This document shows, piece after piece, positions 1 through 64,000 of a DNA stretch of 64,000 nucleotides. The DNA comes from a bacterium (lineage in GTDB: Bacteria; NPL-UPA2; JAUVJM01). The stretch covers positions 2,207-66,206 of the forward strand of contig JAUWGW010000006.1 in assembly GCA_030606215.1 (NCBI GenBank), read 5' to 3'. Position 1 is the stretch's first letter, and the number at the start of each line of letters is the position of its first letter. A program made the translations under genes and the position numbers. Below the pieces are notes generated by a model that ran no database searches, was not told the origin of the DNA, and saw nothing but the letters and a program-made list of their open reading frames with translations.

Positions 1-477
1 AGGTGCAGATGCGGCAGGAGAGGATGTCTTGAGGCAATTGCTTCAGGCTGGGCTATTCTTTCCCGTGTTAGGGAGGAGTTAAGGCAAGGTAGAGAATCTA
101 AGATTTCAAAATTAGTCAACTCCCCACCAGAACATAAGGCAATCAGGTATGTCTTTCAAGCAGCAAGAGAAGGGGACAAATTTGCTCTTCAGGTTATTAA
201 TGAAGCAGGTCATTTCTTAGGGCTGGCAATAGCTAATGCGATAAATTATGCTGATCCGGGATTAGTTGTTCTTGCAGGTTATGTAACATATAAGAGTAGA
301 GGAATGCTTCTACCCATCATCAGGGAAACTGTTAAGGAACATACGGTTAATGGCAGGTTAAGGACAATCAGGATAGAAGAAGGAAGCCTGGGGGAAAACA
401 GCGCACTTATTGGGGCGGCAACGCTTGTTTATCAAGGTGTATTTGGTATAACTTCATCGTCCTGCATTTCACCTTAG
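1..477 (+). CDS. ROK-family protein (NagC/XylR/glucokinase-like), C-terminal part; 5' end lies outside the window
   Basis: Frame 1 is open from the window edge to TAG at 475-477. The C-terminal sequence ...IANAINYADPGLVVLAGYV...SALIGAA... matches the ROK-family C-terminal region. The ORF track did not list it because it has no in-window start. Confidence 0.55.
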   Translation, partial: RCRCGRRGCLEAIASGWAILSRVREELRQGRESKISKLVNSPPEHKAIRYVFQAAREGDKFALQVINEAGHFLGLAIANAINYADPGLVVLAGYVTYKSRGMLLPIIRETVKEHTVNGRLRTIRIEEGSLGENSALIGAATLVYQGVFGITSSSCISP

Positions 478-500
478 CTCTAGCTGCAGGGGATACACTC

Positions 501-1964
501 ATGTTATCCGTAGAAGACAGAGAGATACTCAGAGAAAAAGTTTATGCACTTCTTGAGGATGTTGGTATGAAAGTTGAGAATGAGGAAGTTTGCTCTTTCT
601 TGCTTAAGAACGGTTGTTTTGAGACTCCCTCTAAAAGAATAAGAATACCCAAGAAGTTAATAGATGGAATGGCAATTTCACAGAAAAAAACTCAAAGTGA
701 GGATGATAAAGACCAGGAGCTAATCTTTCCCTGTGGAGTGGATTGGGCGCATTCCATAATCTGGAATAAGAAACAAGATGATATGAGAGATGTATTAAAA
801 AAGAGATTTTTAATGTCTGCTTTTGATTGCGGTCCCACTAAATACTATGATTACAAAAAGAAGGAAAGTATTCCGGTGGATACGGAAATATTTATTGAAA
901 TGAAGAAGTTTGCTCAGGCTACTCCTGAGATAGGTTATATCAGCACGTGGTACAGGCAGGGTGTCCCTGCGAAAATAGAAAGATTGGATTCTTTGATTCT
1001 TGGGCTTAAGCATACAGACAAGTTAGATGGTATTGAAGCTATATATCCAGAGGTAATAAAGTATTTAAAGGAGGCAAGTGAAATAATAACTGGTAGAGAT
1101 GGTGATTCAAGTTATTTAGCCGGTTCGGAATGTATTACTTCTCCTCTTGTATTGGAGAGAAGGTCTGCTGAGGACATATTAGAAAGGAAGAAGAGAGGAA
1201 TAAACAGGTACCATGTTGCTTCCATGCCTACCATAGGAGTATCCACTCCGGTTACCGTAGCGGGAGCTATTGTAATGTCAGCAGCAGAAATCTTAGGTGG
1301 TATGGCTATCTGTTTCCTTCTTGACCCCAAATCAGACCTCTCCGGCAGGATGATTTCAATGGTTACTGATATGAAGACGGGGAATTCTCTCAGTAGTGGA
1401 CCGGAGGTAAGTCTGGTTAATATAGGGGTGAAAGAACTGTTTGATGCTTTCTGGGGAGGGCATCTCTGGGTTGAGGTATTTTTCAGTCCTTCAGCAAAAG
1501 AGCCAGGTTTAATGACAGTATATGAAAACCTTTATGGAGCTTATCGCTATTCTAAGCTAACCAGGAACCCGGATATTCCCTACCCGGGAATGGGAACTTT
1601 AGGCGATGGAGGAATAGGTTCTCCAACTCAATTTATTCTGGATATGGAGATAAGGAAATCTGAGTTTGCTCTCAAAGACAGTATAGATGTTGATGAAGAA
1701 ACCCTCCCTTTCGTCGATATTTGTAAAATGACTGAGGAAAGAAAAGAATTCTTAAGCAGTGAACATACCTTGAAACATTTCCGGGAACTCTGGTCATCAG
1801 ACATACTTAATTTTAAAGGAGATGGAAAAAATATTCTAAATAGATGTGATGAGGTGTGGAGAGAGAATGTCAAAAAATGGGAACCTCCTGAATGGCCGGA
1901 GGATAAAATCAAAGCCCTGAACAATTTATTGGAAAGGGCAAAAGAGGAGCTTTTAAATGCCTGA
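501..1964 (+). CDS. MttB-superfamily protein (trimethylamine/glycine-betaine:corrinoid methyltransferase family; no in-frame amber codon, so non-pyrrolysine)
   Basis: 487 aa. The N-terminus LSVEDREILREKVYALLEDVGMKVENEEVCSFLLKNGCFETPSKRIRIP fits the MttB/MtgB N-terminal pattern (IHxASLEILExxGV...EEAL.LL..AGA.V.G.RVRIP). Size is typical of the family. AGGGGA-like RBS upstream. A paralog lies at 6367-7827. Confidence 0.6.
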   Translation: MLSVEDREILREKVYALLEDVGMKVENEEVCSFLLKNGCFETPSKRIRIPKKLIDGMAISQKKTQSEDDKDQELIFPCGVDWAHSIIWNKKQDDMRDVLKKRFLMSAFDCGPTKYYDYKKKESIPVDTEIFIEMKKFAQATPEIGYISTWYRQGVPAKIERLDSLILGLKHTDKLDGIEAIYPEVIKYLKEASEIITGRDGDSSYLAGSECITSPLVLERRSAEDILERKKRGINRYHVASMPTIGVSTPVTVAGAIVMSAAEILGGMAICFLLDPKSDLSGRMISMVTDMKTGNSLSSGPEVSLVNIGVKELFDAFWGGHLWVEVFFSPSAKEPGLMTVYENLYGAYRYSKLTRNPDIPYPGMGTLGDGGIGSPTQFILDMEIRKSEFALKDSIDVDEETLPFVDICKMTEERKEFLSSEHTLKHFRELWSSDILNFKGDGKNILNRCDEVWRENVKKWEPPEWPEDKIKALNNLLERAKEELLNA

Positions 1965-3012
1965 GAAGATTCGGCTTGGTTTAGTTCGGTGTGACACACA
2001 CAGCTATTATTTTGGCGCAATGCTTAACAAATGCGACCCTCTGCTCTTACAGAAAAATAATTATGTTGTTCATCACTATCTCACCAATATATATAACCCG
2101 AAGCGCTTAACTATGCCAAAGGTCACAGGGTTCAGATTGGTCAAGGTGTACGACTATAATCCAGAGGAGGCAAAAAAGTTTTCTGAAACCTTCCTGAGTA
2201 AGCCTCAAATATGCGAGACCTTAGAGAAAATGACAGAGGGTATTGATGCAGTCTTCATCGCTGACTGTGATGGAGGAGGTGGAGACCATTTAAAGTTGGC
2301 GACCCCTTTCTTGAAGAAAGGCATCCCCGCTTTTGTTGATAAACCATTCGCATCAACTTTAAGAGATGCAAAAGCAGTTGTTGCATTGGGGAAGAAATAT
2401 AATGCTCCAATTTTCAATTCTTCAATTCTAAGTGTTGTTCCTGCTGCAGACCAATTCAAAAATAGGATTAATGAAATTGTCAGAGCATATTGGCCCGTTC
2501 CCTCTTCACTCCCTCCTGCAGGGAGTATTTTGGGTGTGGTGAAGGGTGTTGGAGGTGCCTTTTCCCAGGAACTTAAAGGTAAAGCGATTACTGGCGGGTT
2601 AGAAGAGCGGTTAGCCTATGTCATTCATGGTATTGCGCTCGGGCTAAACCTTTTTGGAAGAAGTGTGGAATGGGTGGAGTGTATGGGGACCCTTCCCCTT
2701 GAATATCTGCATATGCATCTTAAGAGCGGAGTTGAAATCTTGGTAATGAATACTTCCATAGATTTCTTTCCGGAATCTTGCTCCTTCTATGCCGCGGCAT
2801 ATAGTAAATTTGGCACTATCCACTCTCAACCTATAGGTGACCCCGAATTCATTGGAGGAGGTGCGAAGATTCTGCGGCTCTTCAAGAAGATGATTTTAAC
2901 AGGAAAACCACCTGTTCCATATGAGGACATCCTTGAACACATTGCTGTTGTAGAAGCCGGTCAATTAGCACAGAAGACGGGGAAGCGGGTTTATCTAAAA
3001 GATATCACGTAG
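1957..3012 (+). CDS. Divergent Gfo/Idh/MocA-like oxidoreductase-fold protein; the dinucleotide-binding GxGxxG is replaced by RCDTHSY
   Basis: 351 aa. The block [58 protein letters not shown] aligns with the Gfo/Idh/MocA core (DAVxIATP..H......AL.AGKHVLCEKP.A....EA..M...A.K.G). AAGAGGAG RBS 7 nt upstream. ATG overlaps the stop of the upstream gene. A paralog lies at 7847-8878. Confidence 0.5.
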   Translation: MPEKIRLGLVRCDTHSYYFGAMLNKCDPLLLQKNNYVVHHYLTNIYNPKRLTMPKVTGFRLVKVYDYNPEEAKKFSETFLSKPQICETLEKMTEGIDAVFIADCDGGGGDHLKLATPFLKKGIPAFVDKPFASTLRDAKAVVALGKKYNAPIFNSSILSVVPAADQFKNRINEIVRAYWPVPSSLPPAGSILGVVKGVGGAFSQELKGKAITGGLEERLAYVIHGIALGLNLFGRSVEWVECMGTLPLEYLHMHLKSGVEILVMNTSIDFFPESCSFYAAAYSKFGTIHSQPIGDPEFIGGGAKILRLFKKMILTGKPPVPYEDILEHIAVVEAGQLAQKTGKRVYLKDIT

Positions 3013-3021
3013 GGAAGACAT

Positions 3022-3981
3022 ATGCTTAATAAAATTAATATGTTAAGGTCGATGTATCGGATACGTTTCTTTGAAGAGAAAGCAAAGAAACTTTATAAAG
3101 AGGGTATGATGGCTGGCGATTCCTTAGGAGCGCTTCATTCCTATATTGGTGAGGAAGCCATAGCAGTTGGTGCTTGCGCTACACTTAAAAAAGGTGACTA
3201 TGTATTAAGCACTCATAGAGGTCATGGTCACTGTATTGCTAAAGGTGGTAACATAAAGAGGATTATGGCTGAACTTCAAGGGAAAGAAACAGGTTACTCC
3301 CGAGGGAGAGGCGGTTCAATGCACCTTTTTGCTCCTGAGATAGGATTCATGGGTGGGAATGGGATTGTAGGAGGTGGTATTCCAATTGCAGTTGGCACGT
3401 CTTACTCAGCCAGCTACAGAGAGACAGATCAGGTTACAATATGTTTCTTTGGTGATGGAGCTGCAACTCAAGGGACATTCCACGAATCCTTAAACATAGC
3501 TTCGCTATGGAAGTTACCGGTTATATTCGTCTGTGAAAACAATCTTTACGCTGTTACTACCCCTGTGTCAGAGACGATATCTATACCAAATATTGGAGAT
3601 AGAGCATGTGCTTATGGTATGCCAGGGAAGGTCGTAGATGGTAACGATGTTTTGCAGGTTTATGAAACTGTCTTAGAAGCTGTAAATAGAGCACGAGCTA
3701 AAGAATGGCCAACATTAATTGAATGCAGGACATATCGCTGGGACCCTCATTGTTTTGTTATCCCTGAAACGAGGGGAGGAGATGAGATAAAAGATTGGAA
3801 GACCAAGGACCCAATTGCCCGCTTTGAGAAGATTCTTTTAGATGAAGGCGCTATAACAGGAGAGCAAGTGGGAAAGATAAGGTCAGAGATTATTAAAGAG
3901 ATAGATGAGGCAGAGGAATTTGCCAGAAATAGCCCGTATCCAGATGTTGTGGAATTCAAAAGAGAGGTAGATGTTTACTGA
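3022..3981 (+). CDS. TPP-dependent 2-oxoacid dehydrogenase E1 component, alpha subunit (PdhA/AcoA family)
   Basis: 319 aa. TPP-binding motif FFGDGAATQGTFHESLNIASLWKLPVIFVCENNLYAV (GDG...NN). E1-alpha motifs ...THRGHGHCIAKG... and RGRGGSMH are present. Confidence 0.85.
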   Translation: MLNKINMLRSMYRIRFFEEKAKKLYKEGMMAGDSLGALHSYIGEEAIAVGACATLKKGDYVLSTHRGHGHCIAKGGNIKRIMAELQGKETGYSRGRGGSMHLFAPEIGFMGGNGIVGGGIPIAVGTSYSASYRETDQVTICFFGDGAATQGTFHESLNIASLWKLPVIFVCENNLYAVTTPVSETISIPNIGDRACAYGMPGKVVDGNDVLQVYETVLEAVNRARAKEWPTLIECRTYRWDPHCFVIPETRGGDEIKDWKTKDPIARFEKILLDEGAITGEQVGKIRSEIIKEIDEAEEFARNSPYPDVVEFKREVDVY

Positions 3982-4026
3982 ACCCCGTGTCATTCTGACC
4001 CTGAGTGAAGCGAAGGGGAAGAATCT

Positions 4027-5031
4027 ATGGAAGGCAGCATGCGAGAAATAAGGTATGTTGATGCTTTAAATGAAGCACTATGTGAAGAAATGGAGAGAGA
4101 TAAAAATGTCTTTCTCATTGGAGAAGATATAGGTCCCTTAGGAGGAGGTTTTGGAGTAAGCAAAGGGCTCTTTGATAAGTTTGGTGAGAAGAGAGTGAGA
4201 CAAACACCAATCTCAGAGTCAGCCATCATAGGAACGGCAGTTGGAACCGCAATGACAGGTTTGAAGCCAATTGCTGAGATAATGTATATAGATTTTATCA
4301 CCTGCGGGATGGATCAGGTAATAAATCAGGCGGCAAAACTTTCTTTCATGTCCGGAGGCGGTATAAAAATTCCTCTGGTTATCAGGACACAACAGGGAAT
4401 TGGAACGAGGGAAGCCGCCCAGCATAGCCAGAACTTAGAAGCCTGGTTTGTCCACACTCCAGGTCTTAAGGTTGTGATGCCTGCAACTCCCTATGATGCG
4501 AAAGGATTGCTCAAAGCAAGTATCAGGGATGATTCGCCTGTAGTCTTTATTGAGAATAGACTCCTGTATTTCAAGAAAGATACTGTGCCTGAAGGTGAGT
4601 GGTTAGTTCCCTTAGGAGAAGCTGAAATTAAAAGAGAAGGGAATGATATTACTGTAATTGCTACTTCTCTTATGGTACATAAGGCATTGGAAACCGCAGC
4701 TACTCTTTCGCCGGAAATAAGTGTAGAGGTAATTGATTTAAAAACTTTGGTGCCACTTGATATAAAGAGAATAATTGAGTCAGTGAAGAAAACAGGCAAA
4801 ATTTTGGTTCTTCATGAGGCACCTACAAGAGGAGGAGTAGGGGCAGAGATATTAAGAGAAGTAATGAAGGAAGCATTTAGGTATTTAGTTACTCCACCAA
4901 GAGTTCTTGGAGGTTTAAATACACCTATTCCCTTCTCTCCTCCTCTGGAGGACGTTTGTGTACCCCAGACAAAAGATATTGTCAAAATGGTGAGAGAGAT
5001 TATAAAGGAGAAATGGAATGAGCGAAATTGA
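4027..5031 (+). CDS. TPP-dependent 2-oxoacid dehydrogenase E1 component, beta subunit (PdhB/AcoB family; transketolase-like C-terminal domain)
   Basis: 334 aa. IRYVDALNEAL...VFLIGEDIG..GGGFGVSKGLFDKFGEKRVRQTPISESAIIGTAVGTAMTGLKPIAEIMYIDF is a typical E1-beta N-terminus. It lies immediately downstream of the alpha subunit. Confidence 0.85.
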   Translation: MEGSMREIRYVDALNEALCEEMERDKNVFLIGEDIGPLGGGFGVSKGLFDKFGEKRVRQTPISESAIIGTAVGTAMTGLKPIAEIMYIDFITCGMDQVINQAAKLSFMSGGGIKIPLVIRTQQGIGTREAAQHSQNLEAWFVHTPGLKVVMPATPYDAKGLLKASIRDDSPVVFIENRLLYFKKDTVPEGEWLVPLGEAEIKREGNDITVIATSLMVHKALETAATLSPEISVEVIDLKTLVPLDIKRIIESVKKTGKILVLHEAPTRGGVGAEILREVMKEAFRYLVTPPRVLGGLNTPIPFSPPLEDVCVPQTKDIVKMVREIIKEKWNERN

Positions 5032-6367
5032 AGATTTAAAAAAAGATGCTCTGGCTTACATTTGCCCGCATTTTGCATCTAACACAGAACTTTCTAAAGG
5101 ACCAAAGATATTTGTCAAAGGAGAAGGCTGTTACGTTTATGATATAGAAGGAAACTGCTATCTGGATACCTTTGCATCTCTTCTCACCACAATATGCGGT
5201 CATAATCGCTCTGAGATAGCGAAGGTGGTTCAGGAACAAATGAAGCAGTTAGAGTTTTTCCCAAATTATGTGGATACTTTCACCGTGCCGCTTATAAAGT
5301 TGGCAAAGAAATTAGCTGAGATTACTCCAGGAGACCTTTCGGTCTCCTTCTTTGTTAACAGCGGTTCTGAAGCCTGTGAGACTGCCATAAAGATGGCAAG
5401 ACAGTACCACTTAGAAAAAGGAGAACGTTCAAGATATAAGATTATTGCAAGGAGATATTCTTATCATGGGACAACCCTGGGTGGCGTATCAGCCACTGGG
5501 ATACCATGGTTCAGGGAATATTTCGAGCCTCTACTTCCTGGATTTATCCATGTAATTGCTCCACATTGTTTCAGGATGGGACTTGAGCCAGATGAATGTA
5601 AAGAAATCTGCTTAAAGGCAATGGAGGAGACAATTCTCTGGGAGGGGCCTGAGTCAGTTGCGGCAGTTATCCTTGACCCTATTCCTGGTTCAAATATGGG
5701 TTATCCACTTCCTCCTGATGGGTATCTTCAGGGCATAAGAAAGATATGTAATAAATATGGGATTTTGCTTATTTTTGATGAAGTGCAGACTGGTTTTGGT
5801 AAGACAGGAAAAATGTTTGCTTGTGAACACTGGGATGTGACACCGGACATTATGGCTATTGGTAAAGGGTTTACTGGTGGATATATACCTCTGGCTGCAA
5901 CCATAACCACACCCGGGATATATGAAGTATTCAAGAAACCCGGTTCTGAATTCCGCAGCGGCAGCACATATGGAGGGCATACGACTGCATGTGCTGCTAC
6001 TCTTACTAATATAGATATAATTGAGAAGGAAAATCTTGTAGAAAAAGCGGCGGAGATGGGAAAGTATTTAAAAAGTAAATTGGAGGAACTATATAAGTAC
6101 AGAATAGTTGCAGATTTTCGTGGTATAGGGATGCTCTGGGCAATAGAACTGATGGCGGATAGAGAAAAGAGAAAGCCGCTTGATACAAAGCTCAATGTAG
6201 GCAGCTGGATAAGAGAATGGTGCTGGAAGAATAAGATGATTCTCAGGAATAATGCCGATATTCTCGTTATTGCACCTGCGCTTGTGATGACAAAAGACCA
6301 GATAGATGAAATGCTTGGCAAAATTGACCAGGCTATAGGAGAAGCAATTAAACAATTCAATCTGTGA
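5018..6367 (+). CDS. Class-III (omega) aminotransferase, PLP-dependent
   Basis: 449 aa. Motifs GSEACETAIKMARQY, ILLIFDEVQTGFGKTGKMFA and MAIGKGFTGGYIPLAA (PLP-binding Lys) are characteristic of the aspartate aminotransferase fold type I, class III. Overlaps the upstream gene by 14 nt. Confidence 0.8.
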   Translation: MSEIEDLKKDALAYICPHFASNTELSKGPKIFVKGEGCYVYDIEGNCYLDTFASLLTTICGHNRSEIAKVVQEQMKQLEFFPNYVDTFTVPLIKLAKKLAEITPGDLSVSFFVNSGSEACETAIKMARQYHLEKGERSRYKIIARRYSYHGTTLGGVSATGIPWFREYFEPLLPGFIHVIAPHCFRMGLEPDECKEICLKAMEETILWEGPESVAAVILDPIPGSNMGYPLPPDGYLQGIRKICNKYGILLIFDEVQTGFGKTGKMFACEHWDVTPDIMAIGKGFTGGYIPLAATITTPGIYEVFKKPGSEFRSGSTYGGHTTACAATLTNIDIIEKENLVEKAAEMGKYLKSKLEELYKYRIVADFRGIGMLWAIELMADREKRKPLDTKLNVGSWIREWCWKNKMILRNNADILVIAPALVMTKDQIDEMLGKIDQAIGEAIKQFNL

Positions 6368-7827
6368 TGACAATGGCACTCAACTATGCTTATCCTACTT
6401 ATAAAATGGATATAACGAGTGAAATACTTGATGAATGCTGTGATATTGCTGTGAGATTATTGAAAGAAGTTGGCATGGAGGTAGGGCATGAAAGATTCCT
6501 GGATACAATAAAAAGGAGAAGTGGAATAAAAATTGAAGGGAAGAAGGTTCGTTTTGAAGAAGCCCTCGTGCGAAAAAATTTAGAGAGATGCATTGCTGAG
6601 AGTAAAGAGGTGTTGAAGCAGAAAGAAGAAGGGCGAGATAACAAGTGGAGGCTGATGTCAAATGGATATTCTATGTGTGTTATTGATATTGAAACTGATG
6701 AAATCAGGCCTGCGACCTGTCAGGATTTAAGAGACCTGATTAAACTGAAGGATTCTTTTGGAATAGTTGGGTCCTACCCGGTTATGCCACAAGACCTTCC
6801 TCCTTTAATGAGAGCTATCGCTTGTTTTAAAATCTGCTGTGAGGCAAGTGACAAAACCAGGCCATATGATTACCAGAATATAAAACAAACAAGATACATA
6901 TACGAAATGTGTAAAGTAATGGGGAAAAGTTTTGAGATAGTATTAAATATCTCACGAACAATGGCGATAGACAGGAATGACATGGATGTTTTCTTTGATT
7001 TTTATCCTGATTGGAAAAAGGGTGGTGATATATCTCTGACAGCTAATAGTTACCCCATGCTTGGAATAAATAAGCCTATCACTGCAACAGGGTGTATTGC
7101 ATTACACATGGCTGAGATGCTTGGAGTACAGGTTTTGTTTAACTTATTTGACCCGGAAATAAAATTAGCGTTTAAGGTTCGAGCTGGGTATCCTACTGAT
7201 ATGAGACACACATGCTGGGCATTTGGTTCTCCCAAAGCTCATCTTTATGCATACTTGAATTCCAGGATTTTTCCCAACCTATGCAAATGTGATAATGGAA
7301 ATTATACGCCTGACACTGTTCGGTTAGAAACAAGCTCAAGCGCAGTGGATGAACAGGCTGCTCTGGAAAAAATAGGGGTGGCAATGGTGGCGGCTCTTCA
7401 AGGATGCAAAAGTTTCTCATATGCTGGAAATCTCTGTGTGGATGACCTTTTTAGCGGTGTGCAGTTTGTAATAGATGTGGAGATATTTAATTATATCAAG
7501 GAAACGATAGAATCTTTCGATCCCCATCCGGACATTTTCAGTATGGACGGGTTATATGAAATGCTGAGGGATGTAAGCATAGGAAAGGAGCAGTTCCTAT
7601 CCCATCCGGACACAGCCGCAAAGTTAAGGAATATTCTACCGTCATCGGAGCGGATTCATCGTGAGAAACTGAGCTCATGGTTTGAGCATAGAAAGACACT
7701 CAAAGATAGGGCAAGGGAAGAATGTATAGAAAGGATAAAAAATTTCCCTGAGTATCATTTGCCTGAGGATAAGCAGAAAGAGCTGGATGCGATATACAAG
7801 AGAGCAAACGCTGACCTTGTGAAATAA
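6367..7827 (+). CDS. MttB-superfamily protein, second paralog (non-pyrrolysine)
   Basis: About 486 aa. ITSEILDECCDIAVRLLKEVGMEVGHERFLDTIKRRSGIKIEGKKVRFEE matches the same N-terminal pattern as 501-1964. ATG at 6367 overlaps the TGA of the aminotransferase; GTG at 6364 is an alternative start. Confidence 0.6.
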   Translation: MTMALNYAYPTYKMDITSEILDECCDIAVRLLKEVGMEVGHERFLDTIKRRSGIKIEGKKVRFEEALVRKNLERCIAESKEVLKQKEEGRDNKWRLMSNGYSMCVIDIETDEIRPATCQDLRDLIKLKDSFGIVGSYPVMPQDLPPLMRAIACFKICCEASDKTRPYDYQNIKQTRYIYEMCKVMGKSFEIVLNISRTMAIDRNDMDVFFDFYPDWKKGGDISLTANSYPMLGINKPITATGCIALHMAEMLGVQVLFNLFDPEIKLAFKVRAGYPTDMRHTCWAFGSPKAHLYAYLNSRIFPNLCKCDNGNYTPDTVRLETSSSAVDEQAALEKIGVAMVAALQGCKSFSYAGNLCVDDLFSGVQFVIDVEIFNYIKETIESFDPHPDIFSMDGLYEMLRDVSIGKEQFLSHPDTAAKLRNILPSSERIHREKLSSWFEHRKTLKDRAREECIERIKNFPEYHLPEDKQKELDAIYKRANADLVK

Positions 7828-7846
7828 AAATTGGGAGGGGTTGGGG

Positions 7847-8878
7847 ATGAAAAAGTTTCGTATTGGGATGATTCGTTGTGATACACATTCCTACTGGTAT
7901 GGAGCATTTATGGCAAAATGCGATATTGCGCTCTTGCAGAAAAACAGTGTTGCTGTCCATGATTACTTTTGCAGATTTAACGAACTGGCCATTTCGCTTG
8001 TTCCGGGACTTGAAATCGTCAGGGTATGGGATTATGATTCCGCTACGGCACAGAAATTCTCCGAGACATTTCTTGGCAAACCACAGGTCTGCGAAACAGT
8101 GGAGGAAATGACAGATGGTATTGATGCGGTGTTTATTGCTGATTCCACTGGAGATGGATCAGACCATCTGGAACTTGCTTCGCCTTTTTTGAAGAAGGGG
8201 ATACCTGCCTTTGTTGATAAGCCATTTGCTTCGAGGTTTAAAGATGCAAAGGCAATGGTGAGGCTGGCGAAGAAGAATGATGTGCCGCTTATGTCAGCAT
8301 CTTTATTGCAAGGATATACCGATACGGCGATAGAGTTTCGCCGTCGGTTCAAAGAGATCGGCCCTATCCAACTTGCGGTGAAAAAGGAAATAGAATTTCG
8401 CCGACGATTTAGAGAAACTAGCCCTATCCGACTTGCGGTGGTGAAAGGACTGACAAGCCTTGCCGGTGTCATTCACGGTATATCCATGGTGCAGGGCTTT
8501 TTCGGAGATGGTGTAGAGTGGGTGGAATGTATGGGTTCGCTTCCTCTGGAGTTCCTACTTCTGCATTATAAGAACGGGTTGCAAGCCATTGTGATGAGTC
8601 CTTCGAATGAGAGTTTTCACTACACCTGCTCCTTCCATTGTTCCGTCTATAGTAGGTTCGGTAAGATCCATAATCGTGGAGTTCTCCATATGCCACCCAT
8701 AGGTGATTTTGAATTTCCCACGGGCACACGGCGAATCGTACTTCAGTTTAAGCAGATGCTAAAAATACGTAAGCCTCCCATCCCTTATGAATTTCTACTT
8801 GAACTGATTGCTATCATGGATGCCGGAAGGATGGCTCAACAAAAAGGAAGGCGAATATATTTGAAGGATGTAAAATAA
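7847..8878 (+). CDS. Divergent Gfo/Idh/MocA-like protein, second paralog; contains an in-frame 2 x 20-aa tandem duplication
   Basis: N-terminus [20 protein letters not shown] and core [58 protein letters not shown] parallel 1957-3012. The GGGAGGGG RBS favours ATG at 7847; the track's 7841 is a TTG start. Confidence 0.5.
8330..8449 (+). repeat. In-frame imperfect tandem duplication, 2 x 60 nt, encoding [20 protein letters not shown] / [20 protein letters not shown]
   Basis: Direct comparison of 8330-8389 with 8390-8449 gives about 80% identity. The paralog at 1957-3012 has only one copy of the corresponding segment. Confidence 0.6.
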
Positions 8879-8895
8879 GAAAGGGGGAATCAGGA

Positions 8896-9528
8896 ATGTT
8901 AAAGAGGATGACTGACAAATTGCATGGTTTTACCCTCATAGAGTTACTTGTCGTAGTTGCCATAATTGCTGTCCTGGCGGCAATGCTTTTGCCAGCATTA
9001 AGCCAGGCAAGGGAGAAAGCAAGGCAGGCAAAATGCATCAGTAATTTGAGACAACTTGGCACTATACTTATTATGTATAGCATTGATCGTGGGGGATGGA
9101 TGGTACCCTGGTACGATGGTAGTAAAACCTGGACTAAGATATTAGACGATGAAAATTATGTTAGTAATACCTCTATTTACCTTTGTCCTTCCTATCCTCC
9201 CACGGAACACTCTTCACCTGTATACGCTTATGGGTATAATACAAAGGATCCGACAAAAGCTGATTTGGGTATAGGGGAAACTTATCGACTGGATACCGTG
9301 AGTTCTTCCAGCTCATACTTTATCCTGGCAGATAGTATAGAGATAGCCGTGAAAAAACAAACCTACTATATACCTAGTGGAAATACTAGGGAAATACATT
9401 GTCGGCACAACGGAATGGCAGATTTACTTTATGCAGATGGTCATGTAGAAATTGAGAGTCCTGAGGAAATAGATGCCGCCGATAATGGATACTACTTGGC
9501 TTGGGGCCACATATATGTGGGAGAGTAA
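8896..9528 (+). CDS. Prepilin-type N-terminal cleavage/methylation domain protein with C-terminal H-X9-DG domain (DUF1559-like)
   Basis: [45 protein letters not shown] is the classic type IV pilin-like N-terminus of this family. C-terminal [13 protein letters not shown] gives an H-X9-DG spacing. AAGGGGGA RBS. Confidence 0.7.
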
Positions 9529-9623
9529 AATTTAACATCGGACAGAGTGAAATTTAGCACTTAGTGTGGAATATTTCTGAAAAGGGGCAAAAACATGGAA
9601 ATGAAAGTAAAGGAGGGTTTGTC

Positions 9624-12374
9624 GTGCTTATAAAATCTGTATTGTTTGTTTGGTTAGCTCTTTGTTTTTCTTCTTTGGGTATCGCTGAAGAACAGGGGCT
9701 GGTAGCCTATTACGATTTTAACGAAGGCTCGGAGCTAATAGCACATGATAGGAGTGGAAATAAGAATGATGGGAAGATAATAGGAGCTACCTGGGTAAAG
9801 GGTAGATATGGCACTGCTTTAGAGTTTGATGGGATAAATGACTATGTTGACTGCGGGGAGAAACCAAGTTTTGATGTTAAAAATGTAGTTACCCTTGAGG
9901 CTTGGGTTTTACCTACGAAGGCCCCTTCTGGAGAACCAGCAATAGTAGGCAAAAAAATCTCCAGATATGCATTGACCTATTACAAAAATGGGAACTGTTA
10001 CTTCTATATATCTGCTGGTGTTAATCATTGTGTAGCTCGCCACCTTGCCGTTGGTGTTTGGCATCACATTGTAGCAACATTTGATGGAACAACAATGAAT
10101 CTGTACGTTGATGGAGATTTAAAGGACACTCGCACCTCACTTTACAAAACGATAGATAGTCGTGGTGGAAATCTTTTTATTGGCAAGCGGGATAACGATT
10201 ATTTCTGCGGCATAATTGACGAAGTTAGAATATATAATCGTACTTTATCCGAAGAAGAAATTCAAACCCATTATCAGTCAGATGCAAGAATGAAAAAAGC
10301 TGTAGTAAATAATAAAACCGGAACAGATACCATGACAAAATTCAGATATAGTCCTGATCAGAGAAGTGAACCCCTTCCACCCTGGCCGCCTGTAGAAGTG
10401 AGGAAGAGAAAAGTTATTGTATGGGGAAGAGAATACACCTTTTCTAATCTCCCTATCCCGGTCTCTATTATTTCTCAGGGGCAAGAGTTATTAGCTAGTT
10501 CTCCAAAGCTTGAAGTTCTGGTAGAGGGAAAACCGCTGGTATGGCAGCCAGTGCGAATTGAAAGAATTTCACCTGCGGTTGCCAAAGTAATTTCTCAGGG
10601 GAAAGCAGGAGACTTTCTAATTCAAGGAGAGAGCTTCGTTGAATTCGATGGGCTGGTCTGGGTTCAACTAAGGCTCAGTTGTACCCAGGAAAAGTTAGTC
10701 TCTATCAAAAATTTGAGCCTCAAAATTCCTCTGAAATCACCCCCAGTTCAGCTTTTTTCCCATCAGCTCGTTAGGACAGCTAATTTTCAAAGCTCGTTTC
10801 AGTTATTGACTACTCCAGAACAGTTCTATTACACTGGCGCATTGCCTCATGAAGGTTGGAAAGGAGAATTTACCCCACAGGTCTGGGTAGGAAATGTCGA
10901 TCGGGGACTGGCATGGATTAGTGAATCTCCACATTCATGGGAAATCGGTCATAAAGAAGCCGTATTGGAACTGATCCCAGACAGCAAAAAAGTGTGGCTG
11001 AACGTGACATTTGTATCAATTCCCATTAGATTGGAAAAGGAAAGGAATATAGAATTCGGACTAATGGCGACCCCTGTGAAACCTTGGCCAACTGATAGAT
11101 CTCTTTTGCGGGTATCCCATACTGGTGGGGGGGCTTTTGAAAAGCTCCGGGATACCTACATTATTCCGCGAAAGGAAGATGGAAAGACCGGACTTGACGA
11201 CTTTGCCAAGGAGGGGGTTCGTACGCTCGTCCTGTGGGACTACTACTCGGATGTCTGGGGGTTTCCAAAGATTGTCAGCTCTAAGAATAGAGAGTTTGCT
11301 AAGGCATTTGTACAGAAGGCACATAAGCTGGGTATTCGTGTCATGCCATATCAGGCTACGTTGCAGATCCTGCCCGAAAGACATCCTGAATTTGAGGAAC
11401 TCAAAAAGCGGTTTCAAGTTTATCCTCAGTGTGAAGAGAAGGGATATCACAAAGTTAAGCTAACAGATGACTTTATAATGTGGTATGCATCGCAAGCGGC
11501 AGCACATATGCGTGAATTTGACCTGGACGGTTACTACTTGGATACCTTTAATGACCCAGACCGTTTTAACCACAGTGATGTCGTAATGTATGATATACTG
11601 CAAACCCGAAAATTATACAAAGCCTTATATGAGATAGTTTACAAGGAAAAGGGTAAGCATGGCATTATTTTCCTTCATGATTCTGCACCGCCTCTATTTC
11701 CCCTGGCAAGTTTTTCTGACCTCCGCCTAACAGGTGAAATGCAATACTGGAGATTGGCTTTCCAGCACCTGACAAGAAGTAGCAATCCTTTGCTGCAGGC
11801 TATTCCACTTGAACAGATTCAGGTATGGGATATGGGGGAGGTTGTAGGGGTGCCAACGGTTTGGTGCTGGAAGCATCCCGACAAAGAGTATAGGGTGAGA
11901 ACCGGGTTGGATTTGCTAACATATAAGACTGGGGAGTTATTCGATACGGAGGAAGTGTTTAGCATTATGGGACTTTTTCACATACCAATTTTTGCTCGAC
12001 CTCTCTGGTGGCGATCCCCCAGCCCAGTGCCGAGAATGTCTCAGATATGGAAGCTGGAGGATGAATTTGGATTGCAGAATGCCAGATGGTACCCCTATTG
12101 GGAAAACGCAGGTCTCATTTCTGTCTCTCCCCCAGAAGTAAAAGTAAGCTTCTATCTCAAAGAAGACTGTTCATTACTAATGCATGTTGCTAATCTGGGA
12201 GAGAAGGAGAACATAACTCAGATTAAATTTACTAGCTCCTCCGGCCTGAAGAGCAAACGGTTTGAGATAATAAATGCTGTGGGAAGTTATCATGTTAGAG
12301 GAAGATTGGGGGGAGTGGAATTGAGATTACCTCCAGGTCAATCCACACTCTTGATGCTTCGGGTGAAGAAATAA
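9624..12374 (+). CDS. Secreted LamG/concanavalin-A-like lectin-domain protein with a large C-terminal domain of uncertain function (possibly glycoside-hydrolase-like TIM barrel)
   Basis: About 916 aa. GTG at 9624 has AAGGAGGG 7 nt upstream and yields a signal-peptide-like N-terminus (LIKSVLFVWLALCFSSLGIA). The LamG_3-like segment is GLVAYYDFNEGSELIAHDRSGNKNDGKIIGATWVKGRYGTALEFDGINDYVDCG...LYVDGDL. The track's ATG at 9564 is an alternative start. Confidence 0.55.
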   Translation: MLIKSVLFVWLALCFSSLGIAEEQGLVAYYDFNEGSELIAHDRSGNKNDGKIIGATWVKGRYGTALEFDGINDYVDCGEKPSFDVKNVVTLEAWVLPTKAPSGEPAIVGKKISRYALTYYKNGNCYFYISAGVNHCVARHLAVGVWHHIVATFDGTTMNLYVDGDLKDTRTSLYKTIDSRGGNLFIGKRDNDYFCGIIDEVRIYNRTLSEEEIQTHYQSDARMKKAVVNNKTGTDTMTKFRYSPDQRSEPLPPWPPVEVRKRKVIVWGREYTFSNLPIPVSIISQGQELLASSPKLEVLVEGKPLVWQPVRIERISPAVAKVISQGKAGDFLIQGESFVEFDGLVWVQLRLSCTQEKLVSIKNLSLKIPLKSPPVQLFSHQLVRTANFQSSFQLLTTPEQFYYTGALPHEGWKGEFTPQVWVGNVDRGLAWISESPHSWEIGHKEAVLELIPDSKKVWLNVTFVSIPIRLEKERNIEFGLMATPVKPWPTDRSLLRVSHTGGGAFEKLRDTYIIPRKEDGKTGLDDFAKEGVRTLVLWDYYSDVWGFPKIVSSKNREFAKAFVQKAHKLGIRVMPYQATLQILPERHPEFEELKKRFQVYPQCEEKGYHKVKLTDDFIMWYASQAAAHMREFDLDGYYLDTFNDPDRFNHSDVVMYDILQTRKLYKALYEIVYKEKGKHGIIFLHDSAPPLFPLASFSDLRLTGEMQYWRLAFQHLTRSSNPLLQAIPLEQIQVWDMGEVVGVPTVWCWKHPDKEYRVRTGLDLLTYKTGELFDTEEVFSIMGLFHIPIFARPLWWRSPSPVPRMSQIWKLEDEFGLQNARWYPYWENAGLISVSPPEVKVSFYLKEDCSLLMHVANLGEKENITQIKFTSSSGLKSKRFEIINAVGSYHVRGRLGGVELRLPPGQSTLLMLRVKK

Positions 12375-12393
12375 GATCGTTAAAAATGATCGG

Positions 12394-13710
12394 ATGATGT
12401 TAAAGAAGAAGTTTGCAGACATCAAATCACAGTCCTATTTTGACAGTGCCATTAGAACTCTATTCATAATACTGACAGCAAGCTCCATTTTTCTTTCTGG
12501 TTGTGGGAGGAAAGAGGAAGGCAAGGTCAGGTTAAAATATGCCATTTTCTCAACTCCGAAGTACATTCAGCTCGAGAAAGAACTGATTAAGGATTTTGAG
12601 AGTAAAAACCCTGACATAAAAGTAGAGTTGAGGACAGCGGGGTACGGGCTCCATCATGAAAAAATCCAGGTTGAGATAGTAGCCGGTATGGCTCCCGACC
12701 TCTGGCTTACTGATGGAGTTTATATCATGGAGTGGGCTGAACGCGGTGTCATAGAAGAACTGACAGAACTTTTTAATTCCAAGATGAAATCAGAAGAATA
12801 TTTCGGGCTGCAGGCATTAAGAGATCCGGAAGGTAGATTGTGGGGTATTCCAAAAGAAATCCAAACCTTCGGATTATTCTATAATAAGGACATTTTTGAC
12901 CGTTTCGGAGTCCAGTATCCGGACGATTCCTGGACATGGGATGAGGTTGTATGTGCCGCCAAATCGCTCACCAAGGATACAGATGGTGATGGAAGGGTAG
13001 ATATTTATGGATTTGGACAGGGAGTAGTTACTCTTATTTCAAACCTGATTTATCAATACGGTGGGTCCATACTGGATGAGAAACGCAGAAACTCGCTTCT
13101 CAATACACTTCCTGCACGACAAGCCATTGAATTTGGTCTCTCATTGTGTAAGCAAAAAGTCATGCCAACCCTTGCAGACAAGAGTACATTCAGCGAGCTA
13201 GAGATGTTTCGAATGGGAAAACTTGCCATGTGCATAGGAAATTATGCTTATGTAAATGAAATAGAGACGACTTTCAATTACTCAGTGGCCTTACCTCCAA
13301 AGAAGGTGAATCGCCGGTGCTACTATGACCCAAATGCTCTTGTCATAAGCCGGGGAAAATCCCAGGTTGTGAAGGATGCCGCCTGGAGGTATATTGAATA
13401 TCACTCCAGTTTGGAGGCGCAGATTAAACTCGGGAGGAGAGGAGAAGGACTGCCTTTTAACCGGAGAGCCGCCCTCTCAGTAGTAGATACTGAGGAAGCG
13501 AGGAAGCATAACCTCAAAGTATTTTATGATATGGTTGATGAGTCAGTTGACTATGATGTGAATGGATGCTGGAGGAAATGGAGAAGAGATGCATTTCAAA
13601 AAGAAATTGAAAAGGGGGCATTGGGAATAGTTCCTATAGAGGAGGTGCCAGATAACGCCCACAGGGAAGTGCAAAAGGTCCTTGATGCGTATTATGGAAG
13701 TGATTCATGA
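12394..13710 (+). CDS. ABC transporter substrate-binding lipoprotein (family 1, carbohydrate-type)
   Basis: 438 aa. Signal peptide plus lipobox (FLSGCG). GKVRLKYAIFSTPKY...FESKNPDIKVEL...MAPDLWLTDGVYIMEWAERGVIEELTELF is typical of sugar-binding proteins. There is no adjacent permease or ATPase gene. Confidence 0.7.
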   Translation: MMLKKKFADIKSQSYFDSAIRTLFIILTASSIFLSGCGRKEEGKVRLKYAIFSTPKYIQLEKELIKDFESKNPDIKVELRTAGYGLHHEKIQVEIVAGMAPDLWLTDGVYIMEWAERGVIEELTELFNSKMKSEEYFGLQALRDPEGRLWGIPKEIQTFGLFYNKDIFDRFGVQYPDDSWTWDEVVCAAKSLTKDTDGDGRVDIYGFGQGVVTLISNLIYQYGGSILDEKRRNSLLNTLPARQAIEFGLSLCKQKVMPTLADKSTFSELEMFRMGKLAMCIGNYAYVNEIETTFNYSVALPPKKVNRRCYYDPNALVISRGKSQVVKDAAWRYIEYHSSLEAQIKLGRRGEGLPFNRRAALSVVDTEEARKHNLKVFYDMVDESVDYDVNGCWRKWRRDAFQKEIEKGALGIVPIEEVPDNAHREVQKVLDAYYGSDS

Positions 13711-15245
13711 ACGAATACAAGTTATATTGGGGTGATTTACATACACATCTTGAGGATTTCGACAACAGCGATGCAATCCTTCGTGATGCCCAAGAGAACA
13801 TCGACTTTTGTGCCGTGCTCTGCTACCCATTTGCCTGGGAAAGAAAACGCGGATTGCTAGTTGAAAGTGTCAGGCAACGGCCGGAATTTCTTCAATGGTG
13901 GGAAAAACTCCGGGAGTTGGCTCGCACGCACCATCACCCCGGCCGCTTTGTCACCTTTCTGGGTTATGAATGGCATGGAAATCGAACACATTATGGTGAC
14001 CACAATGTGATCTATTTTGATGAAAATAATCCATTGGATGATGCATGGGCGTTAGAGGATCTGTACAGAAATCTACAGAAGCGCAGGGCAATTGCCATCC
14101 CTCACCACACGGGTTATTGTCGGGGATGGCGCGGTAAGAACTGGGATGTTTTTGACGAAAAGTTATCCCCTGTGATGGAGGTATTCTCTATACATGGCTC
14201 ATCCGAAGGTTGCAACACACCGTTTCCCCTGGAGCAGAATAGTAGCATGGGGCCCCGGACCACAGGCGGTACGCTTCACGATGCCCTCGCGCGGGGTTAT
14301 CAGGTTGGTGTTATTGGATCAAACGATGGTTCTGGACTTCCAGGTCGGTGGGGGATTGGACGGGCAGGTGTTTGGGCACGCGAGTGCACACGAGAAGCCA
14401 TCTGGGAGGCATTGCTGGCGCGCCGCACATATGCTACGACCGGAGATCGAATTAAGCTTGATTTTCAAATAAATGGTGCACCTATGGGATCAGTAATACA
14501 AAGAGATAGTTCAATAGATGCCGATGTAATCATTGAAGGCTCTCACGCCATTGACCGAGTAGAGTTATTGCAAAATGGATACGTTATTGATACATACTGC
14601 CACAGTGGTTGCTGGGAAGACCAAGTACAAAAATCCGGACGGTTCAAGGTTTTTATAGAAGCTGGCTGGGGACCTGCGGCACACTATGGATATCAGCCGA
14701 TGAATTGGAAGTGGTCGTGTCGTCTTGATGTTGAATTGGGTCGTTTAGTGAGTGTGGAGAGATGCTTTTCGCTTTTAGGTCAGAGAGTTAAGTCACATAG
14801 TGAGAGCCACTGTACTTGGGAGCTGACTACGGCAGGTCGTACAATCCGTAACAACCCCTTTGGAATGTGCCAGGGGATTGTCTTTGAGCTGGAGGGCGAC
14901 CTCAAGACACGGCTTCGTTTGCAGATGGAGGGGGTGACACTCGAGCTGTCAGTCGGGGATCTCATAAGAGGATCCCATGTGGTTCCGCTCGTGGAAGAAT
15001 CAAAACGCAGGGTGCAGGAGACCTTCGGCCTGGAGGAAAAGGAGTTGGGTAACTGTGATACATACTACTCCAATGCCCGAAAAATTAAACTGCACAAGGC
15101 AATTCCGGAGAGAGGTTACCGGGTCGCTCACACGTTTCGCAATCTCAATCTGACTAAGGGTCGCAATTACTTCTATGTAAGAGTGTCGCAGCTCAATGGG
15201 CAGTTGGCATGGTCATCGCCGATTTGGATGGACTCTAAGTCATGA
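13707..15245 (+). CDS. DUF3604/PHP-like metal-dependent hydrolase-fold protein (function unknown)
   Basis: 512 aa. N-terminus YWGDLHTHL...FLGYEWHG...IAIPHHTGY is rich in the His-containing motifs typical of PHP/DUF3604 proteins. Strong ORF. Its GC content is visibly higher than that of flanking genes. Confidence 0.4.
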   Translation: MNEYKLYWGDLHTHLEDFDNSDAILRDAQENIDFCAVLCYPFAWERKRGLLVESVRQRPEFLQWWEKLRELARTHHHPGRFVTFLGYEWHGNRTHYGDHNVIYFDENNPLDDAWALEDLYRNLQKRRAIAIPHHTGYCRGWRGKNWDVFDEKLSPVMEVFSIHGSSEGCNTPFPLEQNSSMGPRTTGGTLHDALARGYQVGVIGSNDGSGLPGRWGIGRAGVWARECTREAIWEALLARRTYATTGDRIKLDFQINGAPMGSVIQRDSSIDADVIIEGSHAIDRVELLQNGYVIDTYCHSGCWEDQVQKSGRFKVFIEAGWGPAAHYGYQPMNWKWSCRLDVELGRLVSVERCFSLLGQRVKSHSESHCTWELTTAGRTIRNNPFGMCQGIVFELEGDLKTRLRLQMEGVTLELSVGDLIRGSHVVPLVEESKRRVQETFGLEEKELGNCDTYYSNARKIKLHKAIPERGYRVAHTFRNLNLTKGRNYFYVRVSQLNGQLAWSSPIWMDSKS

Positions 15246-15246
15246 A

Positions 15247-16299
15247 ATGAAACAGGCAGAGGTCAAAAAAGCTTGGTTAACTGCAGGTAATCGAGCACGT
15301 GTCATAGCCACATTGAGTCATAAGAAATCAGACAAGGTGCCTTATAATGTAAGTTTTACCCGAAAGGCACGTGCTAAGATGATTGAATCTTATGGAGATC
15401 CTGATTTCGAATCAAAATTGGGAAATTGTCTGACAGTGATGCGTTGTGAGCCCAAAGATAGTTGGAAAGAGGTAAACCCCAATATTTGGGAGGACCAATT
15501 CAGAGTCCAGTGGAATCGGACCGTAGATAAAGATATAGGTGTGGTTTGTAATTGTTTAGTAACACCGGATAATATCAATGAATATGAATTTCCTGACCCA
15601 GATGATCCGTTAAGATATGATGATTATAACGAGATTATTAAAACAAAGAAAGATGGATTTTTTGTAGTAGCTCTCGGATTTAGCCTATTTGAAAGAGCTT
15701 GGACTCTCACCGGTATGGAGAATTTACTTATGGCGATGATCTCCGATAAGGATTTTGCCAATTCTTTGCTGGATAAGATTTTGGATTTCAATCTAAGAAT
15801 AATCGAAAATGCTTGCCTCTTTGATATTGATGCGATGATGTTTGGAGATGATTGGGGGCAGCAGACTGGTCTTATCATGGGCCCAAAACTTTGGCGGGAA
15901 TTTATCAAGCCTCGTATCAAACAGATGTATGAGTTAGTAAAATCAAAGGGCAAATTCGTCTTCATCCATTCTTGCGGCAAAGTGGATGAAATATTTCCAG
16001 ATTTGATAGATTGTGGTGTGGATGTATTTAATCCGTTTCAACCTGAGGTAATGAATGTATTTGAGATGAAGAAGAGATATGGTAGTTCACTAAGTTTCTA
16101 TGGTGGTATCAGCACCCAGCGGACTTTACCCTATGGGACTGTCACTGAGGTGAAAGACGAAGTCAAGCGACTGCTCGATGTTATCGGGGAAAATGGGGGT
16201 TACATTGCAGCTCCTGCACACGCTATACCAGCTGATGCAAAGCCCGAAAACATTGCTGCCATGATAGAAGTTTTACAACATCAATTTCCACAAATATGA
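15247..16299 (+). CDS. Uroporphyrinogen-decarboxylase (URO-D/MtaA-like) family protein
   Basis: About 350 aa from ATG 15247, the first codon after the stop of the upstream gene. The C-terminal region LWREFIKPRIKQMYELVKSKGKFVFIHSCGKVDEIFPDLIDCGVDVFNPFQPEV...YIAAPAHAIP fits the URO-D/methylcobamide:CoM methyltransferase fold. Confidence 0.55.
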   Translation: MKQAEVKKAWLTAGNRARVIATLSHKKSDKVPYNVSFTRKARAKMIESYGDPDFESKLGNCLTVMRCEPKDSWKEVNPNIWEDQFRVQWNRTVDKDIGVVCNCLVTPDNINEYEFPDPDDPLRYDDYNEIIKTKKDGFFVVALGFSLFERAWTLTGMENLLMAMISDKDFANSLLDKILDFNLRIIENACLFDIDAMMFGDDWGQQTGLIMGPKLWREFIKPRIKQMYELVKSKGKFVFIHSCGKVDEIFPDLIDCGVDVFNPFQPEVMNVFEMKKRYGSSLSFYGGISTQRTLPYGTVTEVKDEVKRLLDVIGENGGYIAAPAHAIPADAKPENIAAMIEVLQHQFPQI

Positions 16300-16414
16300 A
16301 GATTGGATTAGCTTGAAGTTTGATAGATGACATTTTTGACTTGCAATAACAGTAATGTCATTTACTACTTGTGATGAGAGGAAAAAGCTACATCAAGTTT
16401 CGAAACATGATGGG

Positions 16415-16479
16415 TTAATGATGATGTTGTCTATCAATCTTGTTTTGCCGATCCACACGGCGAGAGCTATGAGCACAGC
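16415..16479 (-). pseudogene. Relic copy of the panC 3' terminus (last ~20 codons); about 83% identical to 18443-18507
   Basis: Aligned by eye: ttaatgatgatgttgtctatcaatcttgttttgccgatccacacggcgagagctatgagcacagc versus ttgacgataatgttgtctatcagtcttgttttaccaatccacacggcaatggcgatgaggacagg. The minus-strand translation gives ...LIALAVWIGKTRLIDNIIIN, parallel to the real PanC C-terminus. Confidence 0.45.
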
Positions 16480-16645
16480 TTCAAAGTGTAGTAAAGTAAA
16501 CTATTCTTGATTATTCATTATTTAAATCTAACACAGGAATTCCGCAACTAAAAAACTTTTCTTGTAATCCACCATAAACTGGCACTTAAGTGCCCAATCT
16601 GTTGGAGGAGCAAATCCGCATTGATTTTTTTCTAACAGGATTTTC

Positions 16646-16673
16646 TTGACGGGGGGTGGGAGTGAGTGATAAT
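16646..16673 (+). promoter_or_regulatory. Putative sigma70-type promoter (TTGACG-16nt-GATAAT) for the 16747-18412 gene pair
   Basis: Read directly: ttgacg ggggggtgggagtgagt gataat. It lies about 75 nt upstream of ATG 16747. Confidence 0.3.
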
Positions 16674-16746
16674 ATCAGTTACTGGGGAAGACGGTCTCTG
16701 GAGTCAAAAGGTGGTATTAGCCTGCGTTAATTTGGAGGGAAGAGAC

Positions 16747-17697
16747 ATGGATTTAGTTTCTACGATAGAAGGTTCACTATTAGAAGGGTTTTTCCCTGAA
16801 GGTTGGGATTTGAAAAAATTGGATGAGTGCTGTAACAATGCACCTGAATCCATCACAGAATCTCAGGAATGGTGGCATTCTGATTTCAGACCTGTTCCCT
16901 GTGAGGATTTATCAGAGTTTAACACACTGATGGGACATGAAATAGCTCTCAGAATAAAGGAGAGTAAAGAGGAGGGAAAGAAGATAATTTTTATTCTTCC
17001 GGTAGGTCCAATGGGAATGTATAAATGGGCGGTATACTTCTTAAAAGAGTGGGGAGTGGATTGTAAACATGTCTATGGATTCAATATGGATGAATGGAGT
17101 GATGGGAAGGGAAATACTTTGCCTTCTGATAATCCCGGCGCATTTCAAAATGCTATGGAGGCGGCTTTCTATGGACCTTTAGGGGAATTAACTGTGCCGG
17201 CGGAACAGCGGCATTTTGCTGCTAAAGATGTTTTGCCTGCCTATCCGGAGAAAATAGCAAAACTCAAGCAGGAAGGAGCGCAACTCGTAGTTGTCTTTGG
17301 TATAGGCAGAATTTTCCATATTGCTTTCTGGGAACCACATTTTGCCGCTGAGTTTAAAACGGAAGAGGAGTGGAAGAACCAGAGTTACAGATTGGGCGCC
17401 AAGCTCCATCCATTAACTATAGAGCAGAATGCTATTACCAGTTTCAAAAGTAGAACTACACTGGTTCCCTGTTTTGCCAATACCATAGGTCCCGGTATAT
17501 TTCTTGAGGCGGATTGGATTATAGGGGGTTGTGATGGTAGTTTAGGTCGTGGTATGATGTGGCAGGGGTTATCGTTATGGGTAACCTTAAGGCATGGTCC
17601 AAGTATCTGGATACCGTCAAGTTTTATGCCGACATTACCAGGCAAACTCTTCTTCCTCAAGGAATTGGCAGGTCCATTAGAAGCAGAATGTAACTAA
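16747..17697 (+). CDS. Glucosamine-6-phosphate deaminase/6-phosphogluconolactonase (NagB-like) fold protein, tentative
   Basis: About 316 aa from ATG 16747, which has GGAGGG 6 nt upstream; the track's 16666 start precedes the [20 protein letters not shown]...GFNMDEW...[16 protein letters not shown] resembles the NagB/SOL fold. Paired with a PIG-L deacetylase. Confidence 0.4.
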
Positions 17698-17710
17698 TGG
17701 AGGATTACGC

Positions 17711-18412
17711 ATGAACATCTTAGCTGTGGGGGCTCATCCTGATGATCTGGAGATTCTTTGTGCCGGGACGCTGGCGAAGTATTCCCGGGATGGACATAGG
17801 GTAAGCATGGCACATCTCTGTAATGGTAACAAGGGACATCACCATATTCCACCAGATGAGCTGGCTAAAATTAGAGATAAAGAAGCTGCTTCTTCCGCTA
17901 AGATAATTGGGGCTGAGCACATCAACCTTGGTATAGAAGACCTGGATGTTTATCTGGAGCGGGAGCAGGTCTTAGCGTGTGTGGAATTGATTAGAAGGAC
18001 AAAACCGGATGTGATTATTACCCATTCGCCAGATGATTATATGCCTGACCACACTGTGACTTCAAGTTTGATATTTAATGCCAGTTTCATTGCTACCTTG
18101 CCTCATACGAAGACTGAAAGTAAGTATTTTGAAAAAATAACCCCGCTTTATTATATGGATACCGTGGCCGGGGCTAAATTTCATCCTACTGAGTATGTGG
18201 ATACCTCTGATACCTTTGCCATCAAGAAAAAGATGCTTTCCTGTCACCAGAGCCAGTTAAAGTGGCTTAGCGAGCATGATAAGGTTGACATACTGGAGTT
18301 TATAGAAGTAGTTGCCAGGTTTAGAGGATTGCAATGTGGTGTTTTGTATGCAGAAGGTTTTCGGAAAGCTGAAGTTTGGGGTAGGAATGTTACAAAAAGG
18401 TTCCTGCCATAG
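17711..18412 (+). CDS. PIG-L/LmbE-family N-acetylglucosaminyl deacetylase
   Basis: 233 aa. ILAVGAHPDDLEILCAGTLAKY...H...DVIITHSPDDYMPDH carries the AHPDDxE and HxxH motifs of the PIG-L family. GGAGGA RBS. Confidence 0.75.
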   Translation: MNILAVGAHPDDLEILCAGTLAKYSRDGHRVSMAHLCNGNKGHHHIPPDELAKIRDKEAASSAKIIGAEHINLGIEDLDVYLEREQVLACVELIRRTKPDVIITHSPDDYMPDHTVTSSLIFNASFIATLPHTKTESKYFEKITPLYYMDTVAGAKFHPTEYVDTSDTFAIKKKMLSCHQSQLKWLSEHDKVDILEFIEVVARFRGLQCGVLYAEGFRKAEVWGRNVTKRFLP

Positions 18413-18435
18413 AAGTCTTCACATCCAAATGACTA

Positions 18436-19281
18436 TTATAAATTGACGATAATGTTGTCTATCAGTCTTGTTTTACCAATCCACACGGCAATGGCGATGA
18501 GGACAGGTTTATCTATACCGGCTATCTCCTGAAGATTTTCAGGGTCAACTATTGTAATATAATCAATCCGTGCGAGTTTTTCACTCTCTATCATTTCGGT
18601 TATTTCTTTTCTTATGAATTTCAATAACTTGTCTCCCCTAATTATTTCATCCTTCGCTTTGAGGAGCGCTCTGTATAAAACTGTCGCGGCTTTTCTCTCC
18701 TCCTCATTCAGATACGCATTTCTGGAACTCATCGCAAGTCCATCTTTCTCCCGAACAGTTGGACAAACGTGTATTTCCACACCCATATTCAAATCGGATA
18801 CCATCTTTTTGATAATAACGACCTGCTGTGCATCTTTCTGCCCGAAATAGGCAGTGTCAGGTTCAATCAGATTGAATAATTTCGCAACAACGGTTGTTAC
18901 GCCGCGAAAATGTGCCGGGCGGTTCTTCCCGCACATTACCTTGCTTAGACCTTCCACTTCAACAAAGGTAGAATAACCAGATGAATACATCTCCGAAACA
19001 TCCGGAGCAAAGATAAAATCAACCTTTCCCCTTTCTGCTATTACTTCATCTCTATTCAAATCTCTCGGGTAACGTTCATAGTCCTCGCTTGGGTCAAACT
19101 GGGTTGGGTTGACAAATATGCTAACTATGAGAACATCACACTTCTTTCTTGCTTCTCTAATTAAACTTAAGTGACCTTCGTGAAAATACCCCATTGTTGG
19201 AACCAGAGCGATAGATTTCCCGTCTCTTTTAGCTTCACGCACAATTCCTCTCATCTCAGCGGCTGTTTTGACTGTCTTCAC
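18436..19281 (-). CDS. panC: Pantoate--beta-alanine ligase
   Basis: [22 protein letters not shown]... is the PanC signature. GTG at 19281 (GGAGGAGG RBS) gives an N-terminal length matching E. coli PanC. ATG at 19254 or the track's 19308 are alternatives. Confidence 0.9.
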   Translation of the reverse strand: MKTVKTAAEMRGIVREAKRDGKSIALVPTMGYFHEGHLSLIREARKKCDVLIVSIFVNPTQFDPSEDYERYPRDLNRDEVIAERGKVDFIFAPDVSEMYSSGYSTFVEVEGLSKVMCGKNRPAHFRGVTTVVAKLFNLIEPDTAYFGQKDAQQVVIIKKMVSDLNMGVEIHVCPTVREKDGLAMSSRNAYLNEEERKAATVLYRALLKAKDEIIRGDKLLKFIRKEITEMIESEKLARIDYITIVDPENLQEIAGIDKPVLIAIAVWIGKTRLIDNIIVNL

Positions 19282-20020
19282 TTTCCTCCTCCGATTCAAG
19301 AGCGGCAATTACAATCTCAACCTCGTGGATTCTGTCTTCTATTGGCGGGTGAGTACTCAAAAAAGTTATCTGCACACCCCTTGCCTGCTCCCCGAGCTTT
19401 TCAAGAACACTTATCATTGCGTGGGGGTCATACCCGCTTTGGTGTGTATAAATTGTCCCGAGACGGTCAGCTTGAAATTCATCTTTTCTGCTGTATCCAA
19501 GAATGATTAGTGTGAAGATGTCATCTGCAATTTGTTGTACTTGCCTTGCTTCAGTTTTGTCGCCAAGAACAGCTAAGGCAAGGGTAGCCGCAAGCTGGTA
19601 TCCGAAAACAGACTGGATTCTCTTAATCCCATGTCTTGCTGCTACATGTCCAGTCTCGTGACCGAGAATAGCGGCGAGTTCCGGTTCATCAACAATATCC
19701 AGGAGCCCTTTGTATATATAGATAAAGCCGCCTGGCAGGGCAAAGGCATTGATTTCAGGTGAATTTATTGCTTTGAAACTGTAAGGTATGTCGGGACGGT
19801 GAGAATTACTTGCCACAAGTTGACCAATTCTATTGACTCTACTATCCTCGTATGCCTCATTTTCCTTTTCAATCTGTTCAGCGACCTTTTTCCCGAGTGC
19901 AATTTCCTGCTCAACGGTATATAGAGTCCGCTCTTCTCTCCTGGTGACTGGATTGTAGACAGTAGCGCAACCGAGGAGGGAGATGAGGAGGAGGGATACG
20001 ATGCAATTTGCAGTTTTCAT
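19256..20020 (-). CDS. M48-family zinc metallopeptidase lipoprotein
   Basis: 254 aa. Signal peptide plus lipobox (LLGCAT). The HETGH motif (HEXXH) is in a ...AFALPGGFIYIYKGLL...AAILGHETGHVAARH context typical of M48 (BepA/LoiP-like) peptidases. Confidence 0.75.
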   Translation of the reverse strand: MKTANCIVSLLLISLLGCATVYNPVTRREERTLYTVEQEIALGKKVAEQIEKENEAYEDSRVNRIGQLVASNSHRPDIPYSFKAINSPEINAFALPGGFIYIYKGLLDIVDEPELAAILGHETGHVAARHGIKRIQSVFGYQLAATLALAVLGDKTEARQVQQIADDIFTLIILGYSRKDEFQADRLGTIYTHQSGYDPHAMISVLEKLGEQARGVQITFLSTHPPIEDRIHEVEIVIAALESEEESEDSQNSR

Positions 20021-20415
20021 GGAACTGTACTCAGTTCAAGAAGGCTTTCTTCAGCGAAAATTGGAGCCTCAGCACGAAGTGCGAGAGCTATACCATCACT
20101 TGGACGAGCGTCAACTTCCTTGCTTCGTCCATCGCCTGTCCTCAATATAAGTTTTGCGAAAAATGTCCCCTGACGGAGTTTATGAATTACTACCATTTCA
20201 AGTTCGGCTTCAAGTTCCCTGATGGTATTCCGCAAAAGGTCGTGTGTCAGAGGACGCGGCAGTTCTACTCCGCTTATCTTAAGTCTTATAGCATCAGCTT
20301 CGTGCACACCAATGACGATAGGGAGGACCCGGCTGCCATTCTTCTCTCTCAGTATGATAAGCTGGTCTCTCCTCTTATCATCTATCCTGATTCTGAAAAG
20401 TTCCATTTTAACCAC
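20017..20415 (-). CDS. Bifunctional nuclease (BFN/DUF151) family protein
   Basis: 132 aa. VLPIVIGVHEADAI...ARPSDGIALALRAEAPIF matches the DUF151 core. Its stop overlaps the ATG of the downstream M48 gene (ATGA). Confidence 0.6.
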   Translation of the reverse strand: MVKMELFRIRIDDKRRDQLIILREKNGSRVLPIVIGVHEADAIRLKISGVELPRPLTHDLLRNTIRELEAELEMVVIHKLRQGTFFAKLILRTGDGRSKEVDARPSDGIALALRAEAPIFAEESLLELSTVP

Positions 20416-20894
20416 TTTTTCCCACCTCCCTTCTCAATTAGCAATTCTCTAATTGTCTGCCCTGACAGGGGTGAGCGCAAATCAGGAGCAATTTCTGCCA
20501 GAGGCACAAGGACAAAACTTCTTCTCTCAAGTTCCCGATGGGGGACCTGAAGTTCTTCCTCTTTTACGAGAAGGTCGCCGTAGAGGAGAATATCAAGGTC
20601 AATTATTCTTGGGCCAAAGTGCCTCCCTTCAGTCCTGCCAAGTTTTTTCTCCAATTTCTTCACGCAGTCCAGAAGTTCCGCGGGCGTGAGAACCGTTTCT
20701 ATCTCAGCCGCGCAATTCACAAACTTTGGCTGGTTGAGCACTTCCTCAGGTTCTGTCTCATAGAGAGAAGAAACTCTGCATACCTTAATCTTGACTGTCT
20801 CGCGCAGTGATTTAATTGCATTTCTGATATTTTCTATACGATTCCCGAGATTTGACCCAAGTCCAAGATATACTTTCACCCACTTCTCTTCCAC
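20382..20894 (-). CDS. folK: 2-amino-4-hydroxy-6-hydroxymethyldihydropteridine pyrophosphokinase
   Basis: VKVYLGLGSNLGNRIENI...GPRIIDLDILLYGD is the HPPK signature. GTG at 20879 (GTGA overlap with the dapL stop) is a likely alternative to the track start at 20894. Confidence 0.85.
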   Translation of the reverse strand: MEEKWVKVYLGLGSNLGNRIENIRNAIKSLRETVKIKVCRVSSLYETEPEEVLNQPKFVNCAAEIETVLTPAELLDCVKKLEKKLGRTEGRHFGPRIIDLDILLYGDLLVKEEELQVPHRELERRSFVLVPLAEIAPDLRSPLSGQTIRELLIEKGGGKKWLKWNFSESG

Positions 20895-22048
20895 ACAGCA
20901 ATCCTTTCCACTGCTTCCTCTAATTTTTTCTTATCTATCGTCAAACTCATTCGTATGAATCCATCGCCATTTTCACCAAATCCTACTCCTGGTGTTGTGG
21001 CAACTCCTGCTCTCTCAAGGAGAGATAACACCAAACGCATGGAGCTATATCCTAAGAGAACAGGAGCCCATATGTAAAATGTAGCTTTTGGTTTTGGAAT
21101 ATCCCATCCTATTCTCTTCAACCCGTTGACAAATGTGTCTCTACGTTCCTGATAAATTTTCAGAGTCCTCTTTATCTCTTCCTGGGAACCGTTCAGAGCT
21201 TCTATCCCTGCCCATTGAATTGCCTGAAATATGCCTGAATCAAGATTGGTTTTAACTTTTCCGAGCCCGCTGATGATTTTGCTGTTGCCAACGATAAACC
21301 CTATCCGCCAGCCGGTCATATTATATGTTTTAGAAAGAGAATGAAATTCCACTCCAATTTCTTTTGCCCCATCCACCTCAAGGAAACTCGGAGCGATGTA
21401 ACCATCATAACAGATTTCAGAATAAGCCGCATCATGACATACGATTATGTTGTGTCTTTCAGCAAAATTCCGAACCTCCGAGAAAAAAGTTCTGTCTGCA
21501 ATCGCAGATGTTGGATTGTTTGGATAATTGAGAAACATCATCTTTGCTTTCTTCGCTATCGTTTCAGGGATACTGCTCAAATCTGGCAGGAAATTGTTTC
21601 CCGGGAGTAGAGGCATTGAGAAACATTTCCCACCGGCAAGTGTAATGCCTGCGCGATATACAGGATAACCCGGATCCGGAATAAGAGCAATATCCCCCTC
21701 GTTTATTACGGCAAGTGGAATATGCCCGATCCCTTCCTTTGACCCTATAAGAGGGAGAATTTCAAGTTCCGGGTCAAGCTCTACTCCAAACCTCTTTTTA
21801 TACCATGCGGCAAGACTTATTCTCAACTCTAACAAACCTTTGTAAGACGCATAACGGTGATTTTCATGCCTGGTGGAGAATTTCTGAAGAGAGCTTACAA
21901 TGTGTTCAGGAGTAGCTATGTCAGGGTCACCTACACCGAGATCAATAATGTCAACTCCCTTCCCTCTAACTTCTCTCTTCATCTCATCAAGTTTGGCAAA
22001 AAGATAGGGGGGCAGTTTTTTAAGCTTGTCTGAAAACTCAATATTCAT
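20876..22048 (-). CDS. dapL: Class I/II PLP aminotransferase, probable LL-diaminopimelate aminotransferase
   Basis: 390 aa. KLKKLPPYLFAKLDEMKREVRGKGVDIIDLGVGDPDIATPEHIV and SLSKTYNMTGWRIGF (PLP Lys) are present. It overlaps dapB by an ATGA junction, and no dapD/dapC/dapE is present in the cluster. The DapL assignment rests on context. Confidence 0.6.
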   Translation of the reverse strand: MNIEFSDKLKKLPPYLFAKLDEMKREVRGKGVDIIDLGVGDPDIATPEHIVSSLQKFSTRHENHRYASYKGLLELRISLAAWYKKRFGVELDPELEILPLIGSKEGIGHIPLAVINEGDIALIPDPGYPVYRAGITLAGGKCFSMPLLPGNNFLPDLSSIPETIAKKAKMMFLNYPNNPTSAIADRTFFSEVRNFAERHNIIVCHDAAYSEICYDGYIAPSFLEVDGAKEIGVEFHSLSKTYNMTGWRIGFIVGNSKIISGLGKVKTNLDSGIFQAIQWAGIEALNGSQEEIKRTLKIYQERRDTFVNGLKRIGWDIPKPKATFYIWAPVLLGYSSMRLVLSLLERAGVATTPGVGFGENGDGFIRMSLTIDKKKLEEAVERIAVWKRSG

Positions 22049-22845
22049 TGTTTTATAACATCCTGCATGTCATATAGTCCAGAACCTGCACCTGCTATAA
22101 ATCTTATTGCTTTTATCACTCCTCTAACGAAAACCTCCCGACTTTCTGCACGATGTATCAATTCCACTCTTTCACCTGCTCCAGCAAAAATTACATTGTG
22201 TTCGCCGGTGACACTTCCGCCACGCACAGCATGTATTCCAATTGCCCCTGTTTTTCTCTCTCCTGTAGTTCCCTTGCGACCATATACTGCAATTTCTTTC
22301 AAGCTTTTGCCTCTTGCCTCTGCAATAATTCCTGCCAACTTCAACGCTGTCCCACTCGGAGCATCTTTTTTCATACGATGATGGGTTTCCACAATTTCTA
22401 CATCATATTCAGTCCCGAGGATTTTTGCCGCCTCACCTGCTATCTTAAATAGGAGGTTCACCCCGATACTCATATTTGGTGAAAGAAGCACCGGGATTTT
22501 TGAACTAAAATTTTTTATCCTCTCCTTTTCTTCGTCACTAAAACCTGTTGTCCCGATAACAACCCCATTATTTTTCTCCACTGCTGCTGGTAGATGGGAG
22601 AGTGCTGCACGAGGGGTGCTGAACTCAACAAGAATATCCCCGCCACTTATAACTTTCTCCATGTCATCCACAAGCAAGATACCAGATTTAACCAAACCTA
22701 TTACTTCTCCAACATCCTTATTGAGAAACGGGTGTTCTTTCTTTTCAACTGCTCCGGCAAGTTCCATGTCGTCTTCTTCAGTCACTGCTTGCAGGAGCAG
22801 TTTCCCCATCTGTCCACCTGCTCCGCTTATAACTACCCTTACCAT
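22045..22845 (-). CDS. dapB: 4-hydroxy-tetrahydrodipicolinate reductase
   Basis: MVRVVISGAGGQMGKLL (Rossmann) and EIVETHHRMKKDAPSGTA (DapB signature) are present. Confidence 0.9.
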   Translation of the reverse strand: MVRVVISGAGGQMGKLLLQAVTEEDDMELAGAVEKKEHPFLNKDVGEVIGLVKSGILLVDDMEKVISGGDILVEFSTPRAALSHLPAAVEKNNGVVIGTTGFSDEEKERIKNFSSKIPVLLSPNMSIGVNLLFKIAGEAAKILGTEYDVEIVETHHRMKKDAPSGTALKLAGIIAEARGKSLKEIAVYGRKGTTGERKTGAIGIHAVRGGSVTGEHNVIFAGAGERVELIHRAESREVFVRGVIKAIRFIAGAGSGLYDMQDVIKQ

Positions 22846-22854
22846 TTTCCCTCC

Positions 22855-23913
22855 TCACTTATATGCAAGCGTATCCCAGTATGCGTCATTTGCGAGTCTT
22901 TCCCCAATATCCACTTCATAAGCTTTCTCTATCGGTTCTAATATCTGCGGATTTTTCTCCCAGACCAGCTTTGCGGCATTGCGGACAATCTCTACACCAG
23001 CGCGGGTCATTTTGCCGAGAGGCGGACGACACAGCCCCGCAGGCATTCCAAGACCGTTCATCAATGTTTTTATTGGAAGCGGGTTCCTGAATTTATCTTC
23101 AACAGCTACTTTTCTTTTCCGCGATAGAGTTCTCTCATTCTTGCATTTGACAGTCACTATTCCGAATAGCGGCTGAAGCGCTTCTTGAATTGCTCTTGCT
23201 TCAGCCTGTTCGCCGGCAATGACCTTCCTTGTCATTTCCTCAATAGCCCCCGGGACAACATTTGAAATTACAGAGATAACACCTGAAGATTTAATCTTTG
23301 GATTAATCATCATCTCAAATGTCAGGTCATCATCACCTGAGAGAATGTCAAAATCTTCCCCTATAAGTTCTCTTGTCCTCTTCATCCGCTGCAGATTACC
23401 TGTTGCCTCTTTCACAGCCCGTACATTTGGGCATTCCTGTGAAAGAATTGCAAGGTCCTCGGGACTAATGGCAGTTCCAGTCCGCCCAGGGATTACATAA
23501 GGTATAATGTAGATCTCAGGGCAGGTTTGAGCTATTTTCGCATAGTACTCCCTACGGAGTTCTATAGATGATGGTCCATTATAGTAACAATCTATGAGAA
23601 GCACAGATTCAATTCCTACCTCCTTTGCTTTCCTTGTCGCTTTGAGTGCTTCTTCCGTAGAATTACTCCCAGCCCCTGCTATAACACCACACCTTTTCTG
23701 GGAAAGGTCCAAACAGTTACTTATCACCTGCGTATGCTCCTCCCAGATAAGTGTTGGAGATTCTCCGGTTGTCCCTACAGGAAGGACCCCGGTTATGCTC
23801 TGTGAAATCTGGAACTCAATGTTCTTTTGAAACCCCTCCCAATCAATTTCATTCTCCTCTGTGAATGGTGTCACAAGAGCAGTCCATGCCCCTTCAAACT
23901 TCAATCTGCTCAT
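22855..23913 (-). CDS. dapA: 4-hydroxy-tetrahydrodipicolinate synthase (DapA/NAL family) with an extended C-terminal region
   Basis: WTALVTPF, VLPVGTTGESPTL and an active-site K context are present. At 352 aa it is about 55 aa longer than a typical DapA. Confidence 0.8.
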   Translation of the reverse strand: MSRLKFEGAWTALVTPFTEENEIDWEGFQKNIEFQISQSITGVLPVGTTGESPTLIWEEHTQVISNCLDLSQKRCGVIAGAGSNSTEEALKATRKAKEVGIESVLLIDCYYNGPSSIELRREYYAKIAQTCPEIYIIPYVIPGRTGTAISPEDLAILSQECPNVRAVKEATGNLQRMKRTRELIGEDFDILSGDDDLTFEMMINPKIKSSGVISVISNVVPGAIEEMTRKVIAGEQAEARAIQEALQPLFGIVTVKCKNERTLSRKRKVAVEDKFRNPLPIKTLMNGLGMPAGLCRPPLGKMTRAGVEIVRNAAKLVWEKNPQILEPIEKAYEVDIGERLANDAYWDTLAYK

Positions 23914-24731
23914 CTATTTACCTCCATGATTAGTTCCCCTTCATATACAAATGTAGCGTTGCCTTGCAGGTAAACATCTGTGACTTTTCCATCTTCAGGT
24001 TTGAAGTGGACTACTAATGTAGAGTTCCCTCCCGTCTCAACACTAGTAGGAGGGTTAACCTTCCCCAATAAATGCCCCACAATAGCTCCTGCCACAGCTC
24101 CTGTCCCGCAGGCAAGAGTTTCAGCTTCAACGCCTCTCTCATAGGTTCTCAGACGGATTTTTCTCCTGCCGACTACCTCAACAAAATCCACATTTGTTCC
24201 CTCTGGCTGAAACATTTTATGATAGCGTATTTTCCTGCCAAGCTCAATATCTATTGCTTCAAGATTTTCCACAATAAGCACAGTATGCGGGACGCCTGTA
24301 TTTATGGAACTTGCGGAGTATTCCCTGTTATCTATTAAAAGTTTAAAGGAGAGCTTAATCCCGGTGGGTTCATACATTTTCAATTTGACTTCAGTGCCGA
24401 TAACTTCAGCAGAAACCAATCCTGCAAGTGTTTCAAGGTTTACCTTCCTGCCGCTGATACCTTTACGGCTCGCAAATGCGGCAATACATCCGGCTCCGTT
24501 CCCGCACATCTCTGCTTCACTTCCATCAGGATTGAAAATACGCATTTTTAATTGGTCGGGTTTCCTGCTTTTTTCAAGAAGAAGCAATCCGTCTGCTCCA
24601 ACTGAATATGAGCGCTTGCATAACTTAAGGGCAAGGGAAGCTCTATCATGACAAGTCCCGAATCGGTTATCAATGACAATGAAATCATTTCCGCCTGCAC
24701 ACATTTTAGTAAACTTTAACCCTGATTGCAT
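23910..24731 (-). CDS. dapF: Diaminopimelate epimerase
   Basis: FTKMCAGGNDFIVID plus two catalytic-Cys contexts (MCGNGAGC, LACGTGAVA) are present. Confidence 0.9.
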   Translation of the reverse strand: MQSGLKFTKMCAGGNDFIVIDNRFGTCHDRASLALKLCKRSYSVGADGLLLLEKSRKPDQLKMRIFNPDGSEAEMCGNGAGCIAAFASRKGISGRKVNLETLAGLVSAEVIGTEVKLKMYEPTGIKLSFKLLIDNREYSASSINTGVPHTVLIVENLEAIDIELGRKIRYHKMFQPEGTNVDFVEVVGRRKIRLRTYERGVEAETLACGTGAVAGAIVGHLLGKVNPPTSVETGGNSTLVVHFKPEDGKVTDVYLQGNATFVYEGELIMEVNR

Positions 24732-24733
24732 AT

Positions 24734-25966
24734 TTAATATATTTCTCCACGTATTAAATCTTCATATTGTTCTCTTTCCCGTATAAGACGGAATTTATCC
24801 CCTTCTACAAGAAATTCAGAACACCTGGGACGCGAATTGTAGGTTGAAGCCATTGAAAACCCGTAGGCACCTGCACTGAATATAGCCAAGAAATCCCCCG
24901 ACTTCACTTTGAGGATTTTTCTATCACGTGCAAAAAAATCTCCTGTTTCACATATCGGTCCCACAATGTCTGCTGCAATTTCTTCAGACTCTCTCATTTG
25001 CACAGGTTTTATCTCATGGTACGCCCCATAAAGCGAAGGGCGGATAAGGTCATTCATACCAGCGTCTACTACAATGAATGTCCGTGAACCGGATTCTTTG
25101 ACGTACAGGACTTTTGTAACAAGTATACCGGCATTCCCGACAATAAATCGTCCTGGTTCTAAAATAATCTTCAAGCCTCTTTCCTTAACAAGCGGGATGA
25201 CTGCCTGTGCAAATTCTTCTGCAGTAGAAGGCTTTTCATCCCTGTAGATTATCCCGAGCCCCCCGCCAATATTGAGCCATTTTAATTCAAAATTTAGCGC
25301 CTCTATAAAACCGACCACTTTCCTTATGCTTTCAGTGAACGGAGTGACACTTGTAATCTGAGACCCGATATGAAGATGGACACCTTTTAGCTCAACATTG
25401 TGGAAACTATCCCTCTTCTTGAAAATGTTATCTGCTATATCAATTGTTAAACCAAACTTATCTTCACTTTTCCCTGTTCTGATATAAGCATGAGTTTCAA
25501 CTTCCACGTCAGGATTCACACGAATTGCAACCGCGGCTTTCTTCTTCATCCTGCCTGCTATTTCGTTTATGAGATGTAATTCTTGAATTGATTCCACATT
25601 GAACATGAGAATGCCTTTATTCAGAGCGTATGTTATCTCGTCTTGAGTCTTCCCAACTCCTGCATAGACTATTTTCCCGGGAGCTATACCTGAAAGAAGT
25701 GCTTTGAAAAGTTCCCCGCCTGAGGTTACATCCGCACCTGCTTCCATTTCAGCAAGGAGCTTCAGGAGATAGATGTTAGAATTTGCTTTCAAAGAATAGC
25801 AGATGAGATGTGGTATTGATGAGAAAGCAGTATTTAACTTCCTGTAATGGTCGCTGACCGTCTTTCTGCTGTAGAGGTACAGTGGGGTTTTACTCTGAGA
25901 GGCAATATCATTAACTTTCACCTTCTCACAGATAAGCTCCCCATTTAGATAGTGGAAATCATGCAT
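24734..25966 (-). CDS. lysA: Diaminopimelate decarboxylase
   Basis: CYSLKANSN (PLP Lys), VHLHIGSQ, EPGRFIVGNAG and GPICETGD motifs are present. Confidence 0.9.
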   Translation of the reverse strand: MHDFHYLNGELICEKVKVNDIASQSKTPLYLYSRKTVSDHYRKLNTAFSSIPHLICYSLKANSNIYLLKLLAEMEAGADVTSGGELFKALLSGIAPGKIVYAGVGKTQDEITYALNKGILMFNVESIQELHLINEIAGRMKKKAAVAIRVNPDVEVETHAYIRTGKSEDKFGLTIDIADNIFKKRDSFHNVELKGVHLHIGSQITSVTPFTESIRKVVGFIEALNFELKWLNIGGGLGIIYRDEKPSTAEEFAQAVIPLVKERGLKIILEPGRFIVGNAGILVTKVLYVKESGSRTFIVVDAGMNDLIRPSLYGAYHEIKPVQMRESEEIAADIVGPICETGDFFARDRKILKVKSGDFLAIFSAGAYGFSMASTYNSRPRCSEFLVEGDKFRLIREREQYEDLIRGEIY

Positions 25967-27308
25967 TTAGGGTTTTCCTTGCCTTTTCAATTAACCGCCT
26001 GACTTCTCGTGGAGATGTTGATTTTCTTCTTTTAACGGAAACCTCGGGTTTTAGAAGTTTCTTTACATCTGAGCCAAAACCGAAGGAATGAAAATCTTTG
26101 TCTGAGAGGTCAGTAAAGTTTTTCTTATTCTTAATACAGTGCAGAACCAGCTTCCCGACTTTCTCATGAGCTTTGCGGAAAGGAATACCCTTGGTCACAA
26201 GATATTCTGCTAAATCAGTCGCGGTAGTAAAACCTTCCTGAGCAAGGCTCGTAATCCTTTCAACATTCAAGTGTAGAGCCTTCAGAAACACTGGATAAAC
26301 TTCAAGAGACCTTTTCAAAGTATCAACTGTATCAAAGAGAGGCTCTTTATCCTCCTGCATATCACGGTTATAGGAGAGCGGTAAACCTTTCATCATAGTA
26401 AGTGTATTCACAAGGTTCCCATATACCCTTCCACATTTGCCGCGGATAAGTTCTGCGATATCGGGGTTTTTCTTCTGCGGCATCATACTGCTGCCGGTGA
26501 GGACAGTTTCATCAAGAGTTATGAAATCAAATTCAGGGGATGCCCACATAATGAGCTCCTCACTCAACCTTGAAAGATGCATCATTAATATGGCACCGGC
26601 AGAAAGGAATTCCAGGATAAAATCTCTATCGCTTACCGCATCTATGCTGTGTTCGCATACTCTTGAGAAGTTCAGGAGACGAGCGACGAATCTCGGCTCT
26701 ATCGGTAGAGTTGAGCCGGCGAGTGCTCCTGCACCGAGAGGCAAACAGTCAACTTCTAAAAGAGCATTTCTTAACCTCTTCTTATCCCGTTCAAGCATAT
26801 AGAAATACGTCATGATATGATGTGAGAAAAGTACCGGTTGAGCATGCTGAAGATGGGTAAAACCTGGCATTACTACATCAAGATTTCCTTCAGCTAAATT
26901 CAGGATACTTTTTTCCAGAGCTTTTAAAAGGTTCAAGATAGCCTTGATTTCATCGCGCAGGTATAGTCTCATATCAAGGGCGATCTGGTCATTCCTGCTT
27001 CTCGCAGTATGAAGTTTACCCGCTACCTTACCTATCTTCTTATGTAAACGCTTCTCAATTGAGAGGTGGATATCTTCCTCCGGTGCGAGTTTACCGACTT
27101 CATCCGCAATTTTCTTCAGACCCTTTATTATAATGTCTCTCTCCTTTAGCTTTATGATTTTGCATTTTGCAAGCATCTTTACATGCGCAATACTACCTTC
27201 TATATCATATTTAGCAAGCCGTATGTCAAATGATATTGAGGCCGCGAAATCATCTATAACGGAACTTCTCGCATCTTGAAAAGCTCCCCCCCATAGTTTA
27301 TCACTCAT
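25959..27308 (-). CDS. argH: Argininosuccinate lyase
   Basis: KLWGGAFQD at the N-terminus and the GSSMMPQKKNPD fumarase/ASL signature are present. Confidence 0.9.
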   Translation of the reverse strand: MSDKLWGGAFQDARSSVIDDFAASISFDIRLAKYDIEGSIAHVKMLAKCKIIKLKERDIIIKGLKKIADEVGKLAPEEDIHLSIEKRLHKKIGKVAGKLHTARSRNDQIALDMRLYLRDEIKAILNLLKALEKSILNLAEGNLDVVMPGFTHLQHAQPVLFSHHIMTYFYMLERDKKRLRNALLEVDCLPLGAGALAGSTLPIEPRFVARLLNFSRVCEHSIDAVSDRDFILEFLSAGAILMMHLSRLSEELIMWASPEFDFITLDETVLTGSSMMPQKKNPDIAELIRGKCGRVYGNLVNTLTMMKGLPLSYNRDMQEDKEPLFDTVDTLKRSLEVYPVFLKALHLNVERITSLAQEGFTTATDLAEYLVTKGIPFRKAHEKVGKLVLHCIKNKKNFTDLSDKDFHSFGFGSDVKKLLKPEVSVKRRKSTSPREVRRLIEKARKTLNA

Positions 27309-28486
27309 TTCTTATACCCCCTGAAAGGTAGTCCCCAGAGTTTAATAAATCCTTTTGCCAGAGTCCTGTCAAACTTATCTCCTTCTTCATATGTGGCAAG
27401 AGACAAATCATAGAGTGAGTTAGGAGATTTCCTGCCAACAGCTTCACACACACCTCTGTAAAGTTTAATTCTGACAGTTCCGGTTACTTTCTCCTGCGTC
27501 TTTCTGGTAAAGGCATCAAGCGCCTCTCTAAGAGGAGAATACCACATCCCATAATACACGACTTCCCCGAACTTCTGGCTGACCAACTCCTTGAAATGCG
27601 CTGTCTCCCTGTCAAGAATAAGGTTTTCAAGTTCCCTGTGAGATATATGGAGAATGGTAGCAGCCGGAGCTTCGTACACTTCCCTCGATTTAATCCCTAC
27701 TACCCGGTTTTCTACAAGGTCAACCCTTCCAACACCGTTTTCCCCTCCGAGTTTATTCAACTGCTCAACAAGTTCTACAATCCCGTATTCTTTCCCGTTG
27801 ATTTTCTTCGGAACGCCGCTCTCAAAGTATATCTCTAAATATAACGGTTCATCTGGTGCGTCCTGTGGATTAACAGTCAATTGATAGGCTTTCTCCGGCA
27901 CCTCTTTCCATGGATCCTCTAATTCACCACACTCAATACTTACTCCCCATATATTTCTGTCAATACTGTATGGGTTTTCCTTTGTTGCAGAGACAGGGAT
28001 ATTATGTTCCTTCGCATAATCAACCTCATCGGACCTTGTCTTTAAAGACCACTCCCTTAGCGGTGCTATTGCCTCAAGAGATGGGTTGAGAGCGCTGAAA
28101 GCAAGTTCAAACCTCACTTGGTCATTCCCCTTACCTGTGCAGCCGTGAGCTACAAATTGCGCACCAACTTTTTCTGCAATCTCGGTAACTTTCTTTGCAA
28201 TGAGGGGTCGTCCCAGAGCAGTTGCAAGGAGATATTTCCCTTCATAAGAGGCTCCCGCCATGAGGGCAGGGAATACCCAGTCTTTCAAGAAACTCTCCCT
28301 CAAATCTTCAATATAGGCCTTTTTTGCTCCGCTTCTGAGAGCTTTATTCTTTAACTCATCCTGATTCAACCCCTGACCGAGTTCAGCAGAAAAAGTGATT
28401 ACATCAAGTCCCTTCTCTTCCTGCAGCCATTTAACACAGACTGAAGTATCCAACCCTCCGGAATAAGCAAGAACGACTTTAGCCAT
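27305..28486 (-). CDS. argG: Argininosuccinate synthase
   Basis: VVLAYSGGLDTSVCVKWL (PP-loop) is present. At 393 aa it is the canonical length. Confidence 0.9.
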   Translation of the reverse strand: MAKVVLAYSGGLDTSVCVKWLQEEKGLDVITFSAELGQGLNQDELKNKALRSGAKKAYIEDLRESFLKDWVFPALMAGASYEGKYLLATALGRPLIAKKVTEIAEKVGAQFVAHGCTGKGNDQVRFELAFSALNPSLEAIAPLREWSLKTRSDEVDYAKEHNIPVSATKENPYSIDRNIWGVSIECGELEDPWKEVPEKAYQLTVNPQDAPDEPLYLEIYFESGVPKKINGKEYGIVELVEQLNKLGGENGVGRVDLVENRVVGIKSREVYEAPAATILHISHRELENLILDRETAHFKELVSQKFGEVVYYGMWYSPLREALDAFTRKTQEKVTGTVRIKLYRGVCEAVGRKSPNSLYDLSLATYEEGDKFDRTLAKGFIKLWGLPFRGYKK

Positions 28487-28487
28487 T

Positions 28488-29396
28488 TTATCCCCCTAAT
28501 AATAGTAAAAGAATTGCTTTCTGGACATGTAGTCTATTTTCTGCCTGGTCAAGCACAACTGACGCCGGACCATCTATCACACCCTCTGTTATTTCTTCTC
28601 CCCTGTGTGCAGGTAAGCAGTGCATCACAAGTGTATCTTTCCCTGTTTTTTTGATAAGTTTCTCAGTAACACGGAAATTACCGAAAATTTCCTTTCTTTT
28701 CTCTTTCTCTTCCTCCTTACCCATACTTGCCCACACGTCTGTATATACGATATCGGCATCCACAACTGCTTCAAAAGCATCTCCAAGGACTTCAATTTTA
28801 GAACCGGTTTTCTTCGCCGTCTCTATCGCAGACTGGACAATTTCAGGTAGTGGTTCATATCCCGGAGGTGTCGCAATTGCCAGATCAAATCCAACTTTCG
28901 CTGCTCCATACAGCCAGGAATGAGCAACATTATTTCCATCTCCGATAAAAGCCACTTTTATTTTTCTCATCCCCGCCTTCTCCCGTATGGTGTAAATGTC
29001 ACTTAATACCTGACATGGATGCAACTTATCTGAAAGTCCGTTAATCACAGGGACATCTGCCGCCTCAGCCATTTCTACAATTCTCTCATGAGCAAATGTC
29101 CTCATAACAATTCCATCAACATAGCGAGAGAGAACCTTCCCAACATCCTTGACTTGCTCTCTCACACCGAGCTGTATATCATCCTGCCCTAAATAAATAC
29201 TGGAGCCTCCAAGTTGAAACATTGCCACTTCAAAAGAGACCCGGGTCCTGGTGGATGGTTTCTCAAAAATAAGTGCCAGGGTCTTCCCCGAAAGTGGTTC
29301 TTTTTTAGGGAAGCCTCCTTCTTTTAGAAGAGAAGTTTTTGAGAAAATCTCTTCTATGAAATCCCTTTCAAGTTCATGAATGGAGATTAAATTCAT
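28488..29396 (-). CDS. argF: Ornithine carbamoyltransferase
   Basis: STRTRVSFE and HCLPAHRGEE motifs are present. Confidence 0.9.
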   Translation of the reverse strand: MNLISIHELERDFIEEIFSKTSLLKEGGFPKKEPLSGKTLALIFEKPSTRTRVSFEVAMFQLGGSSIYLGQDDIQLGVREQVKDVGKVLSRYVDGIVMRTFAHERIVEMAEAADVPVINGLSDKLHPCQVLSDIYTIREKAGMRKIKVAFIGDGNNVAHSWLYGAAKVGFDLAIATPPGYEPLPEIVQSAIETAKKTGSKIEVLGDAFEAVVDADIVYTDVWASMGKEEEKEKRKEIFGNFRVTEKLIKKTGKDTLVMHCLPAHRGEEITEGVIDGPASVVLDQAENRLHVQKAILLLLLGG

Positions 29397-30567
29397 TTAG
29401 AACCTCACCCAGCACTTTTATACCTGCGTCAATTTCTTCCTCAGTAACGATTAGAGGAGGAAGAAAACGGATAACGGTTTCAACTGTACAGTTCAGTAAA
29501 ACTCCCCGCAAGGCACATTCTTTAACAATTTCTTTGCATGGTGTATTCAATTCAATCCCGACCATCAGACCTTTCCCGCGAACATCAGAAATTAGATTGT
29601 GTTTTTCTTTGAGCCGGCAGAGTTTTTCAAAAAGGTATTTCCCGGTAGTTTTTGCTCTTTCAGCAAGATTTTCCTTAAGTATCACTTCAAGAGTTGCGGC
29701 ACCGGCAGAACATGCAACTGGATTACCACCGAATGTTGAGGCATGGCTCCCAGGAGTGAAAACTTCAGAAACTCTCTCAGTTGCAAGTGCCGCTCCGAGA
29801 GGGAGACCTCCACCAAGAGGCTTGGCTAGGGTCATTATATCAGGTTCTATCCCGTAATGCTCATACGCAAAAAGTTTGCCTGTTCTTCCAAGACCGCATT
29901 GAATTTCATCAAGAATCAAGAGTAAATTCCTCTCGTCACATAATCTGCGAAGGCCAACAATGAATTCTGCCTCAGCTGCTCTGACCCCGCCTTCCCCCTG
30001 CACAGGCTCAATCATAACTGCTATGGTTTTGTCCCCTATTACCTTCTCTACAGCAGAAAGGTCATTGAATGGGACATGTTTAAATCCTGGTATAAGTGGT
30101 GCAAATCCTTTTTTGATTTTCTCCTGTCCTGTTGCGGTCAGAGTAACAATGGTTCTCCCGTGAAATGAACCTTCCATTGTGATTATCTCATATTTCCCAT
30201 TACCAAACTTCCTGCTAAGTTTTATAGCTGCTTCATTTGCTTCAGCTCCGCTGTTACAGAAGAAAACCTTATCAGCAAAAGAATTCTCAATCAATTTTTT
30301 ACCGAGTTCTGCCTGAGGTCTGGTATAGTAAAGGTTTGAAGCGTGAATAAGTATCTCTGCCTGTTTCCTGATGGCATCCACAATTTCGGGATGGCAATGT
30401 CCCAGTGTGCTCACAGCTATACCTGCTATTAAATCCAGATATTCTTTCCCGTGCGAATCCCATACCTTTGTTCCTTTCCCCCTGACGATACTTATTACGC
30501 GCTCGCCATATGTATTCATCAAAAAATCATTAGAAAGCTTTTCAAAATCTACTCCGTCGGGGGTCAC
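29374..30567 (-). CDS. argD: Acetylornithine aminotransferase (class III)
   Basis: LLILDEIQCGLGRTGKLFA and TLAKPLGGGLPLGA (PLP Lys) are present. It sits in the arg context. Confidence 0.85.
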   Translation of the reverse strand: MTPDGVDFEKLSNDFLMNTYGERVISIVRGKGTKVWDSHGKEYLDLIAGIAVSTLGHCHPEIVDAIRKQAEILIHASNLYYTRPQAELGKKLIENSFADKVFFCNSGAEANEAAIKLSRKFGNGKYEIITMEGSFHGRTIVTLTATGQEKIKKGFAPLIPGFKHVPFNDLSAVEKVIGDKTIAVMIEPVQGEGGVRAAEAEFIVGLRRLCDERNLLLILDEIQCGLGRTGKLFAYEHYGIEPDIMTLAKPLGGGLPLGAALATERVSEVFTPGSHASTFGGNPVACSAGAATLEVILKENLAERAKTTGKYLFEKLCRLKEKHNLISDVRGKGLMVGIELNTPCKEIVKECALRGVLLNCTVETVIRFLPPLIVTEEEIDAGIKVLGEVLNEFNLHS

Positions 30568-31379
30568 TTTACGATCTCCGTCCCTACACCTTTATCTGTA
30601 AATATCTCGAGGAGAAGGGAATGGTCGATTCTTCCATCGATGATATGCGCTTTCCTGACACCTGCTTTCAAAGCTTTCACACAGGCAAGCACTTTCGGAA
30701 TCATACCACTGCTTATCACCCTTCCCCTTATCAGGACTTCACAATCATCAATTTTTAATGTTGAAATGATAGATTGCTCATTCATTATACCAGGAACATC
30801 CGTCATAAGAATAAGTTTTTCAGCCCCTAATTTGGCGGCAATTCCTGATGCGGCCTCATCTGCATTTATATTGAATGTTTCATCATTTTCTCCCTTACCG
30901 AGAGGAGCAATTACTGGTATAACTTTCTCCTGTATTATGCTCAAAAGTTTACTGTCTATCCCACCCACCTCACCTACAAATCCGAAATCTTGACTTAGTT
31001 TCTTCGCTTTGATAAATTCCTTTCCATTCAACCCAACTGCTTTCCCGCCCGCTTCTTCAATCAACCCTATAATTTCCCTGTTTATATTCATCAAAGTATT
31101 CTCTACAATAGCGAGTGTTTCTCTGTCAGTCACTCTTAACCCATTTATAAACTTTGACTTCTTCCCCCTCGCTTTCATTTCTTCATTTATGGCTGTGCCT
31201 CCGCCGTGGATAAGAATTGGTCTTAGCCCGACAAATTTCATAAATACGACATCCTTAACAAAATCTTTTCTGAGCTTCTCTCCTCCTCCATACTTAATAA
31301 CCACAAATTTGTCATGGAAACGCCTGATATATGGCAGTGCTTCCATTAATACATTTACTTTTTCTATCGCTCTTTTCAT
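30564..31379 (-). CDS. argB: Acetylglutamate kinase
   Basis: FVVIKYGGG..., LRPILIHGGG and TDVPGIM motifs are present. Confidence 0.9.
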   Translation of the reverse strand: MKRAIEKVNVLMEALPYIRRFHDKFVVIKYGGGEKLRKDFVKDVVFMKFVGLRPILIHGGGTAINEEMKARGKKSKFINGLRVTDRETLAIVENTLMNINREIIGLIEEAGGKAVGLNGKEFIKAKKLSQDFGFVGEVGGIDSKLLSIIQEKVIPVIAPLGKGENDETFNINADEAASGIAAKLGAEKLILMTDVPGIMNEQSIISTLKIDDCEVLIRGRVISSGMIPKVLACVKALKAGVRKAHIIDGRIDHSLLLEIFTDKGVGTEIVK

Positions 31380-31406
31380 TTTATGAACCAGGCTCTTGTA
31401 GTTTTG

Positions 31407-32594
31407 CTATGTATTAGTTCGCACGTACTCTTCAGTCAAATCACTCGTCCACACAGTATAGTCTTTCTTGCCAAGATTCAGGTAAATAGATACCTTTATC
31501 TCTCCGTCTGCTAAAACTTCTTTCACTTTTCTTTCATCGTAATCTGTCGCACATCCATTCTTCATAACCCGCACATCTCCCATAAAAATTGACAATTTCC
31601 GTTCCATTACATTGACTCCTGCGCTGCCAGCAGCAGATGCTATTCTTCCCCAGTTAGGGTTCTCCCCTCCCAATGCAATCTTGACCAGACTTGAATTAGC
31701 GATATTGAAACCTATTTTCTTTGCATCCTCCTGGCTTTGGGCACCAGCTACTTTTATCTCAATGAACTTTTTTGCTCCCTCGCCATCCTTTACAATCATT
31801 TTCGCCATTTTATGCGTTACATAGTTAAGAGCTTTCTGAAACTCATTAAAGGATTCACTGCCGCTGTGGATTTTTCTGTTACCTGCAATTCCATTTGCAA
31901 GGATGAAGACACTATCATTTGTGCTCCTATCTCCGTCTACTGTAATTCTGTGAAATGATTTATCAACGGAATCTCTAAAAGCTTTCTCAAGTGCGGATTT
32001 GCTTATTGACGCATCGGTTGTTATGAAACATAGCATTGTAGCCATTGATGGGCATATCATACCCGCTCCTTTACCCATAGCGCCAATTGACACACTTTTC
32101 CCGCTAACTTCAAAGCTCACGGCTGCTTCCTTGTGGAAAGTATCAGTGGTCATTATTGCCTGAGCCGCTGAAGTATTTCCCTTGCAGTTAAGGCTTTTCA
32201 CAAGATACCTGATTCTTGACCTTATTTTAGCCACTGGCAGGAACTGGCCAATGATTCCTGTTGAGGCGATAAGAATATCTTCCTTGCTTACCCCAAGTTC
32301 TCTTGCGACAAGAGCTGTTATGAGTTTTGCATCTTTATATCCCCTCGCTCCTGTACAGGCATTTGCATTACCGCTATTTACAATAATTGCCCTTGCTTTT
32401 GCATCTTGCAGATGTTCCCGGCTGAGTTTCACAGATGCTGACTGAATTTTGTTTGTTGTAAATACGGCTGAAGCCAGTGTTTCCCCTTCTGAATAAATTA
32501 GAGCAAGATCTTTCCCCCTCCTTTTTATTCCACAGTGGATACCACATGCAGAAACCCCGGCTGGTGCTGTAATTCCTCCAGAAATTTCTTTCAT
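31407..32594 (-). CDS. argJ: Bifunctional glutamate N-acetyltransferase / amino-acid acetyltransferase
   Basis: The PSMATMLCFITTDA self-cleavage site (ATML) is present. 395 aa. Confidence 0.9.
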   Translation of the reverse strand: MKEISGGITAPAGVSACGIHCGIKRRGKDLALIYSEGETLASAVFTTNKIQSASVKLSREHLQDAKARAIIVNSGNANACTGARGYKDAKLITALVARELGVSKEDILIASTGIIGQFLPVAKIRSRIRYLVKSLNCKGNTSAAQAIMTTDTFHKEAAVSFEVSGKSVSIGAMGKGAGMICPSMATMLCFITTDASISKSALEKAFRDSVDKSFHRITVDGDRSTNDSVFILANGIAGNRKIHSGSESFNEFQKALNYVTHKMAKMIVKDGEGAKKFIEIKVAGAQSQEDAKKIGFNIANSSLVKIALGGENPNWGRIASAAGSAGVNVMERKLSIFMGDVRVMKNGCATDYDERKVKEVLADGEIKVSIYLNLGKKDYTVWTSDLTEEYVRTNT

Positions 32595-32725
32595 ATGCTT
32601 AAGAATTATACCTCTTAAGAAGCTAAAAAGTCAAAAACAAAAAGTGAGCAGGATGCAATCCCGCTCACCCAATGGATAACTACTCTTCTACTTGTAAATA
32701 TTCGGTGGCCTGTGTTTGAGTCCCT

Positions 32726-32751
32726 GTCATTCCTGCGGAAGCAGGAATCCA
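32726..32751. repeat. REP-like 26-bp palindromic element, copy 1 (gtcattcctgcggaagcaggaatcca)
   Basis: 9-bp stem attcctgcg/cgcaggaat with loop gaag. The same 24-mer recurs inverted at 45691-45714, and a compensatory variant is at 45647-45672. It is intergenic between argJ and rpsI. Confidence 0.6.
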
Positions 32752-32781
32752 GAGTAGATGACCGACATAGATTCTCGCTTG

Positions 32782-33168
32782 TTATCTCTTTGAAAACTGG
32801 AAGCGCGCTCTTGCTCCACGCTGGCCGTACTTCTTTCGCTCTTTCATACGCGAGTCACGGGTCAAAAAACCACCTTTCCTGAGCGTTAATCCGAGAGCAT
32901 CATCTGATTGGAGAAGTGCTCGAGCTGTTCCCAGTCTTATTGCTCCAGCCTGCCCTGAGATTCCACCTCCTCTAACTTTTGCCATGACATTGAACTTACT
33001 GACTGTTCCTGTTGCCTCAAGAGGTTCTCTTGTAACCTTCTCGAGGATTTTGCTGCTGAAATATTTTTCAGGGGGAAATCCGTTTACAGATATTCCTCCA
33101 TTACCGGGCAATAACCACACCCGGGCAACAGATTCTTTTCTTCGCCCAGTTCCGTAGTAACTAACCAT
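32782..33168 (-). CDS. rpsI: 30S ribosomal protein S9
   Basis: The C-terminus ...[22 protein letters not shown] and the overall sequence match S9. Confidence 0.95.
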
Positions 33169-33550
33169 TAACCACCACCGGTTTCTGCGCAGAATGCGGG
33201 TGCTCCTCCCCGCGATACACCCTGAGCCTGCACAACATTCTCCGACTTAGGCGATTCTTTGGCATCATCCCTTTTACAGCTTTCATCAAAACTTTTTCCG
33301 GTCTCTCAGCAATTAGTTTCTGGAAACTAACAAGTTTCACCCCGCCAGGGAAACCGCTATGGGAGAAATATTCTTTGTTCTCCCTTTTCTTCCCCGTAAG
33401 CACAATTTTCTCGGCGTTTATTACAATAACGTGGTCCCCGGCATCCAGGTTTGGTGCATAACTTGCCCTATGTTTCCCGCGCAGTAAACTTACAATCCCT
33501 GTAGCTAACCGCCCGAGGACTTTCCCCTTAGCGTCAATCAGATACCACAT
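33161..33550 (-). CDS. rplM: 50S ribosomal protein L13
   Basis: [17 protein letters not shown]...[15 protein letters not shown] matches L13. Standard rplM-rpsI order. Confidence 0.95.
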
Positions 33551-33551
33551 C

Positions 33552-33800
33552 TCATTCTTCTTTCTTCTCTTCTCCAGGCTTTTGTTCTTCCTTCTTCTCC
33601 TCTTTCTTGCTTCTTATCTTGTCTTTGATTGACCCAAGCCCTGCTCCAATTGCGACACAACCACCGAGAATCAGTAATGCCGGGACAGTAGCCACAAGCC
33701 CTTTCAACAAAAAGATTATCCCTCTCTGTCCAAACCACTCAAGAATCAACCCGGCTATCCCGAGCACAATCGCCACTATTCCACCAAGTAGACTAAGCAC
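33552..33800 (-). CDS. Small membrane protein (2 TM) with Lys/Glu-rich C-terminal tail
   Basis: 82 aa. Two hydrophobic helices are followed by KKEEKKEEQKPGEEKKEE. It is tightly packed between rplM and the O-antigen-ligase-like gene. Confidence 0.4.
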   Translation of the reverse strand: MLSLLGGIVAIVLGIAGLILEWFGQRGIIFLLKGLVATVPALLILGGCVAIGAGLGSIKDKIRSKKEEKKEEQKPGEEKKEE

Positions 33801-33803
33801 TGT

Positions 33804-35480
33804 TCATCCACCCCCTTTCAATGTTTTCGGTGAATTATACAATTGCAATTTTTCCCTGTCAACTCTTTTTTCCTCTTGAATAGCTTTAAGAAGAGAAAAA
33901 CTCTCTTCATCATATGGATTCTGATTTAAAGCTTCCCTCAGATGATGGATAGCTTCTCTCTTTCTCCCCATAGAAGCTGAGACAACTGCAATATTGTAGT
34001 GAGCCCTGGCAAAGTTCGGGGATAACTTCAAAATCTCATTGTAAATAAAGAGAGATTCTCCCGGTCTATTTGAAATAGCGTAGAGATATCCGAGTTTATA
34101 GAGAGTACTAAGGTTAGATGGAAAATGTTTCAGGCTTCTTTCCAAAAAATAAATTGCCCCATCTACTTCCCCTTTATTCTGGCAATCCATCCCTTTTTTG
34201 TAATAAATCTGACTTTTTATCTCTCTCAAACCAGATGGGATAGATATGAGAATAGTTATAGAGAGAAAGATTGGAATAAAATAAGAGAGAACCTGACTCA
34301 CTTTTCTATTCCCGGGGAGAGAGCTTGATGCCAGACCAAGACTCAAATAAAAAAAAGGCGGGACGGAATATGTTCTTAAGTTTGTGGAAAAGAGGTTATC
34401 TGCGAGGACAGCTAAAACCCCCGCTCCGAGACCGGTTAAGATATGCCAGTTTTCACCTTCCCGTAACTTCTTATTAAGAAGGAAGAAGAAGAAGACAATA
34501 AAGAGGATGAAAAAAAATAAGGAAGGGATACCGGTCTCAGCCGCCATTTCAAGATATTCATTGTGAGCGTGGTCAGTTATTGCAACTGTCTCTTCTCTTC
34601 CAAAATATTCTCTTGGTCGGAACTTTTGAAAAGAAGTCTCAAATTTACCAGGACCAAATCCTAAGAGAGGTTTTTCTTTAATCATTCTTATTGTACCGGT
34701 ATAATACTGGCAGCGAATATTTTCTTGAAGCTCTGAAATTGAAGATGGTATGAAAAGTGTTGCAATGAGGAAAATAAATGAGAAAATAAAAAAAAGAGCT
34801 TTTCTACCCATCTTTATTTTATCTCTCAGGAAATAGTATAGAACAAATAGAACTGAGGCAGAAAAACCGAAGAAAGCCGCCTGGGACTTACTGATATAGA
34901 GGCTGAAGAGGAAAAGAAACAGCGCGGGGATAAGAAATGGCATGTCTTTTCTCTTTTCAAGGATAAGGGAAATTAAAATGGGTATTGGCAGAATTATGTA
35001 ACCTGCGAAAAAATTTCTATTTCCGAAAGATGCAATTATTCTGCCTTCCCTGAAATACTGTGAAATTACCCAGGTGGAAGCAATGCTGGCGGAAATGAGC
35101 CAGGCGTAAATTACCCATCGTTCCCTCAAAACCTCTTTCAGATTAAATCCTATGAGAAAAATGGCAAGAAAGGTGATAGAAATATTTAACTGTTTGAAAG
35201 AAACAAGCGGGGAAGATGAAAAAGCTAAGGAGATGAGAAATAAAATATAATAAAGGAAAAGGGGAAAGAAAAGTAAAGAATTAAAAAATAGATTCCTTCT
35301 CTTTATGAGAAAATAAAATAAAAAAAGAAGTACAAAACATTGACATAAAGGAAATTTTATTAATGTGTAATCATAAGCCGCCCGCAGTCTAAAAAGAGTC
35401 CCCACTAAAAAAAATAGGGAGAGGATAAAGAAAGGAGGGAAAATTTTCTTCCCTCCCTTAGAAGAGAAACGAACTGCCAT
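33804..35480 (-). CDS. O-antigen ligase (Wzy_C)-like polytopic membrane protein fused to C-terminal TPR repeats
   Basis: 558 aa. Multiple TM helices, then the ...ITDHAHNEYLEMAAETGIP (Wzy_C) motif, then TPR-like repeats (AIYFLERSLKHFPSN...YNEILKLSPNFARAHYNIAVV...). Confidence 0.65.
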   Translation of the reverse strand: MAVRFSSKGGKKIFPPFFILSLFFLVGTLFRLRAAYDYTLIKFPLCQCFVLLFLFYFLIKRRNLFFNSLLFFPLFLYYILFLISLAFSSSPLVSFKQLNISITFLAIFLIGFNLKEVLRERWVIYAWLISASIASTWVISQYFREGRIIASFGNRNFFAGYIILPIPILISLILEKRKDMPFLIPALFLFLFSLYISKSQAAFFGFSASVLFVLYYFLRDKIKMGRKALFFIFSFIFLIATLFIPSSISELQENIRCQYYTGTIRMIKEKPLLGFGPGKFETSFQKFRPREYFGREETVAITDHAHNEYLEMAAETGIPSLFFFILFIVFFFFLLNKKLREGENWHILTGLGAGVLAVLADNLFSTNLRTYSVPPFFYLSLGLASSSLPGNRKVSQVLSYFIPIFLSITILISIPSGLREIKSQIYYKKGMDCQNKGEVDGAIYFLERSLKHFPSNLSTLYKLGYLYAISNRPGESLFIYNEILKLSPNFARAHYNIAVVSASMGRKREAIHHLREALNQNPYDEESFSLLKAIQEEKRVDREKLQLYNSPKTLKGGG

Positions 35481-35489
35481 GTTAAGCCA

Positions 35490-36092
35490 CTACGGATTTA
35501 CAAGAGCACCCTTTGTTGTCGTGCTACCATAACCATCATTAGGAATCTCGGAACTTATATCTGCCTTCTTCACCCAATCTGAATGCCCATCCATGTAGAG
35601 TGCATTTATTCCGTCGGTGGAATGGTTGGTACCAGTAGTTAACTCATCTGCCCAAACCGATGCCGCGCTGCCAGACTGGTCAACTGCCATGGCAGTATCA
35701 TTCTCTGTGCTGGCATCGATGGCACTCAGGTTGTAAGCCAGTGCATAGGAAATGTTCCCTGCTGCAAGACTTAAATTATCCGTATCCTTGGTGTCAGTAC
35801 TGCTCGGGCAAAAGAGAACACCACCTGAACAATATGTTCCATCAGTTACCAGGACCTGGAAGTCATTCACTGTGTTTTGGGTAGAACCAGCAGGGTACTC
35901 CTCATCATAGTCCATCGAATACATTGCCAATCCCAAGGCAATCTGCTTCTGGTTGCTCATACAGACGGCTCTTCTTGCCTGCTCTCTTGCTCTGCTCAAT
36001 GCCGGCAGGAGCATTGCCGCCAAAATCGCAATAATTGCGATAACAACTAACAACTCTATCAACGTAAAACCTCTTTTCATTTTTGTTGTCAC
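35490..36092 (-). CDS. Prepilin-type N-terminal cleavage/methylation domain protein with H-X9/10-DG C-terminal domain
   Basis: [48 protein letters not shown] at the N-terminus; C-terminal [14 protein letters not shown]. Second member of this family in the window. Confidence 0.7.
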
Positions 36093-36140
36093 CCCCTTTC
36101 AACTTTGGTCTATTCAATTTATAACATACCTCACTTTATC

Positions 36141-36169
36141 TTGTCAAGCCCAAAATTAAATGATATAAT
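36141..36169 (+). promoter_or_regulatory. Near-consensus sigma70 promoter with extended -10 (TTGTCA-17nt-TGaTATAAT) for the leuC-leuD-icd operon
   Basis: Read directly: ttgtca agcccaaaattaaatga tataat. It lies about 40 nt upstream of the GTG start at 36208. Confidence 0.45.
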
Positions 36170-36207
36170 TGCATAGATTTTTGATGAGGCAATTTTGGGG
36201 GAGAACA

Positions 36208-37467
36208 GTGGGCAGGACTGTTGTTGAGAAGATACTGAGTGAGCACAGCGGGAGAGAGGTTTGCGCTGGAGAATTTACTGTAGCAGCTGTTGATTTAATC
36301 CTTGCCCAGGATGGAACAGCGCCGCTTGCAATTGACGTTTTCAATCAGCTTGGGGTGGGGAAACTGGCAATTCCCGGGAAGTCAGCATTTTTCATAGACC
36401 ATGCTTCCCCTCCACCGCGTAGAGAACTTGCAAATGACCATGCGAAAATACGAAAGTTTGTCTCTGAGCATAGTGCAGTTATTTTTGATATAGGGGACGG
36501 AGTTTGTCATCAGGTGATGACGGAAAAGTGTACCTCACCAGGCGATATTCTTATTGGTGCTGATTCACATACAGTAACAGGTGGAGCTGTTGGGGCATTT
36601 GCTGTTGGAATGGGTTCAACTGATGTTGCTGTAGGGCTCGCATATGGCAAGAACTGGTTTCGTGTGCCCGAAACTTTTAAGATTCTTCTAAAGGGAATGT
36701 TCAGCAAAGCTGTTTTCCCGAAAGATTTAATTCTTCACCTGATTGGTCTCATCAAAGCGGATGGTGCAAACTATAAATGTCTTGAGTTTACAGGAGAATC
36801 TCTCAGGCATATGAGTATTCCGGATAGGATGACAGTTGCAAATATGTCGGTGGAAGCAGGTGCAAAATGTGGAATATTTCCGTCAGATGAGAGGACAAAA
36901 ATGTTCCTGACTGAACTCGGCAGGGAAGATAAATTCAGAAGAATTGAAGCTGATAAGGATGCTGAGTATGAAGAAACAATTGAAATTGACCTTTCAACTT
37001 TAAGACCTATGGTCTCGCTCCCTCACAGAGTGGATAGAGTTCTGCCTGTAGACGCTCCTGAATTAAAGGAAATAGAAATCAACCAGATTTTTATTGGTAG
37101 TTGCACAAACGGGAGAATTGAAGATTTGAGAATCGCATCCTCCATCATAAAAGGGAAGAGGAAACATGAGAATGTTCGTCTCATTGTAATTCCGGCCTCC
37201 CGCCTCACTTTCAAGCAGGCGATGGATGAAGGGATTCTTGAAATATTCAATGAATTTGGGGCATCTATAAATAATCCTGGTTGTGGTCCGTGCTGTGGAG
37301 TTCATCAGGGCATTCCTTCTGATGGAGAAAATGTCCTTTCTACCTCAAACAGGAATTTCAAGGGCAGAATGGGTAATCCTGAGGCTTTTGTCTATCTGTC
37401 CTCACCGGCTACAGCCGCCGCTTCGGCAATAACAGGTAGAATTACTGACCCAAGGGAGGGGATGTGA
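36208..37467 (+). CDS. leuC: 3-isopropylmalate dehydratase large subunit family protein (LeuC/homoaconitase-type aconitase-family hydro-lyase)
   Basis: About 420 aa from GTG 36208 (GGGGGAG RBS). GADSHTVTGGAVGAFAVGMGSTDVAV, GSCTNGRIEDLR and the CGPCCGVHQG Fe-S ligand motif are present. Confidence 0.85.
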   Translation: MGRTVVEKILSEHSGREVCAGEFTVAAVDLILAQDGTAPLAIDVFNQLGVGKLAIPGKSAFFIDHASPPPRRELANDHAKIRKFVSEHSAVIFDIGDGVCHQVMTEKCTSPGDILIGADSHTVTGGAVGAFAVGMGSTDVAVGLAYGKNWFRVPETFKILLKGMFSKAVFPKDLILHLIGLIKADGANYKCLEFTGESLRHMSIPDRMTVANMSVEAGAKCGIFPSDERTKMFLTELGREDKFRRIEADKDAEYEETIEIDLSTLRPMVSLPHRVDRVLPVDAPELKEIEINQIFIGSCTNGRIEDLRIASSIIKGKRKHENVRLIVIPASRLTFKQAMDEGILEIFNEFGASINNPGCGPCCGVHQGIPSDGENVLSTSNRNFKGRMGNPEAFVYLSSPATAAASAITGRITDPREGM

Positions 37468-37961
37468 AACCTACAGGGAGAGTATGGAAATTTGGGGATA
37501 GCATCAGCACTGACCTCATCTGCCCTGGAAGGTATTACCACCTTCGTTCAAATTTGAATGAGCTTGCAAAACATGTTCTTGAAGACGCTCGCAGTGAATT
37601 TGCTGGTTGTGTCAAGAAAGGGGATTTTATTGTTGCGGGAGCAAATTTTGGTCTTGGTTCAAGCAGAGAGCATGCCGCAATAATAATTAAGATGGCAGGA
37701 ATCTCAGTGGTTTTGGCAAAATCCTGCGCGCGGATCTTTTATCGCAATGCGTATAATATTGGGCTTCCCGTAATTTTGTGCGATACTGTTAAAATAAATG
37801 ACAGGGATGAACTTCGTATAGAGATGGAGAGCGGAGAGATAAAAAACTGTACCACGGGCGAGACTCTGCATTTCTCTCCAATCCCGCAGATAATGGCAGA
37901 TATTTTAAAAGAAGGCGGGTTGGTTTCATATTTAAAGAAATATGGGGATATCAAGATATGA
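37464..37961 (+). CDS. leuD: 3-isopropylmalate dehydratase small subunit family protein
   Basis: 165 aa. [18 protein letters not shown]...[14 protein letters not shown] is the LeuD swivel-domain signature. ATGA overlap with leuC. Confidence 0.85.
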
Positions 37962-39148
37962 AATTTGACCGTGTAAAGCCGCCATCAAATGGTGAGAAAA
38001 TATCCTTCCACGGCGGTAAACTTCAGGTGCCGCAGAACCCTGTAATTCCTTATATTGAAGGAGATGGTGTGGGGCCGGACATTATGAAGGCTGCAAGGCG
38101 GGTTTTTGATTCTGCAGTCGCTAAAGCATATGGCGGCAGGAGAAAAATTATATGGTTTGAAATTTTCGCAGGTGAAAAAGCGAACAACTCCTGTGGAGAA
38201 TATCTCCCAAAGGATACTCTTGAAGCTATAGAGAATTATGTTGTTGCAATAAAAGGCCCTCTGACAACACCTGTTGGAGGCGGATATAGAAGTCTGAATG
38301 TTACAATCAGGCAGGAACTTGACCTCTATGCCTGTGTGCGTCCTGTGAGATATTTTAAGGGTGTTCCTTCACCTCTTAAACATCCGGAGAAATTAAATGT
38401 TGTCATATTTCGTGAGAATACTGAAGATGTCTATGTTGGAAACGAGTGGGAAGCAGGAACAGGGGAAGCAAAGACGATAATAGAGTATCTGAACACTAAA
38501 TTCGGAACGAAGATAAGAGAGGCTTCGGGAATTGGAATTAAGCCGATGAGTGAGTTTGCAACAAAAAGGCTTATGAGGAAAGCTATAAAGTATGCAATTG
38601 AGGAGGGCAGGAATTCTATCACTATAATGCATAAAGGGAATATAATGAAATATACTGAAGGCGCTTTCAGAGAATGGGCGTATGAGGTGGCAAGAGAAGA
38701 GTTCCCTGGCCTTAAAATCATAATTAAAGATAGAATTGCAGATAGTATGTTCCAGCAAATTCTGACAAGACCTGATGAATATGATATTATTGTTGCGCCC
38801 AATCTGAATGGAGATTATATCTCTGATGCGTGTGCGGCACAGGTAGGAGGTCTTGGCATTGCGCCGGGTGCAAATATGGGGGATTTCGTAGCTCTCTTTG
38901 AAGCAACACATGGAACTGCACCAAAATATGCTAACCAGGATAAAGTTAACCCGGGCTCTCTTATTCTGTCAGGGGTGATGATGTTTGATTATATAGGGTT
39001 GAAAGAAGCATCAAAGATAATTATAGATGCTTTTCAAGAAACAATTCTGCAGAAAAAGGTCACCTACGATTTAGCGCGCCAGATGGAGGGGGCTGTAGAG
39101 CTTAAAACTTCTGAGTTCGCCTCCGCAATTATAGAAAATATGAGTTAG
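37958..39148 (+). CDS. icd: NADP-dependent isocitrate dehydrogenase
   Basis: 396 aa. Near-colinear with E. coli Icd: ...[23 protein letters not shown]...[12 protein letters not shown]...[72 protein letters not shown] overlap with leuD. Confidence 0.92.
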
Positions 39149-39161
39149 AGGAGTAACTATC

Positions 39162-40721
39162 ATGCGAAAGATGAAAATTGCCTGCCTTGTTATTGCCATT
39201 TTATTAGTAGTAGCTGGTGTGGCACTGATGCACATTGAGTTTTCCCATCCAGAGCTCAGAAACGCAGTTGCTTCAAGATTGAGCGCTTCTCTCGGGATAC
39301 CTGTGAGAATGGAGAAACTTTCTCTCAGACTCTCGCAGGGAATAAAAGTCAAAAATCTCTCATTGGGCGCTGAGGACGCAGAAATTCTCTCTGCAAAAGG
39401 GATAATTCTCCAGTGTAATTTCCTTCAAATGCTTCGCAGACAATTCAATGTGCGAAGTGTAGTTGTTGAAAAGCCAGTTCTCACATTGCGAAAAGAGCAG
39501 ATTGGATTCCTGCTCCTTCCACTGATTGCCACCAGTCAGCATTCTTCTTCCAGTAACTCGGAATTCCAGTTTCAGCTTGCGGAAGCTCGGGTGCGTAGTG
39601 GCAAAGTAAATGTTGAGCGTGAAGAAAGTGGTTCTCTCGCGGTTGATGAAATTGACCTTGAGGTGTCTTCGGAGGGAAAAGGAAAGCCTGTTAAGATTAA
39701 AGGAGCGGGGACAATGCAGGCATTTGACTTCTCCATGCTTGGTTCATATCAAGCAGGTGAGAAGAGCCCGGTCGATTTTAGAATAACTACTGATGTAGAC
39801 TGGAGCAGAATAAATGAGACACTTAGCAAACTAAATCTGAGAGCGCCAGCCAATCTCAAAGGGAGAGGAAAAAGCACAGTTGATATTATCCTCACAGGCA
39901 GCCCCGGTGAATTGAATGTAGATGTAACCAGCGACCTCACAGAAAATGAGCTCTCCTATGGTAACCTGCATAAGCCAGGCGGATTTGTGACAAAATTTAA
40001 GATGAGCTCTGTATATTCTTCTGGGAGCCTAAGAGTGGATGATATTGTTGTGATTATTGGTGAAGGTAGGTTGACCGGCTCGGGGGAGATTTTGCAGGGC
40101 GGGAAATATAAATTCTCCATAAAAGGCGAAAACATAGATATGGAGAAACTTTTGAGTATAAAGGAGAAAGATGAGGTAAAACTTAATATGAGTGGAAAAG
40201 CAAAGATGCAAGCGCAAATTGCTAATAGTGGCGGGGGCACGCAGGGGCTAAATGGAGGAGGTAGTCTACAAATTCAAAATGGTCTGGTTAAATCGTTTTC
40301 ATGGCTTGAAGACCTTTTTTCAACAATTAATCTGCCTGAGCTTATGCCGTTTAAATATACAAAAATTATCGGAAGTTTTAATATTATAGATGGGAAAGTG
40401 GATATTACAGAAACTATAGTCCATGGGGAAGATGCTGTTCTTGCTACTGAAGAAGGGGAAATTGACCTTGTCAAAAAAACGAAGAATATCTCAGCTGACT
40501 TAGCACTTGCCCCGCATCTTGTGAAAAGGCAGCGTTTCAAATTCAAGGAGTTTGACAAATTTTTCTATGTGGATGAGAATGGTTTCGCACATTTAGCCGT
40601 TGTCTGGAGAGGACCGCTCTCAAAAGGAACTCCTGATTTAACAGCTTCCTTCCTCAAAACAGGAATAAAAAAATATGGCAGCGAGTTACTGGAGAAGTTA
40701 TTTGGGGAAGATGAGGATTAG
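39162..40721 (+). CDS. AsmA-family-like envelope protein (N-terminal TM anchor, long beta-rich periplasmic region)
   Basis: 519 aa. N-terminal TM (IACLVIAILLVVAGVAL) followed by a repetitive low-complexity region. The assignment is tentative. GAGGAG RBS. Confidence 0.45.
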   Translation: MRKMKIACLVIAILLVVAGVALMHIEFSHPELRNAVASRLSASLGIPVRMEKLSLRLSQGIKVKNLSLGAEDAEILSAKGIILQCNFLQMLRRQFNVRSVVVEKPVLTLRKEQIGFLLLPLIATSQHSSSSNSEFQFQLAEARVRSGKVNVEREESGSLAVDEIDLEVSSEGKGKPVKIKGAGTMQAFDFSMLGSYQAGEKSPVDFRITTDVDWSRINETLSKLNLRAPANLKGRGKSTVDIILTGSPGELNVDVTSDLTENELSYGNLHKPGGFVTKFKMSSVYSSGSLRVDDIVVIIGEGRLTGSGEILQGGKYKFSIKGENIDMEKLLSIKEKDEVKLNMSGKAKMQAQIANSGGGTQGLNGGGSLQIQNGLVKSFSWLEDLFSTINLPELMPFKYTKIIGSFNIIDGKVDITETIVHGEDAVLATEEGEIDLVKKTKNISADLALAPHLVKRQRFKFKEFDKFFYVDENGFAHLAVVWRGPLSKGTPDLTASFLKTGIKKYGSELLEKLFGEDED

Positions 40722-41158
40722 TGATGAACGTGAATATTGTATGGGGTGAAATTAATGTATCAACGGATAAACGGTTCAAGATAATAGATATAACTCAGGA
40801 CGTGAGAAAGATTGTCGAGAATGGAAAGGTGAAAGAGGGAACTGTAACAATTTTCAATCCCCATGTTACATGTGCCGTCTGTATTAATGAACATGACACT
40901 GAACTCTGGGAAGATTTGTTAGAAGCGTATCAGAAACTTGCTCCTCTAAAAGGAAACTACCGGCACAACGCCAAATACAGCGGCATCCAGGGTGAGCAAA
41001 ACACACACGCCCATATACTCAATACCCTGATTGGGGCAAGTGTGAATCTTCCTGTGAGAGATGGGAAACTGATTCTCGGAACCTGGCAATCAGTCCTGTT
41101 TGTAGAACTGGATGGCTGTAGAAGAAGAAAACTGACAGTGCAGGTTACCGGGAAATAG
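40721..41158 (+). CDS. YjbQ/UPF0047 family protein (secondary thiamine-phosphate synthase fold)
   Basis: 145 aa. TVTIFNPHVTCAVCINEHDTELWEDL...HILNTLIGASVNLPVRDGKLILGTWQSV matches the YjbQ family. Confidence 0.7.
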   Translation: MMNVNIVWGEINVSTDKRFKIIDITQDVRKIVENGKVKEGTVTIFNPHVTCAVCINEHDTELWEDLLEAYQKLAPLKGNYRHNAKYSGIQGEQNTHAHILNTLIGASVNLPVRDGKLILGTWQSVLFVELDGCRRRKLTVQVTGK

Positions 41159-41178
41159 ATAGTAGTTTCCGAGAAATT

Positions 41179-41198
41179 TTCCGAGGCCCTCCTCGGAA
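41179..41198. terminator. Bidirectional hairpin between convergent yjbQ-like gene and the korG-like gene (ttccgagg-ccct-cctcggaa)
   Basis: Perfect 8-bp stem with 4-nt loop read at 41179-41198. It lies between convergent gene ends. No clear U-tract follows. Confidence 0.4.
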
Positions 41199-41211
41199 CA
41201 GCTTCCACATC

Positions 41212-41751
41212 CTATCGCTGTGCAAAATCCCCCCCACTGATGAGGGATTTTCTATTTACTTCAAGTAATCCATGCCACCTTTCGGGAAGCACATCTTGCA
41301 GAAGACGGCATGCTTTCTCGACTGATGTTAACTTTTTCAACGAGAGATACGCTCCAAGCATGACCATATTTGCAGAGCGGATGTTTCCGGCATCTTCAGC
41401 AAGTTTATTGGCAGGCAATTTTATCACCTTAATATCGCTGCGCTCCGGTTCTTTATCAATAAGGGAGGAATTGAGAATTAATAACCCTTCTTTCTTAAGC
41501 CTTGGGCAGAACTTATCAAGTGATGGTTTATTCATAACAACAATGGTTGATGGGCTGGAACTGAGAGGAGATGCAATTTCTTCTTTTGAGATAATCACTG
41601 TGCAGTTAGCTGTTCCGCCTCTTACTTCAGCTCCGTATGATGGCATATAAGTGAGGCGATACCCTTCCTTCATTGCAATATAGGCAATGAATTTACCCAT
41701 AAACATTACACCCTGCCCGCCAAATCCGGAAATAACTATTTCTTCATGCAT
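41212..41751 (-). CDS. 2-oxoacid:ferredoxin oxidoreductase, gamma subunit
   Basis: 179 aa. [50 protein letters not shown] is the typical gamma subunit sequence. Confidence 0.8.
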
Positions 41752-42487
41752 CTTTCAAATTTCCCTTTATAACGCCCAATGGGAAATTGGGTATCATTTT
41801 TTCCTCAATCCATTCCTTTGCTTCTTTTGGCGAAAGTCTCCAGTAACTTGGACATGGGGAGAGAATCTCAACAAGAGAGAATCCTTTATTCTCAAGTTGA
41901 ACCTGGAAAGCCTTCTTTATAGCCAGTTTGGTTTTCCTGATATTTGCAGGATTACTGATAGCTGTCCTGCAGAGAAAAACTGTTCCAGGGAGGATAGCAA
42001 GTAATTCTGAAACTTTTAAAGGGTATCCTGCACTCGAATCTCGTCCGCCTGGAGTAGTAGCTGTTACCTGTCCGAGCATTGTAGTTGGTGCCATCTGTCC
42101 GCCTGTCATTCCATATACTGCATTGTTAACAAAAATTACAGTTATCCTTTCCCCTCTATTTGCGGCATGGATTATTTCCGATGTCCCTATTGCGGCAAGG
42201 TCACCATCACCCTGGTAGGTAAAAACTACCCTCTCCGGAAGAATACGCTTTATTCCTGTAGCAACGGCGGGTGTTCGTCCATGTGCGGCTTCTGTCATAT
42301 CTATATTGAAGTAATCATATGCAATAACGGCGCATCCTACAGGCGCAACTCCAATAGTCTTCTCCCTGATACCGAGTTCATCAATCACCTCTCCGAGCAG
42401 GCGGTGAATCACACCATGCCCGCAGCCAGGACAATAATGTGTCCAGACATCTTTCATTGATTCGGGAAGCGAGAAAACTTTTTTCAT
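41744..42487 (-). CDS. 2-oxoacid:ferredoxin oxidoreductase, beta (TPP-binding) subunit
   Basis: [15 protein letters not shown]... and GDGDLAAIG...[14 protein letters not shown] motifs are present. ATG at 42487 overlaps the TGA of the alpha subunit; the track's 42568 start would overlap alpha by 85 nt. Confidence 0.85.
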
Positions 42488-43536
42488 AGAAGTTCTCTTA
42501 TCTTCCGACTGATTTCCTCTGCAGTAGGTACTCCACCACCTGTTCTTCCATAGAAATGAACAGGACATTTTCCACTGACAGCTAATCTAACATCTTCCAC
42601 CATCTGCCCTGCGCTCATCTCAATAACGAGAAAACAATTTATCCGTGAGGATACATCTGCTATAACCTTTTCAGGAAATGGCCAGAGAGTTATCGGTCTT
42701 ATAATTCCTGCTCTTATCCCTTCACTCTTTACCTGGTTTAGAGCCGCTTTTGCAATACGGGCTGAGGTCCCATAAGCAACAAGGATTATCTCAGCATCAT
42801 CAATCCCTTCCTCTTCGTAGAGAATTTCCTTTTCCTTCATAACTCTGAATTTATCCTGAAGGTGTCTATTGTGTTTTTCAAGTTCCCCTTCTTTCAGAAT
42901 AAGTGAGCGGATGATTCTGGGGGAACGGCCTTTTGCACCTGTTAGAATCCAGTCTTTCTCAGGGCAAGCAAGCTTGCCAACCCTTTTTTTGATTTTAACA
43001 GGTTCCATCATCTGTCCGAGGATACCATCTCCAAGAATAAGCACAGGATTTCTATATCTGTCAGCTAAATCAAAGGCAGCTCCCATGAGTTCAGCAAGTT
43101 CCTGGACATTAGCAGGTCCAAAAACTATCAAATTGTAATCTCCGTGTCCTCCTCCTTTTGTTGCCTGGAAATAATCGGATTGCGCAGGAGCGATATTACC
43201 AAGTCCCGGGCCTCCGCGCATCATGTTCACAATTACAGCAGGAAGTTCATTCCCTGCAAGGTAGGATATTCCCTCCTGTTTCAGACTTATGCCGGGACTT
43301 GAGGAGGAAGTCATGGCACGTGCGCCGGCAAGAGAAGCTCCAAACACCATACTAATAGCCGCCAGCTCACTTTCTGCTTGTATGAATACACCGCCCTCCT
43401 CAGGCATCCTTCTTGCCATATAGGCAGTCAACTCATTCTGAGGAGTTATTGGATACCCGGCGTAGAACCTGCATCCTGCCTGGATTGCAGCTTCCCCAAC
43501 AACCTCATTCCCGCACATTAATACCTTTTCACTCAT
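42484..43536 (-). CDS. 2-oxoacid:ferredoxin oxidoreductase, alpha subunit
   Basis: 350 aa. [29 protein letters not shown]...[29 protein letters not shown] is the alpha-subunit N-terminal signature. Confidence 0.85.
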
Positions 43537-45604
43537 GGACTATCTCGTAAACAAATACGCCTCTTTCAAGAAATAGTTGCCTGAGGTATTTTTCGGATGT
43601 CAGGAACTCAGCAAACATCTCACTTGCTTTCTCGCTTGCCCAGTTAAATGAGTGGTAATGTTGAGCTACCCTTTTGACTTCGGAGGCATTAAACAGAATA
43701 TGTGTGATTCCAAGTGTGTGGAGCTTATCGCAGATCTCTTTGCTTGATGAGCTTTCATTGACAATTTCAACAATGATGTTTGTATCAAGCGGACTGTTTG
43801 ATACAACCTCGCGATTACAGTAGTATGTCTGGTTCTCCCCTATGAAAAGGAGCTTTGCATCCTCTGGAAGTTCATTATTTATGTAACGAAAGGCAGGATA
43901 CTGGTAGAGGGGTGAGTCAATCAGAAACTCATCCCGATTTTTTATGCCTGTAGCCACTTTCAGCAAATCATATTTAGCTATTGTCAGCGGTAGCCATGCT
44001 AAATTAAAAAGAAACACAAAAAGAATAACAAGATGTATGAACAAAGTCAACTGCTTGTTTCTTTTGTAGCTTTCCACAGCGTATGCTGAAGCTATGCTCA
44101 GAGCCGGGAGACAGGGGATGAGGAATCTTGTATCCTGATGAGTAAAGAAAACCCAGAGCAAAAAATATATACCACCATAAATTAAAAAGAGTTTTACAAC
44201 GGGTTTCACAGAACGGATGAATAAAAGACAGGGCAGTAATAATATAAATGCAGGGCCAATCTTTTTATCCATATTAATTCTCCAGAGGAGCGAGAGAATA
44301 TGCCCTATCCCTAAGTTTTGCGGCTGGTGATGTTTCATAAATCTTTCAGGGTTAAAAGTCTCGCCGAACGGATGCCCGAAGAATTTATAAAAGAAATTGT
44401 GAAAAAAAGGATATACAGGGTTATGAGTGAAAAAGGCATTTTTTATAAGCCATGGGGATGCAACCAGTAAACTGATGAAAATAAAAAGAGCTATTTTTTT
44501 AAAGCAAAGGATGGGAATTTCCTTATCGCTAAACTCTTTAATTACAATTGCTAAAAGCAGGATTGGAAGAAGGAGCAGTAAAGCTGTATACTTTGTTCCG
44601 ATGGACAACCCGCAGAATATGGCTGATACAAATAACCAGGTTTTTTTCTTTGCTGAAAACCAGTTGAGAAATGCCGCTACAGCCAGAAATTCATACAGGG
44701 TTAACATCAGGTCATTAAAAGCCCATCCTGAGAGAAGACCAACAAACGGAATATTGTAGAAAATGAGCGAGGCGAGTAAACTTACCTTCTTATTAAAATG
44801 TTTCACTGAAAAGGAATAAATAGCAAGTATTATGAAGATGCCCATTGAAAAGTGAACTAATTTCGCAAGTGTATCTCCATAGAGAAGCAAGCTGAAAAGA
44901 TAAAGAAATTCCGTTGTCATCGGGAAATTTGCGTATACATTGTGAGGTATGTAGAAAATCTGATGTTCTCCTGCATAAAGCTTCGGGATAGCAAGGTGAT
45001 ATGCGAGGCTGTCATAATTAAGTTCTGGAGTAAAAACCTGGATAAGGTAAAGACAAATGCTGATGATGAGGATAACGCCAAATATGACTACAAATTGGGA
45101 ATTGCCTTTTCCATTTTGAATTTCACACTTTTCTTGAGGAAAGTGCAAGTGCCCCGCTTTCTTTTGTTTCCCCTCCCTCGAGGGGAGGGGGTAAGGGGGA
45201 GGGTGATGGTTACGAAGTTTTCTTAAGAATGTGCGGAGTTGTGGGATGGAGAAGGCTAAGAGGATTACTAATAGTGTATAAGCAGCAGTTCTGTAAAGAA
45301 GGTGGAGAAAACCAAAAATAAAAATTAGAAAGCTCAAAATCCCAAATCCGAGTGAACTGGAAAAGACAAAAGTTTCCAGGGAAGAGCTAAAATATATTTT
45401 CAAATAGCGAAATACTCTCTCACCAAGAGAAAATGCAATAATAATTATGGCAAAAAGTAATATGAAGTTGATTGAAGAGGAAACAATGTGGTGAAGGAGA
45501 AGGAAGTGTTCATTATAGTTGATAAAACGCAGGGCCACCCCAACCACCCATACAAGGACGAAGCATATTACGATAGGTGATTTAACCCTGTAACTCATTC
45601 TCAC
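43529..45604 (-). CDS. Large polytopic membrane protein (about 16 predicted TM; possibly GT-C-fold glycosyltransferase-like) with an internal Pro-rich linker
   Basis: 691 aa. Highly hydrophobic with many TM helices. An internal hydrophilic segment RNHHPPPYPLPSREGKQKKAGHLHFPQ is encoded by a GC-rich near-palindrome at 45170-45200. Function is not assignable from sequence. Confidence 0.55.
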   Translation of the reverse strand: MRMSYRVKSPIVICFVLVWVVGVALRFINYNEHFLLLHHIVSSSINFILLFAIIIIAFSLGERVFRYLKIYFSSSLETFVFSSSLGFGILSFLIFIFGFLHLLYRTAAYTLLVILLAFSIPQLRTFLRKLRNHHPPPYPLPSREGKQKKAGHLHFPQEKCEIQNGKGNSQFVVIFGVILIISICLYLIQVFTPELNYDSLAYHLAIPKLYAGEHQIFYIPHNVYANFPMTTEFLYLFSLLLYGDTLAKLVHFSMGIFIILAIYSFSVKHFNKKVSLLASLIFYNIPFVGLLSGWAFNDLMLTLYEFLAVAAFLNWFSAKKKTWLFVSAIFCGLSIGTKYTALLLLLPILLLAIVIKEFSDKEIPILCFKKIALFIFISLLVASPWLIKNAFFTHNPVYPFFHNFFYKFFGHPFGETFNPERFMKHHQPQNLGIGHILSLLWRINMDKKIGPAFILLLPCLLFIRSVKPVVKLFLIYGGIYFLLWVFFTHQDTRFLIPCLPALSIASAYAVESYKRNKQLTLFIHLVILFVFLFNLAWLPLTIAKYDLLKVATGIKNRDEFLIDSPLYQYPAFRYINNELPEDAKLLFIGENQTYYCNREVVSNSPLDTNIIVEIVNESSSSKEICDKLHTLGITHILFNASEVKRVAQHYHSFNWASEKASEMFAEFLTSEKYLRQLFLERGVFVYEIVHE

Positions 45605-45646
45605 TCTCTTTATGGATTAGTGTGAGTTCAGTGAATCCCATTTCTT

Positions 45647-45672
45647 GTCATTCCCGCGCAAGCGGGAATCCA
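45647..45672. repeat. REP-like palindromic element, copy 2, compensatory variant (gtcattcccgcgcaagcgggaatcca)
   Basis: Same architecture as 32726-32751. The stem substitutions are paired (t->c with a->g), so the hairpin is preserved. Confidence 0.55.
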
Positions 45673-45690
45673 TCCCGGGCTCCAACTTTA

Positions 45691-45714
45691 GATTCCTGCT
45701 TCCGCAGGAATGAC
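45691..45714. repeat. REP-like palindromic element, copy 3, inverted orientation (gattcctgcttccgcaggaatgac)
   Basis: Its reverse complement is identical to the 24-mer core at 32726-32749. It is intergenic between the MFS gene and the 691-aa membrane protein gene. Confidence 0.6.
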
Positions 45715-45719
45715 GTGGT

Positions 45720-46949
45720 TCAGTAAACTTTCTCGCGTAGTCTGCGCGCCCGGAGAGAAAGTCCGCTCTGGATAAGCACTCCTGTAAGCACCACCGCTGA
45801 GCAAAACCAATATACAGTAGCCATTGAGTATCTCTGATAGATTATTCCGCCGATAGAGGAGCCGCAAATAAGACCGGCAGCAATAAGCGACTCGTGTATA
45901 GCCATACGTTTTGGTCTATCCGTGCTTCCAGATACACCGTGAAAAAGGCTGTACGTGTAGCCTAAGGCCATTAACAGTCCTATCCCTCCCAAAATGAGCC
46001 CCAATAATAAAGGTGAATGAGTATAAACCATCAAGATCAATAAAATTGCAAGAGATACCTGTCCCAAAAGCATCGGTAAACTTCTAAAGTGCCAGAAAGT
46101 TGTTCTCCCCAGCATGATAAAACCGGAAGTTGTAAATAGAGCGCGTGATAAGAATAACAGACCGATGACACTTTTCCTCATAAATAAATCAGCCCTCGCA
46201 GAGACAGGGAAAATGTTGAGTATTACACCCATTATAACATAGGTAGTATAAAGACCGACCCACGCTGGATAACGAACTAGTGTATCCTGCCCTTTTTCAA
46301 GACTCCGCCTTTCAAGCGGTAATTTAGTGTCTCTGTCCTTCCGGATACGCGGCAGTGAGAGGATTGCCCCGATAATCATGAAACTGGTTAAGAGAAAGAG
46401 TGCGCTGCCGGCATAAATTGGCAGTTCTGTCCCCTTTTCGCTCAAGTATCCTGCCAGAAAAGGACCGATTATCATTCCTGCACTCCAGGAAAAGTTAAAC
46501 TTAGATATTGTCTTACTCAGTTCAATCCCTTCAACCTTCTGTGAGAGCCAGCCCATTAGAGGTGGCCAGAAAAGAGAAGTCGAAAAACCGTACAAGCCGT
46601 AGAATATGTAGACCCAGATGAGTGAGTCAGAACTGTGTATTGCAAGAGTAAAAACACACATACAGGATGTGGCTATTACCAGAGTATACCGTGGCAGAAT
46701 ATGGTCAAAAAGCGGGCGTATGAATATGCAGCCTGAAATAAAACAGAGTGACCAAAATGCAACGAGGAGTCCGATCTGGCTTCCGGATGCATTGAAAATA
46801 TCGCGCATATAAAAGACTATTCCAAGGGATACCAATCCTGCGCCAACAGCTGCGAGAAAGGCCGATGAAAAAATGACCGTTGTTTTCCCAATACCAGTGT
46901 AGAATGACCTTATCAACTGGCGTCGTTGACTAATATATCGCGGTTTCAA
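45720..46949 (-). CDS. MFS-type transporter
   Basis: 409 aa. About 12 hydrophobic helices in two halves. The loop motif G..SD...RPK... after TM2 is like the MFS signature. Substrate unknown. Confidence 0.55.
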   Translation of the reverse strand: MKPRYISQRRQLIRSFYTGIGKTTVIFSSAFLAAVGAGLVSLGIVFYMRDIFNASGSQIGLLVAFWSLCFISGCIFIRPLFDHILPRYTLVIATSCMCVFTLAIHSSDSLIWVYIFYGLYGFSTSLFWPPLMGWLSQKVEGIELSKTISKFNFSWSAGMIIGPFLAGYLSEKGTELPIYAGSALFLLTSFMIIGAILSLPRIRKDRDTKLPLERRSLEKGQDTLVRYPAWVGLYTTYVIMGVILNIFPVSARADLFMRKSVIGLLFLSRALFTTSGFIMLGRTTFWHFRSLPMLLGQVSLAILLILMVYTHSPLLLGLILGGIGLLMALGYTYSLFHGVSGSTDRPKRMAIHESLIAAGLICGSSIGGIIYQRYSMATVYWFCSAVVLTGVLIQSGLSLRARRLREKVY

Positions 46950-47170
46950 AATAGATGTACACTCTCCTTTCCACTTCGGTTATGGGTCTTATTTTACAGT
47001 GCATTAAACCGAAAAACAATGGCTAAATAAGAAAGCGACAGGAGAAAGAAGTGAAGAAGTGAATGTGATTGACAGCACACTATCGAAGCTGTTATCATTG
47101 AAATGTTTGGGGCATAAAAAAATATGTACAGTGGGGTCAATAATCCTTTACAAAACACAAATGGAGGCAC

Positions 47171-47644
47171 ATGAGAAAAATTCGGATCTATGTTGATACT
47201 TCTGTGATTGGAGGTTGTTGTGATCCTGAATTTGAAGAATGGTCTGAAGGGCTCCTTTCAGATTTCAAAGTAGGCATATTCTCTTTAGTTCTCTCTTCGG
47301 TTACAGATGCAGAGATTGAAGATGGCCCCGAAGAAGTTAAAAAAGTATATCAGGAGTTTAAGGATTGCGAGCATGAATTTCTTGACCTGGACCCTGAAGC
47401 AATAGAACTTGCTGAGGTATACCTGAGACATGGTATTTTATCCTCAAATTATAGAGATGATGCCCGGCATATTGCTATGGCAACTGTGGCAGGTGTAGAT
47501 ATATTGGTAAGCTGGAACTTTCACCATATTGTGCATTTTGACAAAATTCGGCAATTCAATGCAGTCAATCTTGAGAAAGGTTATAGAACAATATCAATCC
47601 ATTCGCCAAGGGAGGTGACAACCCATGCCAGTGAAAGCAGTTGA
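47171..47644 (+). CDS. PIN-domain protein (VapC-like putative toxin/RNase)
   Basis: 157 aa. IRIYVDTSVIGG (first acidic residue), DARHIAMATVAGVDILVSWNFHHIV (PIN C-terminal D...H.A.A motif). GGAGG RBS. Confidence 0.6.
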   Translation: MRKIRIYVDTSVIGGCCDPEFEEWSEGLLSDFKVGIFSLVLSSVTDAEIEDGPEEVKKVYQEFKDCEHEFLDLDPEAIELAEVYLRHGILSSNYRDDARHIAMATVAGVDILVSWNFHHIVHFDKIRQFNAVNLEKGYRTISIHSPREVTTHASESS

Positions 47645-47792
47645 GATGGTTAGAAAGATACGCGATAAGCACTATGCAGAGACAAAAGACTTATCAGCAG
47701 GGGAACAATTGGAATATATACGGAGGAAAGCTGAGAGACTATCCCGAGATTTCCAGGGCAGTCAGCATTCGGCAGCCGGCAAGGTAAGGTAG
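47625..47792 (+). CDS. Small ORF (55 aa) overlapping the 3' end of the PIN gene; possible cognate partner (antitoxin-like), hypothetical
   Basis: ATG at 47625 with GGAGGTG 7 nt upstream. It encodes MPVKAVEMVRKIRDKHYAETKDLSAGEQLEYIRRKAERLSRDFQGSQHSAAGKVR, a basic/helical sequence. Overlaps the PIN ORF by 20 nt in a different frame. Confidence 0.3.
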   Translation: MPVKAVEMVRKIRDKHYAETKDLSAGEQLEYIRRKAERLSRDFQGSQHSAAGKVR

Positions 47793-47869
47793 AGAACTGT
47801 CCATGGCTACTCTATAGCAGCCATTTCGTCTTTGGACCCCAAAAGCGAAATAATATGCTAAAATAACCC

Positions 47870-48003
47870 ATGGAAATGCCAAAAATAAAGTCCAAATTGG
47901 TCCATGCCCTCTTGGACTGCATCCCCATCACCGAAGTCCAAAAACAAGTCGGCCACAAAAGATTGGCAACCACCCAGATTTACTCTAATCTTGCACCAGA
48001 GTA
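47870..48003 (+). pseudogene. Tyrosine recombinase/integrase C-terminal relic (5'-truncated and frameshifted)
   Basis: Frame A (from 47870) gives ...SKLVHALLDCIPITEVQ, similar to R-H-T-F-A-T-H-L-L-E-x-G-x-D-L-x-x-I-Q. Frame B (from about 47941) gives KQVGHKRLATTQIYSNLAPE*, similar to LLGH..L.TTQIYTH with the catalytic Tyr. The two halves are in different frames. A stop lies immediately upstream of 47870. Confidence 0.45.
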
Positions 48004-48031
48004 GGTTAGGGAAGCGTATGAAAAATGATAG

Positions 48032-48418
48032 ATGAAAGGGAGAAAAATGAAAAAGTACAATAAAATAATGGACGTTTCTATTCCCATTCTTTATTTGGGG
48101 ATATGGCTCGCGTTTGTATTTTTTTGTAAACGTTCCGGCTTTTTTGATGCCATAGACGCAACCTCCTTCTTAATTGTCTCATTTCTTGTTATGTTTTTCA
48201 GTATGATAACGAAATCCACCTCGTGGGGAATTGGAAATAAGTTCTTTAATATCAAAGGTAGTTCGGAAAGGCACATAGAGTATAGTTGGCATGAAAACTG
48301 GGAAAATGGTAAGCAAAAAAGTGGCTACACAATCACAATTGACCATGATAATCCTGAGGTAATTAAGCAATTAATGACCCACCACCATTGCTTGGTTAGT
48401 AATAGAGAAGACAACTAG
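48032..48418 (+). CDS. Hypothetical small membrane protein (2 TM)
   Basis: 128 aa. Two hydrophobic helices, then a hydrophilic C-terminus. No recognisable family. Confidence 0.35.
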   Translation: MKGRKMKKYNKIMDVSIPILYLGIWLAFVFFCKRSGFFDAIDATSFLIVSFLVMFFSMITKSTSWGIGNKFFNIKGSSERHIEYSWHENWENGKQKSGYTITIDHDNPEVIKQLMTHHHCLVSNREDN

Positions 48419-48698
48419 AAAATGAACCTTGAGTTTAATTGTCCATATTGCAATAAGGTACTCGTAGGTAAACTCCCTACCAAAAGCGCAGAAAAACCTC
48501 ACCTTCAGAGCCCCAATTTCTATGTCCCAAAATCGCCTTCTAATTCACATTTTTGCTAATTTCAGCAAAATAAACTTGCAAGTTTTTAGTTTTTATGTTT
48601 TAAATGGGGACAAGTGATAAGATATCCCATTATATTTTAGCGGAAATAATTTCCGAAACATCAGAAATGAAAAAGCTTTGAAATTGAGGGGGGGAGAG

Positions 48699-49238
48699 AT
48701 GGAGGTAAGAATTAATCATTCAAAACTTGAACTTAAGGAAGGGGATATTACAGAGGCCGACACCGAAGCAGTTGTGAATGCGGCAAACAGGAGTCTTCTT
48801 GGAGGCGGTGGGGTTGATGGTGCAATTCACCGCGTGGGAGGTCCAGAAATTCTTGAAGAATGCAGGAAACTTGGTGGCTGTGAAACAGGTGATGCAAAGA
48901 TTACAACCGGAGGGAATCTCAAAGCAAAATGTGTGATTCATACTGTTGGTCCGGTTTATCAAGGTGGAGGAAAGGGCGAAGCAGAATTACTTGCAAGCTG
49001 CTACCGCAGGAGTCTTGATGCTGCAAGAGAAAATGGTATAAAGAGTGTTTCTTTCCCGTCAATAAGCACAGGGGCGTATCGGTATCCTATGGAGGAAGCC
49101 GCTAAAATTGCTCTCAGGACTGTTACAGATTATCTGAAGAAACACCAGGAAGTTGAACTTGTCCGTTTTGTTCTATACGGCAAGTCAGCCTATGATACAT
49201 ATTCACAAGCGCTCGCTGCACTCACCGAAAACACCTGA
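48699..49238 (+). CDS. Macro-domain protein (MacroD/Af1521-type ADP-ribose-binding or processing)
   Basis: About 179 aa from ATG 48699 (GGGGGGAGAG RBS). DITEADTEAVVNAANRSLLGGGGVDGAIHRVGGPEILEEC...KITTGGNLKAKCVIHTVGPVY is the canonical macro-domain core. Confidence 0.8.
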   Translation: MEVRINHSKLELKEGDITEADTEAVVNAANRSLLGGGGVDGAIHRVGGPEILEECRKLGGCETGDAKITTGGNLKAKCVIHTVGPVYQGGGKGEAELLASCYRRSLDAARENGIKSVSFPSISTGAYRYPMEEAAKIALRTVTDYLKKHQEVELVRFVLYGKSAYDTYSQALAALTENT

Positions 49239-49320
49239 AGGTACACCTCCACCCTTCCTTCCCCCTCTAAATCCTCTCGCCGAATAGTTTTGTCCCGATA
49301 CGGACTATATTAGCTCCTTC

Positions 49321-49977
49321 TTACTCTTTCCTGAACAGCGGTATTAAAAAGAGTCCTGCGAAAAATCCGCCAATGTGAGCTAACCATGCGACATTTGTCT
49401 GATGCAAAGAGTAAGCGTTTATGAACTGCAGGATAATCCATAAACTCAGGATAATGAGAGCAGGTATTTCTACAAGCCGTATAAAGAAACCAAAAGTGAT
49501 AAGCGTAAGTATTTTGGCTTTTGGGGAAAGAATGAGATAAGCTCCAAGCACACCTGATATTGCGCCGCTTGCTCCTACCAGGGGAATTATTGATTCGGGA
49601 CTACTTCCTATATGAACAATACTTGCGACTACACCACATATTAAATAGAAAAAGATAAAACGCAAATGCCCGACTCTGTCTTCAACATTCCTGCCAAAGA
49701 TCCAGAGATAAAGCATATTCCCAATAATGTGAAGGAGCCCGCCATGAAGGAACATTGATGACAGAAGTGTCAGTTGAACCGGGTGTCCAAGTAGCGGGGG
49801 CTTATCCACTCCGTGTGAGATTTCATAGGGAATCGCTCCGGCCTGCATGATAAGTTCTTCCCTTGCTTCCGGCTCCAGGGAGAGTTGATACATAAAAACA
49901 GCTATATTTATGAGAATAATTAAGATGGTAACAAATGGGAATGTCTCTGTAGGAATATTGTCTTTTAGCGGAATCAT
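49321..49977 (-). CDS. Rhomboid-family intramembrane serine protease
   Basis: 218 aa. HGGLLHIIGNMLYLWIFG...GASGAISGVLGAYL (catalytic Ser in GxSG) ... catalytic H in AHIGGFFAG. About 6 TM. Confidence 0.8.
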   Translation of the reverse strand: MIPLKDNIPTETFPFVTILIILINIAVFMYQLSLEPEAREELIMQAGAIPYEISHGVDKPPLLGHPVQLTLLSSMFLHGGLLHIIGNMLYLWIFGRNVEDRVGHLRFIFFYLICGVVASIVHIGSSPESIIPLVGASGAISGVLGAYLILSPKAKILTLITFGFFIRLVEIPALIILSLWIILQFINAYSLHQTNVAWLAHIGGFFAGLFLIPLFRKE

Positions 49978-50195
49978 TCCTCCACTTTCTTATTTATACT
50001 ACTGCAGCGGGGGCAGGTGGATAGGTCATCTTTAGCATCAATATAGACATATGTACATATAGAACAGCACCAGATATTTTCTGTGTTCAGTGAAGGAAGA
50101 CTTTTCCTTCCTTCTGTGCGAATCCAGACAAACAGTAATATACAGCAGATTGTTAAGAGTTGTAATCCAACTGTAGAAGTGAAGCTACTTTCCAT
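49974..50195 (-). CDS. Small hypothetical protein with C-terminal CxxC...CPRC zinc-ribbon-like motif
   Basis: 73 aa. ...WCCSICTYVYIDAKDDLSTCPRC. Overlaps the rhomboid start by 4 nt. Weak call. Confidence 0.3.
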   Translation of the reverse strand: MESSFTSTVGLQLLTICCILLFVWIRTEGRKSLPSLNTENIWCCSICTYVYIDAKDDLSTCPRCSSINKKVEE

Positions 50196-50553
50196 CGCTG
50201 TCCTCCAACTCCTCAGTCAGCGGGGGAGTTTCCTTTTCATGAATTTCTATTTCCAGAAGCTCCTTATCCCCATTTTTCAGGAATGAACTAATATTCTCAG
50301 GTTCTGGTAAAAACTCAATATCAATCACGGGCCACAAGACTTCCCAGACCTTTCTGCTCTTTAAAAGGTTTGATCTGGCAGGGGCTGTTCCAGATAATTT
50401 TTCCCCAATCATTGAGAACTTTTCCCCGGGCATTCTTATGAATGAGATGGTTACTTTCTCCTGATGCTCTCTTCTCCCATTGAGGTTGAGGGCAGGATAG
50501 GTGGAAAGAATTGCAATATGCAATATGATGGATATAGGAATTGCTATTTTCAT
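50185..50553 (-). CDS. Short membrane-anchored protein downstream of exbD (possible truncated TonB/TolA-like partner), hypothetical
   Basis: 122 aa. N-terminal TM (IAIPISIILHIAILS), an acidic C-terminus, and no clear TonB C-terminal domain. Position as third gene after exbB-exbD. Confidence 0.3.
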   Translation of the reverse strand: MKIAIPISIILHIAILSTYPALNLNGRREHQEKVTISFIRMPGEKFSMIGEKLSGTAPARSNLLKSRKVWEVLWPVIDIEFLPEPENISSFLKNGDKELLEIEIHEKETPPLTEELEDSDGK

Positions 50554-50945
50554 TTCTCTGGTTCTGTTGCGATGGCAATTTGTTTGATCCCGCTATCCCG
50601 TGCAATACCCATAATTTCAATAACATCCTTATGTGTAACATTCCCATCTGCCTCTATGATAAGCAGAGGGTTTCCCCCTTTCTTCCCCGCAAGTTTTGCT
50701 GTTAGTTGAAGAAGAATTGACAGCCCTTCTTTGCTGACCTTCCTGCGATTTAAAAAGATTACCCCGCCAGGTGTCAGAGTAACTGTTGGATTATCCTTTG
50801 CCACAATATCCCCGCTGATTCTCGGAGGAAGTTCCACTTTCGCCGCAGATTGATAAAGAAAATTCCCTGAGAGAGTTAGAAAAGTTGCAATCAGAACGAA
50901 AATATCAATGAAAGGAATGAGAACCACACTCATATTTATTTTCAC
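50550..50945 (-). CDS. exbD: Biopolymer transport protein ExbD/TolR
   Basis: 131 aa. A single N-terminal TM (VLIPFIDIFVLIATFL) followed by ...LLIIEADGNVTHKDVIEIMGIARDSGIKQIAIAT matches ExbD/TolR. Confidence 0.8.
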   Translation of the reverse strand: MKINMSVVLIPFIDIFVLIATFLTLSGNFLYQSAAKVELPPRISGDIVAKDNPTVTLTPGGVIFLNRRKVSKEGLSILLQLTAKLAGKKGGNPLLIIEADGNVTHKDVIEIMGIARDSGIKQIAIATEPEK

Positions 50946-51070
50946 TTCTTTCCCCCTTACTACTTAATTTTCTATTTTGTGAAGTCTGTGGCCTGCATTC
51001 ACCCTCTCCTTAATCCTCCCCCTTGAAGCCCGCCTGCCGGCGAGGCAGGGCGAAGGAGATAGGTGGGGGC

Positions 51071-51697
51071 TTATTGTTCAGGGAAAATGTCAGCAAGTTC
51101 GGATATAGTCCTGTCAGAATCTCGTCTGATTTCATCTATTCTGCTTAAGAAATAGTTATGAGCTAAAATGGTTGGTATCGCAACCATAAGGCCCGCCGCA
51201 GTGGTGAACAGTGCTTCTCCGAAACCAGCGTCTAAATTTCCTTGACCGATAAGTTCCATCTCGCTCTGCAATTGCATGAAAACTTCAATCATTCCTAGGA
51301 CTGTTCCGAGGAAACCAAGCAGAGGCGCTATATAAGAAATGGTCGCAAGAACCGGGAGATATTTTTCGAACTGTGAAAGTTCAAGCTGTGCTCTTTCCTC
51401 CATTGCCTCGCAAATCTTCGTTTTCCCCCTGTCATGTTTCAATACACCGGATTTGATAATCCTTGTGATTGCAGAGGGATACTTATCACATAGAGAGATA
51501 GCTTCTATAATTTTTTCCCTTTTCAGGATTGGCGACAGTTTACTCATAAATTTTGCCCTGTTAAGTCCGCCCTTATGAAAACTTATGAAGCGGTCTATTA
51601 TCATAGCAAACGACACAACGGAACAGAAAAGTATGAGATAGATAAGAACCTGTCCATGAAAAGCAAGGTCTTTTCCCATCTGAAATAGATTAACCAT
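51071..51697 (-). CDS. exbB: MotA/TolQ/ExbB proton-channel protein
   Basis: 208 aa. YIAPLLGFLGTVLGMIEVFMQL and ...TTAAGLMVAIPTILAHNYF are the TolQ/ExbB signature helices. Confidence 0.85.
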   Translation of the reverse strand: MVNLFQMGKDLAFHGQVLIYLILFCSVVSFAMIIDRFISFHKGGLNRAKFMSKLSPILKREKIIEAISLCDKYPSAITRIIKSGVLKHDRGKTKICEAMEERAQLELSQFEKYLPVLATISYIAPLLGFLGTVLGMIEVFMQLQSEMELIGQGNLDAGFGEALFTTAAGLMVAIPTILAHNYFLSRIDEIRRDSDRTISELADIFPEQ

Positions 51698-51698
51698 T

Positions 51699-54338
51699 TT
51701 ATTCTCCCTTCATTATTTTTTCTATTCTCTGGCGTGCTAACTCTCCCTTCACCCCATCCGGGTCAGCAGACAGTATCTTCCTGTAAAAACTTACCGCTTC
51801 CTCAATCTTGCCCTGTTTTTCAAAGCAGATTGCGGCAGATTCCGTAGCCTTAAGCACCAGATTAAAACAGGCAGGATAGAGATAGACAACCTTTAAATAT
51901 TCAAAAATTGCTTCTTCAAATTCCCCGAGTTTATGGAAGCAGGAGGCTATTCTGAACTGTATCTCTGCAGACTGTTTTTCATCTCCTGTCTCCCCGATTT
52001 TTTCAAATGTCCGGACTGCTTCTCTATATCTACCTAATTTCTGTAAAGTTTTGCCCATCTGGAAGTATGTCTCTTGTGCAAATTCATCTTCGCCCTTCTT
52101 TACGATTTCACGATATATGCTCAATGCTTTATTATCCTTACCCTGAAGAGCTAATAGATTCCCAATTCGTAATTTCACTTCTGTAACTCTGGGATTCTCA
52201 GGGAAATTTCTTATAATCTCATTGAATTCTCCCGCAGCTTGCTCATATTTATTTTCTTTCTCAAAACATCTTCCGAGCCAGTAGTGAGCATCAGCTTTCG
52301 CCTCTTCCTCAGGAGATTCAATCAGTGATAATAATATATCTTTTGCCTTACCAAATTCTTTCTTCTCATAGAAGCCCCTTCCAAGCCAGAGTTTCGCTTC
52401 CGTTGAGCTCCTCCCTTCAGGGGAGAACGAGATATATTTCCCGAATATAAGTTCTGCAGTATCTAAATTGCCGAGCTGGAGCTGGCATAACCCCATCCTG
52501 AAATGAGATTCATGCGCTTCAACACTATCCGGGGAAAGTTTCCCGACCTTCTGGTAAGTGTTTATAGCTTCTTGATACAATTTTTTCTGGCATTGAATAT
52601 TACCCAGATTGAAGAAGGCTCCTGACAGAAGCTCACTTTCCGGGAACTTTTCAATAAAGTTTTCATAATACTTTCCTGCCTCTTCTATTTTCCCTGAGTG
52701 AAGCATACATACTGCAAGCCAGTATTGCGCATCATCGCTGATGTAATTTTCTCCATTAATAAGAGGTTTAAAAACAACTCCTGCCTTTTGAAACTTGCCT
52801 TCCTGATAAAGGAGCTTACCAGCCTGGAATTTTGCTAAGTTGGAAAGTTCCCCCTTAACATTATTATAACTTGCTATTGCTTCTTTGAGCAACCCTTCCT
52901 TAGTGAGACAATCCCCAGTCTTCATATATGAGAGGTCTTTATCTCCCACTTTCTCGAAAAATTTCCTTGCTTCCTGGTATTTGCCCATGTTTAAGAGTGA
53001 CTGCCCGATGCAACAGGTTGCCTCGGGCGTCAATTCGCTATCTGGAAACTTCTCACAGAACTTCTTGAATGCATCAATTGCGTCTCTGTAATTTCCTCCT
53101 TTGAAGAGGCTTGCTCCTATATAGAAATGACCTTTCTCTTCCCATTCTCTTCCAAACTCTCCGTCTATCAATTTCTTATATTCCTGACTTGCCTGTATAA
53201 ATTCCTCCCGGGAGAAGAAACTATTTCCCAATTGGTAAAGGATAACAGGTTGCGCTTTCTCCGCCCATTCACTTTGAGGGTAATTATTCAGCAAGTTTTC
53301 TAAAGTTGAGATAGCTTCCTTCTCCTTCTCAGGGTTTATTAAACATCTCCCGAGATGATACAGCGCAGGCGGCGTTACCTTGCTTGCGGGGAATTTCTCC
53401 AGCAGCTCACGATAAAGAATAATTGCAGTATTGAGTTCACCGCAGGATTCATGAATATAGGCAATAGCGTATTGAGCTTCATCAACATACTCGCTCTCGG
53501 GAAATGAAGTGATAAGTTTTTTAAAACTTTCGATTGCCTCCTCACTATTCCCGAGCTTGAAGAAGGTCATCCCAGTTCCATATTGAGCGTCATCAGCATA
53601 CTGGTTTTGGGGGAAATTCTTTAAGATCCTCTGAAAAGAGAATCGCGCTTCTTTCAATCTTCCAGATGAAAGATACACCTGGCCTAACCGGAATTGGGCG
53701 GGCGCGATGAGTTTACTGTCAGGGAATTTTGCAATGATAGTCTTGAATGAAGATATTGCATCCCCTAACAGGTTCATTTTGATGAGGCAGATGCCTCTTG
53801 AAAAAAGTGCGTGTTCAATGTAAGGAGAGTCGGGATATTTTTTCTGTAATTGTAGATATATTTCGCATGCCTCCTCAAATTTATTAGCTTTGATGAGCGC
53901 CTCAGCGAGCCAGTATGTAGCCGCTGGTGCAAACTCACTTTCTGGATAATCTCGCAGAAACTTTTCAAAAGTAGAGATGGTTTTAGCAAAATCATTTTCT
54001 CCAAAGAAACATTTGCCAATCCGGTATACGGCTTTCTCTCTTACCTCATTAGATTTACTGGCAAGCGTATATTCCTCTCTTGCCTTTGAAAATTTTCCCT
54101 GTTTGAATTCACATTCTGCGAGAAAAAAATGAGCCAGTGGCACTTTTTTACTTCTGGGATATTTAATGATGAATTTCTCAAGCTGCTTCCCCGCTATTTC
54201 ATAAAGTCCATCGGAATAAGCGCCTTCTGCCAGTGAGAAATCTTCTTCCTCCCCGGAGAAGGCAAACTGAGTTATTATGGAAAGAAATACAACAACAAAA
54301 ATGGGGAAAGGTCCTAATTCCTTATGCCGCATGGACAT
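51699..54338 (-). CDS. Large secreted tetratricopeptide-repeat (TPR) protein
   Basis: 879 aa. N-terminal signal peptide. More than 20 repeats of the ...A.Y..G.......G.Y..A...F..........P.S..A..A... type. Co-oriented directly downstream of exbB. Confidence 0.8.
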   Translation of the reverse strand: MSMRHKELGPFPIFVVVFLSIITQFAFSGEEEDFSLAEGAYSDGLYEIAGKQLEKFIIKYPRSKKVPLAHFFLAECEFKQGKFSKAREEYTLASKSNEVREKAVYRIGKCFFGENDFAKTISTFEKFLRDYPESEFAPAATYWLAEALIKANKFEEACEIYLQLQKKYPDSPYIEHALFSRGICLIKMNLLGDAISSFKTIIAKFPDSKLIAPAQFRLGQVYLSSGRLKEARFSFQRILKNFPQNQYADDAQYGTGMTFFKLGNSEEAIESFKKLITSFPESEYVDEAQYAIAYIHESCGELNTAIILYRELLEKFPASKVTPPALYHLGRCLINPEKEKEAISTLENLLNNYPQSEWAEKAQPVILYQLGNSFFSREEFIQASQEYKKLIDGEFGREWEEKGHFYIGASLFKGGNYRDAIDAFKKFCEKFPDSELTPEATCCIGQSLLNMGKYQEARKFFEKVGDKDLSYMKTGDCLTKEGLLKEAIASYNNVKGELSNLAKFQAGKLLYQEGKFQKAGVVFKPLINGENYISDDAQYWLAVCMLHSGKIEEAGKYYENFIEKFPESELLSGAFFNLGNIQCQKKLYQEAINTYQKVGKLSPDSVEAHESHFRMGLCQLQLGNLDTAELIFGKYISFSPEGRSSTEAKLWLGRGFYEKKEFGKAKDILLSLIESPEEEAKADAHYWLGRCFEKENKYEQAAGEFNEIIRNFPENPRVTEVKLRIGNLLALQGKDNKALSIYREIVKKGEDEFAQETYFQMGKTLQKLGRYREAVRTFEKIGETGDEKQSAEIQFRIASCFHKLGEFEEAIFEYLKVVYLYPACFNLVLKATESAAICFEKQGKIEEAVSFYRKILSADPDGVKGELARQRIEKIMKGE

Positions 54339-54383
54339 TTAACTCCTCCCTTGGAGAAAATGGGATGTGTCCCTATTTTGGGT

Positions 54384-55073
54384 CTACATTGCCATCTTAT
54401 GATCTTTCTGTCTGTTCACAACTTTTTTCCAGAGCCTATCATCAAGATGACTCACATCATTAATTGAAATGAGAACCGGGACTGCATCATTTTCTCCCTG
54501 GGATTTAAAAAGAATTCTCGCTATACCAGTTTCCAAAATTCCAATATGTGCATAGGCTAACGGAAGATGCCACTGGAGTAGATGAGACAGAATCACAATA
54601 CTCATGCCACCATGACATACAAGACAAATTGTTTTTTCTCTATTGGGTTCTTCTACTTTATATATAAATCCATCTCTTACATAACTGTATTGTGAGAGTA
54701 ATTTATCAAGCCCCGAAGAGACTTCTTCATAAACCTCTCTCAACTCTTTCCCTGCCCAGTATCCATCCTCCCAGAAAATTGGGTCAGCAAATTTCCCTTT
54801 CTTGAGATATTCGTTATGGGGTTTCGCCCAGGGGTAATCTCCCTTATCAACTTCCCTGAGCCAGTGAAGGACTTCTGGCTTAATACCTGTAGCCTTAGAG
54901 ATATGCTCTGCTGTCCTGATAGCCCTTCCAAGAGGACTCACATATAGGGCATCTATTTTTTCAAGTCTTGTGATTCTCTCCGCAAGTTGAACTGCCTGTT
55001 GTTCTCCTTCTTCAGTAATTGAATCTGTATCGTAGATTGGATTCGCATGCCTGACAATTAGGATTTGAAGCAT
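54384..55073 (-). CDS. Histidine phosphatase (phosphoglycerate-mutase-like) family protein
   Basis: 229 aa. LQILIVRHANPIYD...LYVSPLGRAIRTAE... fits the RHG-type catalytic-core architecture. Confidence 0.55.
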   Translation of the reverse strand: MLQILIVRHANPIYDTDSITEEGEQQAVQLAERITRLEKIDALYVSPLGRAIRTAEHISKATGIKPEVLHWLREVDKGDYPWAKPHNEYLKKGKFADPIFWEDGYWAGKELREVYEEVSSGLDKLLSQYSYVRDGFIYKVEEPNREKTICLVCHGGMSIVILSHLLQWHLPLAYAHIGILETGIARILFKSQGENDAVPVLISINDVSHLDDRLWKKVVNRQKDHKMAM

Positions 55074-55148
55074 TTTTTCACACTCCTTCCCTCATACAAT
55101 TATATGAACTAACGGGATGAAAATCAATAGAATTGATTTTGCATCATT

Positions 55149-56465
55149 CTATTTTGGCGCCATACAAAAATCTTTTGCTTTCGCCAGGTCTTCGGGTATC
55201 AAAAATCTTACAGTTGTTCGTTCAATAGCACGCTCACCTCGGAGTGCTAAATTTAAGCAATAAGCTTTGTCAGGTTTATATGTGCCAATGAAACTCCTAA
55301 GGGATTTGCTTATCTTGAATTCTCTTAAATCAACAGCTTTGACTTCAAAAGGAATGGGTTTGAGACTTGGAATCACAAAGTCTACTTCTGCGCCAGCCTT
55401 GGTCCGCCAAAAGTTTATGGGACTTGAATACTTCAAGCGCTCGCCCAAACAAAGGTAGGAGAAATTCTCAAAAAGGCTGCCCTTATCAGGGCGAAATTCG
55501 AAATCCCCAAAGCTTCCGATAGCAAAATTTCTTATACCGTGGTCACGAAAATAAACCTTAGGGCTTTTCAAGAGTTCTTTCCTGGGATTTCTATGAAAAG
55601 GTTTTACAAAATCCAGGATAAAGGTTTGTTCCAAATAAAACAGGTAGTGTTCTAGTGTATTCTTATGGATACTCAAAGTGTTGGAGAGCTCATGCTTATT
55701 TACCAGATTTCCTATTTGCGAAGAAAGAATCTTAACAAGGTTGCGGAATGCCTCTTCGTTTTCGATGTTAAGAAAAGACTTGATATCCTTCTCGATGTAA
55801 CTTTGGAATATCTCTTTGAGAAGCTGCAGTTTTAAATCTTCTTCCTTGGCCAGAGCAACTGCAGGGTATCCTCCATATGTGACATAATGATTCAAAACTC
55901 TTCTAAAGTCCTCTTTTTTCTCTATGACTTCATTGACACTCTTCCTTGGGAATAGGGCCTGAGAAAGTTCTTCCAGGTTGAAAGGATTAAGACGAAAAAC
56001 TACCTTTCTTCCAGTAAGAGCTTCATGAATTTTGCTTCTAATCTCCAGTGAACTTGAACCTGAGACTATCAGTTTAGCTGGTAGGTGAAGATCATAAATA
56101 CCTTTTAGAAATAAACCCGGTTCCTTTAAACGTTGAACTTCATCAATCAACACGTAGGACTTCCTTTTTGATTTGATTATTAAATCAACCAAATAATCCG
56201 GATTATCAAAAAACTGAAGCTGATGAGGAACATCAAGGTTAAAATAGTATATGTTGTCAGTCTTCGGGAGAAGGGCATCGTTTATTAACTGATAAAGGAG
56301 AACACTTTTTCCGGTTTGGTGAGCACCAGTAACAATAATTATTTCTTCTCTCTCAATCCATGGTGCTATTTTCTCTTTTATCTTACGCTGAACTACCTGG
56401 GGTGGCAGCTTTACCCCAAGCCTTTCCAACTCCTTTTTCTTTTTGCTATATCTCATTTTTGCCAT
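55149..56465 (-). CDS. AAA+-type ATP-binding protein with C-terminal DUF4143-like domain
   Basis: 438 aa. Walker A IIIVTGAHQTGKSVLLYQL and Walker B LIDEVQRL. The C-terminal region is typical of the ATPase+DUF4143 family often found next to R-M and defence genes. Confidence 0.7.
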   Translation of the reverse strand: MAKMRYSKKKKELERLGVKLPPQVVQRKIKEKIAPWIEREEIIIVTGAHQTGKSVLLYQLINDALLPKTDNIYYFNLDVPHQLQFFDNPDYLVDLIIKSKRKSYVLIDEVQRLKEPGLFLKGIYDLHLPAKLIVSGSSSLEIRSKIHEALTGRKVVFRLNPFNLEELSQALFPRKSVNEVIEKKEDFRRVLNHYVTYGGYPAVALAKEEDLKLQLLKEIFQSYIEKDIKSFLNIENEEAFRNLVKILSSQIGNLVNKHELSNTLSIHKNTLEHYLFYLEQTFILDFVKPFHRNPRKELLKSPKVYFRDHGIRNFAIGSFGDFEFRPDKGSLFENFSYLCLGERLKYSSPINFWRTKAGAEVDFVIPSLKPIPFEVKAVDLREFKISKSLRSFIGTYKPDKAYCLNLALRGERAIERTTVRFLIPEDLAKAKDFCMAPK

Positions 56466-56589
56466 GATGCAACTCCCTCACTATTTGCACATGTACTTTT
56501 AGCAAGGTTATTATAACATAGCAAAATAGTTAGTCAAGTACTTCTTGCCTTATCACGGAAATCCAGTTTGGTGTTCCTGCCCTTCCGTC

Positions 56590-56700
56590 GTTTAGACCTT
56601 GAGTCGTTTGTGAGGCGTTTATTAGGCATTTTAGGCATTTATTAGGCGTTTGAGCCCTTTGTGAGCCTTTCATGATTCCTTTGAGTCCTTTCAATCAAAT
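56590..56700. repeat. Low-complexity region with ~10-bp periodic T-rich motifs (cgtttattaggc / atttattaggc / ctttgtgagc / ctttgagtcc)
   Basis: Read directly. It lies in the 430-bp intergenic region between the hsdS 3' end and the ATPase 5' end. It is not a CRISPR (no spacers; unit about 10 bp). Confidence 0.3.
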
Positions 56701-56895
56701 ATTTTTGTCCGATATCTGTCCATTATTTGTCCTTTATCATTCATTCATAAGCTCGTTGCTGCAAGAATATATAACCTTTTTCCTATTTTGCGCAGGGGAC
56801 AGCCTGTTTTCTCCCTCCAGTTACGCCTTTGAATGGTATTTCTTGAAATTCCCAGGATCTCTGATATTTGTTCAACAGTTAAAATATCTTTACAC

Positions 56896-57732
56896 TCATA
56901 CTCTGACTTTTCCACTTAATAATACCTGCGTCAAACCTTTCTTGATATCTTCCAATCTTTCCTCATGAACAATTTCCTTATTTATTTCTTCATCAACAGA
57001 TGACAAAATTTCAGCAATCTTTTCCTGTTCGGCAAGAGTGGGAAGAGGAATTTTTGTCTTCTTAAACTTCTTATGGCCGATTCCGCGGGTCAGCAATTCC
57101 TGCATCAACCCCCTTTTTAGCTCTTTCGTCTTTTCTATGATCTCCTTCCTTTTCTCAATTGCCTCATCTACGGTTGATAGGATCTTGGCGATCTTTTTTT
57201 GTTCGGGCAGAGGTGGAAGGGGTATTACAATTCTCTCAATGCTTTTTCCACTAACATTAGGCTGTGCTCCGCCGGCAGCATCTATGAGCAAATCTTCTTT
57301 GAACCTTTTCGTCAACACTACCTGTCCTAAATATCTCTTTGCAATACGGTTTGAATCTTCAATCATAAATCTGCCAACACGTTGGTTAAGCAATGCTGGT
57401 AGGTCTTTCTTTGAAACAACCCCTATTTTTCCGGTTGTTGCACCGGACATAGCAACAAGTACATCCCCATCTTCAAGCAGAAAATCACTAAATTCCTTAG
57501 CAAAAGAGGCTGGAAGATATACACATTCATTTAACATAATCCCACTAGAGGTTACATTTGATATTCTGACTAAAGGCACACCTCTTCCTTTATAATCGCT
57601 ACTTTCAAAAGCGAATCCTCCCTGGAGACGTACTGTTTCCCCAAGATTGACAATTTCCCAATCCACTGGAATCTCGCCAATCTCCGTTTTCTTAAATTTG
57701 TCTTCGGTTCTTAAGCTATCTGCTTGTACCAC
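56896..57732 (-). CDS. hsdS: Type I restriction-modification specificity subunit, single-TRD (half-size) form
   Basis: 278 aa. One variable target-recognition domain followed by the conserved helical spacer, IPLPPLPEQKKIAKILSTVDEAIEKRKEIIEKTKELKRGLMQELLTRGI. A second conserved repeat (IPLPTLAEQEKIAEILSSVDEEI...) follows and the protein ends without a second TRD. Confidence 0.8.
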   Translation of the reverse strand: MVQADSLRTEDKFKKTEIGEIPVDWEIVNLGETVRLQGGFAFESSDYKGRGVPLVRISNVTSSGIMLNECVYLPASFAKEFSDFLLEDGDVLVAMSGATTGKIGVVSKKDLPALLNQRVGRFMIEDSNRIAKRYLGQVVLTKRFKEDLLIDAAGGAQPNVSGKSIERIVIPLPPLPEQKKIAKILSTVDEAIEKRKEIIEKTKELKRGLMQELLTRGIGHKKFKKTKIPLPTLAEQEKIAEILSSVDEEINKEIVHEERLEDIKKGLTQVLLSGKVRV

Positions 57733-58768
57733 TTTTGGCTCCCAAGACCCTGGTTATAAAGTTCTGGAATTCTTTCTCATATTTTTCAGCAGTAATATTG
57801 ATGTACGGAGCAGGAGGTAAGTCAAGACCGCTTGCCAAAAATCCAATACTGATTCCCTCCATCGCCTGACGCAGCTTTGAACTCCTCATATAATCTGACC
57901 CGGTTTTTTGAATATCGGCTAAGACATTCCACACATCTGTCAGCGCAGCGTAGAGTGAAATCCAATCAACCCAAAGCGGCTTTTTCGCATCTTCGTATTC
58001 CATTCCACAGAGAAATTCCCACCACCTTTTCTCTGGCAGCCAATACTCTATCTTCCGTTTACCTTTAATGCGCGTAAGCACTAAACCTGATTCTGCAAGT
58101 TCAATCAATGCATCCTGTGTTCCCCGAACAGACAGGCCGATTGCCTTAGCTACTTCGGAAGGATGTCCTGCGCCGTAGACTAAAAGATACAAAATACATT
58201 CAGAGCGTGAACCTATACCAAACATTGCTCTCAACAGAAAACGGATGGTGTTTCCTGCCATGACCGGTACGGGCTTCGACGTTTTCCGCACCGTAAAACT
58301 TTCGCGCAAAAATCCGTATTCTTTGAATATGTTTGATTCCGTAACCGGTTTTGGGTAGGGCTTTCCTTCTTTCGTTTTGAAAAGCATTTCGTCCTGCGTA
58401 CTTGTTTTAGCTCTATGGAGCAATGCTAAAGTCTTCCATTTACGCTGGTATGTTCCTGCCTCGCGCGACAGAAAACAAGCAACCGCGCTCATAAGTCGTT
58501 GCGTTCTTTCATCTTTCTGTTTCATAATTCCGCGCAGGCGCTGAATATCAATCCACTTTCCGTTTACAACAAGCCAGTCGAGTATCTCATCAAAGAAGCG
58601 TGGCTCGTACCGACCCATTTCCAGTGAAAAGAGAAGGAGAGCTTCCAGATCGATCGCCCATTCATGCTTTGAGCGCGCACCACCTGCTACACCCAGGGCA
58701 GACCACTGCCCCCAGAGAAAATCTAAAACTTCCTTCAGAAAGAATTCCCTAAAGTTTATCTGCGACAT
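57716..58768 (-). CDS. Hypothetical 350-aa protein with central winged-helix DNA-binding-like segment, embedded between hsdM and hsdS
   Basis: A wHTH-like segment ECILYLLVYGAGHPSEVAKAIGLSVRGTQDALIELAESGLVLTRIKGKRKIEYWL lies at about residues 200-255. No HEPN R-x4-6-H motif. Overlaps the upstream NTase gene by 20 nt. Confidence 0.5.
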   Translation of the reverse strand: MSQINFREFFLKEVLDFLWGQWSALGVAGGARSKHEWAIDLEALLLFSLEMGRYEPRFFDEILDWLVVNGKWIDIQRLRGIMKQKDERTQRLMSAVACFLSREAGTYQRKWKTLALLHRAKTSTQDEMLFKTKEGKPYPKPVTESNIFKEYGFLRESFTVRKTSKPVPVMAGNTIRFLLRAMFGIGSRSECILYLLVYGAGHPSEVAKAIGLSVRGTQDALIELAESGLVLTRIKGKRKIEYWLPEKRWWEFLCGMEYEDAKKPLWVDWISLYAALTDVWNVLADIQKTGSDYMRSSKLRQAMEGISIGFLASGLDLPPAPYINITAEKYEKEFQNFITRVLGAKSGTSR

Positions 58769-59354
58769 CTTTGTAACCTATTTCTTTAAGAAAATCCTTA
58801 AGGACTTTTCTGTAACCCTCGGAAATGTCATGTGTCATACTCCAACGAGCCGCTTTTTCTAATTCCTCTGCAATAGGTTTTAATGCAAGTAGGTCACCGT
58901 AATGAACATCACCTCTATCCCGATCTACTACAGCATAGAGCTTAAAATGAATCTGGTCATACCGGCTGAGAAAGTGAATTGTTAGATTCTTTCCATAAGT
59001 ACGGGTTTCCACCCTATCCATAAGACCGTCAGGCAATCCTAAATCCATAACAGACGCCGGTCCGGGATTAAGCCAGTTGTCGGTCAAATCAAAATCTTTC
59101 TGCACTCTCGTGGCTGCATCCTCAACTGCAGGATTCATAGGTTTGGTGGCTTTGACTAAAGTAATAGAGCCGTCACTCTTCTTATCTACAAATGCGACAA
59201 CATCCACGTCTTCGGTAACACGGCTCACGTACCCCAATATATTGAGAGCTGCCCCTCCGCACACAACCATTTCGCAGTGCATCACCCCCCGCACTTCCAG
59301 TTGCTCGGCGAGTGCTGTGAGTACAGATTCTATTTGTTGTTTGCCTTCAAACAT
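58749..59354 (-). CDS. AbiEii-like (DUF1814-type) nucleotidyltransferase-fold protein, short form; putative toxin-like NTase
   Basis: 201 aa. MVVCGGAALNILGYVSRVTEDVDVVAF fits the AbiEii/NTase-fold motif (GGTAL ... R.S.DIDh), i.e. a Gly-rich loop followed by a DxD acidic pair. It starts 3 nt after the hsdM stop. Confidence 0.5.
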   Translation of the reverse strand: MFEGKQQIESVLTALAEQLEVRGVMHCEMVVCGGAALNILGYVSRVTEDVDVVAFVDKKSDGSITLVKATKPMNPAVEDAATRVQKDFDLTDNWLNPGPASVMDLGLPDGLMDRVETRTYGKNLTIHFLSRYDQIHFKLYAVVDRDRGDVHYGDLLALKPIAEELEKAARWSMTHDISEGYRKVLKDFLKEIGYKDVADKL

Positions 59355-59356
59355 GC

Positions 59357-60844
59357 TTACACCCTATAACGCAATTCTCTTAAATAGCCTGACACCTTCC
59401 TATCAATATTTTTATATTCTTCCTTGAGTTTCTTCAGGTCATCGATAGTTTTCTGAATATCAATGTTCTCTTCTTGTTCTGTAACATCAATATATCGTGT
59501 GATGTTAAGGTTGTGGTCGTTCTCCCTTATTTCATTAATCCGTACAGGACGACAATACTTATCTATCGTGCTATATTCTCCAAAGGCTGATACAATTTTC
59601 TCAATGTCTTCTTTACGCAGCTTATTCTGCTTCTTTCCCTCTTGATAGTCGCCTGCACCGTAAAGGAAGAACGCCTTTCCTCTCCTCTCTTTAGGCTTGT
59701 CTCTGTTGATTATGAACAAGCACGCAGGAATGCCCGCGCCATAGAATAACTTAGGTGGCAAGCCTATGACGCCTTCAAGGAGGTCTTCTTCGACTATACC
59801 CTTTCTAATCTTTCCTTCTGCCCCTCCGCGGAATAAGACTCCATGCGGTAGGACAACACCGACTCTCCCTTTAGGGTTCGCAATAGCTATCATGTGCTGG
59901 ACAAATGCGTAGTCACCGTATCCCTTCGGAGGTATCCCGAACCTGAACCTTTTGTAGGGGTCATTCTGAGCATTTTCATAGCCCCAATTCTTGAGTGAAA
60001 AAGGCGGATTTGCTATTACAATATCAAATTGCATTAGTTGTCCCTTGGTGAGCAGCTTAGGTTCCCGTAAGGTATCAGCTCTCCGGATCTTTGCACTTTG
60101 TAATCCATGAAGGAGCAGATTCATCTTGCAGATTGCCCATGTCCCAACATTGATCTCCTGACCATACAGAGCAATGTTCTTAGGATTTTGCCCCTTTCCC
60201 TGTAAGTGGCACACGGATTGTATCAACATTCCACCTGAACCACACGCAGGGTCACAAATTCTCATTCCTTCTTTCGGATCCAGAATGTCTACTAATAGCT
60301 CAACAACCTCCTTGGGTGTATAGAACTCCCCTCCTTTCTTGCCAGCGCTTGAAGCAAATTGGGCGATAAGATATTCATATGCATCACCCAGGATATCGGG
60401 TTTCTCCAAATCTTCATTTCTCAACCTAATTTTGGAGAAGTGGTTGATAAGCTGGGAAAGTATATGGTCCGGCAGCCGGTCTTTATCGTTAAAGTCAACA
60501 GCAGAAAGAACGCCTTCCAGAGTTTCCGGGTTTTCTTCTTCCAAGGAGTCGTTTGCTTTGTTGATAGCTTCACCTATGTTCTGGGTCAGTGATTTAAGAT
60601 AATCCCATCGCGCCCTTTTGGGAACGAAAAAGTCGTGATAATCGCGGTCTTCATACGCAATCTTTTTGCTGCCTGTCTCATGTAGTATTCTCTCAACCTC
60701 TTCGTCAAACACGTCGGATAATCGCTTCAAAAACAAGAGCCCGAAAATGTAATTCTTGTAATCTGCGGCGTCAATATGACCCCGCAGAATGTCCGCGGAT
60801 GCCCAGAGGTGATACTTCAGGGCTTGCGAGTTTACCTTTTCCAT
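59357..60844 (-). CDS. hsdM: Type I restriction-modification DNA methyltransferase subunit (N6-adenine)
   Basis: 495 aa. N-terminal HsdM_N-like region, AdoMet motif I MRICDPACGSGGML and catalytic motif IV IVIANPPFS. AAGGAAAGG RBS. Confidence 0.9.
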   Translation of the reverse strand: MEKVNSQALKYHLWASADILRGHIDAADYKNYIFGLLFLKRLSDVFDEEVERILHETGSKKIAYEDRDYHDFFVPKRARWDYLKSLTQNIGEAINKANDSLEEENPETLEGVLSAVDFNDKDRLPDHILSQLINHFSKIRLRNEDLEKPDILGDAYEYLIAQFASSAGKKGGEFYTPKEVVELLVDILDPKEGMRICDPACGSGGMLIQSVCHLQGKGQNPKNIALYGQEINVGTWAICKMNLLLHGLQSAKIRRADTLREPKLLTKGQLMQFDIVIANPPFSLKNWGYENAQNDPYKRFRFGIPPKGYGDYAFVQHMIAIANPKGRVGVVLPHGVLFRGGAEGKIRKGIVEEDLLEGVIGLPPKLFYGAGIPACLFIINRDKPKERRGKAFFLYGAGDYQEGKKQNKLRKEDIEKIVSAFGEYSTIDKYCRPVRINEIRENDHNLNITRYIDVTEQEENIDIQKTIDDLKKLKEEYKNIDRKVSGYLRELRYRV

Positions 60845-60867
60845 GAGAGGTTCCTTTCCTTATGTGC

Positions 60868-60921
60868 TGTATATTTACTTACTACGTAAGTAAATATACA
60901 ACATGTTAGGAGAGTTGTCAA
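60868..60921 (-). promoter_or_regulatory. hsdM promoter (TTGACA-17nt-TATATT) with an overlapping perfect 15-3-15 inverted repeat (tgtatatttacttac-tac-gtaagtaaatataca), a putative operator
   Basis: On the minus strand: TTGACA (plus 60916-60921), a 17-nt spacer, TATATT (plus 60893-60898). The palindrome spans 60868-60900 and overlaps the -10 and the TSS. It ends 24 nt upstream of the hsdM ATG. Confidence 0.45.
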
Positions 60922-61313
60922 GTTTTATTTCTTATCTGTATAGTTTGACTGCACTAACAGTGAGGATAAACTATAATAAGAGGGATATTATTCGCTTTGA
61001 AAAATACCGCTCTTCTCTCTTAGGCTAATATGACCATGCGGTGTAACTATGATGTGGTCTATCGCCGTAATACCAACCGCAAGGCATGCTGAAATGATAA
61101 ACTTAATCTAAGAGATAAAAATACTTTTTCTTACATAAAACGAGCCTTTCCATAGTAAAGGTTAGTAGTGACTACCTTCTACGAAAATTGTTCTGACGAG
61201 AAAATTTCATTTACCGTCTAAGCAATTTCCGGAAAGTCCCGCGACGGTAATTATAGGGATTTGTGGATATGCATTGGATTCGGGGTCCGGGACGACCCCG
61301 ACTACCTGTGATG

Positions 61314-61403
61314 TGGCGGAGAGGCCGGGATTCGAACCCGGGGTGGAGTTGCCCCCACAACTGCTTAGCAGGCAGCTGCCTTCAACCGCTCGGCCACCTC
61401 TCC
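61314..61403 (-). tRNA. tRNA-Ser (anticodon GCU), class II with long variable arm
   Basis: Reverse complement is GGAGAGGTGGCCGAGCGGTTGAAGGCAGCTGCCTGCTAAGCAGTTGTGGGGGCAACTCCACCCCGGGTTCGAATCCCGGCCTCTCCGCCA. Perfect 7-bp acceptor stem, T-arm CCGGG-TTCGAAT-CCCGG, anticodon loop CU-GCU-AA, encoded CCA. Confidence 0.85.
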
Positions 61404-61611
61404 TGATCTGGTTACCAAGTAGGCTGTGTTATTCTCCCACATTTAACTTACGTCTGTCAAACAAAATTTATTGGAAGTGTGGGAAGTGAGTTATGGTTGG
61501 TGGCAGGATTCAGTACAGATGATTATGGAGAGGATAGCTCAGGCAATTGTTAGATTAGGCTAATAAAGGACCGATTATTGTATTTGACATAAAGCCGAAG
61601 GTAAATTTAAG

Positions 61612-61640
61612 TTGACAAAATTATATTTGTATGTTTTAAT
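61612..61640 (+). promoter_or_regulatory. Putative sigma70 promoter (TTGACA-17nt-TTTAAT) for the abiEi-like gene
   Basis: Read directly: ttgaca aaattatatttgtatgt tttaat. It lies about 30 nt upstream of the AAGGGGGG RBS and ATG 61671. Confidence 0.35.
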
Positions 61641-61670
61641 TCTTAATAGATACCTAAGGGGGGTATGTAA

Positions 61671-62450
61671 ATGGCTTCAAAAAATACTATTTTAACGGAA
61701 AAACGGCTCAAAGATATTGAGGATATTATTGCTTCTTTTGGTCGAATTGTATCCACTGACGATGTTTATAAGACTTTAGGCGGAAAATACTCAAAATTTG
61801 TCCTAAAGAAAAGGATATACGAGTTACGAGAAAAAGGGTGGCTTATCCCTTTAAAAAGGGGGCTTTATTTTATCTCGGATATTTCTTCACGTGGTTTTGT
61901 GAATATCTCGCCTTTTATCATTGCCAGTGCTTTTGATAAAAATTCTTATATTTCATTAGATTCGGCTTTAAGTTTCTATGGTCTCTTTGAGCAGATGCTA
62001 CGCACGACTTCATCTGTAACCAGCCTTAAGTCCAAAAAATACGTATTTCAGGATAACACTTATCGATATCTCAAGATAAACAAAAAACTATATTTTGGTT
62101 TTAGAACTGAAAATTTGGAAGGCTATTATGTCAAAGTAGCAGAGCTTGAAAAGGTAGTTTTGGATTACCTCTATTTTAAGAATGACACCTATTCCATAGA
62201 TTTGTTGTTAGAGAAACTACAAGAGGCAAAAGATAGGCTCGATTTTAAGAAACTCTTTAATTATGCACGAAAATTTCCCGAAACAACCAAGAGAAAATTA
62301 GGATTTATTTTAGATTTATTTAAAATAGATACCGAAGAGCTGCACAAGGATGTAGAAATGAAAGGCTATAGTAAGCTTACTCCCAATTCAAAAAAATTTA
62401 ACGCAAAATGGAGGCTTTATTATGAAGATAGATTTACTGGACAGGTCTAG
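61671..62450 (+). CDS. AbiEi-family (type IV toxin-antitoxin antitoxin-like) protein
   Basis: 259 aa. The N-terminal region ...IVSTDDVYKTLGGKYSKFVLKKRIYELREKGWLIPLKRGLYFISD fits the AbiEi_4 wHTH pattern (L..L...G.L..L.RGLY). Confidence 0.55.
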   Translation: MASKNTILTEKRLKDIEDIIASFGRIVSTDDVYKTLGGKYSKFVLKKRIYELREKGWLIPLKRGLYFISDISSRGFVNISPFIIASAFDKNSYISLDSALSFYGLFEQMLRTTSSVTSLKSKKYVFQDNTYRYLKINKKLYFGFRTENLEGYYVKVAELEKVVLDYLYFKNDTYSIDLLLEKLQEAKDRLDFKKLFNYARKFPETTKRKLGFILDLFKIDTEELHKDVEMKGYSKLTPNSKKFNAKWRLYYEDRFTGQV

Positions 62451-62571
62451 GCTTGAGATTTTAAATAAACGCGGCCCCAGATACCACTTACAGGATGCCG
62501 AAAAAGATTATTTTTTATCGGTGATTCTTAGCTCTGCTCAGAATGACGGGAGATTGTTTCCCCCGTATTAA
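62422..62571 (+). pseudogene. AbiEii-like nucleotidyltransferase toxin gene reduced to a 49-codon N-terminal stub
   Basis: ATG at 62422 overlaps the abiEi-like gene end. It encodes MKIDLLDRSRLEILNKRGPRYHLQDAEKDYFLSVILSSAQNDGRLFPPY* (AEKDYxLxxIL is the typical AbiEii N-terminus). It stops before the NTase core and runs into the convergent uvrA 3' end. Confidence 0.4.
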
Positions 62572-62599
62572 ATGCGGGGTCGCAATGACACTGTAATAG

Positions 62600-64000
62600 T
62601 CACATTTTCAGCCGCATAACTTTTCTTAAAAATTTCCCTGTGTAGGACTTGTCAACCCCGGCAACTTTTTCTGGCGTTCCTTCAGCTACAATCCAGCCGC
62701 CTTCATCCCCTCCTTCCGGGCCGAGGTCAATAATATAGTCGGCTGTTTTGATGACATCCAGATTGTGTTCAATAACGACAACAGTATTCCCTGCATCGGT
62801 AAGCCGCGCCAGCACATTCAGGAGTTTATCAATATCTGCAAAATGTAAGCCGGTTGTCGGCTCATCAAGGATGTAAAGTGTTTTCCCCGTGCTTTTCTTA
62901 CTGAGTTCTTTTGAAAGTTTCACTCTCTGCGCTTCACCTCCCGAGAGAGTTGTAGCTGATTGCCCAAGCTTTATGTAGCCCAGTCCGACATCGTAAACAG
63001 TCTGCAGTTTCTTCTTTATCTGGGGAATATTCTTGAAGAATTCAAGATTCTCCTCCACTGACATTTCAAGAACATCAGCAATATTTTTCCCTTTATAACG
63101 GATCTCAAGTGTTTCTCTGTTGTAACGCCTTCCTTTACACTCCTGGCATCTGACATAGACATCCGGGAGAAAATGCATTTCAATTTTTATGATACCACCT
63201 CCCTGGCAATTCTCGCATCTCCCCCCTTTCACATTAAAACTGAACCTGCCGGGTTTGTAACCGCGCATCCTTGCTTCAGGGACACGAGAGAGAAGCTGCC
63301 GTATGAAAGCAAATACTCCTGTATACGTAGCCGGGTTAGAGCGGGGGGTTCTCCCAATGGGGGACTGGTCTATCACTATAACCTTATCAATATGCTTAAC
63401 TCCCAGGAGACGATCGTGCTCACCGGGTTTAGCATGAGATTTGTATAAAATCTGGTTGAGGGCTTTGTGCAGGATTTCATCGATAAGTGTGCTTTTACCG
63501 GAACCTGATACTCCGGTAACACATGTAAGGACCCCTACCGGTATGCGCACATCAATATTTTTAAGATTGTTTTCCCTTGCTCCTTTTATAGTGATAAATT
63601 TAGCGCCAGTTGCTCTTCGCTTCTCGGGTATTCTAATGGAAAGTGCACCTTTTAGATATTTCCCTGTTAGAGACCTGCTGCATCTCAAAATCTCGGAGAG
63701 TTTGCCGCAGGCAACTACTTCGCCTCCACTCAACCCTGCTCCAGGTCCAAGGTCAATTATGTAGTCTGCACTGCGGATTGTCGTCTCATCATGTTCCACG
63801 ACAATAACTGTGTTTCCCAGATCCCTCAATTGACGCAGAGTCTTGAGGAGCCTGCGGTTATCTCGCTGATGAAGACCAATACTCGGCTCATCCAGTATGT
63901 AGAGAACTCCCGCAAGTCCTGAACCAATCTGTGTTGCCAGGCGAATACGTTCTGCTTCACCTCCGGAAAGTGTTCCTGCGGCTCTATCCAGCGTCAGATA
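62600..64000 (-). CDS. uvrA: Excinuclease ABC subunit A, C-terminal ~465 aa; 5' part lies beyond the window edge
   Basis: The minus frame is open to the window end. Zn-finger CxxC pairs (CENCQGGG...CQECKGRRY), Walker [11 protein letters not shown] and the ABC signature [12 protein letters not shown] are present. The revcomp of 63830-64000 continues ...[16 protein letters not shown]... The track's 63829 is an internal Met. Confidence 0.9.

Follow-up and report, generated by a model that had tools for sequence, protein, structure and literature searches.

Three intergenic hairpins of the NTS/SRM type in a bacterium outside the Proteobacteria

What are the three short palindromes that lie between genes in this bacterial genome, and do they act as DNA or as RNA? 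The initial annotation of the window (the whole stretch of 64,000 nucleotides that was analysed) described a small family of REP-like elements that could stabilise mRNA or serve as targets of a REP-associated transposase (RAYT). Judged by sequence comparison, the three elements are members of the published NTS/SRM hairpin-repeat family. The finding is genuine and already known.

The three copies and their family

All three copies are present exactly as first read, and motif matches were obtained in 0/100 dinucleotide-preserving shuffles of the window. The features are given below in window coordinates.

32725..32752, plus strand: hairpin copy 1, NTS/SRM-type, TGTCATTCCTGCGGAAGCAGGAATCCAG; forward (cleavable-type) strand is plus; stem 32729-32736 paired with 32741-32748, loop GGAA, T-A variant at stem pair 6
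45646..45673, plus strand: hairpin copy 2, NTS/SRM-type, TGTCATTCCCGCGCAAGCGGGAATCCAT; stem 45650-45657 paired with 45662-45669, loop GCAA
45688..45715, minus strand: hairpin copy 3, NTS/SRM-type, minus-strand sequence CGTCATTCCTGCGGAAGCAGGAATCTAA; forward strand is minus
45646..45715, no strand assigned: convergent doublet of copies 2 and 3, 3' ends facing; 20 nt between the 24-mers, no gene inside

The 24-mer of copy 1 is GTCATTCCTGCGGAAGCAGGAATC (32726-32749, plus strand) and that of copy 2 is GTCATTCCCGCGCAAGCGGGAATC (45647-45670, plus strand). Copy 3 is the copy-1 24-mer, identical, on the minus strand at 45691-45714. No further full copies were found in the 64-kb window with up to 3 mismatches allowed. 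Compared with copy 1, copy 2 has T to C and A to G at one stem pair and G to C in the loop; the stem-preserving substitutions first reported are therefore one compensated C-G/T-A pair and one loop base. The 5' GTC and the 3' C are kept in 3/3 copies. Copies 2 and 3 are inverted and 18 bp apart as described, when the distance is taken from the 26-mer of that reading to the 24-mer. Every copy folds as single-stranded DNA into a perfect 8-bp stem with a 4-nt loop (-7.6 to -9.7 kcal/mol; z -2.9 to -5.2 against shuffles), with values of -9.0 kcal/mol (z -5.2) for copy 1, -9.0 kcal/mol (z -3.7) for copy 2 and -7.8 kcal/mol (z -4.5) for copy 3.

The family had been supposed to be small, and it is not. 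In a scan of 185,579 species genomes the exact 24-mer turned up across many phyla, in at least 120 stretches, and the family was described in 2025 as NTS/SRM. When one stem pair was left free, 138 matches were obtained, with C..G in 100, T..A in 35 and a mismatch in 3. In 84 distinct members, 97.2% of stem cells are paired and both-side changes occur at 7/8 pairs, a covariation score reached by 0/500 shuffles. Double changes gave 57 Watson-Crick pairs vs 3 broken ones. These compensatory changes keep the stem and bear out the proposed selection on secondary structure. The flanks are also conserved: across 129 independent sites, the 5' G is found in 115, the T in 118, the C in 122 and the 3' C in 117.

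Relation to the NTS/SRM repeats and their nuclease

The definitions of NTS (Neisseria Transformation Sequence) and SRM (Ssn-related motifs), and the properties of the nuclease SsnA, are taken here from Chenal et al. (Nat Commun 2025, PMC11893778). The family is wider than Neisseria dRS3/NTS, its best-known example. Against the published NTS consensus of Neisseria, CGTCATTCCCGCGMAVGCGGGAATCYRG, copy 2 matches at 26/28 positions and departs from it only at its two ends (positions 1 and 28). For copies 1 and 3 the match is 24/28, and 2 of their 4 mismatches form one compensated stem pair. None of the copies (0/3) lies within one mismatch of the consensus, the limit set in that paper for Neisseriaceae genomes. 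The SRM regular expression, HGTCWYN(0-2)YYVSBRHN(0-5)WNVSBRGN(0-2)RNCYNB, matches copy 2, whereas a shuffled window is expected to hold 0.18 such sites. Copies 1 and 3 escape it only because the T of their T-A pair falls on a 'V'. In ssnA loci the expression finds 83/149 hairpins and misses 66, including all 21 T-A variants, so a failure to match it is uninformative. The published pattern undercounts the family, since a common compensated variant (T-A at pair 6) escapes.

SsnA is a small GIY-YIG nuclease that binds and cuts the NTS hairpin only as single-stranded DNA, with cleavage confined to the forward strand (PMC11893778). Cleavage is influenced by the three bases that precede the palindrome on its 5' side, and binding by the C that directly follows it. 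Four homologues, from Neisseria and three others, were shown to bind and cleave single-stranded DNA only and in a strand-specific manner. The same work also reports restriction of transformation. Genes of the SsnA type encode a single GIY-YIG domain (cd10448) and are typically flanked by the motif; among genomes that hold over 200 SRMs, 81% have ssnA (PMC11893778).

This linkage was reproduced in 80 metagenomic loci with GIY-YIG genes of about 94 aa (PF01541). The motif lies within 250 nt upstream of the gene in 47/74 cases, 42 of them forward (median distance 22 nt), and downstream in 44/70, 34 of them reverse (median 18 nt); 36 loci have it on both sides. With a forward copy upstream and a reverse copy downstream, the GIY-YIG gene sits inside a convergent pair. 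Of the 149 sites around these genes, 21 are T-A variants of the kind seen in copies 1 and 3.

The window hairpins share with NTS/SRM a near-identical sequence, the 8-bp stem, the G-N-A-R loop and the orienting 5' GTC and 3' C, and likewise are intergenic, multi-copy, spread across phyla and linked to small GIY-YIG genes in metagenomic loci. They differ in that copies 1 and 3 carry the T-A pair barred by the SRM expression, that the host is not a proteobacterium and that the window lacks ssnA: no GIY-YIG open reading frame was found in the 64 kb (best phmmer E-value 0.18; Pfam annotation). For the window little changes, as the copies are ordinary members of a published family and the neighbouring genes are read as before. 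More generally, NTS/SRM hairpins are shown to occur in a host that is probably a PVC/Omnitrophota-like anaerobe.

How might the elements work? Very probably they belong to the NTS/SRM family and act as single-stranded DNA hairpins for an Ssn-family GIY-YIG nuclease. The consensus match, hairpin stability, covariation, orientation marks, doublet geometry and the linkage of motif and GIY-YIG gene in metagenomes all argue for the family identity. Each copy is a DNA element with a direction: GTC on the 5' side, then a perfect 8-bp stem closed by a tetraloop of the G-N-A-R type, and C on the 3' side. Its working form is most likely single-stranded DNA. A forward strand exposed, for instance, on incoming transforming or conjugating DNA, or on replication or repair intermediates, would fold into the hairpin. 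A small single-domain Ssn-family GIY-YIG nuclease would bind the hairpin and the 3' C and would then nick a few nucleotides 5' of GTC. The cleavable form is predicted on the plus strand for copies 1 and 2 and on the minus strand for copy 3; the doublet, having its copies on opposite strands, would thus offer one site per strand. We infer a cognate Ssn in this organism, cleavage of the copies and their spread by Ssn-linked mobility.

Genomic setting and alternative explanations

All three copies are intergenic within the 64-kb window. Copy 1 is flanked by the stop of rpsI (32782, minus strand) and the start of argJ (32594). Copies 2 and 3 occupy the gap that runs from an MFS transporter gene, whose stop is at 45720 on the minus strand, to a gene for a PMT-like glycosyltransferase, which starts at 45604. 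The copies had been placed in 3' intergenic regions, which is correct; each is also 5' of the next same-strand gene. Two DUF1559/N-methyl proteins and ferredoxin oxidoreductase genes are among the other window genes (Pfam annotation); they suggest a PVC/Omnitrophota-like anaerobe as the probable host, DUF1559 being expanded in such bacteria. In loci with a GC content of at most 55%, 74/85 sites are outside long open reading frames.

Could the hairpins act primarily in RNA, as 3' stem-loops that terminate the rpsI and MFS mRNAs or protect them from exonucleases? This is improbable, even though the hairpins are stable and all copies are directly 3' of genes. Across loci, the motif was found between co-directional genes in 24 cases, convergent genes in 7 and divergent genes in 0, which speaks for this reading. 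Copy 1 belongs to the rplM-rpsI 3' UTR and precedes the operon's own terminator, a separate 13-pair hairpin with a T-run (32670-32642) that is followed by a promoter-like site for argJ; copy 1 is therefore not the rpsI terminator. Intrinsic terminator calling picked up 0/3 of the hairpins, and none of the copies is followed by a T-run. The conserved asymmetric flanks and loop give the element a direction, but in a small sample singletons had no preferred alignment with transcription (5 same, 6 opposite). Of the three window copies, two are antisense to the transcript, and none of the hairpins has a family match in Rfam. SsnA binds the DNA form of NTS and not the RNA form (PMC11893778). Because SsnA does not act on RNA, singletons are unbiased and rpsI has its own terminator, mRNA stabilisation is unlikely to be the primary function; if the rpsI or MFS transcripts are affected at all, this would be a secondary effect.

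The initial annotation drew a comparison with REP elements; REPs or REPINs are copied by a RAYT, an IS200/IS605-like Y1 transposase. The likeness is real, and the authors of PMC11893778 point it out themselves. Like REPs, BIMEs and REPINs, the hairpins are small palindromes outside genes that frequently occur as inverted pairs. Both kinds form single-stranded DNA hairpins with a conserved 5' flank, recognised by a nuclease whose single-copy gene has the repeats on either side. However, the gene that is really flanked by this motif encodes a GIY-YIG nuclease and not an HUH/Y1 enzyme. RAYT-bound REPs have a conserved GTAG tetranucleotide at the 5' foot of the hairpin, and their binding needs an imperfect stem with a bulge (PMC3479197), whereas the window hairpins have 5' GTCA and a perfect 8-bp stem, without GTAG or bulge. 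The NTS/SRM sequence is conserved across phyla, while REPs are lineage-specific; REPIN preprint abstracts describe REPIN-RAYT systems as mostly vertical within lineages, and the 24-mer is common to many phyla. Pfam annotation found no Y1 transposase gene in the 64-kb window, and no transposase-like neighbour recurs in open reading frames within 1.5 kb of the motif among the matches listed (120 loci). The suggestion of a RAYT target finds no support here; the known partner is the GIY-YIG nuclease SsnA, and copying by a RAYT is very unlikely.

Equally hard to credit is a primary role as attachment or target sites of recombinases, such as IS110-family transposases or filamentous-phage integrases, a role reported for dRS3 in Neisseria. 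According to PMC11893778, a specific phage recombinase targets dRS3, and the pattern of this 20-bp repeat, ATTCCC-N8-GGGAAT, fits copy 2 exactly. Copies 1 and 3 (ATTCCT-N8-AGGAAT) fall outside the pattern, and the name applies to Neisseria genomes, of which the host is not one. No IS, integrase or prophage genes adjoin the copies in the window, and no recombinase family recurs near the motif among the matches listed (120 loci). A target role would in any case come second to the process by which the repeats arise and persist. No IS110 gene is present in the 64-kb window; two 409-aa open reading frames considered as IS110/IS1111 transposases were ruled out, as they encode an MFS transporter and an ABC ATPase.

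That the hairpins are chance palindromes or a degenerate CRISPR-like repeat has a negligible probability: the similarity to Rfam CRISPR-DR58 is weak and below threshold (18 bits vs a gathering score of 38), the window has neither a regular array nor cas genes, and the shuffles together with hundreds of homologous, covarying copies elsewhere exclude chance.

Convergent pairs and the spread of the repeats

The inverted arrangement of copies 2 and 3, first likened to REP/BIME, does exist and is the usual one in the family: the 80 close pairs comprise 68 convergent, 5 divergent and 7 tandem ones (median gap 30 nt). NIMEs consist of inverted copies that flank a short variable spacer. Copies 2 and 3, inverted around a short spacer, resemble the NIMEs of Neisseria. 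As a single strand the doublet also folds as one long hairpin (-18.2 and -20.7 kcal/mol; z -4.5 and -5.3). Its geometry is that of the hairpin pairs that flank ssnA genes, and apart from lacking the gene the doublet corresponds to the NTS->ssnA<-NTS unit. The parts of PMC11893778 that were consulted make no mention of a convergent-pair rule or of gene-less doublets. This strict geometry, common to gene-bearing and gene-less units, bears on how the repeats spread.

How did the gene-less doublets arise? It is conceivable, if doubtful, that convergent doublets such as 45646-45715 are MITE-like internal-deletion derivatives of NTS->ssnA<-NTS, with the Ssn nuclease as mobiliser. If true, they would belong to a class of mobile elements with hairpin ends that has gone unrecognised until now and that passes from phylum to phylum. 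The MITE-like origin is hinted at, rather than proven, by the shared convergent geometry, by a single locus (L104) and by an asymmetry of half-sites. At L104, convergent hairpins enclose a decayed ssnA, and the locus resembles an intermediate in the decay of the ssnA unit. Orphan 5' half-sites just next to full sites number 42 upstream vs 3 downstream, and this asymmetric pile-up could represent nick-and-repair footprints on the cleavage side.

Identity of the hairpin repeats

Three copies of a small hairpin repeat were found exactly where the initial annotation had placed them in the window. The motif was absent from all 100 dinucleotide-preserving shuffles of the window.

Hairpin repeats in the window
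32726-32749, plus strand: copy 1, GTCATTCCTGCGGAAGCAGGAATC
45647-45670, plus strand: copy 2, GTCATTCCCGCGCAAGCGGGAATC
45691-45714, minus strand: copy 3, identical in sequence to copy 1

As first read, copies 1 and 3 have a T-A stem pair where copy 2 has C-G, a compensated change, and copy 2 also differs from them in one loop base. When folded as single-stranded DNA (ssDNA), each copy forms an 8-bp stem with a 4-nt loop (-7.6 to -9.7 kcal/mol, z -2.9 to -5.2). Copies 2 and 3 form a convergent doublet with a gap of 20 nt, and this pair (45640-45722) can alternatively fold as a single long hairpin (-18 to -21 kcal/mol).

These copies belong to a known family that has already been described and whose known partner is not the REP-associated Y1 transposase (RAYT). 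The Neisseria Transformation Sequence (NTS) is a 28-nt element, CGTCATTCCCGCGMAVGCGGGAATCYRG, that includes the classic dRS3 repeat (Chenal et al., 2025; PMC11893778). The Ssn-related motif (SRM) is its cross-phylum generalisation. The same study describes SsnA as a small single-domain GIY-YIG protein (cd10448) that binds and cuts the hairpin as ssDNA only and on the forward strand only. The trinucleotide preceding the palindrome is important for cleavage, and the C directly after it for binding. The motif typically flanks ssnA genes, and in N. meningitidis the SsnA system restricts transformation by NTS-bearing DNA (PMC11893778).

Copy 2 agrees with the NTS consensus at 26 of 28 positions and deviates only at its two end bases. 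For copies 1 and 3 the agreement is 24 of 28, and two of the four mismatches in each come from a single compensated pair. The GTC, the 3' C and the G-N-A-A loop are retained in all three. Only copy 2 fits the Neisseria dRS3 definition. The copies agree with the NTS/SRM family in every structural and contextual feature tested, strict pattern matching excepted: copies 1 and 3 are not matched by the published SRM regular expression. That expression matches 83 of the 149 motif sites in ssnA loci (metagenomic loci carrying ~94-aa GIY-YIG genes) but none of the 21 sites with the T-A stem variant present in copies 1 and 3. Their failure to match is therefore a limit of the pattern and not evidence against membership. 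This blindness to T-A variants may be new relative to the available sections of PMC11893778. The window holds one further match to the expression at 35861-35890 (+) and two additional 10-mer half-sites (GTCATTCCTG) at 6972-6981 (-) and 26988-26997 (+). Because they lie within well-supported ORFs and lack a second arm, these are attributed to chance; two half-sites where about 0.25 are expected are only slightly unusual.

The copies had been likened to REP elements, with a RAYT as a possible partner. The pattern first proposed matched at least 120 stretches across phyla when searched against one genome per species in 185,579 species. Among the matches listed were Patescibacteria, Dehalococcoidia, Planctomycetota, Binatia, Gemmatimonadota, Omnitrophota, Bacteroidota and all classes of Proteobacteria, a spread unlike that of a lineage-specific REP. 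Inverted pairs are common to REP elements and copies 2 and 3, and both systems have a single-copy nuclease gene flanked by hairpins recognised as ssDNA. The RAYT model nevertheless fails on its defining features. RAYT-bound REPs carry a 5' GTAG and a bulged stem (PMC3479197), whereas the copies here have no GTAG and a perfect stem. A Pfam search of the main window ORFs (all long ones except two) revealed no Y1/RAYT transposase, IS110-type transposase or GIY-YIG nuclease, and the proposed RAYT link is not borne out. Two 409-aa TTG-start ORFs, one of which ends 6 bp from copy 3, were considered as IS110/IS1111 transposases beside a palindromic target and rejected, since Pfam identifies an MFS transporter and an ABC ATPase and the lack of direct repeats of at least 40 bp in the window also counts against this reading. 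No GIY-YIG sequence was found among all 536 stop-to-stop window ORFs in a permissive phmmer search (best E 0.18).

Covariation, orientation and the link to ssnA

Selection on structure, first suggested from the substitutions between copies, is borne out by stem covariation in NTS/SRM-type sites of other genomes. With both variable stem positions left free in the pattern, 138 matches comprised 100 C..G, 35 T..A, 2 T..G and 1 C..A. A mismatch-tolerant search of the same loci yielded an independent set of 129 further sites; searching in this way penalises double changes. At sites with at most four mismatches (chance expectation about 1), double-changed stem pairs were Watson-Crick in 57 cases and broken in 3. 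In an alignment of 84 sequences, 97.2% of stem cells were paired, compared with 87.9% in column shuffles and 20-49% with slid partners; double changes occurred at seven of the eight stem pairs, and the observed score was reached by none of 500 shuffles. The 5' bases G, T and C were present at 115, 118 and 122 of the 129 sites and the 3' C at 117, with GAAA, GAAG, GCAA, GCAG and GGAA as loops. As to the strand under selection, single changes to G-T or A-C pairs (roughly 24 vs. 30 in a hand tally) show no clear asymmetry and are uninformative.

The inverted-pair arrangement noted for the doublet is real and recurrent. Neighbouring sites within 150 nt (80 pairs, median gap 30 nt) were convergent, with 3' ends facing, in 68 cases, divergent in 5 and tandem in 7. 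The ssnA loci come from a scan of metagenomes with an SsnA-like query. The matches are real genes with 65-81% identity to that query, and the three genes tested were all single-domain GIY-YIG (PF01541). A hairpin lies within 250 nt upstream of the gene in 47 of 74 loci (42 forward; median distance to the start 22 nt) and downstream in 44 of 70 (34 reverse; median 18 nt), with hairpins on both sides in 36. A forward copy upstream and a reverse copy downstream place the gene inside a convergent pair. This convergent-pair rule is common to units with and without the gene, and may be new relative to the sections of PMC11893778 available.

In one fetched locus (L104, 5100-5345), a convergent hairpin pair still surrounds an ssnA-type remnant of which N-terminal (MMRNPAVYILAS...) and C-terminal (...RERRLKKWNRAWKIALIEEQNPQWHDFW) parts are left. 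The remnant arose by internal deletion or frameshift, and may represent a transitional state between units that carry the gene and doublets that lack it. A GIY-YIG ORF (PF01541) in another locus, L003, was rejected as evidence of linkage; it lies ~6 kb from that locus's motif, with none in the 160 nt upstream or 200 nt downstream. Clustering of ORFs within 1.5 kb of the motif, with 120 loci listed, gave only housekeeping families and spurious repeat read-through ORFs as recurrent neighbours.

Surroundings of the copies and proposed mode of action

The window (GC 42%) is ordinary chromosome, and its best amino-acid identity to the fetched loci is 55%, with no close relative among them. Copy 1 is located in the interval from the rpsI stop (32782, minus strand) to the start of argJ (32594), the first gene of a long operon for arg/lys biosynthesis. 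On the argJ side of copy 1, a strong 13-pair hairpin with a T-run (32670-32642, minus strand) resembles an intrinsic terminator for rplM-rpsI. It is directly followed by a promoter-like site (32634-32605, minus strand; 11/12 sigma-70-like, TTGACT-18-TATAAT) positioned for the argJ operon. Since a separate terminator lies downstream, copy 1 is in the rpsI 3' UTR and is not itself the terminator. Copies 2 and 3 are flanked by an MFS transporter gene, which stops at 45720, and a PMT-like glycosyltransferase gene, which starts at 45604.

Other genes in the window
8896-9528 (+) and 35490-36092 (-): two prepilin-type N-methyl and DUF1559 proteins
41212-43536: 2-oxoacid:ferredoxin oxidoreductase subunits
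55149-56465: AAA_14/DUF4143 ATPase
56896-57732: hsdS, type I restriction-modification (hsdR not identified)
57716-58768: unannotated 350-aa ORF
58749-59354: DUF6036 nucleotidyltransferase
59357-60844: hsdM, type I restriction-modification
61314-61403: tRNA-Ser(GCT), adjoining the preceding five

The stretch 55149-61403 is a possible small defence island beside a tRNA gene. The two DUF1559 proteins and the oxidoreductase subunits suggest that the host is an anaerobe resembling Planctomycetota, Verrucomicrobiota or Omnitrophota rather than a proteobacterium; a gammaproteobacterium of the Coxiella/Legionella type, considered because of the 42% GC, is not supported by this gene content.

For a role at the RNA level, Rfam gave nothing relevant at gathering or permissive thresholds, and no T-run follows the hairpin at any of the three window copies. 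Singleton copies show no bias relative to flanking-gene orientation (5 vs. 6, a small sample). The motif avoids divergent intergenic regions (0 divergent, 24 co-directional, 7 convergent). Any influence on the rpsI or MFS transcripts would be secondary.

The working form is most likely an ssDNA hairpin that a cognate Ssn nuclease would recognise and nick a few nucleotides 5' of GTC. The cleavable-type strand would be plus for copies 1 and 2 and minus for copy 3, so that the doublet would offer a site on either strand. The binding and cleavage steps were shown biochemically for four homologues from organisms other than that of the window (PMC11893778). We infer that the window's genome encodes ssnA, that copies 1-3 are cut and that the repeats spread via Ssn-linked mobility.

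Half-sites, arrays and annotation artefacts

In other loci, 97 orphan 5' half-sites (GTCATTCCYG with no second arm) were found: 42 precede a full site by at most 70 nt, and only 3 follow one as closely. In several phyla, short tandem "stutters" of these half-sites immediately precede full hairpins on the same strand (e.g., loci L076, L011, L036, L071, L078, L110 and others). The stutters could be footprints of nick-and-repair or template switching on the Ssn-cut side, and the upstream excess may be new relative to what the available sections of PMC11893778 describe. Hairpin pairs also occur in a tandem array of 186-bp period in Candidatus Omnitrophus magneticus (L036, JYNY01000540.1, 3-398), and a second array (L100, 5345-6125) has a period of roughly 190 bp and four forward copies. 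Both are higher-order repeat structures made from the same motif. In many fetched loci, read-through of the repeats yields recurrent spurious ORF peptides (VIPAKAGIQ, RHSRESGNP, DSRLRGNDG, IPAFAGMT). Across unrelated genomes, these peptides group into false "protein families", and it would be worthwhile to mask this annotation artefact.

Follow-up and report, generated by a model that had tools for sequence, protein, structure and literature searches.

Dehalococcoides mccartyi arranges genes for a putative aconitase large subunit, its small subunit, a biochemically validated isocitrate dehydrogenase (IDH; DET0450), mdh and fumAB in that order, and carries a separate leuA-leuC-leuD-leuB operon (PMC4720418 and its supplement). 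The separate leuC-leuD-leuB operon shows the paralogy. The assayed member of the Dehalococcoides system is the IDH only, and the literature searched yielded no assayed activity for any member of the clade described below. A heterodimeric aconitase is absent from the published schemes that classify the aconitase superfamily (PMC8184944, PMC5144071). In heterodimers of this type, a small-subunit loop is the accepted determinant of specificity according to PMC7308503, which also summarises the finding of Jeyakanthan 2010 that homoaconitase (HACN) turns promiscuous when the loop is varied.

Canonical aconitases, such as the mitochondrial enzyme (PDB 5ACN/7ACN) and AcnA/AcnB, each consist of one four-domain chain of some 750-890 aa, and the fused aconitate hydratase PRK07229/TIGR01342 (about 650 aa) is also one polypeptide. 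The fused enzyme occurs in Re-citrate synthase-aconitase-IDH clusters of Clostridia. The homoaconitase of Methanocaldococcus jannaschii, MJ1003/MJ1271 (PDB 4KP2, 2PKP), is a heterodimer like the pair studied here. The isopropylmalate/citramalate isomerase MJ0499/MJ1277 and bacterial LEU2-type LeuCD share its subunit sizes, cluster ligands and GSSRE motif, and MJ0499 and MJ1277 are the top solved-structure matches (E 1.5e-110 and 3.8e-48).

The window, a stretch of 64,000 nucleotides analysed here as a whole, comes from an Aminicenantes-like bacterium in which one operon joins a LeuC/LeuD-type pair to a genuine NADP-dependent IDH. Its large-small-IDH order is that of the putative aconitase operon of Dehalococcoides, so the locus adds another case of a known arrangement and not a new kind. 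The two systems differ in lineage, with about 55% identity between them, and in their IDH, which is of the ~400-aa E. coli NADP type here and of a ~360-aa type in Dehalococcoides; the window operon also lacks the mdh and fum genes of its counterpart. Dehalococcoidales MAG loci with the same gene order (L035 and others) belong to the window's clade and carry its HLRSN loop, a comparison made with MAGs and not with D. mccartyi proteins.

The pair at 36208-37961 probably encodes a heterodimeric [4Fe-4S] aconitase of LeuCD architecture, translationally coupled to the IDH. The initial annotation had proposed that the LeuCD homologue acts as an aconitase, and this reading gains support from four independent lines: failed equivalog cutoffs, clade membership, gene context and a loop arginine. 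It is supported further because the Dehalococcoides publication reports the same order together with a separate leuCD-leuB operon.

Gene order and transcription signals

The large subunit (36208-37467, 419 aa), the small subunit with its swivel domain (37464-37961, 165 aa) and the NADP-dependent IDH gene icd (37958-39148, 396 aa) all lie on the plus strand and overlap by 4 nt at each junction. Their positions agree with the initial annotation after small corrections. The ATGA overlap described there holds for the junction between the small-subunit stop and icd; the small subunit itself starts with GTG, and its overlap with the large-subunit stop reads GTGA instead. The mechanically called large-subunit ORF begins at TTG 36169, within the -10 hexamer of the candidate promoter. 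The start is likely GTG 36208, which is preceded by a GGGGGAG ribosome-binding site and agrees with the 419-aa database protein P0001, identical to the large subunit from that codon.

A near-consensus promoter had been noted at 36141-36169, and the site is indeed there: a sigma-70-like candidate on the plus strand, TTGTCA-17 nt-TATAAT, with an 11/12 match and a TG extension. It ranks first among the 19 promoter-like sites in 35900-43800, a number to be read against 14.5 +/- 3.7 in shuffled sequence. On its own the promoter is believable and statistically unremarkable, and it would drive all three genes. Immediately upstream of the operon, the opposite strand carries a complete arginine cluster.

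The IDH assignment is firm. The icd product passes the NADP-IDH equivalog TIGR00183 (632.7 against a cutoff of 567.3) and PRK07006 (601 against 490), and its top solved structures are the A. fulgidus IDH (2IV0, E 2e-163) and the E. coli IDH (E 1e-152). It is colinear with both over the full length, save for a deletion of about 18 residues, as the initial annotation had noted for E. coli Icd. LeuB was considered and rejected (TIGR00169 133.8 against 353), in keeping with the earlier call of a true NADP-IDH, and so was homoisocitrate dehydrogenase, whose AksF models score 203-217 bits and have cutoffs of 500-540.

Subunits and the substrate-recognition loop

The large subunit matches Pfam Aconitase (E 1.8e-99) and the NCBIfam subfamily PRK00402 (549 bits, cutoff 385), and the small subunit matches Pfam Aconitase_C and the subfamily LEUD_arch (189 against 109). 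The pair passes subfamily models only, one of which is titled 'aconitase/3-isopropylmalate dehydratase large subunit family'. The large subunit falls below the LeuC equivalog TIGR02083 (LEU2; 460.9 against 610.65), HacA_Meth (424.9 against 550) and the models for AcnA, AcnB and mitochondrial aconitase (aconitase_1, 106 against 945; acnB, 128 against 1287; aconitase_mito, 172 against 825). The small subunit likewise falls below the LeuD equivalog TIGR02084 (leud; 178.5 against 245.85) and the HACN equivalogs HacB2_Meth (196.3 against 230), HacB_Meth (145.6 against 230) and PRK14023 (143 against 229). Along the 647-position model of the fused aconitate hydratase, the large subunit matches positions 2-414 (389 bits) and the small subunit 476-599 (81 bits); the pair stays below the cutoff of 612 and would fill the same place in the pathway as the fused enzyme.

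Alignment to isopropylmalate isomerase (IPMI), HACN and pig aconitase places the cysteine ligands of the large subunit in GSCTNG (297-302) and GCGPCC (358-363) and shows that the catalytic CHQ, DSHT, NMSVE and NRNFKGR are kept. By sequence alignment, the catalytic and cluster residues of the canonical aconitases have counterparts in the two chains: the three Cys, Asp-Ser-His, His, Arg447/Arg452, Ser642-Arg644, which aligns with GSSRE in the small-subunit motif GSSREH (residues 65-70), and an equivalent of Arg580. All of these except Arg580 are common to IPMI and HACN. The large-subunit motif PGCGPCxGxHQG is shared with the MJ1003 HACN and not with IPMI, and the large-subunit difference between IPMI/LeuCD and the window is PSCSACMGSLYG.

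The small-subunit loop reads YYHLRSN, with H26-L27-R28-S29-N30 encoded at 37539-37553 on the plus strand. In a profile alignment, Arg28 shares its column with pig aconitase Arg580 and with Arg26 of the M. jannaschii HACN (MJ1271), whose loop YLRT is one residue shorter. The same column holds Tyr in IPMI (MJ1277) and Thr in P. horikoshii LeuD in the printed alignment. The structural register of Jeyakanthan 2010, which sets YLVY against YLRT, would reportedly put Val at the IPMI position; under either register, Arg is missing from IPMI at this point. IPMI loops are hydrophobic, with YLVY in MJ1277 and ARYLNT[ST]D in many bacteria.

Within the clade, the loop seen in the window is highly conserved: 62 of 66 small subunits contain LR[STN][ND], and HLR[ST]N is near-invariant. 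In a set of 150 sequences, each representing a 50%-identity cluster, it appears in the top-scoring ones only, and most of the others have a LeuD-like ARYLNT[ST]D or a HACN-like YLRT. A methanogen, Methanosalsum (L054), has the same small-subunit loop as the window.

In the proposed mechanism, the large subunit would contribute the superfamily's shared cluster ligands and catalytic residues, and the small subunit the GSSRE motif and the recognition loop. Arg28 of HLRSN would take the part that Arg580 plays in mitochondrial aconitase, binding the tricarboxylate by its gamma-carboxylate. The pair would then interconvert citrate, cis-aconitate and isocitrate, the reaction of the canonical enzymes, and the three genes jointly would convert citrate to 2-oxoglutarate with formation of NADPH. 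Their role would most probably be oxidative, as a biosynthetic branch feeding glutamate, with the arginine cluster just upstream on the other strand. By sequence alone, a preference for citrate is not separable from one for homocitrate.

The pair could in principle be a promiscuous isomerase, combining the aconitase function with that of the organism's sole isopropylmalate or citramalate isomerase, as has been proposed for the lone enzyme of Pyrococcus horikoshii. The promiscuity of HACN loop variants fits such a dual function, as does the lack of a visible second LeuCD within the 64-kb window, and small genomes often economise on paralogues. The dual function is nevertheless unlikely, given the conservation of a loop whose charged Arg is a poor match for an isopropyl side chain. 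A separate true LeuC also stands alongside the clade member where this is visible (L065, D. mccartyi).

Genomic relatives and their gene neighbourhoods

A bootstrap-free neighbour-joining distance tree with few outgroups places the window protein and all 80 of its closest genomic relatives in one clade. The M. jannaschii IPMI and HACN (MJ1003/MJ1271 serving as an outgroup) and the true LeuC of locus L065, which passes LEU2 (674.4 against 610.65), lie outside it. The phylogeny suggested in the initial annotation therefore separates this LeuC homologue from bona fide isopropylmalate isomerases, within the limits of a tree lacking bootstrap values. L065 also encodes a clade member, beside fumAB.

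Downstream context was counted in the 58 related loci whose sequence continues for 2.5 kb or more past the pair. An Iso_dh gene lies within 4 kb in 40 of them, and an IDH, TCA-cycle gene or HMGL-like synthase is a neighbour in 47. Ten Iso_dh neighbours were sampled. Each has an IDH model as its top match and scores far under the LeuB cutoff, so that no LeuB was seen in this sample; five of the ten pass an NADP-IDH equivalog cutoff. Locus L089, at 81% identity, repeats the large-small-NADP-IDH order (IDH 650 against 567), and the close relatives L002, L003, L009, L090 and L091 have the order large-small-mdh-fumarase beta-sucC-sucD. Upstream partners in relatives include short NifV-like synthases; Re-citrate synthase is a member of that family. 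Across many phyla, the clade is thus linked to IDH, mdh, fum, sucCD and Re-citrate-synthase-like genes.

Nearly all relatives are publicly annotated as '3-isopropylmalate dehydratase large subunit', and the family-level Pfam and TIGR subfamily matches are common to LeuCD. Both facts would suit an ordinary leucine-pathway isopropylmalate isomerase standing next to icd by chance. That explanation is highly improbable in view of the LEU2 and leud scores, which stay under cutoffs that the L065 LeuC exceeds for LEU2, and of a clade apart from IPMI and true LeuC. The neighbours are IDH and TCA-cycle genes, with no leuA or leuB seen in the 80 related loci (dehydrogenases sampled, n=10), and the loop lacks the hydrophobic residues of IPMI.

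A homoaconitase of HacAB type, acting on homocitrate and cis-homoaconitate in 2-oxoacid elongation or the alpha-aminoadipate pathway with only an incidental link to icd, draws on a different set of likenesses. The methanogen homoaconitase model HacB2_Meth is the top NCBIfam match of the small subunit, although below its cutoff; the Arg-Ser of the loop resembles the Arg-Thr of HACN; PGCGPCxGxHQG is shared with MJ1003; and in L014, L022, L026, L033 and L060 two NifV/homocitrate-synthase-like genes precede the pair. Every HACN equivalog cutoff is failed, however, and the gene that overlaps the pair on its downstream side is an NADP-IDH equivalog rather than a homoisocitrate dehydrogenase. The host is an Aminicenantes-related bacterium, not a methanogen, and in the closest relatives the pair is tied to mdh, fum and sucCD. 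The window also encodes dapA, dapB, dapL, dapF and lysA, so lysine synthesis follows the DAP route and a homoaconitase is therefore not needed for it. Taken with these points, a homoaconitase is quite improbable.

In the window as a whole, about 50 ORFs were scanned against Pfam, 10 of them also against NCBIfam, plus four more. No AcnA/AcnB, leuA, leuB or ilv gene appears among these ORFs (Pfam; NCBIfam on 14), in agreement with the earlier remark that aconitase A/B is absent from the window, and no citrate synthase was found in the window, which counts against the aconitase reading. The clade may well represent a distinct, biochemically uncharacterised subfamily of true aconitases with heterodimeric LeuCD architecture and the loop PGR-x-x-H-L-R-[ST]-N, serving as the aconitase of many anaerobic lineages. 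If so, the subfamily would span Aminicenantia, Dehalococcoidia, Zixibacteria, Cloacimonadota, Actinomycetota and several archaea; it would be missing from the published superfamily classifications and routinely mis-annotated as 3-isopropylmalate dehydratase.

Downstream genes and the convergent oxidoreductase

The initial annotation had extended the operon into a module running from citrate through isocitrate and 2-oxoglutarate to succinyl-CoA, with a three-subunit 2-oxoacid:ferredoxin oxidoreductase of the KOR/POR family 2 kb downstream. The oxidoreductase is present on the minus strand at 41212-43536, beginning 2.06 kb past the icd stop, with gamma, beta and alpha subunits at 41212-41751, 41744-42487 (true start used) and 42484-43536. 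Its identity as a 2-oxoglutarate enzyme is not supported, since the alpha subunit is below the 2-oxoglutarate synthase alpha model NF007206 (253 against 579). The alpha subunit is above the VorB subfamily NF005507 (537 against 399), a score that does not define the substrate. The genes are convergent with the icd unit and so form a separate transcription unit, and the 81%-identical L089 has no oxidoreductase next to its leuCD-icd genes. On these grounds, the extended module is not upheld.

Between icd and the oxidoreductase lie two further plus-strand genes. The first encodes an AsmA/YhdP-like membrane protein (39162-40721) and is probably co-transcribed with icd, from which it is separated by a 13-nt gap with an AGGAG ribosome-binding site; no terminator-like site was found between the two. 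The gene shows no evident metabolic link to the icd unit, and in L089 its place behind icd is not conserved. The second, the final gene of the plus-strand unit, encodes a YjbQ/UPF0047 family protein (40721-41158; TIGR00149 120.9 against 67.75). On the far side of the oxidoreductase, the alpha gene shares an overlap with a PMT_2 glycosyltransferase gene (43529-45604) that lies upstream of it.

The aconitase-like operon and its family assignments

The LeuC/LeuD-type pair at 36208-37961, encoded together with an isocitrate dehydrogenase (IDH), is best read as a two-subunit aconitase, a probable assignment that draws on sequence and gene context. It lies among five closely packed plus-strand genes (36141-41158). 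The large subunit, a member of the aconitase superfamily (36208-37467; Pfam Aconitase, E 1.8e-99), is followed by the swivel-domain small subunit (37464-37961), whose GTG start forms a GTGA overlap with the large-subunit TGA, and then by icd (37958-39148), which overlaps the small-subunit stop through ATGA. An AsmA/YhdP-like gene with its own AGGAG begins 13 nt after icd, and a YjbQ gene completes the set. The layout given in the initial annotation stands as an observation once three details are corrected: where the large subunit starts, how it overlaps the small subunit (by GTGA rather than ATGA) and which strand carries the neighbouring oxidoreductase. The ORF list places the large-subunit start at TTG 36169, within the proposed promoter's -10 hexamer; reading the sequence reveals GGGGGAG just ahead of GTG 36208, where the identical 419-aa database protein P0001 also starts. 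The promoter candidate TTGTCA-17-TATAAT (36141-36169, plus strand) has the top score of a region in which promoter-like sites are commonplace (19 found against 14.5 expected from shuffles). An Rfam scan of the window returned one tRNA only, with no leader or riboswitch 5' of the operon.

As first proposed, the icd product is an NADP-IDH and not LeuB. It passes the curated equivalog model TIGR00183 (632.7, cutoff 567.3) and scores only 133.8 on the LeuB model (cutoff 353), and its closest solved structures over the full length are the A. fulgidus and E. coli IDHs. About 18 residues present in both of these enzymes are missing at position 249/250; segment length at this site varies within the group, since the IDH of an 81%-identical relative has 406 aa and a Desulfobacterota IDH 376 aa.

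Curated NCBIfam thresholds place the pair less narrowly. The large subunit passes subfamily-level models only, the best being PRK00402 (549 against 385), named 'aconitase/3-isopropylmalate dehydratase large subunit family protein'. It fails LEU2 (461 against 610.65) and HacA_Meth (425 against 550), while the small subunit fails leud (178.5 against 245.85), HacB2_Meth (196 against 230) and HacB_Meth (146 against 230). The same pattern of scores is seen in relatives from Aminicenantes, Dehalococcoidales, Syntrophomonas and a methanogen. By these scores, the pair falls outside both LeuCD and HacAB as curated.

Relatives and their gene neighbourhoods

Among named proteins, those nearest to the large subunit come from Candidatus Aminicenantes/Aminicenantia (67-69% identity), and metagenomic proteins match it at 71-86%. 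A search with one genome per species recovered 80 loci (51-68% identity), spread over many phyla of Bacteria and Archaea. A neighbour-joining tree of 85 large subunits, built with few outgroups and no bootstrap, groups the window protein with all 80 relatives in one clade. Outside it fall the isopropylmalate isomerase (IPMI) MJ0499, the homoaconitase (HACN) MJ1003 and, from locus L065, a second large subunit, so the clustering with bona fide isopropylmalate isomerases that would have counted against the initial annotation is not seen. This placement is supportive, not decisive.

Neighbouring genes in the 80 loci were called as ORFs and classified by phmmer, and context was counted over those 58 whose downstream sequence reached 2.5 kb or more. 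The small subunit adjoins the large subunit in 53 of these 58, and an isocitrate/isopropylmalate-dehydrogenase-family gene lies within 4 kb in 40. Genes for mdh, fumarase or succinyl-CoA synthetase occur in 15/58, and in 47/58 there is an IDH gene, a TCA gene, an HMGL-like synthase gene or more than one of these. Ten dehydrogenases were sampled; all score highest on IDH models and miss the LeuB cutoff by far, and five pass an NADP-IDH equivalog. The 81%-identical protein P0004 repeats the window's order of large subunit, small subunit and NADP-IDH (its IDH scoring 650 against 567), and Aminicenantes proteins at 68-71% identity sit in operons of large subunit, small subunit, mdh, fumarase beta, sucC and sucD. 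A published Aminicenantes genome paper offers only a pathway cartoon, with a 'citrate hydro-lyase'.

Most of the upstream HMGL-like genes encode short proteins (380-430 aa) that resemble NifV/homocitrate synthase and lack the LeuA regulatory domain. Re-citrate synthase belongs to that family, going by the title of Li et al. 2007 (cited in PMC3087415). Some relatives are flanked by two such NifV-like genes, and the small subunit's best match is HacB2-like, both of which would suit a homoaconitase. The partner gene, however, is an IDH, and the HACN equivalogs are failed, leaving this reading improbable and second in weight among the alternatives.

Four Aminicenantes operons contain a class I fumarase beta gene (Fumerase_C, about 184 aa) without an adjacent alpha gene: L002 (12797-13351), L009 (12915-13466), L090 (10858-11412) and L091 (10926-11480). 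Some relatives, from Desulfobacterota and other groups, have upstream a divergent HMGL-like synthase of unusual length (560-611 aa), whose gene directly abuts the large-subunit gene (L004 and L005, 8163-9998; L006, 8175-9998; also L017, L028 and L037). These long proteins reach only 130-155 bits on NifV/LeuA models and have precomputed dCache-like Pfam matches. L004 carries a thioesterase gene in place of the small subunit.

True LeuC and clade members can share a genome, because L065 holds both. Its second large subunit passes the LeuC equivalog (674 against 610.65), with no LeuD found beside it in the locus, and its clade member fails (437) and precedes genes for both fumarase alpha and beta, unlike the Aminicenantes operons. 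Dehalococcoides mccartyi likewise has both kinds: PMC4720418 and its supplement list an operon of putative aconitase large and small subunits with an IDH, that IDH validated biochemically, and leuA, leuC, leuD and leuB in a separate operon. Dehalococcoidales MAG loci with this TCA-operon order belong to the window's clade in the tree; a biochemical assay of a clade member was not found in the literature searched. The arrangement is thus already described in Dehalococcoides as 'putative aconitase large and small subunits', the window is one more example, and for the window itself the result is modest. A plain LeuCD, whose substrate would be isopropylmalate, has every test made against it and is very improbable. 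An enzyme acting as both aconitase and IPMI carries the most weight of the alternatives, though it too is unlikely.

Specificity loop and active-site residues

In these heterodimers a flexible small-subunit loop sets substrate preference, according to a statement in PMC7308503 that cites Jeyakanthan 2010. Read from an alignment to solved structures, the loop is PARYL-VYTKPEELA in the IPMI subunit MJ1277, PGRY-NLTKDPKELA in P. horikoshii LeuD and PGPYLRT-TDPYELA in the HACN subunit MJ1271. The window's small subunit contains HLRSN, with the arginine at Arg28. The loop is nearly invariant across the clade, beginning PGR-x-x-HLR[ST], and LR[STN][ND] occurs in 62 of 66 small subunits. Pig aconitase domain 4, its sequence checked against PDB 5ACN (residues 566-753), was added to the alignment. 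Arg28 then shares a column with pig Arg580, and the following Leu with Leu583. Aconitase Arg580 binds the gamma-carboxylate of the substrate. The large subunit retains the three cluster cysteines and the catalytic motifs. It has PGCGPCxGxHQG in common with HACN and aconitase, where IPMI has PSCSACMGSLYG. As far as the alignment can tell, the pair is made for a tricarboxylate substrate. Of 150 matches examined from a search of 1.84 billion cluster representatives, only about a dozen, the top-scoring ones, have the HLR[ST]N-type loop; in most of the others it is LeuD-like (ARYLNT[ST]D) or HACN-like (YLRT).

The IDH partner, the TCA-linked clade, the arginine-bearing loop and the separate LeuCD wherever visible support the proposal that this LeuCD homologue acts as an aconitase. 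As a two-subunit aconitase, the pair with its co-translated NADP-IDH would convert citrate to 2-oxoglutarate, a substrate and direction that we infer, and the product would probably feed glutamate and arginine synthesis.

Small subunits of a basal sub-branch (L074, L076, L082 and L087; Dictyoglomus, Desulfovirgula, Syntrophomonas) have the loop GKYKFK[ST]LD, with Lys replacing HLR. They still occur in clusters of NifV-like synthase, large subunit and small subunit. An IDH-family gene comes next in L082 and L087, and the L087 one, the sole one tested, passes the NADP-IDH equivalog. Such loci suggest that the same task can be done with a second kind of loop.

Automatic annotation labels pair-type genes '3-isopropylmalate dehydratase', so reconstructions of uncultured anaerobes may show a missing aconitase and an incomplete TCA branch, and leucine-gene counts may be inflated. 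The loop signature and context statistics could serve across many phyla as an annotation rule, a family-level rather than locus-specific point: an HLR[ST]N loop with LeuC/LeuD equivalog failure, and linkage to IDH, mdh, fum or Re-citrate-synthase-like genes. The eight subfamilies that reviews of the superfamily recognize include no heterodimeric aconitase (PMC8184944, PMC5144071). Confirmed activity would add one to a superfamily whose aconitases are so far known only as single chains, and would inform the question of how a single loop let the specificities of IPMI, HACN and aconitase evolve from one another.

The neighbouring oxidoreductase and the rest of the window

The three-subunit 2-oxoacid:ferredoxin oxidoreductase (41212-43536; true beta-subunit start 42487) is on the minus strand and therefore convergent with the IDH operon. 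Its POR/KOR/VOR family assignment holds, and its proposed link to that operon does not: subunit models, strand and the 81% relative's locus gave no functional link. The alpha subunit passes the VorB subfamily (537 against 399) but not the model for 2-oxoglutarate synthase alpha (253 against 579), and the oxidoreductase does not adjoin the pair in the 81% relative, which leaves the 2-oxoglutarate (KOR) assignment unsupported. The locus lacks a delta (ferredoxin-like) subunit gene. An 8-nt overlap joins the alpha gene to an upstream PMT_2-family glycosyltransferase gene (691 aa; unit extending to 45604, minus strand), an odd operon partner.

A contiguous arginine and DAP-lysine cluster (20876-32594, minus strand) comprises argJ-B-D-F-G-H, lysA, dapF, dapA, dapB and dapL, the last an LL-DAP aminotransferase (TIGR03540, 597 against 593). 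It lies upstream of the aconitase-like operon, the 3.6 kb between them holding rpsI/rplM and two envelope genes. A homoaconitase of alpha-aminoadipate lysine synthesis is disfavoured because these DAP-pathway genes are present. Among about 50 window ORFs scanned, no leuA, leuB, ilv, acnA or acnB was seen, in line with the earlier remark that aconitase A/B is missing from the window.

On the plus strand at 501-8878, PDH-like E1 alpha/beta genes and a class-III aminotransferase gene are flanked by two MttB-superfamily methyltransferase homologues (501-1964 and 6364-7827), with a GFO_IDH_MocA oxidoreductase gene behind each; a URO-D/MtaA-like gene follows at a distance (15196-16299, plus strand). 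This region may be a quaternary-amine or related catabolic cluster. A tRNA-Ser(GCT) gene occupies 61314-61403. The minus-strand type I restriction-modification system (55149-60844) has a DUF6036 nucleotidyltransferase gene and a 350-aa gene inserted between hsdM (59357-60844) and hsdS (56896-57732), and an AAA_14/DUF4143 ATPase adjoins it.

Follow-up and report, generated by a model that had tools for sequence, protein, structure and literature searches.

A decayed one-domain tyrosine recombinase gene and its putative 29-bp site in a small, apparently plasmid-derived insertion

The window analyzed here, a 64-kb stretch of contig JAUWGW010000006.1, carries a 1.57-kb insertion (47043–48611) delimited by comparison with its closest syntenic relative (L180; the fetched loci are numbered with an L), in which the flanking MFS and Macro genes are adjacent, with a 197-bp spacer. 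Homology between the two ends at about position 47042 and resumes at about 48612, and the Macro and rhomboid genes that follow are syntenic, with 79% amino acid identity. The polarity of the event (insertion here or loss in L180) rests on this one relative, and L179, a closer relative, carries yet another sequence at the MFS/Macro spot. A preliminary description of this DNA had correctly named the neighbors of the feature studied here, i.e. a PIN-like gene (47171–47644), a Macro gene (48699–49238) and a tRNA-Ser(gct) gene (61314–61403) 13.3 kb away, and took a recombinase remnant as the boundary of a mobile element; the edges mapped with L180 place this remnant instead in the middle of the insertion. 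No repeats flanking the block were detected in the window, which has a single putative recombination site; as this site is internal to the insertion, entry was not a simple crossover there.

All features described within the insertion lie on the forward strand. A promoter-like sequence (47069–47098, TTGACA-18-TATCAT with an extended TG, a consensus match only, 11/12) precedes the PIN-like gene, which encodes 157 amino acids with a weak match to PF01850 (E 0.0047) and is the first of a toxin-antitoxin-like pair. Its putative partner is a 55-aa ORF (47625–47792) that overlaps it by 20 nt, has no family match and is co-conserved with it (91% identity in L091, 80% in L092 and 59% over 32 aa in L146). 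The PIN-like protein itself shows 94% amino acid identity in L091 and L092, and homologues at 55% (L146), 51% (L131) and 32% (L094) are encoded directly upstream of the site and an intact recombinase. At the nucleotide level (blastn), the segment made up of the pair plus the site (47167–47851) is 93.7% identical to L091 over 686 nt and 90.2% identical to L092 over 685 nt, where the copy adjoins RepA and ParA; this homology stops exactly at the right end of the site. Downstream of the remnant lies a predicted membrane ORF of 128 aa (48032–48418, called as 123 aa from 48047 in L001), for which neither Pfam nor NCBIfam gave a match and no homologue turned up among the fetched loci. At its right end (48463–48603, overlapped by a 45-codon ORF at 48422–48559), the insertion matches L108, L163 and L154 by blastn; by the ORF maps, this stretch, 72–82% identical, immediately precedes a conserved gene of about 350 aa on elements that carry the recombinase family described below. 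With parts of it matching plasmid-like elements, the insertion appears to be plasmid-derived.

The putative core site of the recombinase, recognized with a position weight matrix (PWM) and by comparison with relatives, is intact and spans 29 bp (47823–47851): a left arm of 11 bp (ATTTCGTCTTT, 47823–47833), a spacer of 7 bp (GGACCCC, 47834–47840) and a right arm of 11 bp (AAAAGCGAAAT, 47841–47851). It is a perfect copy of the family consensus (11-bp arm ATTTCGYCTTW, variable 7-bp spacer, 11-bp arm WAAWGCGAAAT) located 48 nt ahead of the remnant. The 64 kb contain no second one, and it scores 34.2 bits vs at most 13.3 bits in 20 shuffles. Of 104 sites, 89 share the 11+7+11 bp architecture; the spacers vary, the asymmetry of the two arms is conserved, and 23 sites had a third copy of the arm 61–73 nt downstream. 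In 15 loci the site lies 20–61 nt upstream of the recombinase ORF; in L013 it is upstream too, with an uncertain start codon. A metagenome scan with the site pattern alone recovered 86 loci, and 30 of 91 site occurrences had a recombinase match in the same locus. Loci found through the protein (L011 and L182–L184) also carry the site about 58 nt upstream. The spacer in the window is identical to that of the L106 element, and a site scan of viral contigs returned nothing.

The remnant begins beyond the site. A 44-codon ORF (47870–48004), encoding a peptide that ends in ...KLVHALLDCIPITEVQKQVGHKRLATTQIYSNLAPE before its stop, is an accidental fusion of leader-derived codons to what is left of the 3′ end of a small tyrosine recombinase gene. 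This 3′ remnant (47900–48031) corresponds to codons about 149–192, the last quarter of a roughly 190-codon gene, and shows 80–85% nucleotide identity to the corresponding part of intact genes from the fetched loci (blastn, E about 1e-34), e.g. 84% (110/131) with L166. The differences comprise 17 synonymous vs 4 amino acid-changing codons, the latter all private to the window. Homology continues beyond the ORF stop, the window reading APE-stop-VREAYEK-stop where relatives have APEQVREAYEKR: the TAG at 48002–48004 is a nonsense change of CAG, at 48026–48028 AGA has been replaced by TGA, and the ancestral stop of the recombinase gene is at 48029–48031. On the other side, site and leader homology to L106 (83% identity over 47823–47888) and L014 (84% over 47821–47881) identifies 47852–47888 as the retained leader and 5′ extremity of the gene. 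Piecewise alignment to L166, L106 and L146 places a deletion junction at 47889–47899, with about 426 bp lost internally (codons about 6–148 and the third arm repeat), and the upstream site and leader untouched. Catalytic residues R58, K85, H142 and R145 fall within the deleted part, and only the final His and Tyr are left. Decay thus comprised this single internal deletion and, later, the two nonsense changes.

Thus, the 135-base stretch is, judged by its sequence, a dead leftover of a small one-domain Xer-like tyrosine recombinase gene, and its state is that of ordinary, routine gene decay. The complete catalytic set (R-K-H-R-H/W-Y) is absent and there are two premature stops besides. The PF00589 profile matches residues 18–42 of the ORF at positions 145–169 of 172 with E 6.4e-4 and 20 bits, below the gathering score of 27.1, while phmmer of the peptide against 5.8 billion proteins gave E 2.5e-11; descent from a PF00589 member follows from the nucleotide identity to intact genes that score 102–105 bits. 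In an identical 2.9-kb Logan contig, reached by exact look-up of the shorter-start Macro ORF, the 44-codon ORF is not called as a gene; look-ups of the same kind were unproductive for the 44-aa ORF itself, for the PIN protein and for the long Macro ORF. No N-terminal recombinase fragment was found elsewhere in the window, and a split integrase of the SSV type (int-N and int-C at the element ends) was rejected, since the deletion is internal and leaves the upstream site and leader in place. The preliminary reading of a dead C-terminal tyrosine recombinase remnant is therefore borne out by profile, phmmer and nucleotide identity to intact genes, and of the catalytic motifs it listed the last His and Tyr do survive, although the box II H-x-x-R is gone. 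Its other details need revision: the two supposed halves in different frames are one frame, a single 44-codon ORF with no frameshift between them; about 140 rather than 300 N-terminal codons are missing, since the parent had only about 180–200; and this parent was not a phage-type integrase of 340 aa but a one-domain mini-recombinase of about 190 aa.

Intact genes of this mini-recombinase family encode 177–225 aa and have in-frame stops upstream. A database search retrieved 306 relatives at E≤1e-20, of which the best 120 were all 161–242 aa long, and relatives were found only in metagenomes; PLSDB plasmids contained nothing with more than 34% identity. PF00589 spans nearly the whole protein (E about 1e-29 to 5e-30; 102–105 bits), and R58, K85, H142, R145, H168 and Y177, the R-K-H-R-H-Y set, are invariant in 44 sequences. 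The protein is thus a catalytic domain only, the N-terminal core-binding domain being missing. Its best match in sequence and structure is the catalytic domain of archaeal XerA (4a8e residues 95–275, E 7e-26), and it scores below every curated equivalog cut-off: 157 bits vs 220 for the NCBIfam XerA profile (recomb_XerA_Arch, positions 82–263 only), 100 vs 335 for XerC and 95 vs 330 for XerD. AlphaFold models core residues 26–145 confidently and predicts residues 1–25 to be disordered, and the top Foldseek matches are XerA (5hxy, 4a8e), IntI4 and the XerD C-domain; a weak precomputed match to PF22823 (MrpR_C_cat) is recorded for family members. One 18.7-kb contig holds two copies (L106/L112), and truncated, frameshifted or internally deleted copies are frequent. 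Rather than being single housekeeping copies at a site in the chromosomal terminus region, the genes are set among Rep and Par genes. Lacking a core-binding domain, such an enzyme may depend on a partner, and no conserved partner gene was seen beside the recombinase in the loci inspected. By these comparisons, the remnant belongs to a large, metagenome-only clade in which a catalytic domain alone is paired with a defined 29-bp site. We found no description of this family in the literature on core-binding-less tyrosine recombinases, on the arm sequences or on Omnitrophota plasmid recombinases, and as far as this search goes the one-domain recombinase and its site are without published description.

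The surroundings of intact copies give a clue to their role. In L120, L126, L163 and L112 the order is ParA, RHH and RepA-like genes followed by the site and the recombinase (ParA E 2e-57; an RHH protein; the RepA-like gene matching RPA with E 0.009). L092 has RPA (an unmarked precomputed match), ParA and PIN genes plus the site, and L182 has DnaB, ParA and Rep_O. In a terminal-overlap test, no contig that combines replication genes, site and recombinase proved circular, and the term plasmid is used here on gene content. A site and recombinase gene placed behind ParA/RHH/RepA-like genes or PIN-type pairs would correspond to a plasmid maintenance layout. In intact elements, by analogy with Xer/dif, Cre/loxP and TnpI/IRS, the recombinase would bind the two arms and exchange strands across the 7-bp spacer; accessory binding and autoregulation are suggested by the third arm copy, which lies in the 5′ coding end of the gene itself, and by the site lying over the gene leader. 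Since site and gene follow ParA, RHH, RepA-like and toxin-antitoxin-like modules, and since most recombinase-bearing contigs have one site per 13–20 kb examined, the most likely job would be resolution of plasmid multimers, possibly also integration. We therefore regard the locus as probably the dead remnant of a plasmid resolution/integration module, with its recombinase dead and its site orphaned in a plasmid-like insertion. Such a system would no longer work in cis; the window appears to keep an intact gene pair with the layout of an addiction module and an orphan site that could still serve if a matching recombinase were supplied in trans.

A bolder interpretation, in which we place little confidence, is that the family forms a self-contained system, for which our search gave no description, by which plasmids of uncultivated phyla, Omnitrophota among them, dock into chromosomes and exchange gene modules, e.g. 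toxin-antitoxin pairs and transporter operons. If so, the orphan site with its GGACCCC spacer would be a live landing pad and not debris, and the system would parallel pdif modules or integrons while supplying a minimal enzyme of its own.

Exchange of modules could also be the main business of the system, the mini-recombinase and its 29-bp sites moving units such as toxin-antitoxin pairs and transporter operons from plasmid to chromosome and back, much as happens with integron cassettes or the pdif modules of Acinetobacter; the window would then contain a captured PIN module and an orphan landing site. This is unlikely in our view, even though several observations fit it. Three unrelated contexts share the PIN pair plus site at 90–94% identity, the homology stopping exactly at the site, and different two-gene modules abut the left side of the site in other loci (AbiEii in L012, a 145-aa plus 127-aa pair in L014 and L108, a HigA-like ORF in L107). 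Direct site pairs bracket a 4-gene ABC operon (L115) and 2.3–3.7-kb units with a second, 175-aa mini-recombinase (L101, L138, L156), and many sites lie at contig ends, as repeats do. L107 is possibly a 1.16-kb circle consisting of one ORF-plus-site unit, but its terminal overlap could be an assembly artefact. Against these, the PIN module has no site at its left homology boundary (about 47167), nor was any found to the left of the pair in the available sequence of the window, L091 and L092, allowing up to 4 mismatches or a PWM score of at least 16 bits; for lack of a site at that boundary, an integron-like cassette reading of the module was discarded. The bracketing pairs have differing spacers, which would normally prevent their mutual recombination, and the one site in 13–20 kb on most recombinase-bearing contigs also speaks against this reading.

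More doubtful still is that the inverted repeat is no recombination site at all but an operator, a structure of the 5′ leader or a transcript-end hairpin of the upstream pair. Its position, 20–61 nt before the start codon of the recombinase and about 30 nt beyond the 55-aa ORF, would suit such roles, and a hairpin fold, with one compensatory change, is obtained in four contexts. However, the stem keeps its sequence across phyla whereas the 7-nt "loop" is fixed in length and free in sequence, a mismatch at arm position 8 is conserved, and the third arm copy is direct and hence cannot pair. There is no T-run and no terminator-like call at the site, and Rfam gave no match over 46900–48700. The enzyme also keeps all six catalytic residues invariant, unlike the repressor MrpR. 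Operator and crossover functions are in any case compatible at one site, as in the TnpI systems of Tn4430 and Tn5401.

It is very improbable that the inverted repeat is an oriT and the mini-protein an atypical relaxase which, as with SGI1 MpsA or pCW3 TcpM, has a tyrosine recombinase fold. MpsA is indeed a relaxase of this fold, its oriT has inverted repeats near the gene, and a separate small protein supplies its core-binding-like part (PMC6414798); the plasmid-like context would also be suitable. Yet the mini-recombinases are closest in sequence (about 30% identity) and fold to genuine Xer recombinases, the two arms and 7-bp spacer have exactly the geometry of crossover sites, and the loci inspected showed neither an MpsB-like partner nor genes for a coupling protein or a T4SS.

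The preliminary model of an eroded edge of an integrative island with its attachment site in tRNA-Ser can hardly be upheld. It drew on the co-occurrence of a recombinase remnant and a tRNA gene within the same 15 kb, and the genes between insertion and tRNA (rhomboid, ExbB/ExbD/TPR, a histidine phosphatase, an AAA_14/DUF4143 ATPase and a type I R-M S subunit) include two, the S subunit and the ATPase, that adjoin the tRNA and would suit an island. But the tRNA-Ser 3′ end (TGGCGGAGAGGCCGGGATTCGAAC), searched across the window with up to 3 mismatches, matched only the tRNA itself, and there are no long direct repeats in 40–64 kb and no composition shift. The insertion is just 1.57 kb with both edges mapped, the Macro and rhomboid genes to its right are syntenic in L180, and the parent recombinase family has a 29-bp site of its own rather than a tRNA. 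Two 409-aa ORFs (45720–46949 and 62600–63829), considered as duplicated island ends, turned out to be unrelated to each other. What stands of the island model is that horizontally acquired DNA derived from a mobile element is present; an island reaching tRNA-Ser is refuted as far as the window allows.

Finally, chance similarity of a 20–40-aa stretch or a functional 44-aa micro-protein has next to no probability, despite the Pfam score under the gathering threshold and the 65-aa C-terminal ORFs annotated in several MAGs, given the 80–85% identity over about 131 nt to many intact genes, the homology running through two stop codons and the ORF left uncalled in the identical contig. The sequence comparisons already exclude chance similarity. 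As for a conserved 65-aa micro-protein, the annotated cases resolve into genes cut by contig ends (P0001 and P0003), an internal deletion (P0002) and a truncation behind an ATPase gene whose copies come from near-identical loci (P0004).

The family to which the remnant leads has wider implications. Simple tyrosine recombinases are currently classified as consisting of a core-binding plus a catalytic domain (PMC8138268). A natural enzyme that lacks the former and has a known site would be a compact test case for DNA recognition and synapsis, and a candidate tool of small size for genome engineering. In the annotation of Omnitrophota-like genomes, a short "XerC/XerD" call beside a toxin-antitoxin pair can be what is left of a plasmid maintenance module and need not signal an island border.

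Among known systems, archaeal XerA/dif comes closest, being the best match in sequence, profile and fold, and the mini-recombinase has the complete RKHRH-Y set. Single-recombinase Xer systems use one enzyme and a short site made of two 11-bp inverted arms and a 6–8-bp spacer, and in XerS/difSL and XerH/difH the site lies directly beside the recombinase gene. Similarly, a dif-type 11+7+11-bp site sits beside the mini-recombinase gene, where by its sequence the enzyme would act. Unlike Xer enzymes, the mini-recombinase has no N-terminal core-binding domain and matches XerA residues 95–275 only, and its genes are found on plasmid-like, multi-copy and often decayed elements instead of as one housekeeping copy. 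The site also differs from that of XerA/dif in its 7-bp spacer and third arm copy inside the gene, and its arm sequence is, to our knowledge, unrelated to published dif sites.

In genetic setting the resemblance is to Cre/loxP of P1, ResD/rfsF of F and TnpI/IRS of Tn4430 and Tn5401: the enzyme's own site immediately precedes the mini-recombinase gene, which lies within what appears to be a maintenance cluster of replication, partition and toxin-antitoxin-like genes. The site of TnpI is particularly similar, the IRS consisting of IR1-IR2 plus DR1-DR2, i.e. a core inverted repeat with extra direct arm copies, as with the additional direct arm at the mini-recombinase site. In contrast, no specific sequence relationship to Cre, ResD or TnpI, which are two-domain proteins of 268–343 aa, is detectable beyond the shared catalytic fold.

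Reports on Acinetobacter describe pdif modules, including toxin-antitoxin pairs, bounded by dif-like sites in varied plasmid and chromosomal contexts (e.g. PMC6449649, PMC13141974). The PIN pair and site recur comparably in three contexts, with homology ending at the site, but pdif modules have two oppositely oriented flanking sites and use the host XerC/XerD, whereas the PIN pair has a site on one flank only and the element encodes its own one-domain recombinase. Like an integron integrase with its attI, the mini-recombinase is a tyrosine recombinase beside a primary site with cassette-like modules adjacent, and IntI4 is among the fold matches; however, the integrase_gron profile gives 79 bits vs a cut-off of 265 and matches in two pieces, attC arrays are lacking, the window contains only one site, gene and modules point the same way, and the core is symmetric and of the double-strand type, not a bulged, folded attC. 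FimB/FimE invertases, which belong to the few tyrosine recombinases of similar size (about 200 aa, NCBIfam profile length 200), give a weak match to the mini-recombinase (27 bits) that is far below the cut-off of 221, and no inverted sites surround a short invertible segment, the sole inverted pair seen (L147) being 9 kb apart. MrpR, the SPbeta repressor, and MpsA/TcpM are examples of this catalytic-domain fold put to another use, in DNA binding or nicking. MpsA has about 320 aa and needs MpsB (PMC6414798), while MrpR has lost most catalytic residues and kept its core-binding domain (PMC10516654); the mini-recombinase family, unlike MrpR, keeps every catalytic residue.

On the + strand, a single open reading frame at 47870–48004, translated as MEMPKIKSKLVHALLDCIPITEVQKQVGHKRLATTQIYSNLAPE*, contains both of the integrase motifs that the preliminary description had placed in different frames. 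The Pfam Phage_integrase match (PF00589), in which residues 18–42 align to the model's last 25 positions, is weak taken alone (E 6.4e-4; at 20 bits it falls short of the 27.1-bit gathering score), but its nearest database proteins are 81–84% identical (E about 1e-10 to 1e-11, 5.8 billion sequences searched). Homology extends past the stop of this 44-codon frame, where the window reads APE*VREAYEK* and its relatives APEQVREAYEKR, and this alignment places on the + strand a nonsense change (CAG>TAG) at 48002–48004, a second change (AGA>TGA) at 48026–48028 and the ancestral stop codon at 48029–48031.

Piecewise alignment to intact elements divides the window copy, all on the + strand, into three parts: a retained site and leader (47821/47823–47888, 83–84% identity to intact elements), an 11-nt deletion junction (47889–47899) and the gene 3' end of ~131 nt (47900–48031, 84% identity to the intact reference locus L166). 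Instead of the ~300 N-terminal codons thought to be missing, the loss is internal: ~426 bp, comprising codons about 6–148 with four catalytic residues and a third arm of the site. The 44-codon frame is an accidental fusion of leader and remnant, left uncalled as a gene in the identical public contig. Of the codon differences from L166, 17 are synonymous and just 4 alter the protein (R>C, A>E, Q>stop and R>stop, each of them seen in the window alone), so the bulk of the divergence built up under selection and inactivation was comparatively recent. The remnant itself we consider ordinary.

Other truncated copies were also seen. One locus (L154, oriented coordinates) carries, in addition to a full-length gene at 286–948, two extra 3' fragments at 4209–4266 (58 bp) and 5217–5350 (134 bp), the longer of which begins at the same codon as the window remnant. 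The near-identical MAG contigs L002–L009 (e.g. L002 247–1581) have a 378-aa AAA_16/ATPase_2 gene that stops a single nucleotide short of the ATG opening a 65-aa ORF for the recombinase C terminus, another mode of truncation in the same gene family. The 5' breakpoints of remnants (window, L012, database protein P0002 and the L002 family) cluster in codons about 126–149, which may reflect ascertainment bias or a deletion hot spot.

The intact relatives are short, one-domain proteins that we call mini-recombinases: 183 aa in L011, about 195 aa in L013 and 177–225 aa across the fetched loci, with in-frame stops upstream. When one genome per species was scanned, close copies numbered only four (69–80% identity; Aerophobetes, Nitrospirota, Armatimonadetes and one unclassified MAG), all other matches being at most 49% identical and mostly ordinary XerC/XerD-type genes (~40–45%). 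A database search with one intact member returned 306 relatives at E<=1e-20, the best 120 of which are all 161–242 aa; the database relatives are all metagenomic and auto-named 'XerD', 'XerC' or 'integrase', and among PLSDB plasmids no relative exceeded 34% identity. PF00589 spans nearly the whole length of an intact mini-recombinase, and all 44 aligned sequences share R58, K85, H142, R145, H168 and Y177. The best solved relative, Pyrococcus XerA, aligned only over its residues 95–275; the NCBIfam XerA model is matched at positions 82–263 only (157 bits vs a cut-off of 220); and the structure predicted by AlphaFold (mean pLDDT 70, confident over residues 26–145, 1–25 disordered) matches XerA, IntI4 and the XerD C-terminal domain. 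By these matches the family is Xer-like but without a core-binding domain. In the published classification, simple tyrosine recombinases consist of a core-binding and a catalytic domain (PMC8138268), and a literature search found no description of core-binding-less members, of the arm sequences described below or of Omnitrophota plasmid recombinases. The new element here is the family revealed by the remnant, a variant within a known kind.

A 29-bp inverted repeat, ATTTCGTCTTT-GGACCCC-AAAAGCGAAAT (47823–47851), precedes the remnant by about 50 nt; it is the only such site within the 64 kb and scores 34.2 bits vs at most 13.3 in shuffles. Scanning with this motif alone retrieved 86 loci from metagenome contigs and gave no match in the viral contigs scanned. 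For 30 of 91 site occurrences a family member is present in the same locus, the site being 20–61 nt upstream of the recombinase ORF in 15 loci; conversely, intact genes found by protein carry it about 58 nt upstream (L011 and the 36-kb element L182–L184), as does L013 at a distance that is approximate given an ambiguous start codon. Damaged copies keep it too, upstream of a frameshifted gene in L014 and between a two-gene module and a remnant in L012. The exact 11+7+11 bp arrangement recurs in 89 of 104 occurrences, with conserved arms (ATTTCGYCTTW / WAAWGCGAAAT) that are always asymmetric at arm position 8 and a free spacer sequence, and 23 sites have a third, direct right-arm copy 61–73 nt downstream, within the gene 5' end, where it encodes T-Q-K-R-N. 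This geometry is that of a crossover site of the dif/lox/FRT type plus an accessory arm. Some family members (L094, L120, L126, L131, L154) have an N-terminal insert encoding ...NCSGSIHRT(I/S)KN... directly after the T-Q-K-R-N motif, i.e. just past the third arm copy. The spacer GGGTCAC is common to 37 sites; the many of these that were aligned show strongly conserved flanks of about 70 nt, and many are located at contig ends.

The genomic setting was resolved with relatives of the neighbouring genes. The window probably belongs to Omnitrophota, the name attached to MFS orthologues at 71% identity and to one close recombinase fragment. In L180 (MFS 80% identity) the Macro and MFS genes are neighbours transcribed away from each other across a 197-bp spacer, and a rhomboid gene follows beyond, Macro and rhomboid being 79% identical to those of the window. 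Homology breaks off at about 47042 and returns at about 48612, so 47043–48611 appears to be a 1.57-kb insertion relative to L180, containing a promoter-like site, the PIN pair, the 29-bp site, the remnant, a 128-aa membrane ORF and a 45-codon ORF. The final 140 nt of the insertion are similar to sequence that precedes a conserved ~350-aa gene on mini-recombinase elements. The remnant, once taken to mark an element boundary, is therefore internal to the insertion. The closest relative (L179, MFS 87% identity) departs in its positions 1–125 from both window and L180 right after window 47026, and because the spacer thus has three different sequences in three relatives it looks like a variable spot, an insertion hot spot. 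A similar small chromosomal scar in L012 has AbiEii, site and remnant between gyrB and gyrA. In L180, rhomboid and Macro are moreover separated by an Ala_racemase_N (YggS-type) gene (1303–1968) that the window lacks at that place, with just 82 bp between 49238 and 49321.

An eroded integrative island using tRNA-Ser(gct) (61314–61403), as formerly suggested, is unsupported: the window has no second copy of the tRNA 3' end, no long direct repeats in 40–64 kb and no composition shift, and the intervening genes encode a rhomboid, ExbB/ExbD, a TPR protein, a histidine phosphatase, an AAA_14/DUF4143 ATPase (55149–56465) and a type I restriction-modification S subunit (56896–57732). With further ORFs to 60844, near the tRNA, 55149–60844 may be a separate small defence islet not related to the remnant. 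Between a 495-aa ORF and the tRNA, 60854–60914 holds a 29-nt inverted repeat (3-nt loop, 83% complementary).

Elsewhere, site and gene follow genes for ParA (AAA_31, E 2e-57), a ribbon-helix-helix protein and a RepA-like protein of ~390 aa (L120, L126, L163, L112), and DnaB, ParA, Rep_O and HU genes are present in L182. In L146, L131 and L094 the site directly follows a PIN-type pair, the L146 PIN being 55% identical to that of the window. The window PIN pair and site (47167–47851) are 93.7% identical to L091 and 90.2% to L092, where RPA-type RepA, ParA and a small ORF precede them. The site is the point at which homology stops in each of the three contexts. This gene order is that of a probable plasmid maintenance region, with replication, partition and addiction followed by site and recombinase. 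Recombinase-bearing contigs show a single site over stretches of up to 13–20 kb, and terminal overlaps revealed no circular contig among the plasmid-like ones. L182 is a 36-kb plasmid- or phage-plasmid-like contig with two one-domain recombinases (175 and 182 aa, 8381–10549) and a methyltransferase gene between them; a 29-bp site can be recognised for the second alone, 58 nt ahead of its start.

A module-exchange or landing-pad system keeps some weight. Direct sites at 178–204 and 5622–5648 bracket a 4-gene sugar ABC-transporter operon in L115, and pairs in L101, L138 and L156 enclose 2.3–3.7-kb units with a second 175-aa one-domain recombinase, 26–29% identical to the main family, but in both cases the paired spacers differ, and the PIN module has no left-hand site. 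The 123-nt ends of metagenome contig SDBS01308331.1 (L107 1–1286) are identical, which makes the contig a circle of 1,163 bp or else a tandem repeat; it holds one HigA-like HTH ORF (148–633), one site (666–692) and a 96-aa membrane ORF, and could be a circular excised module or an assembly artefact. Some weight also stays with a pure operator or hairpin role of the site, which shows no terminator T-run and no match to a known RNA family. The tyrosine-recombinase fold can become a repressor, as in MrpR, but MrpR lost most catalytic residues whereas the mini-recombinases keep them (PMC10516654). An MpsA-like relaxase role (PMC6414798) likewise keeps some weight.

The analysis establishes the homology, the deletion, how the site is built and linked to the gene, the insertion and a gene content like that of plasmids; the proposed mechanism, site-specific recombination, builds on these. 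The mini-recombinase would bind the arms and exchange strands across the 7-bp spacer, its usual role probably being plasmid multimer resolution, perhaps also integration. As for the window, nothing but the PIN pair and the orphan site would still be potentially functional. Two features, the accessory arm and a site placed over the leader, would point to directionality control and autoregulation, as in TnpI/IRS.
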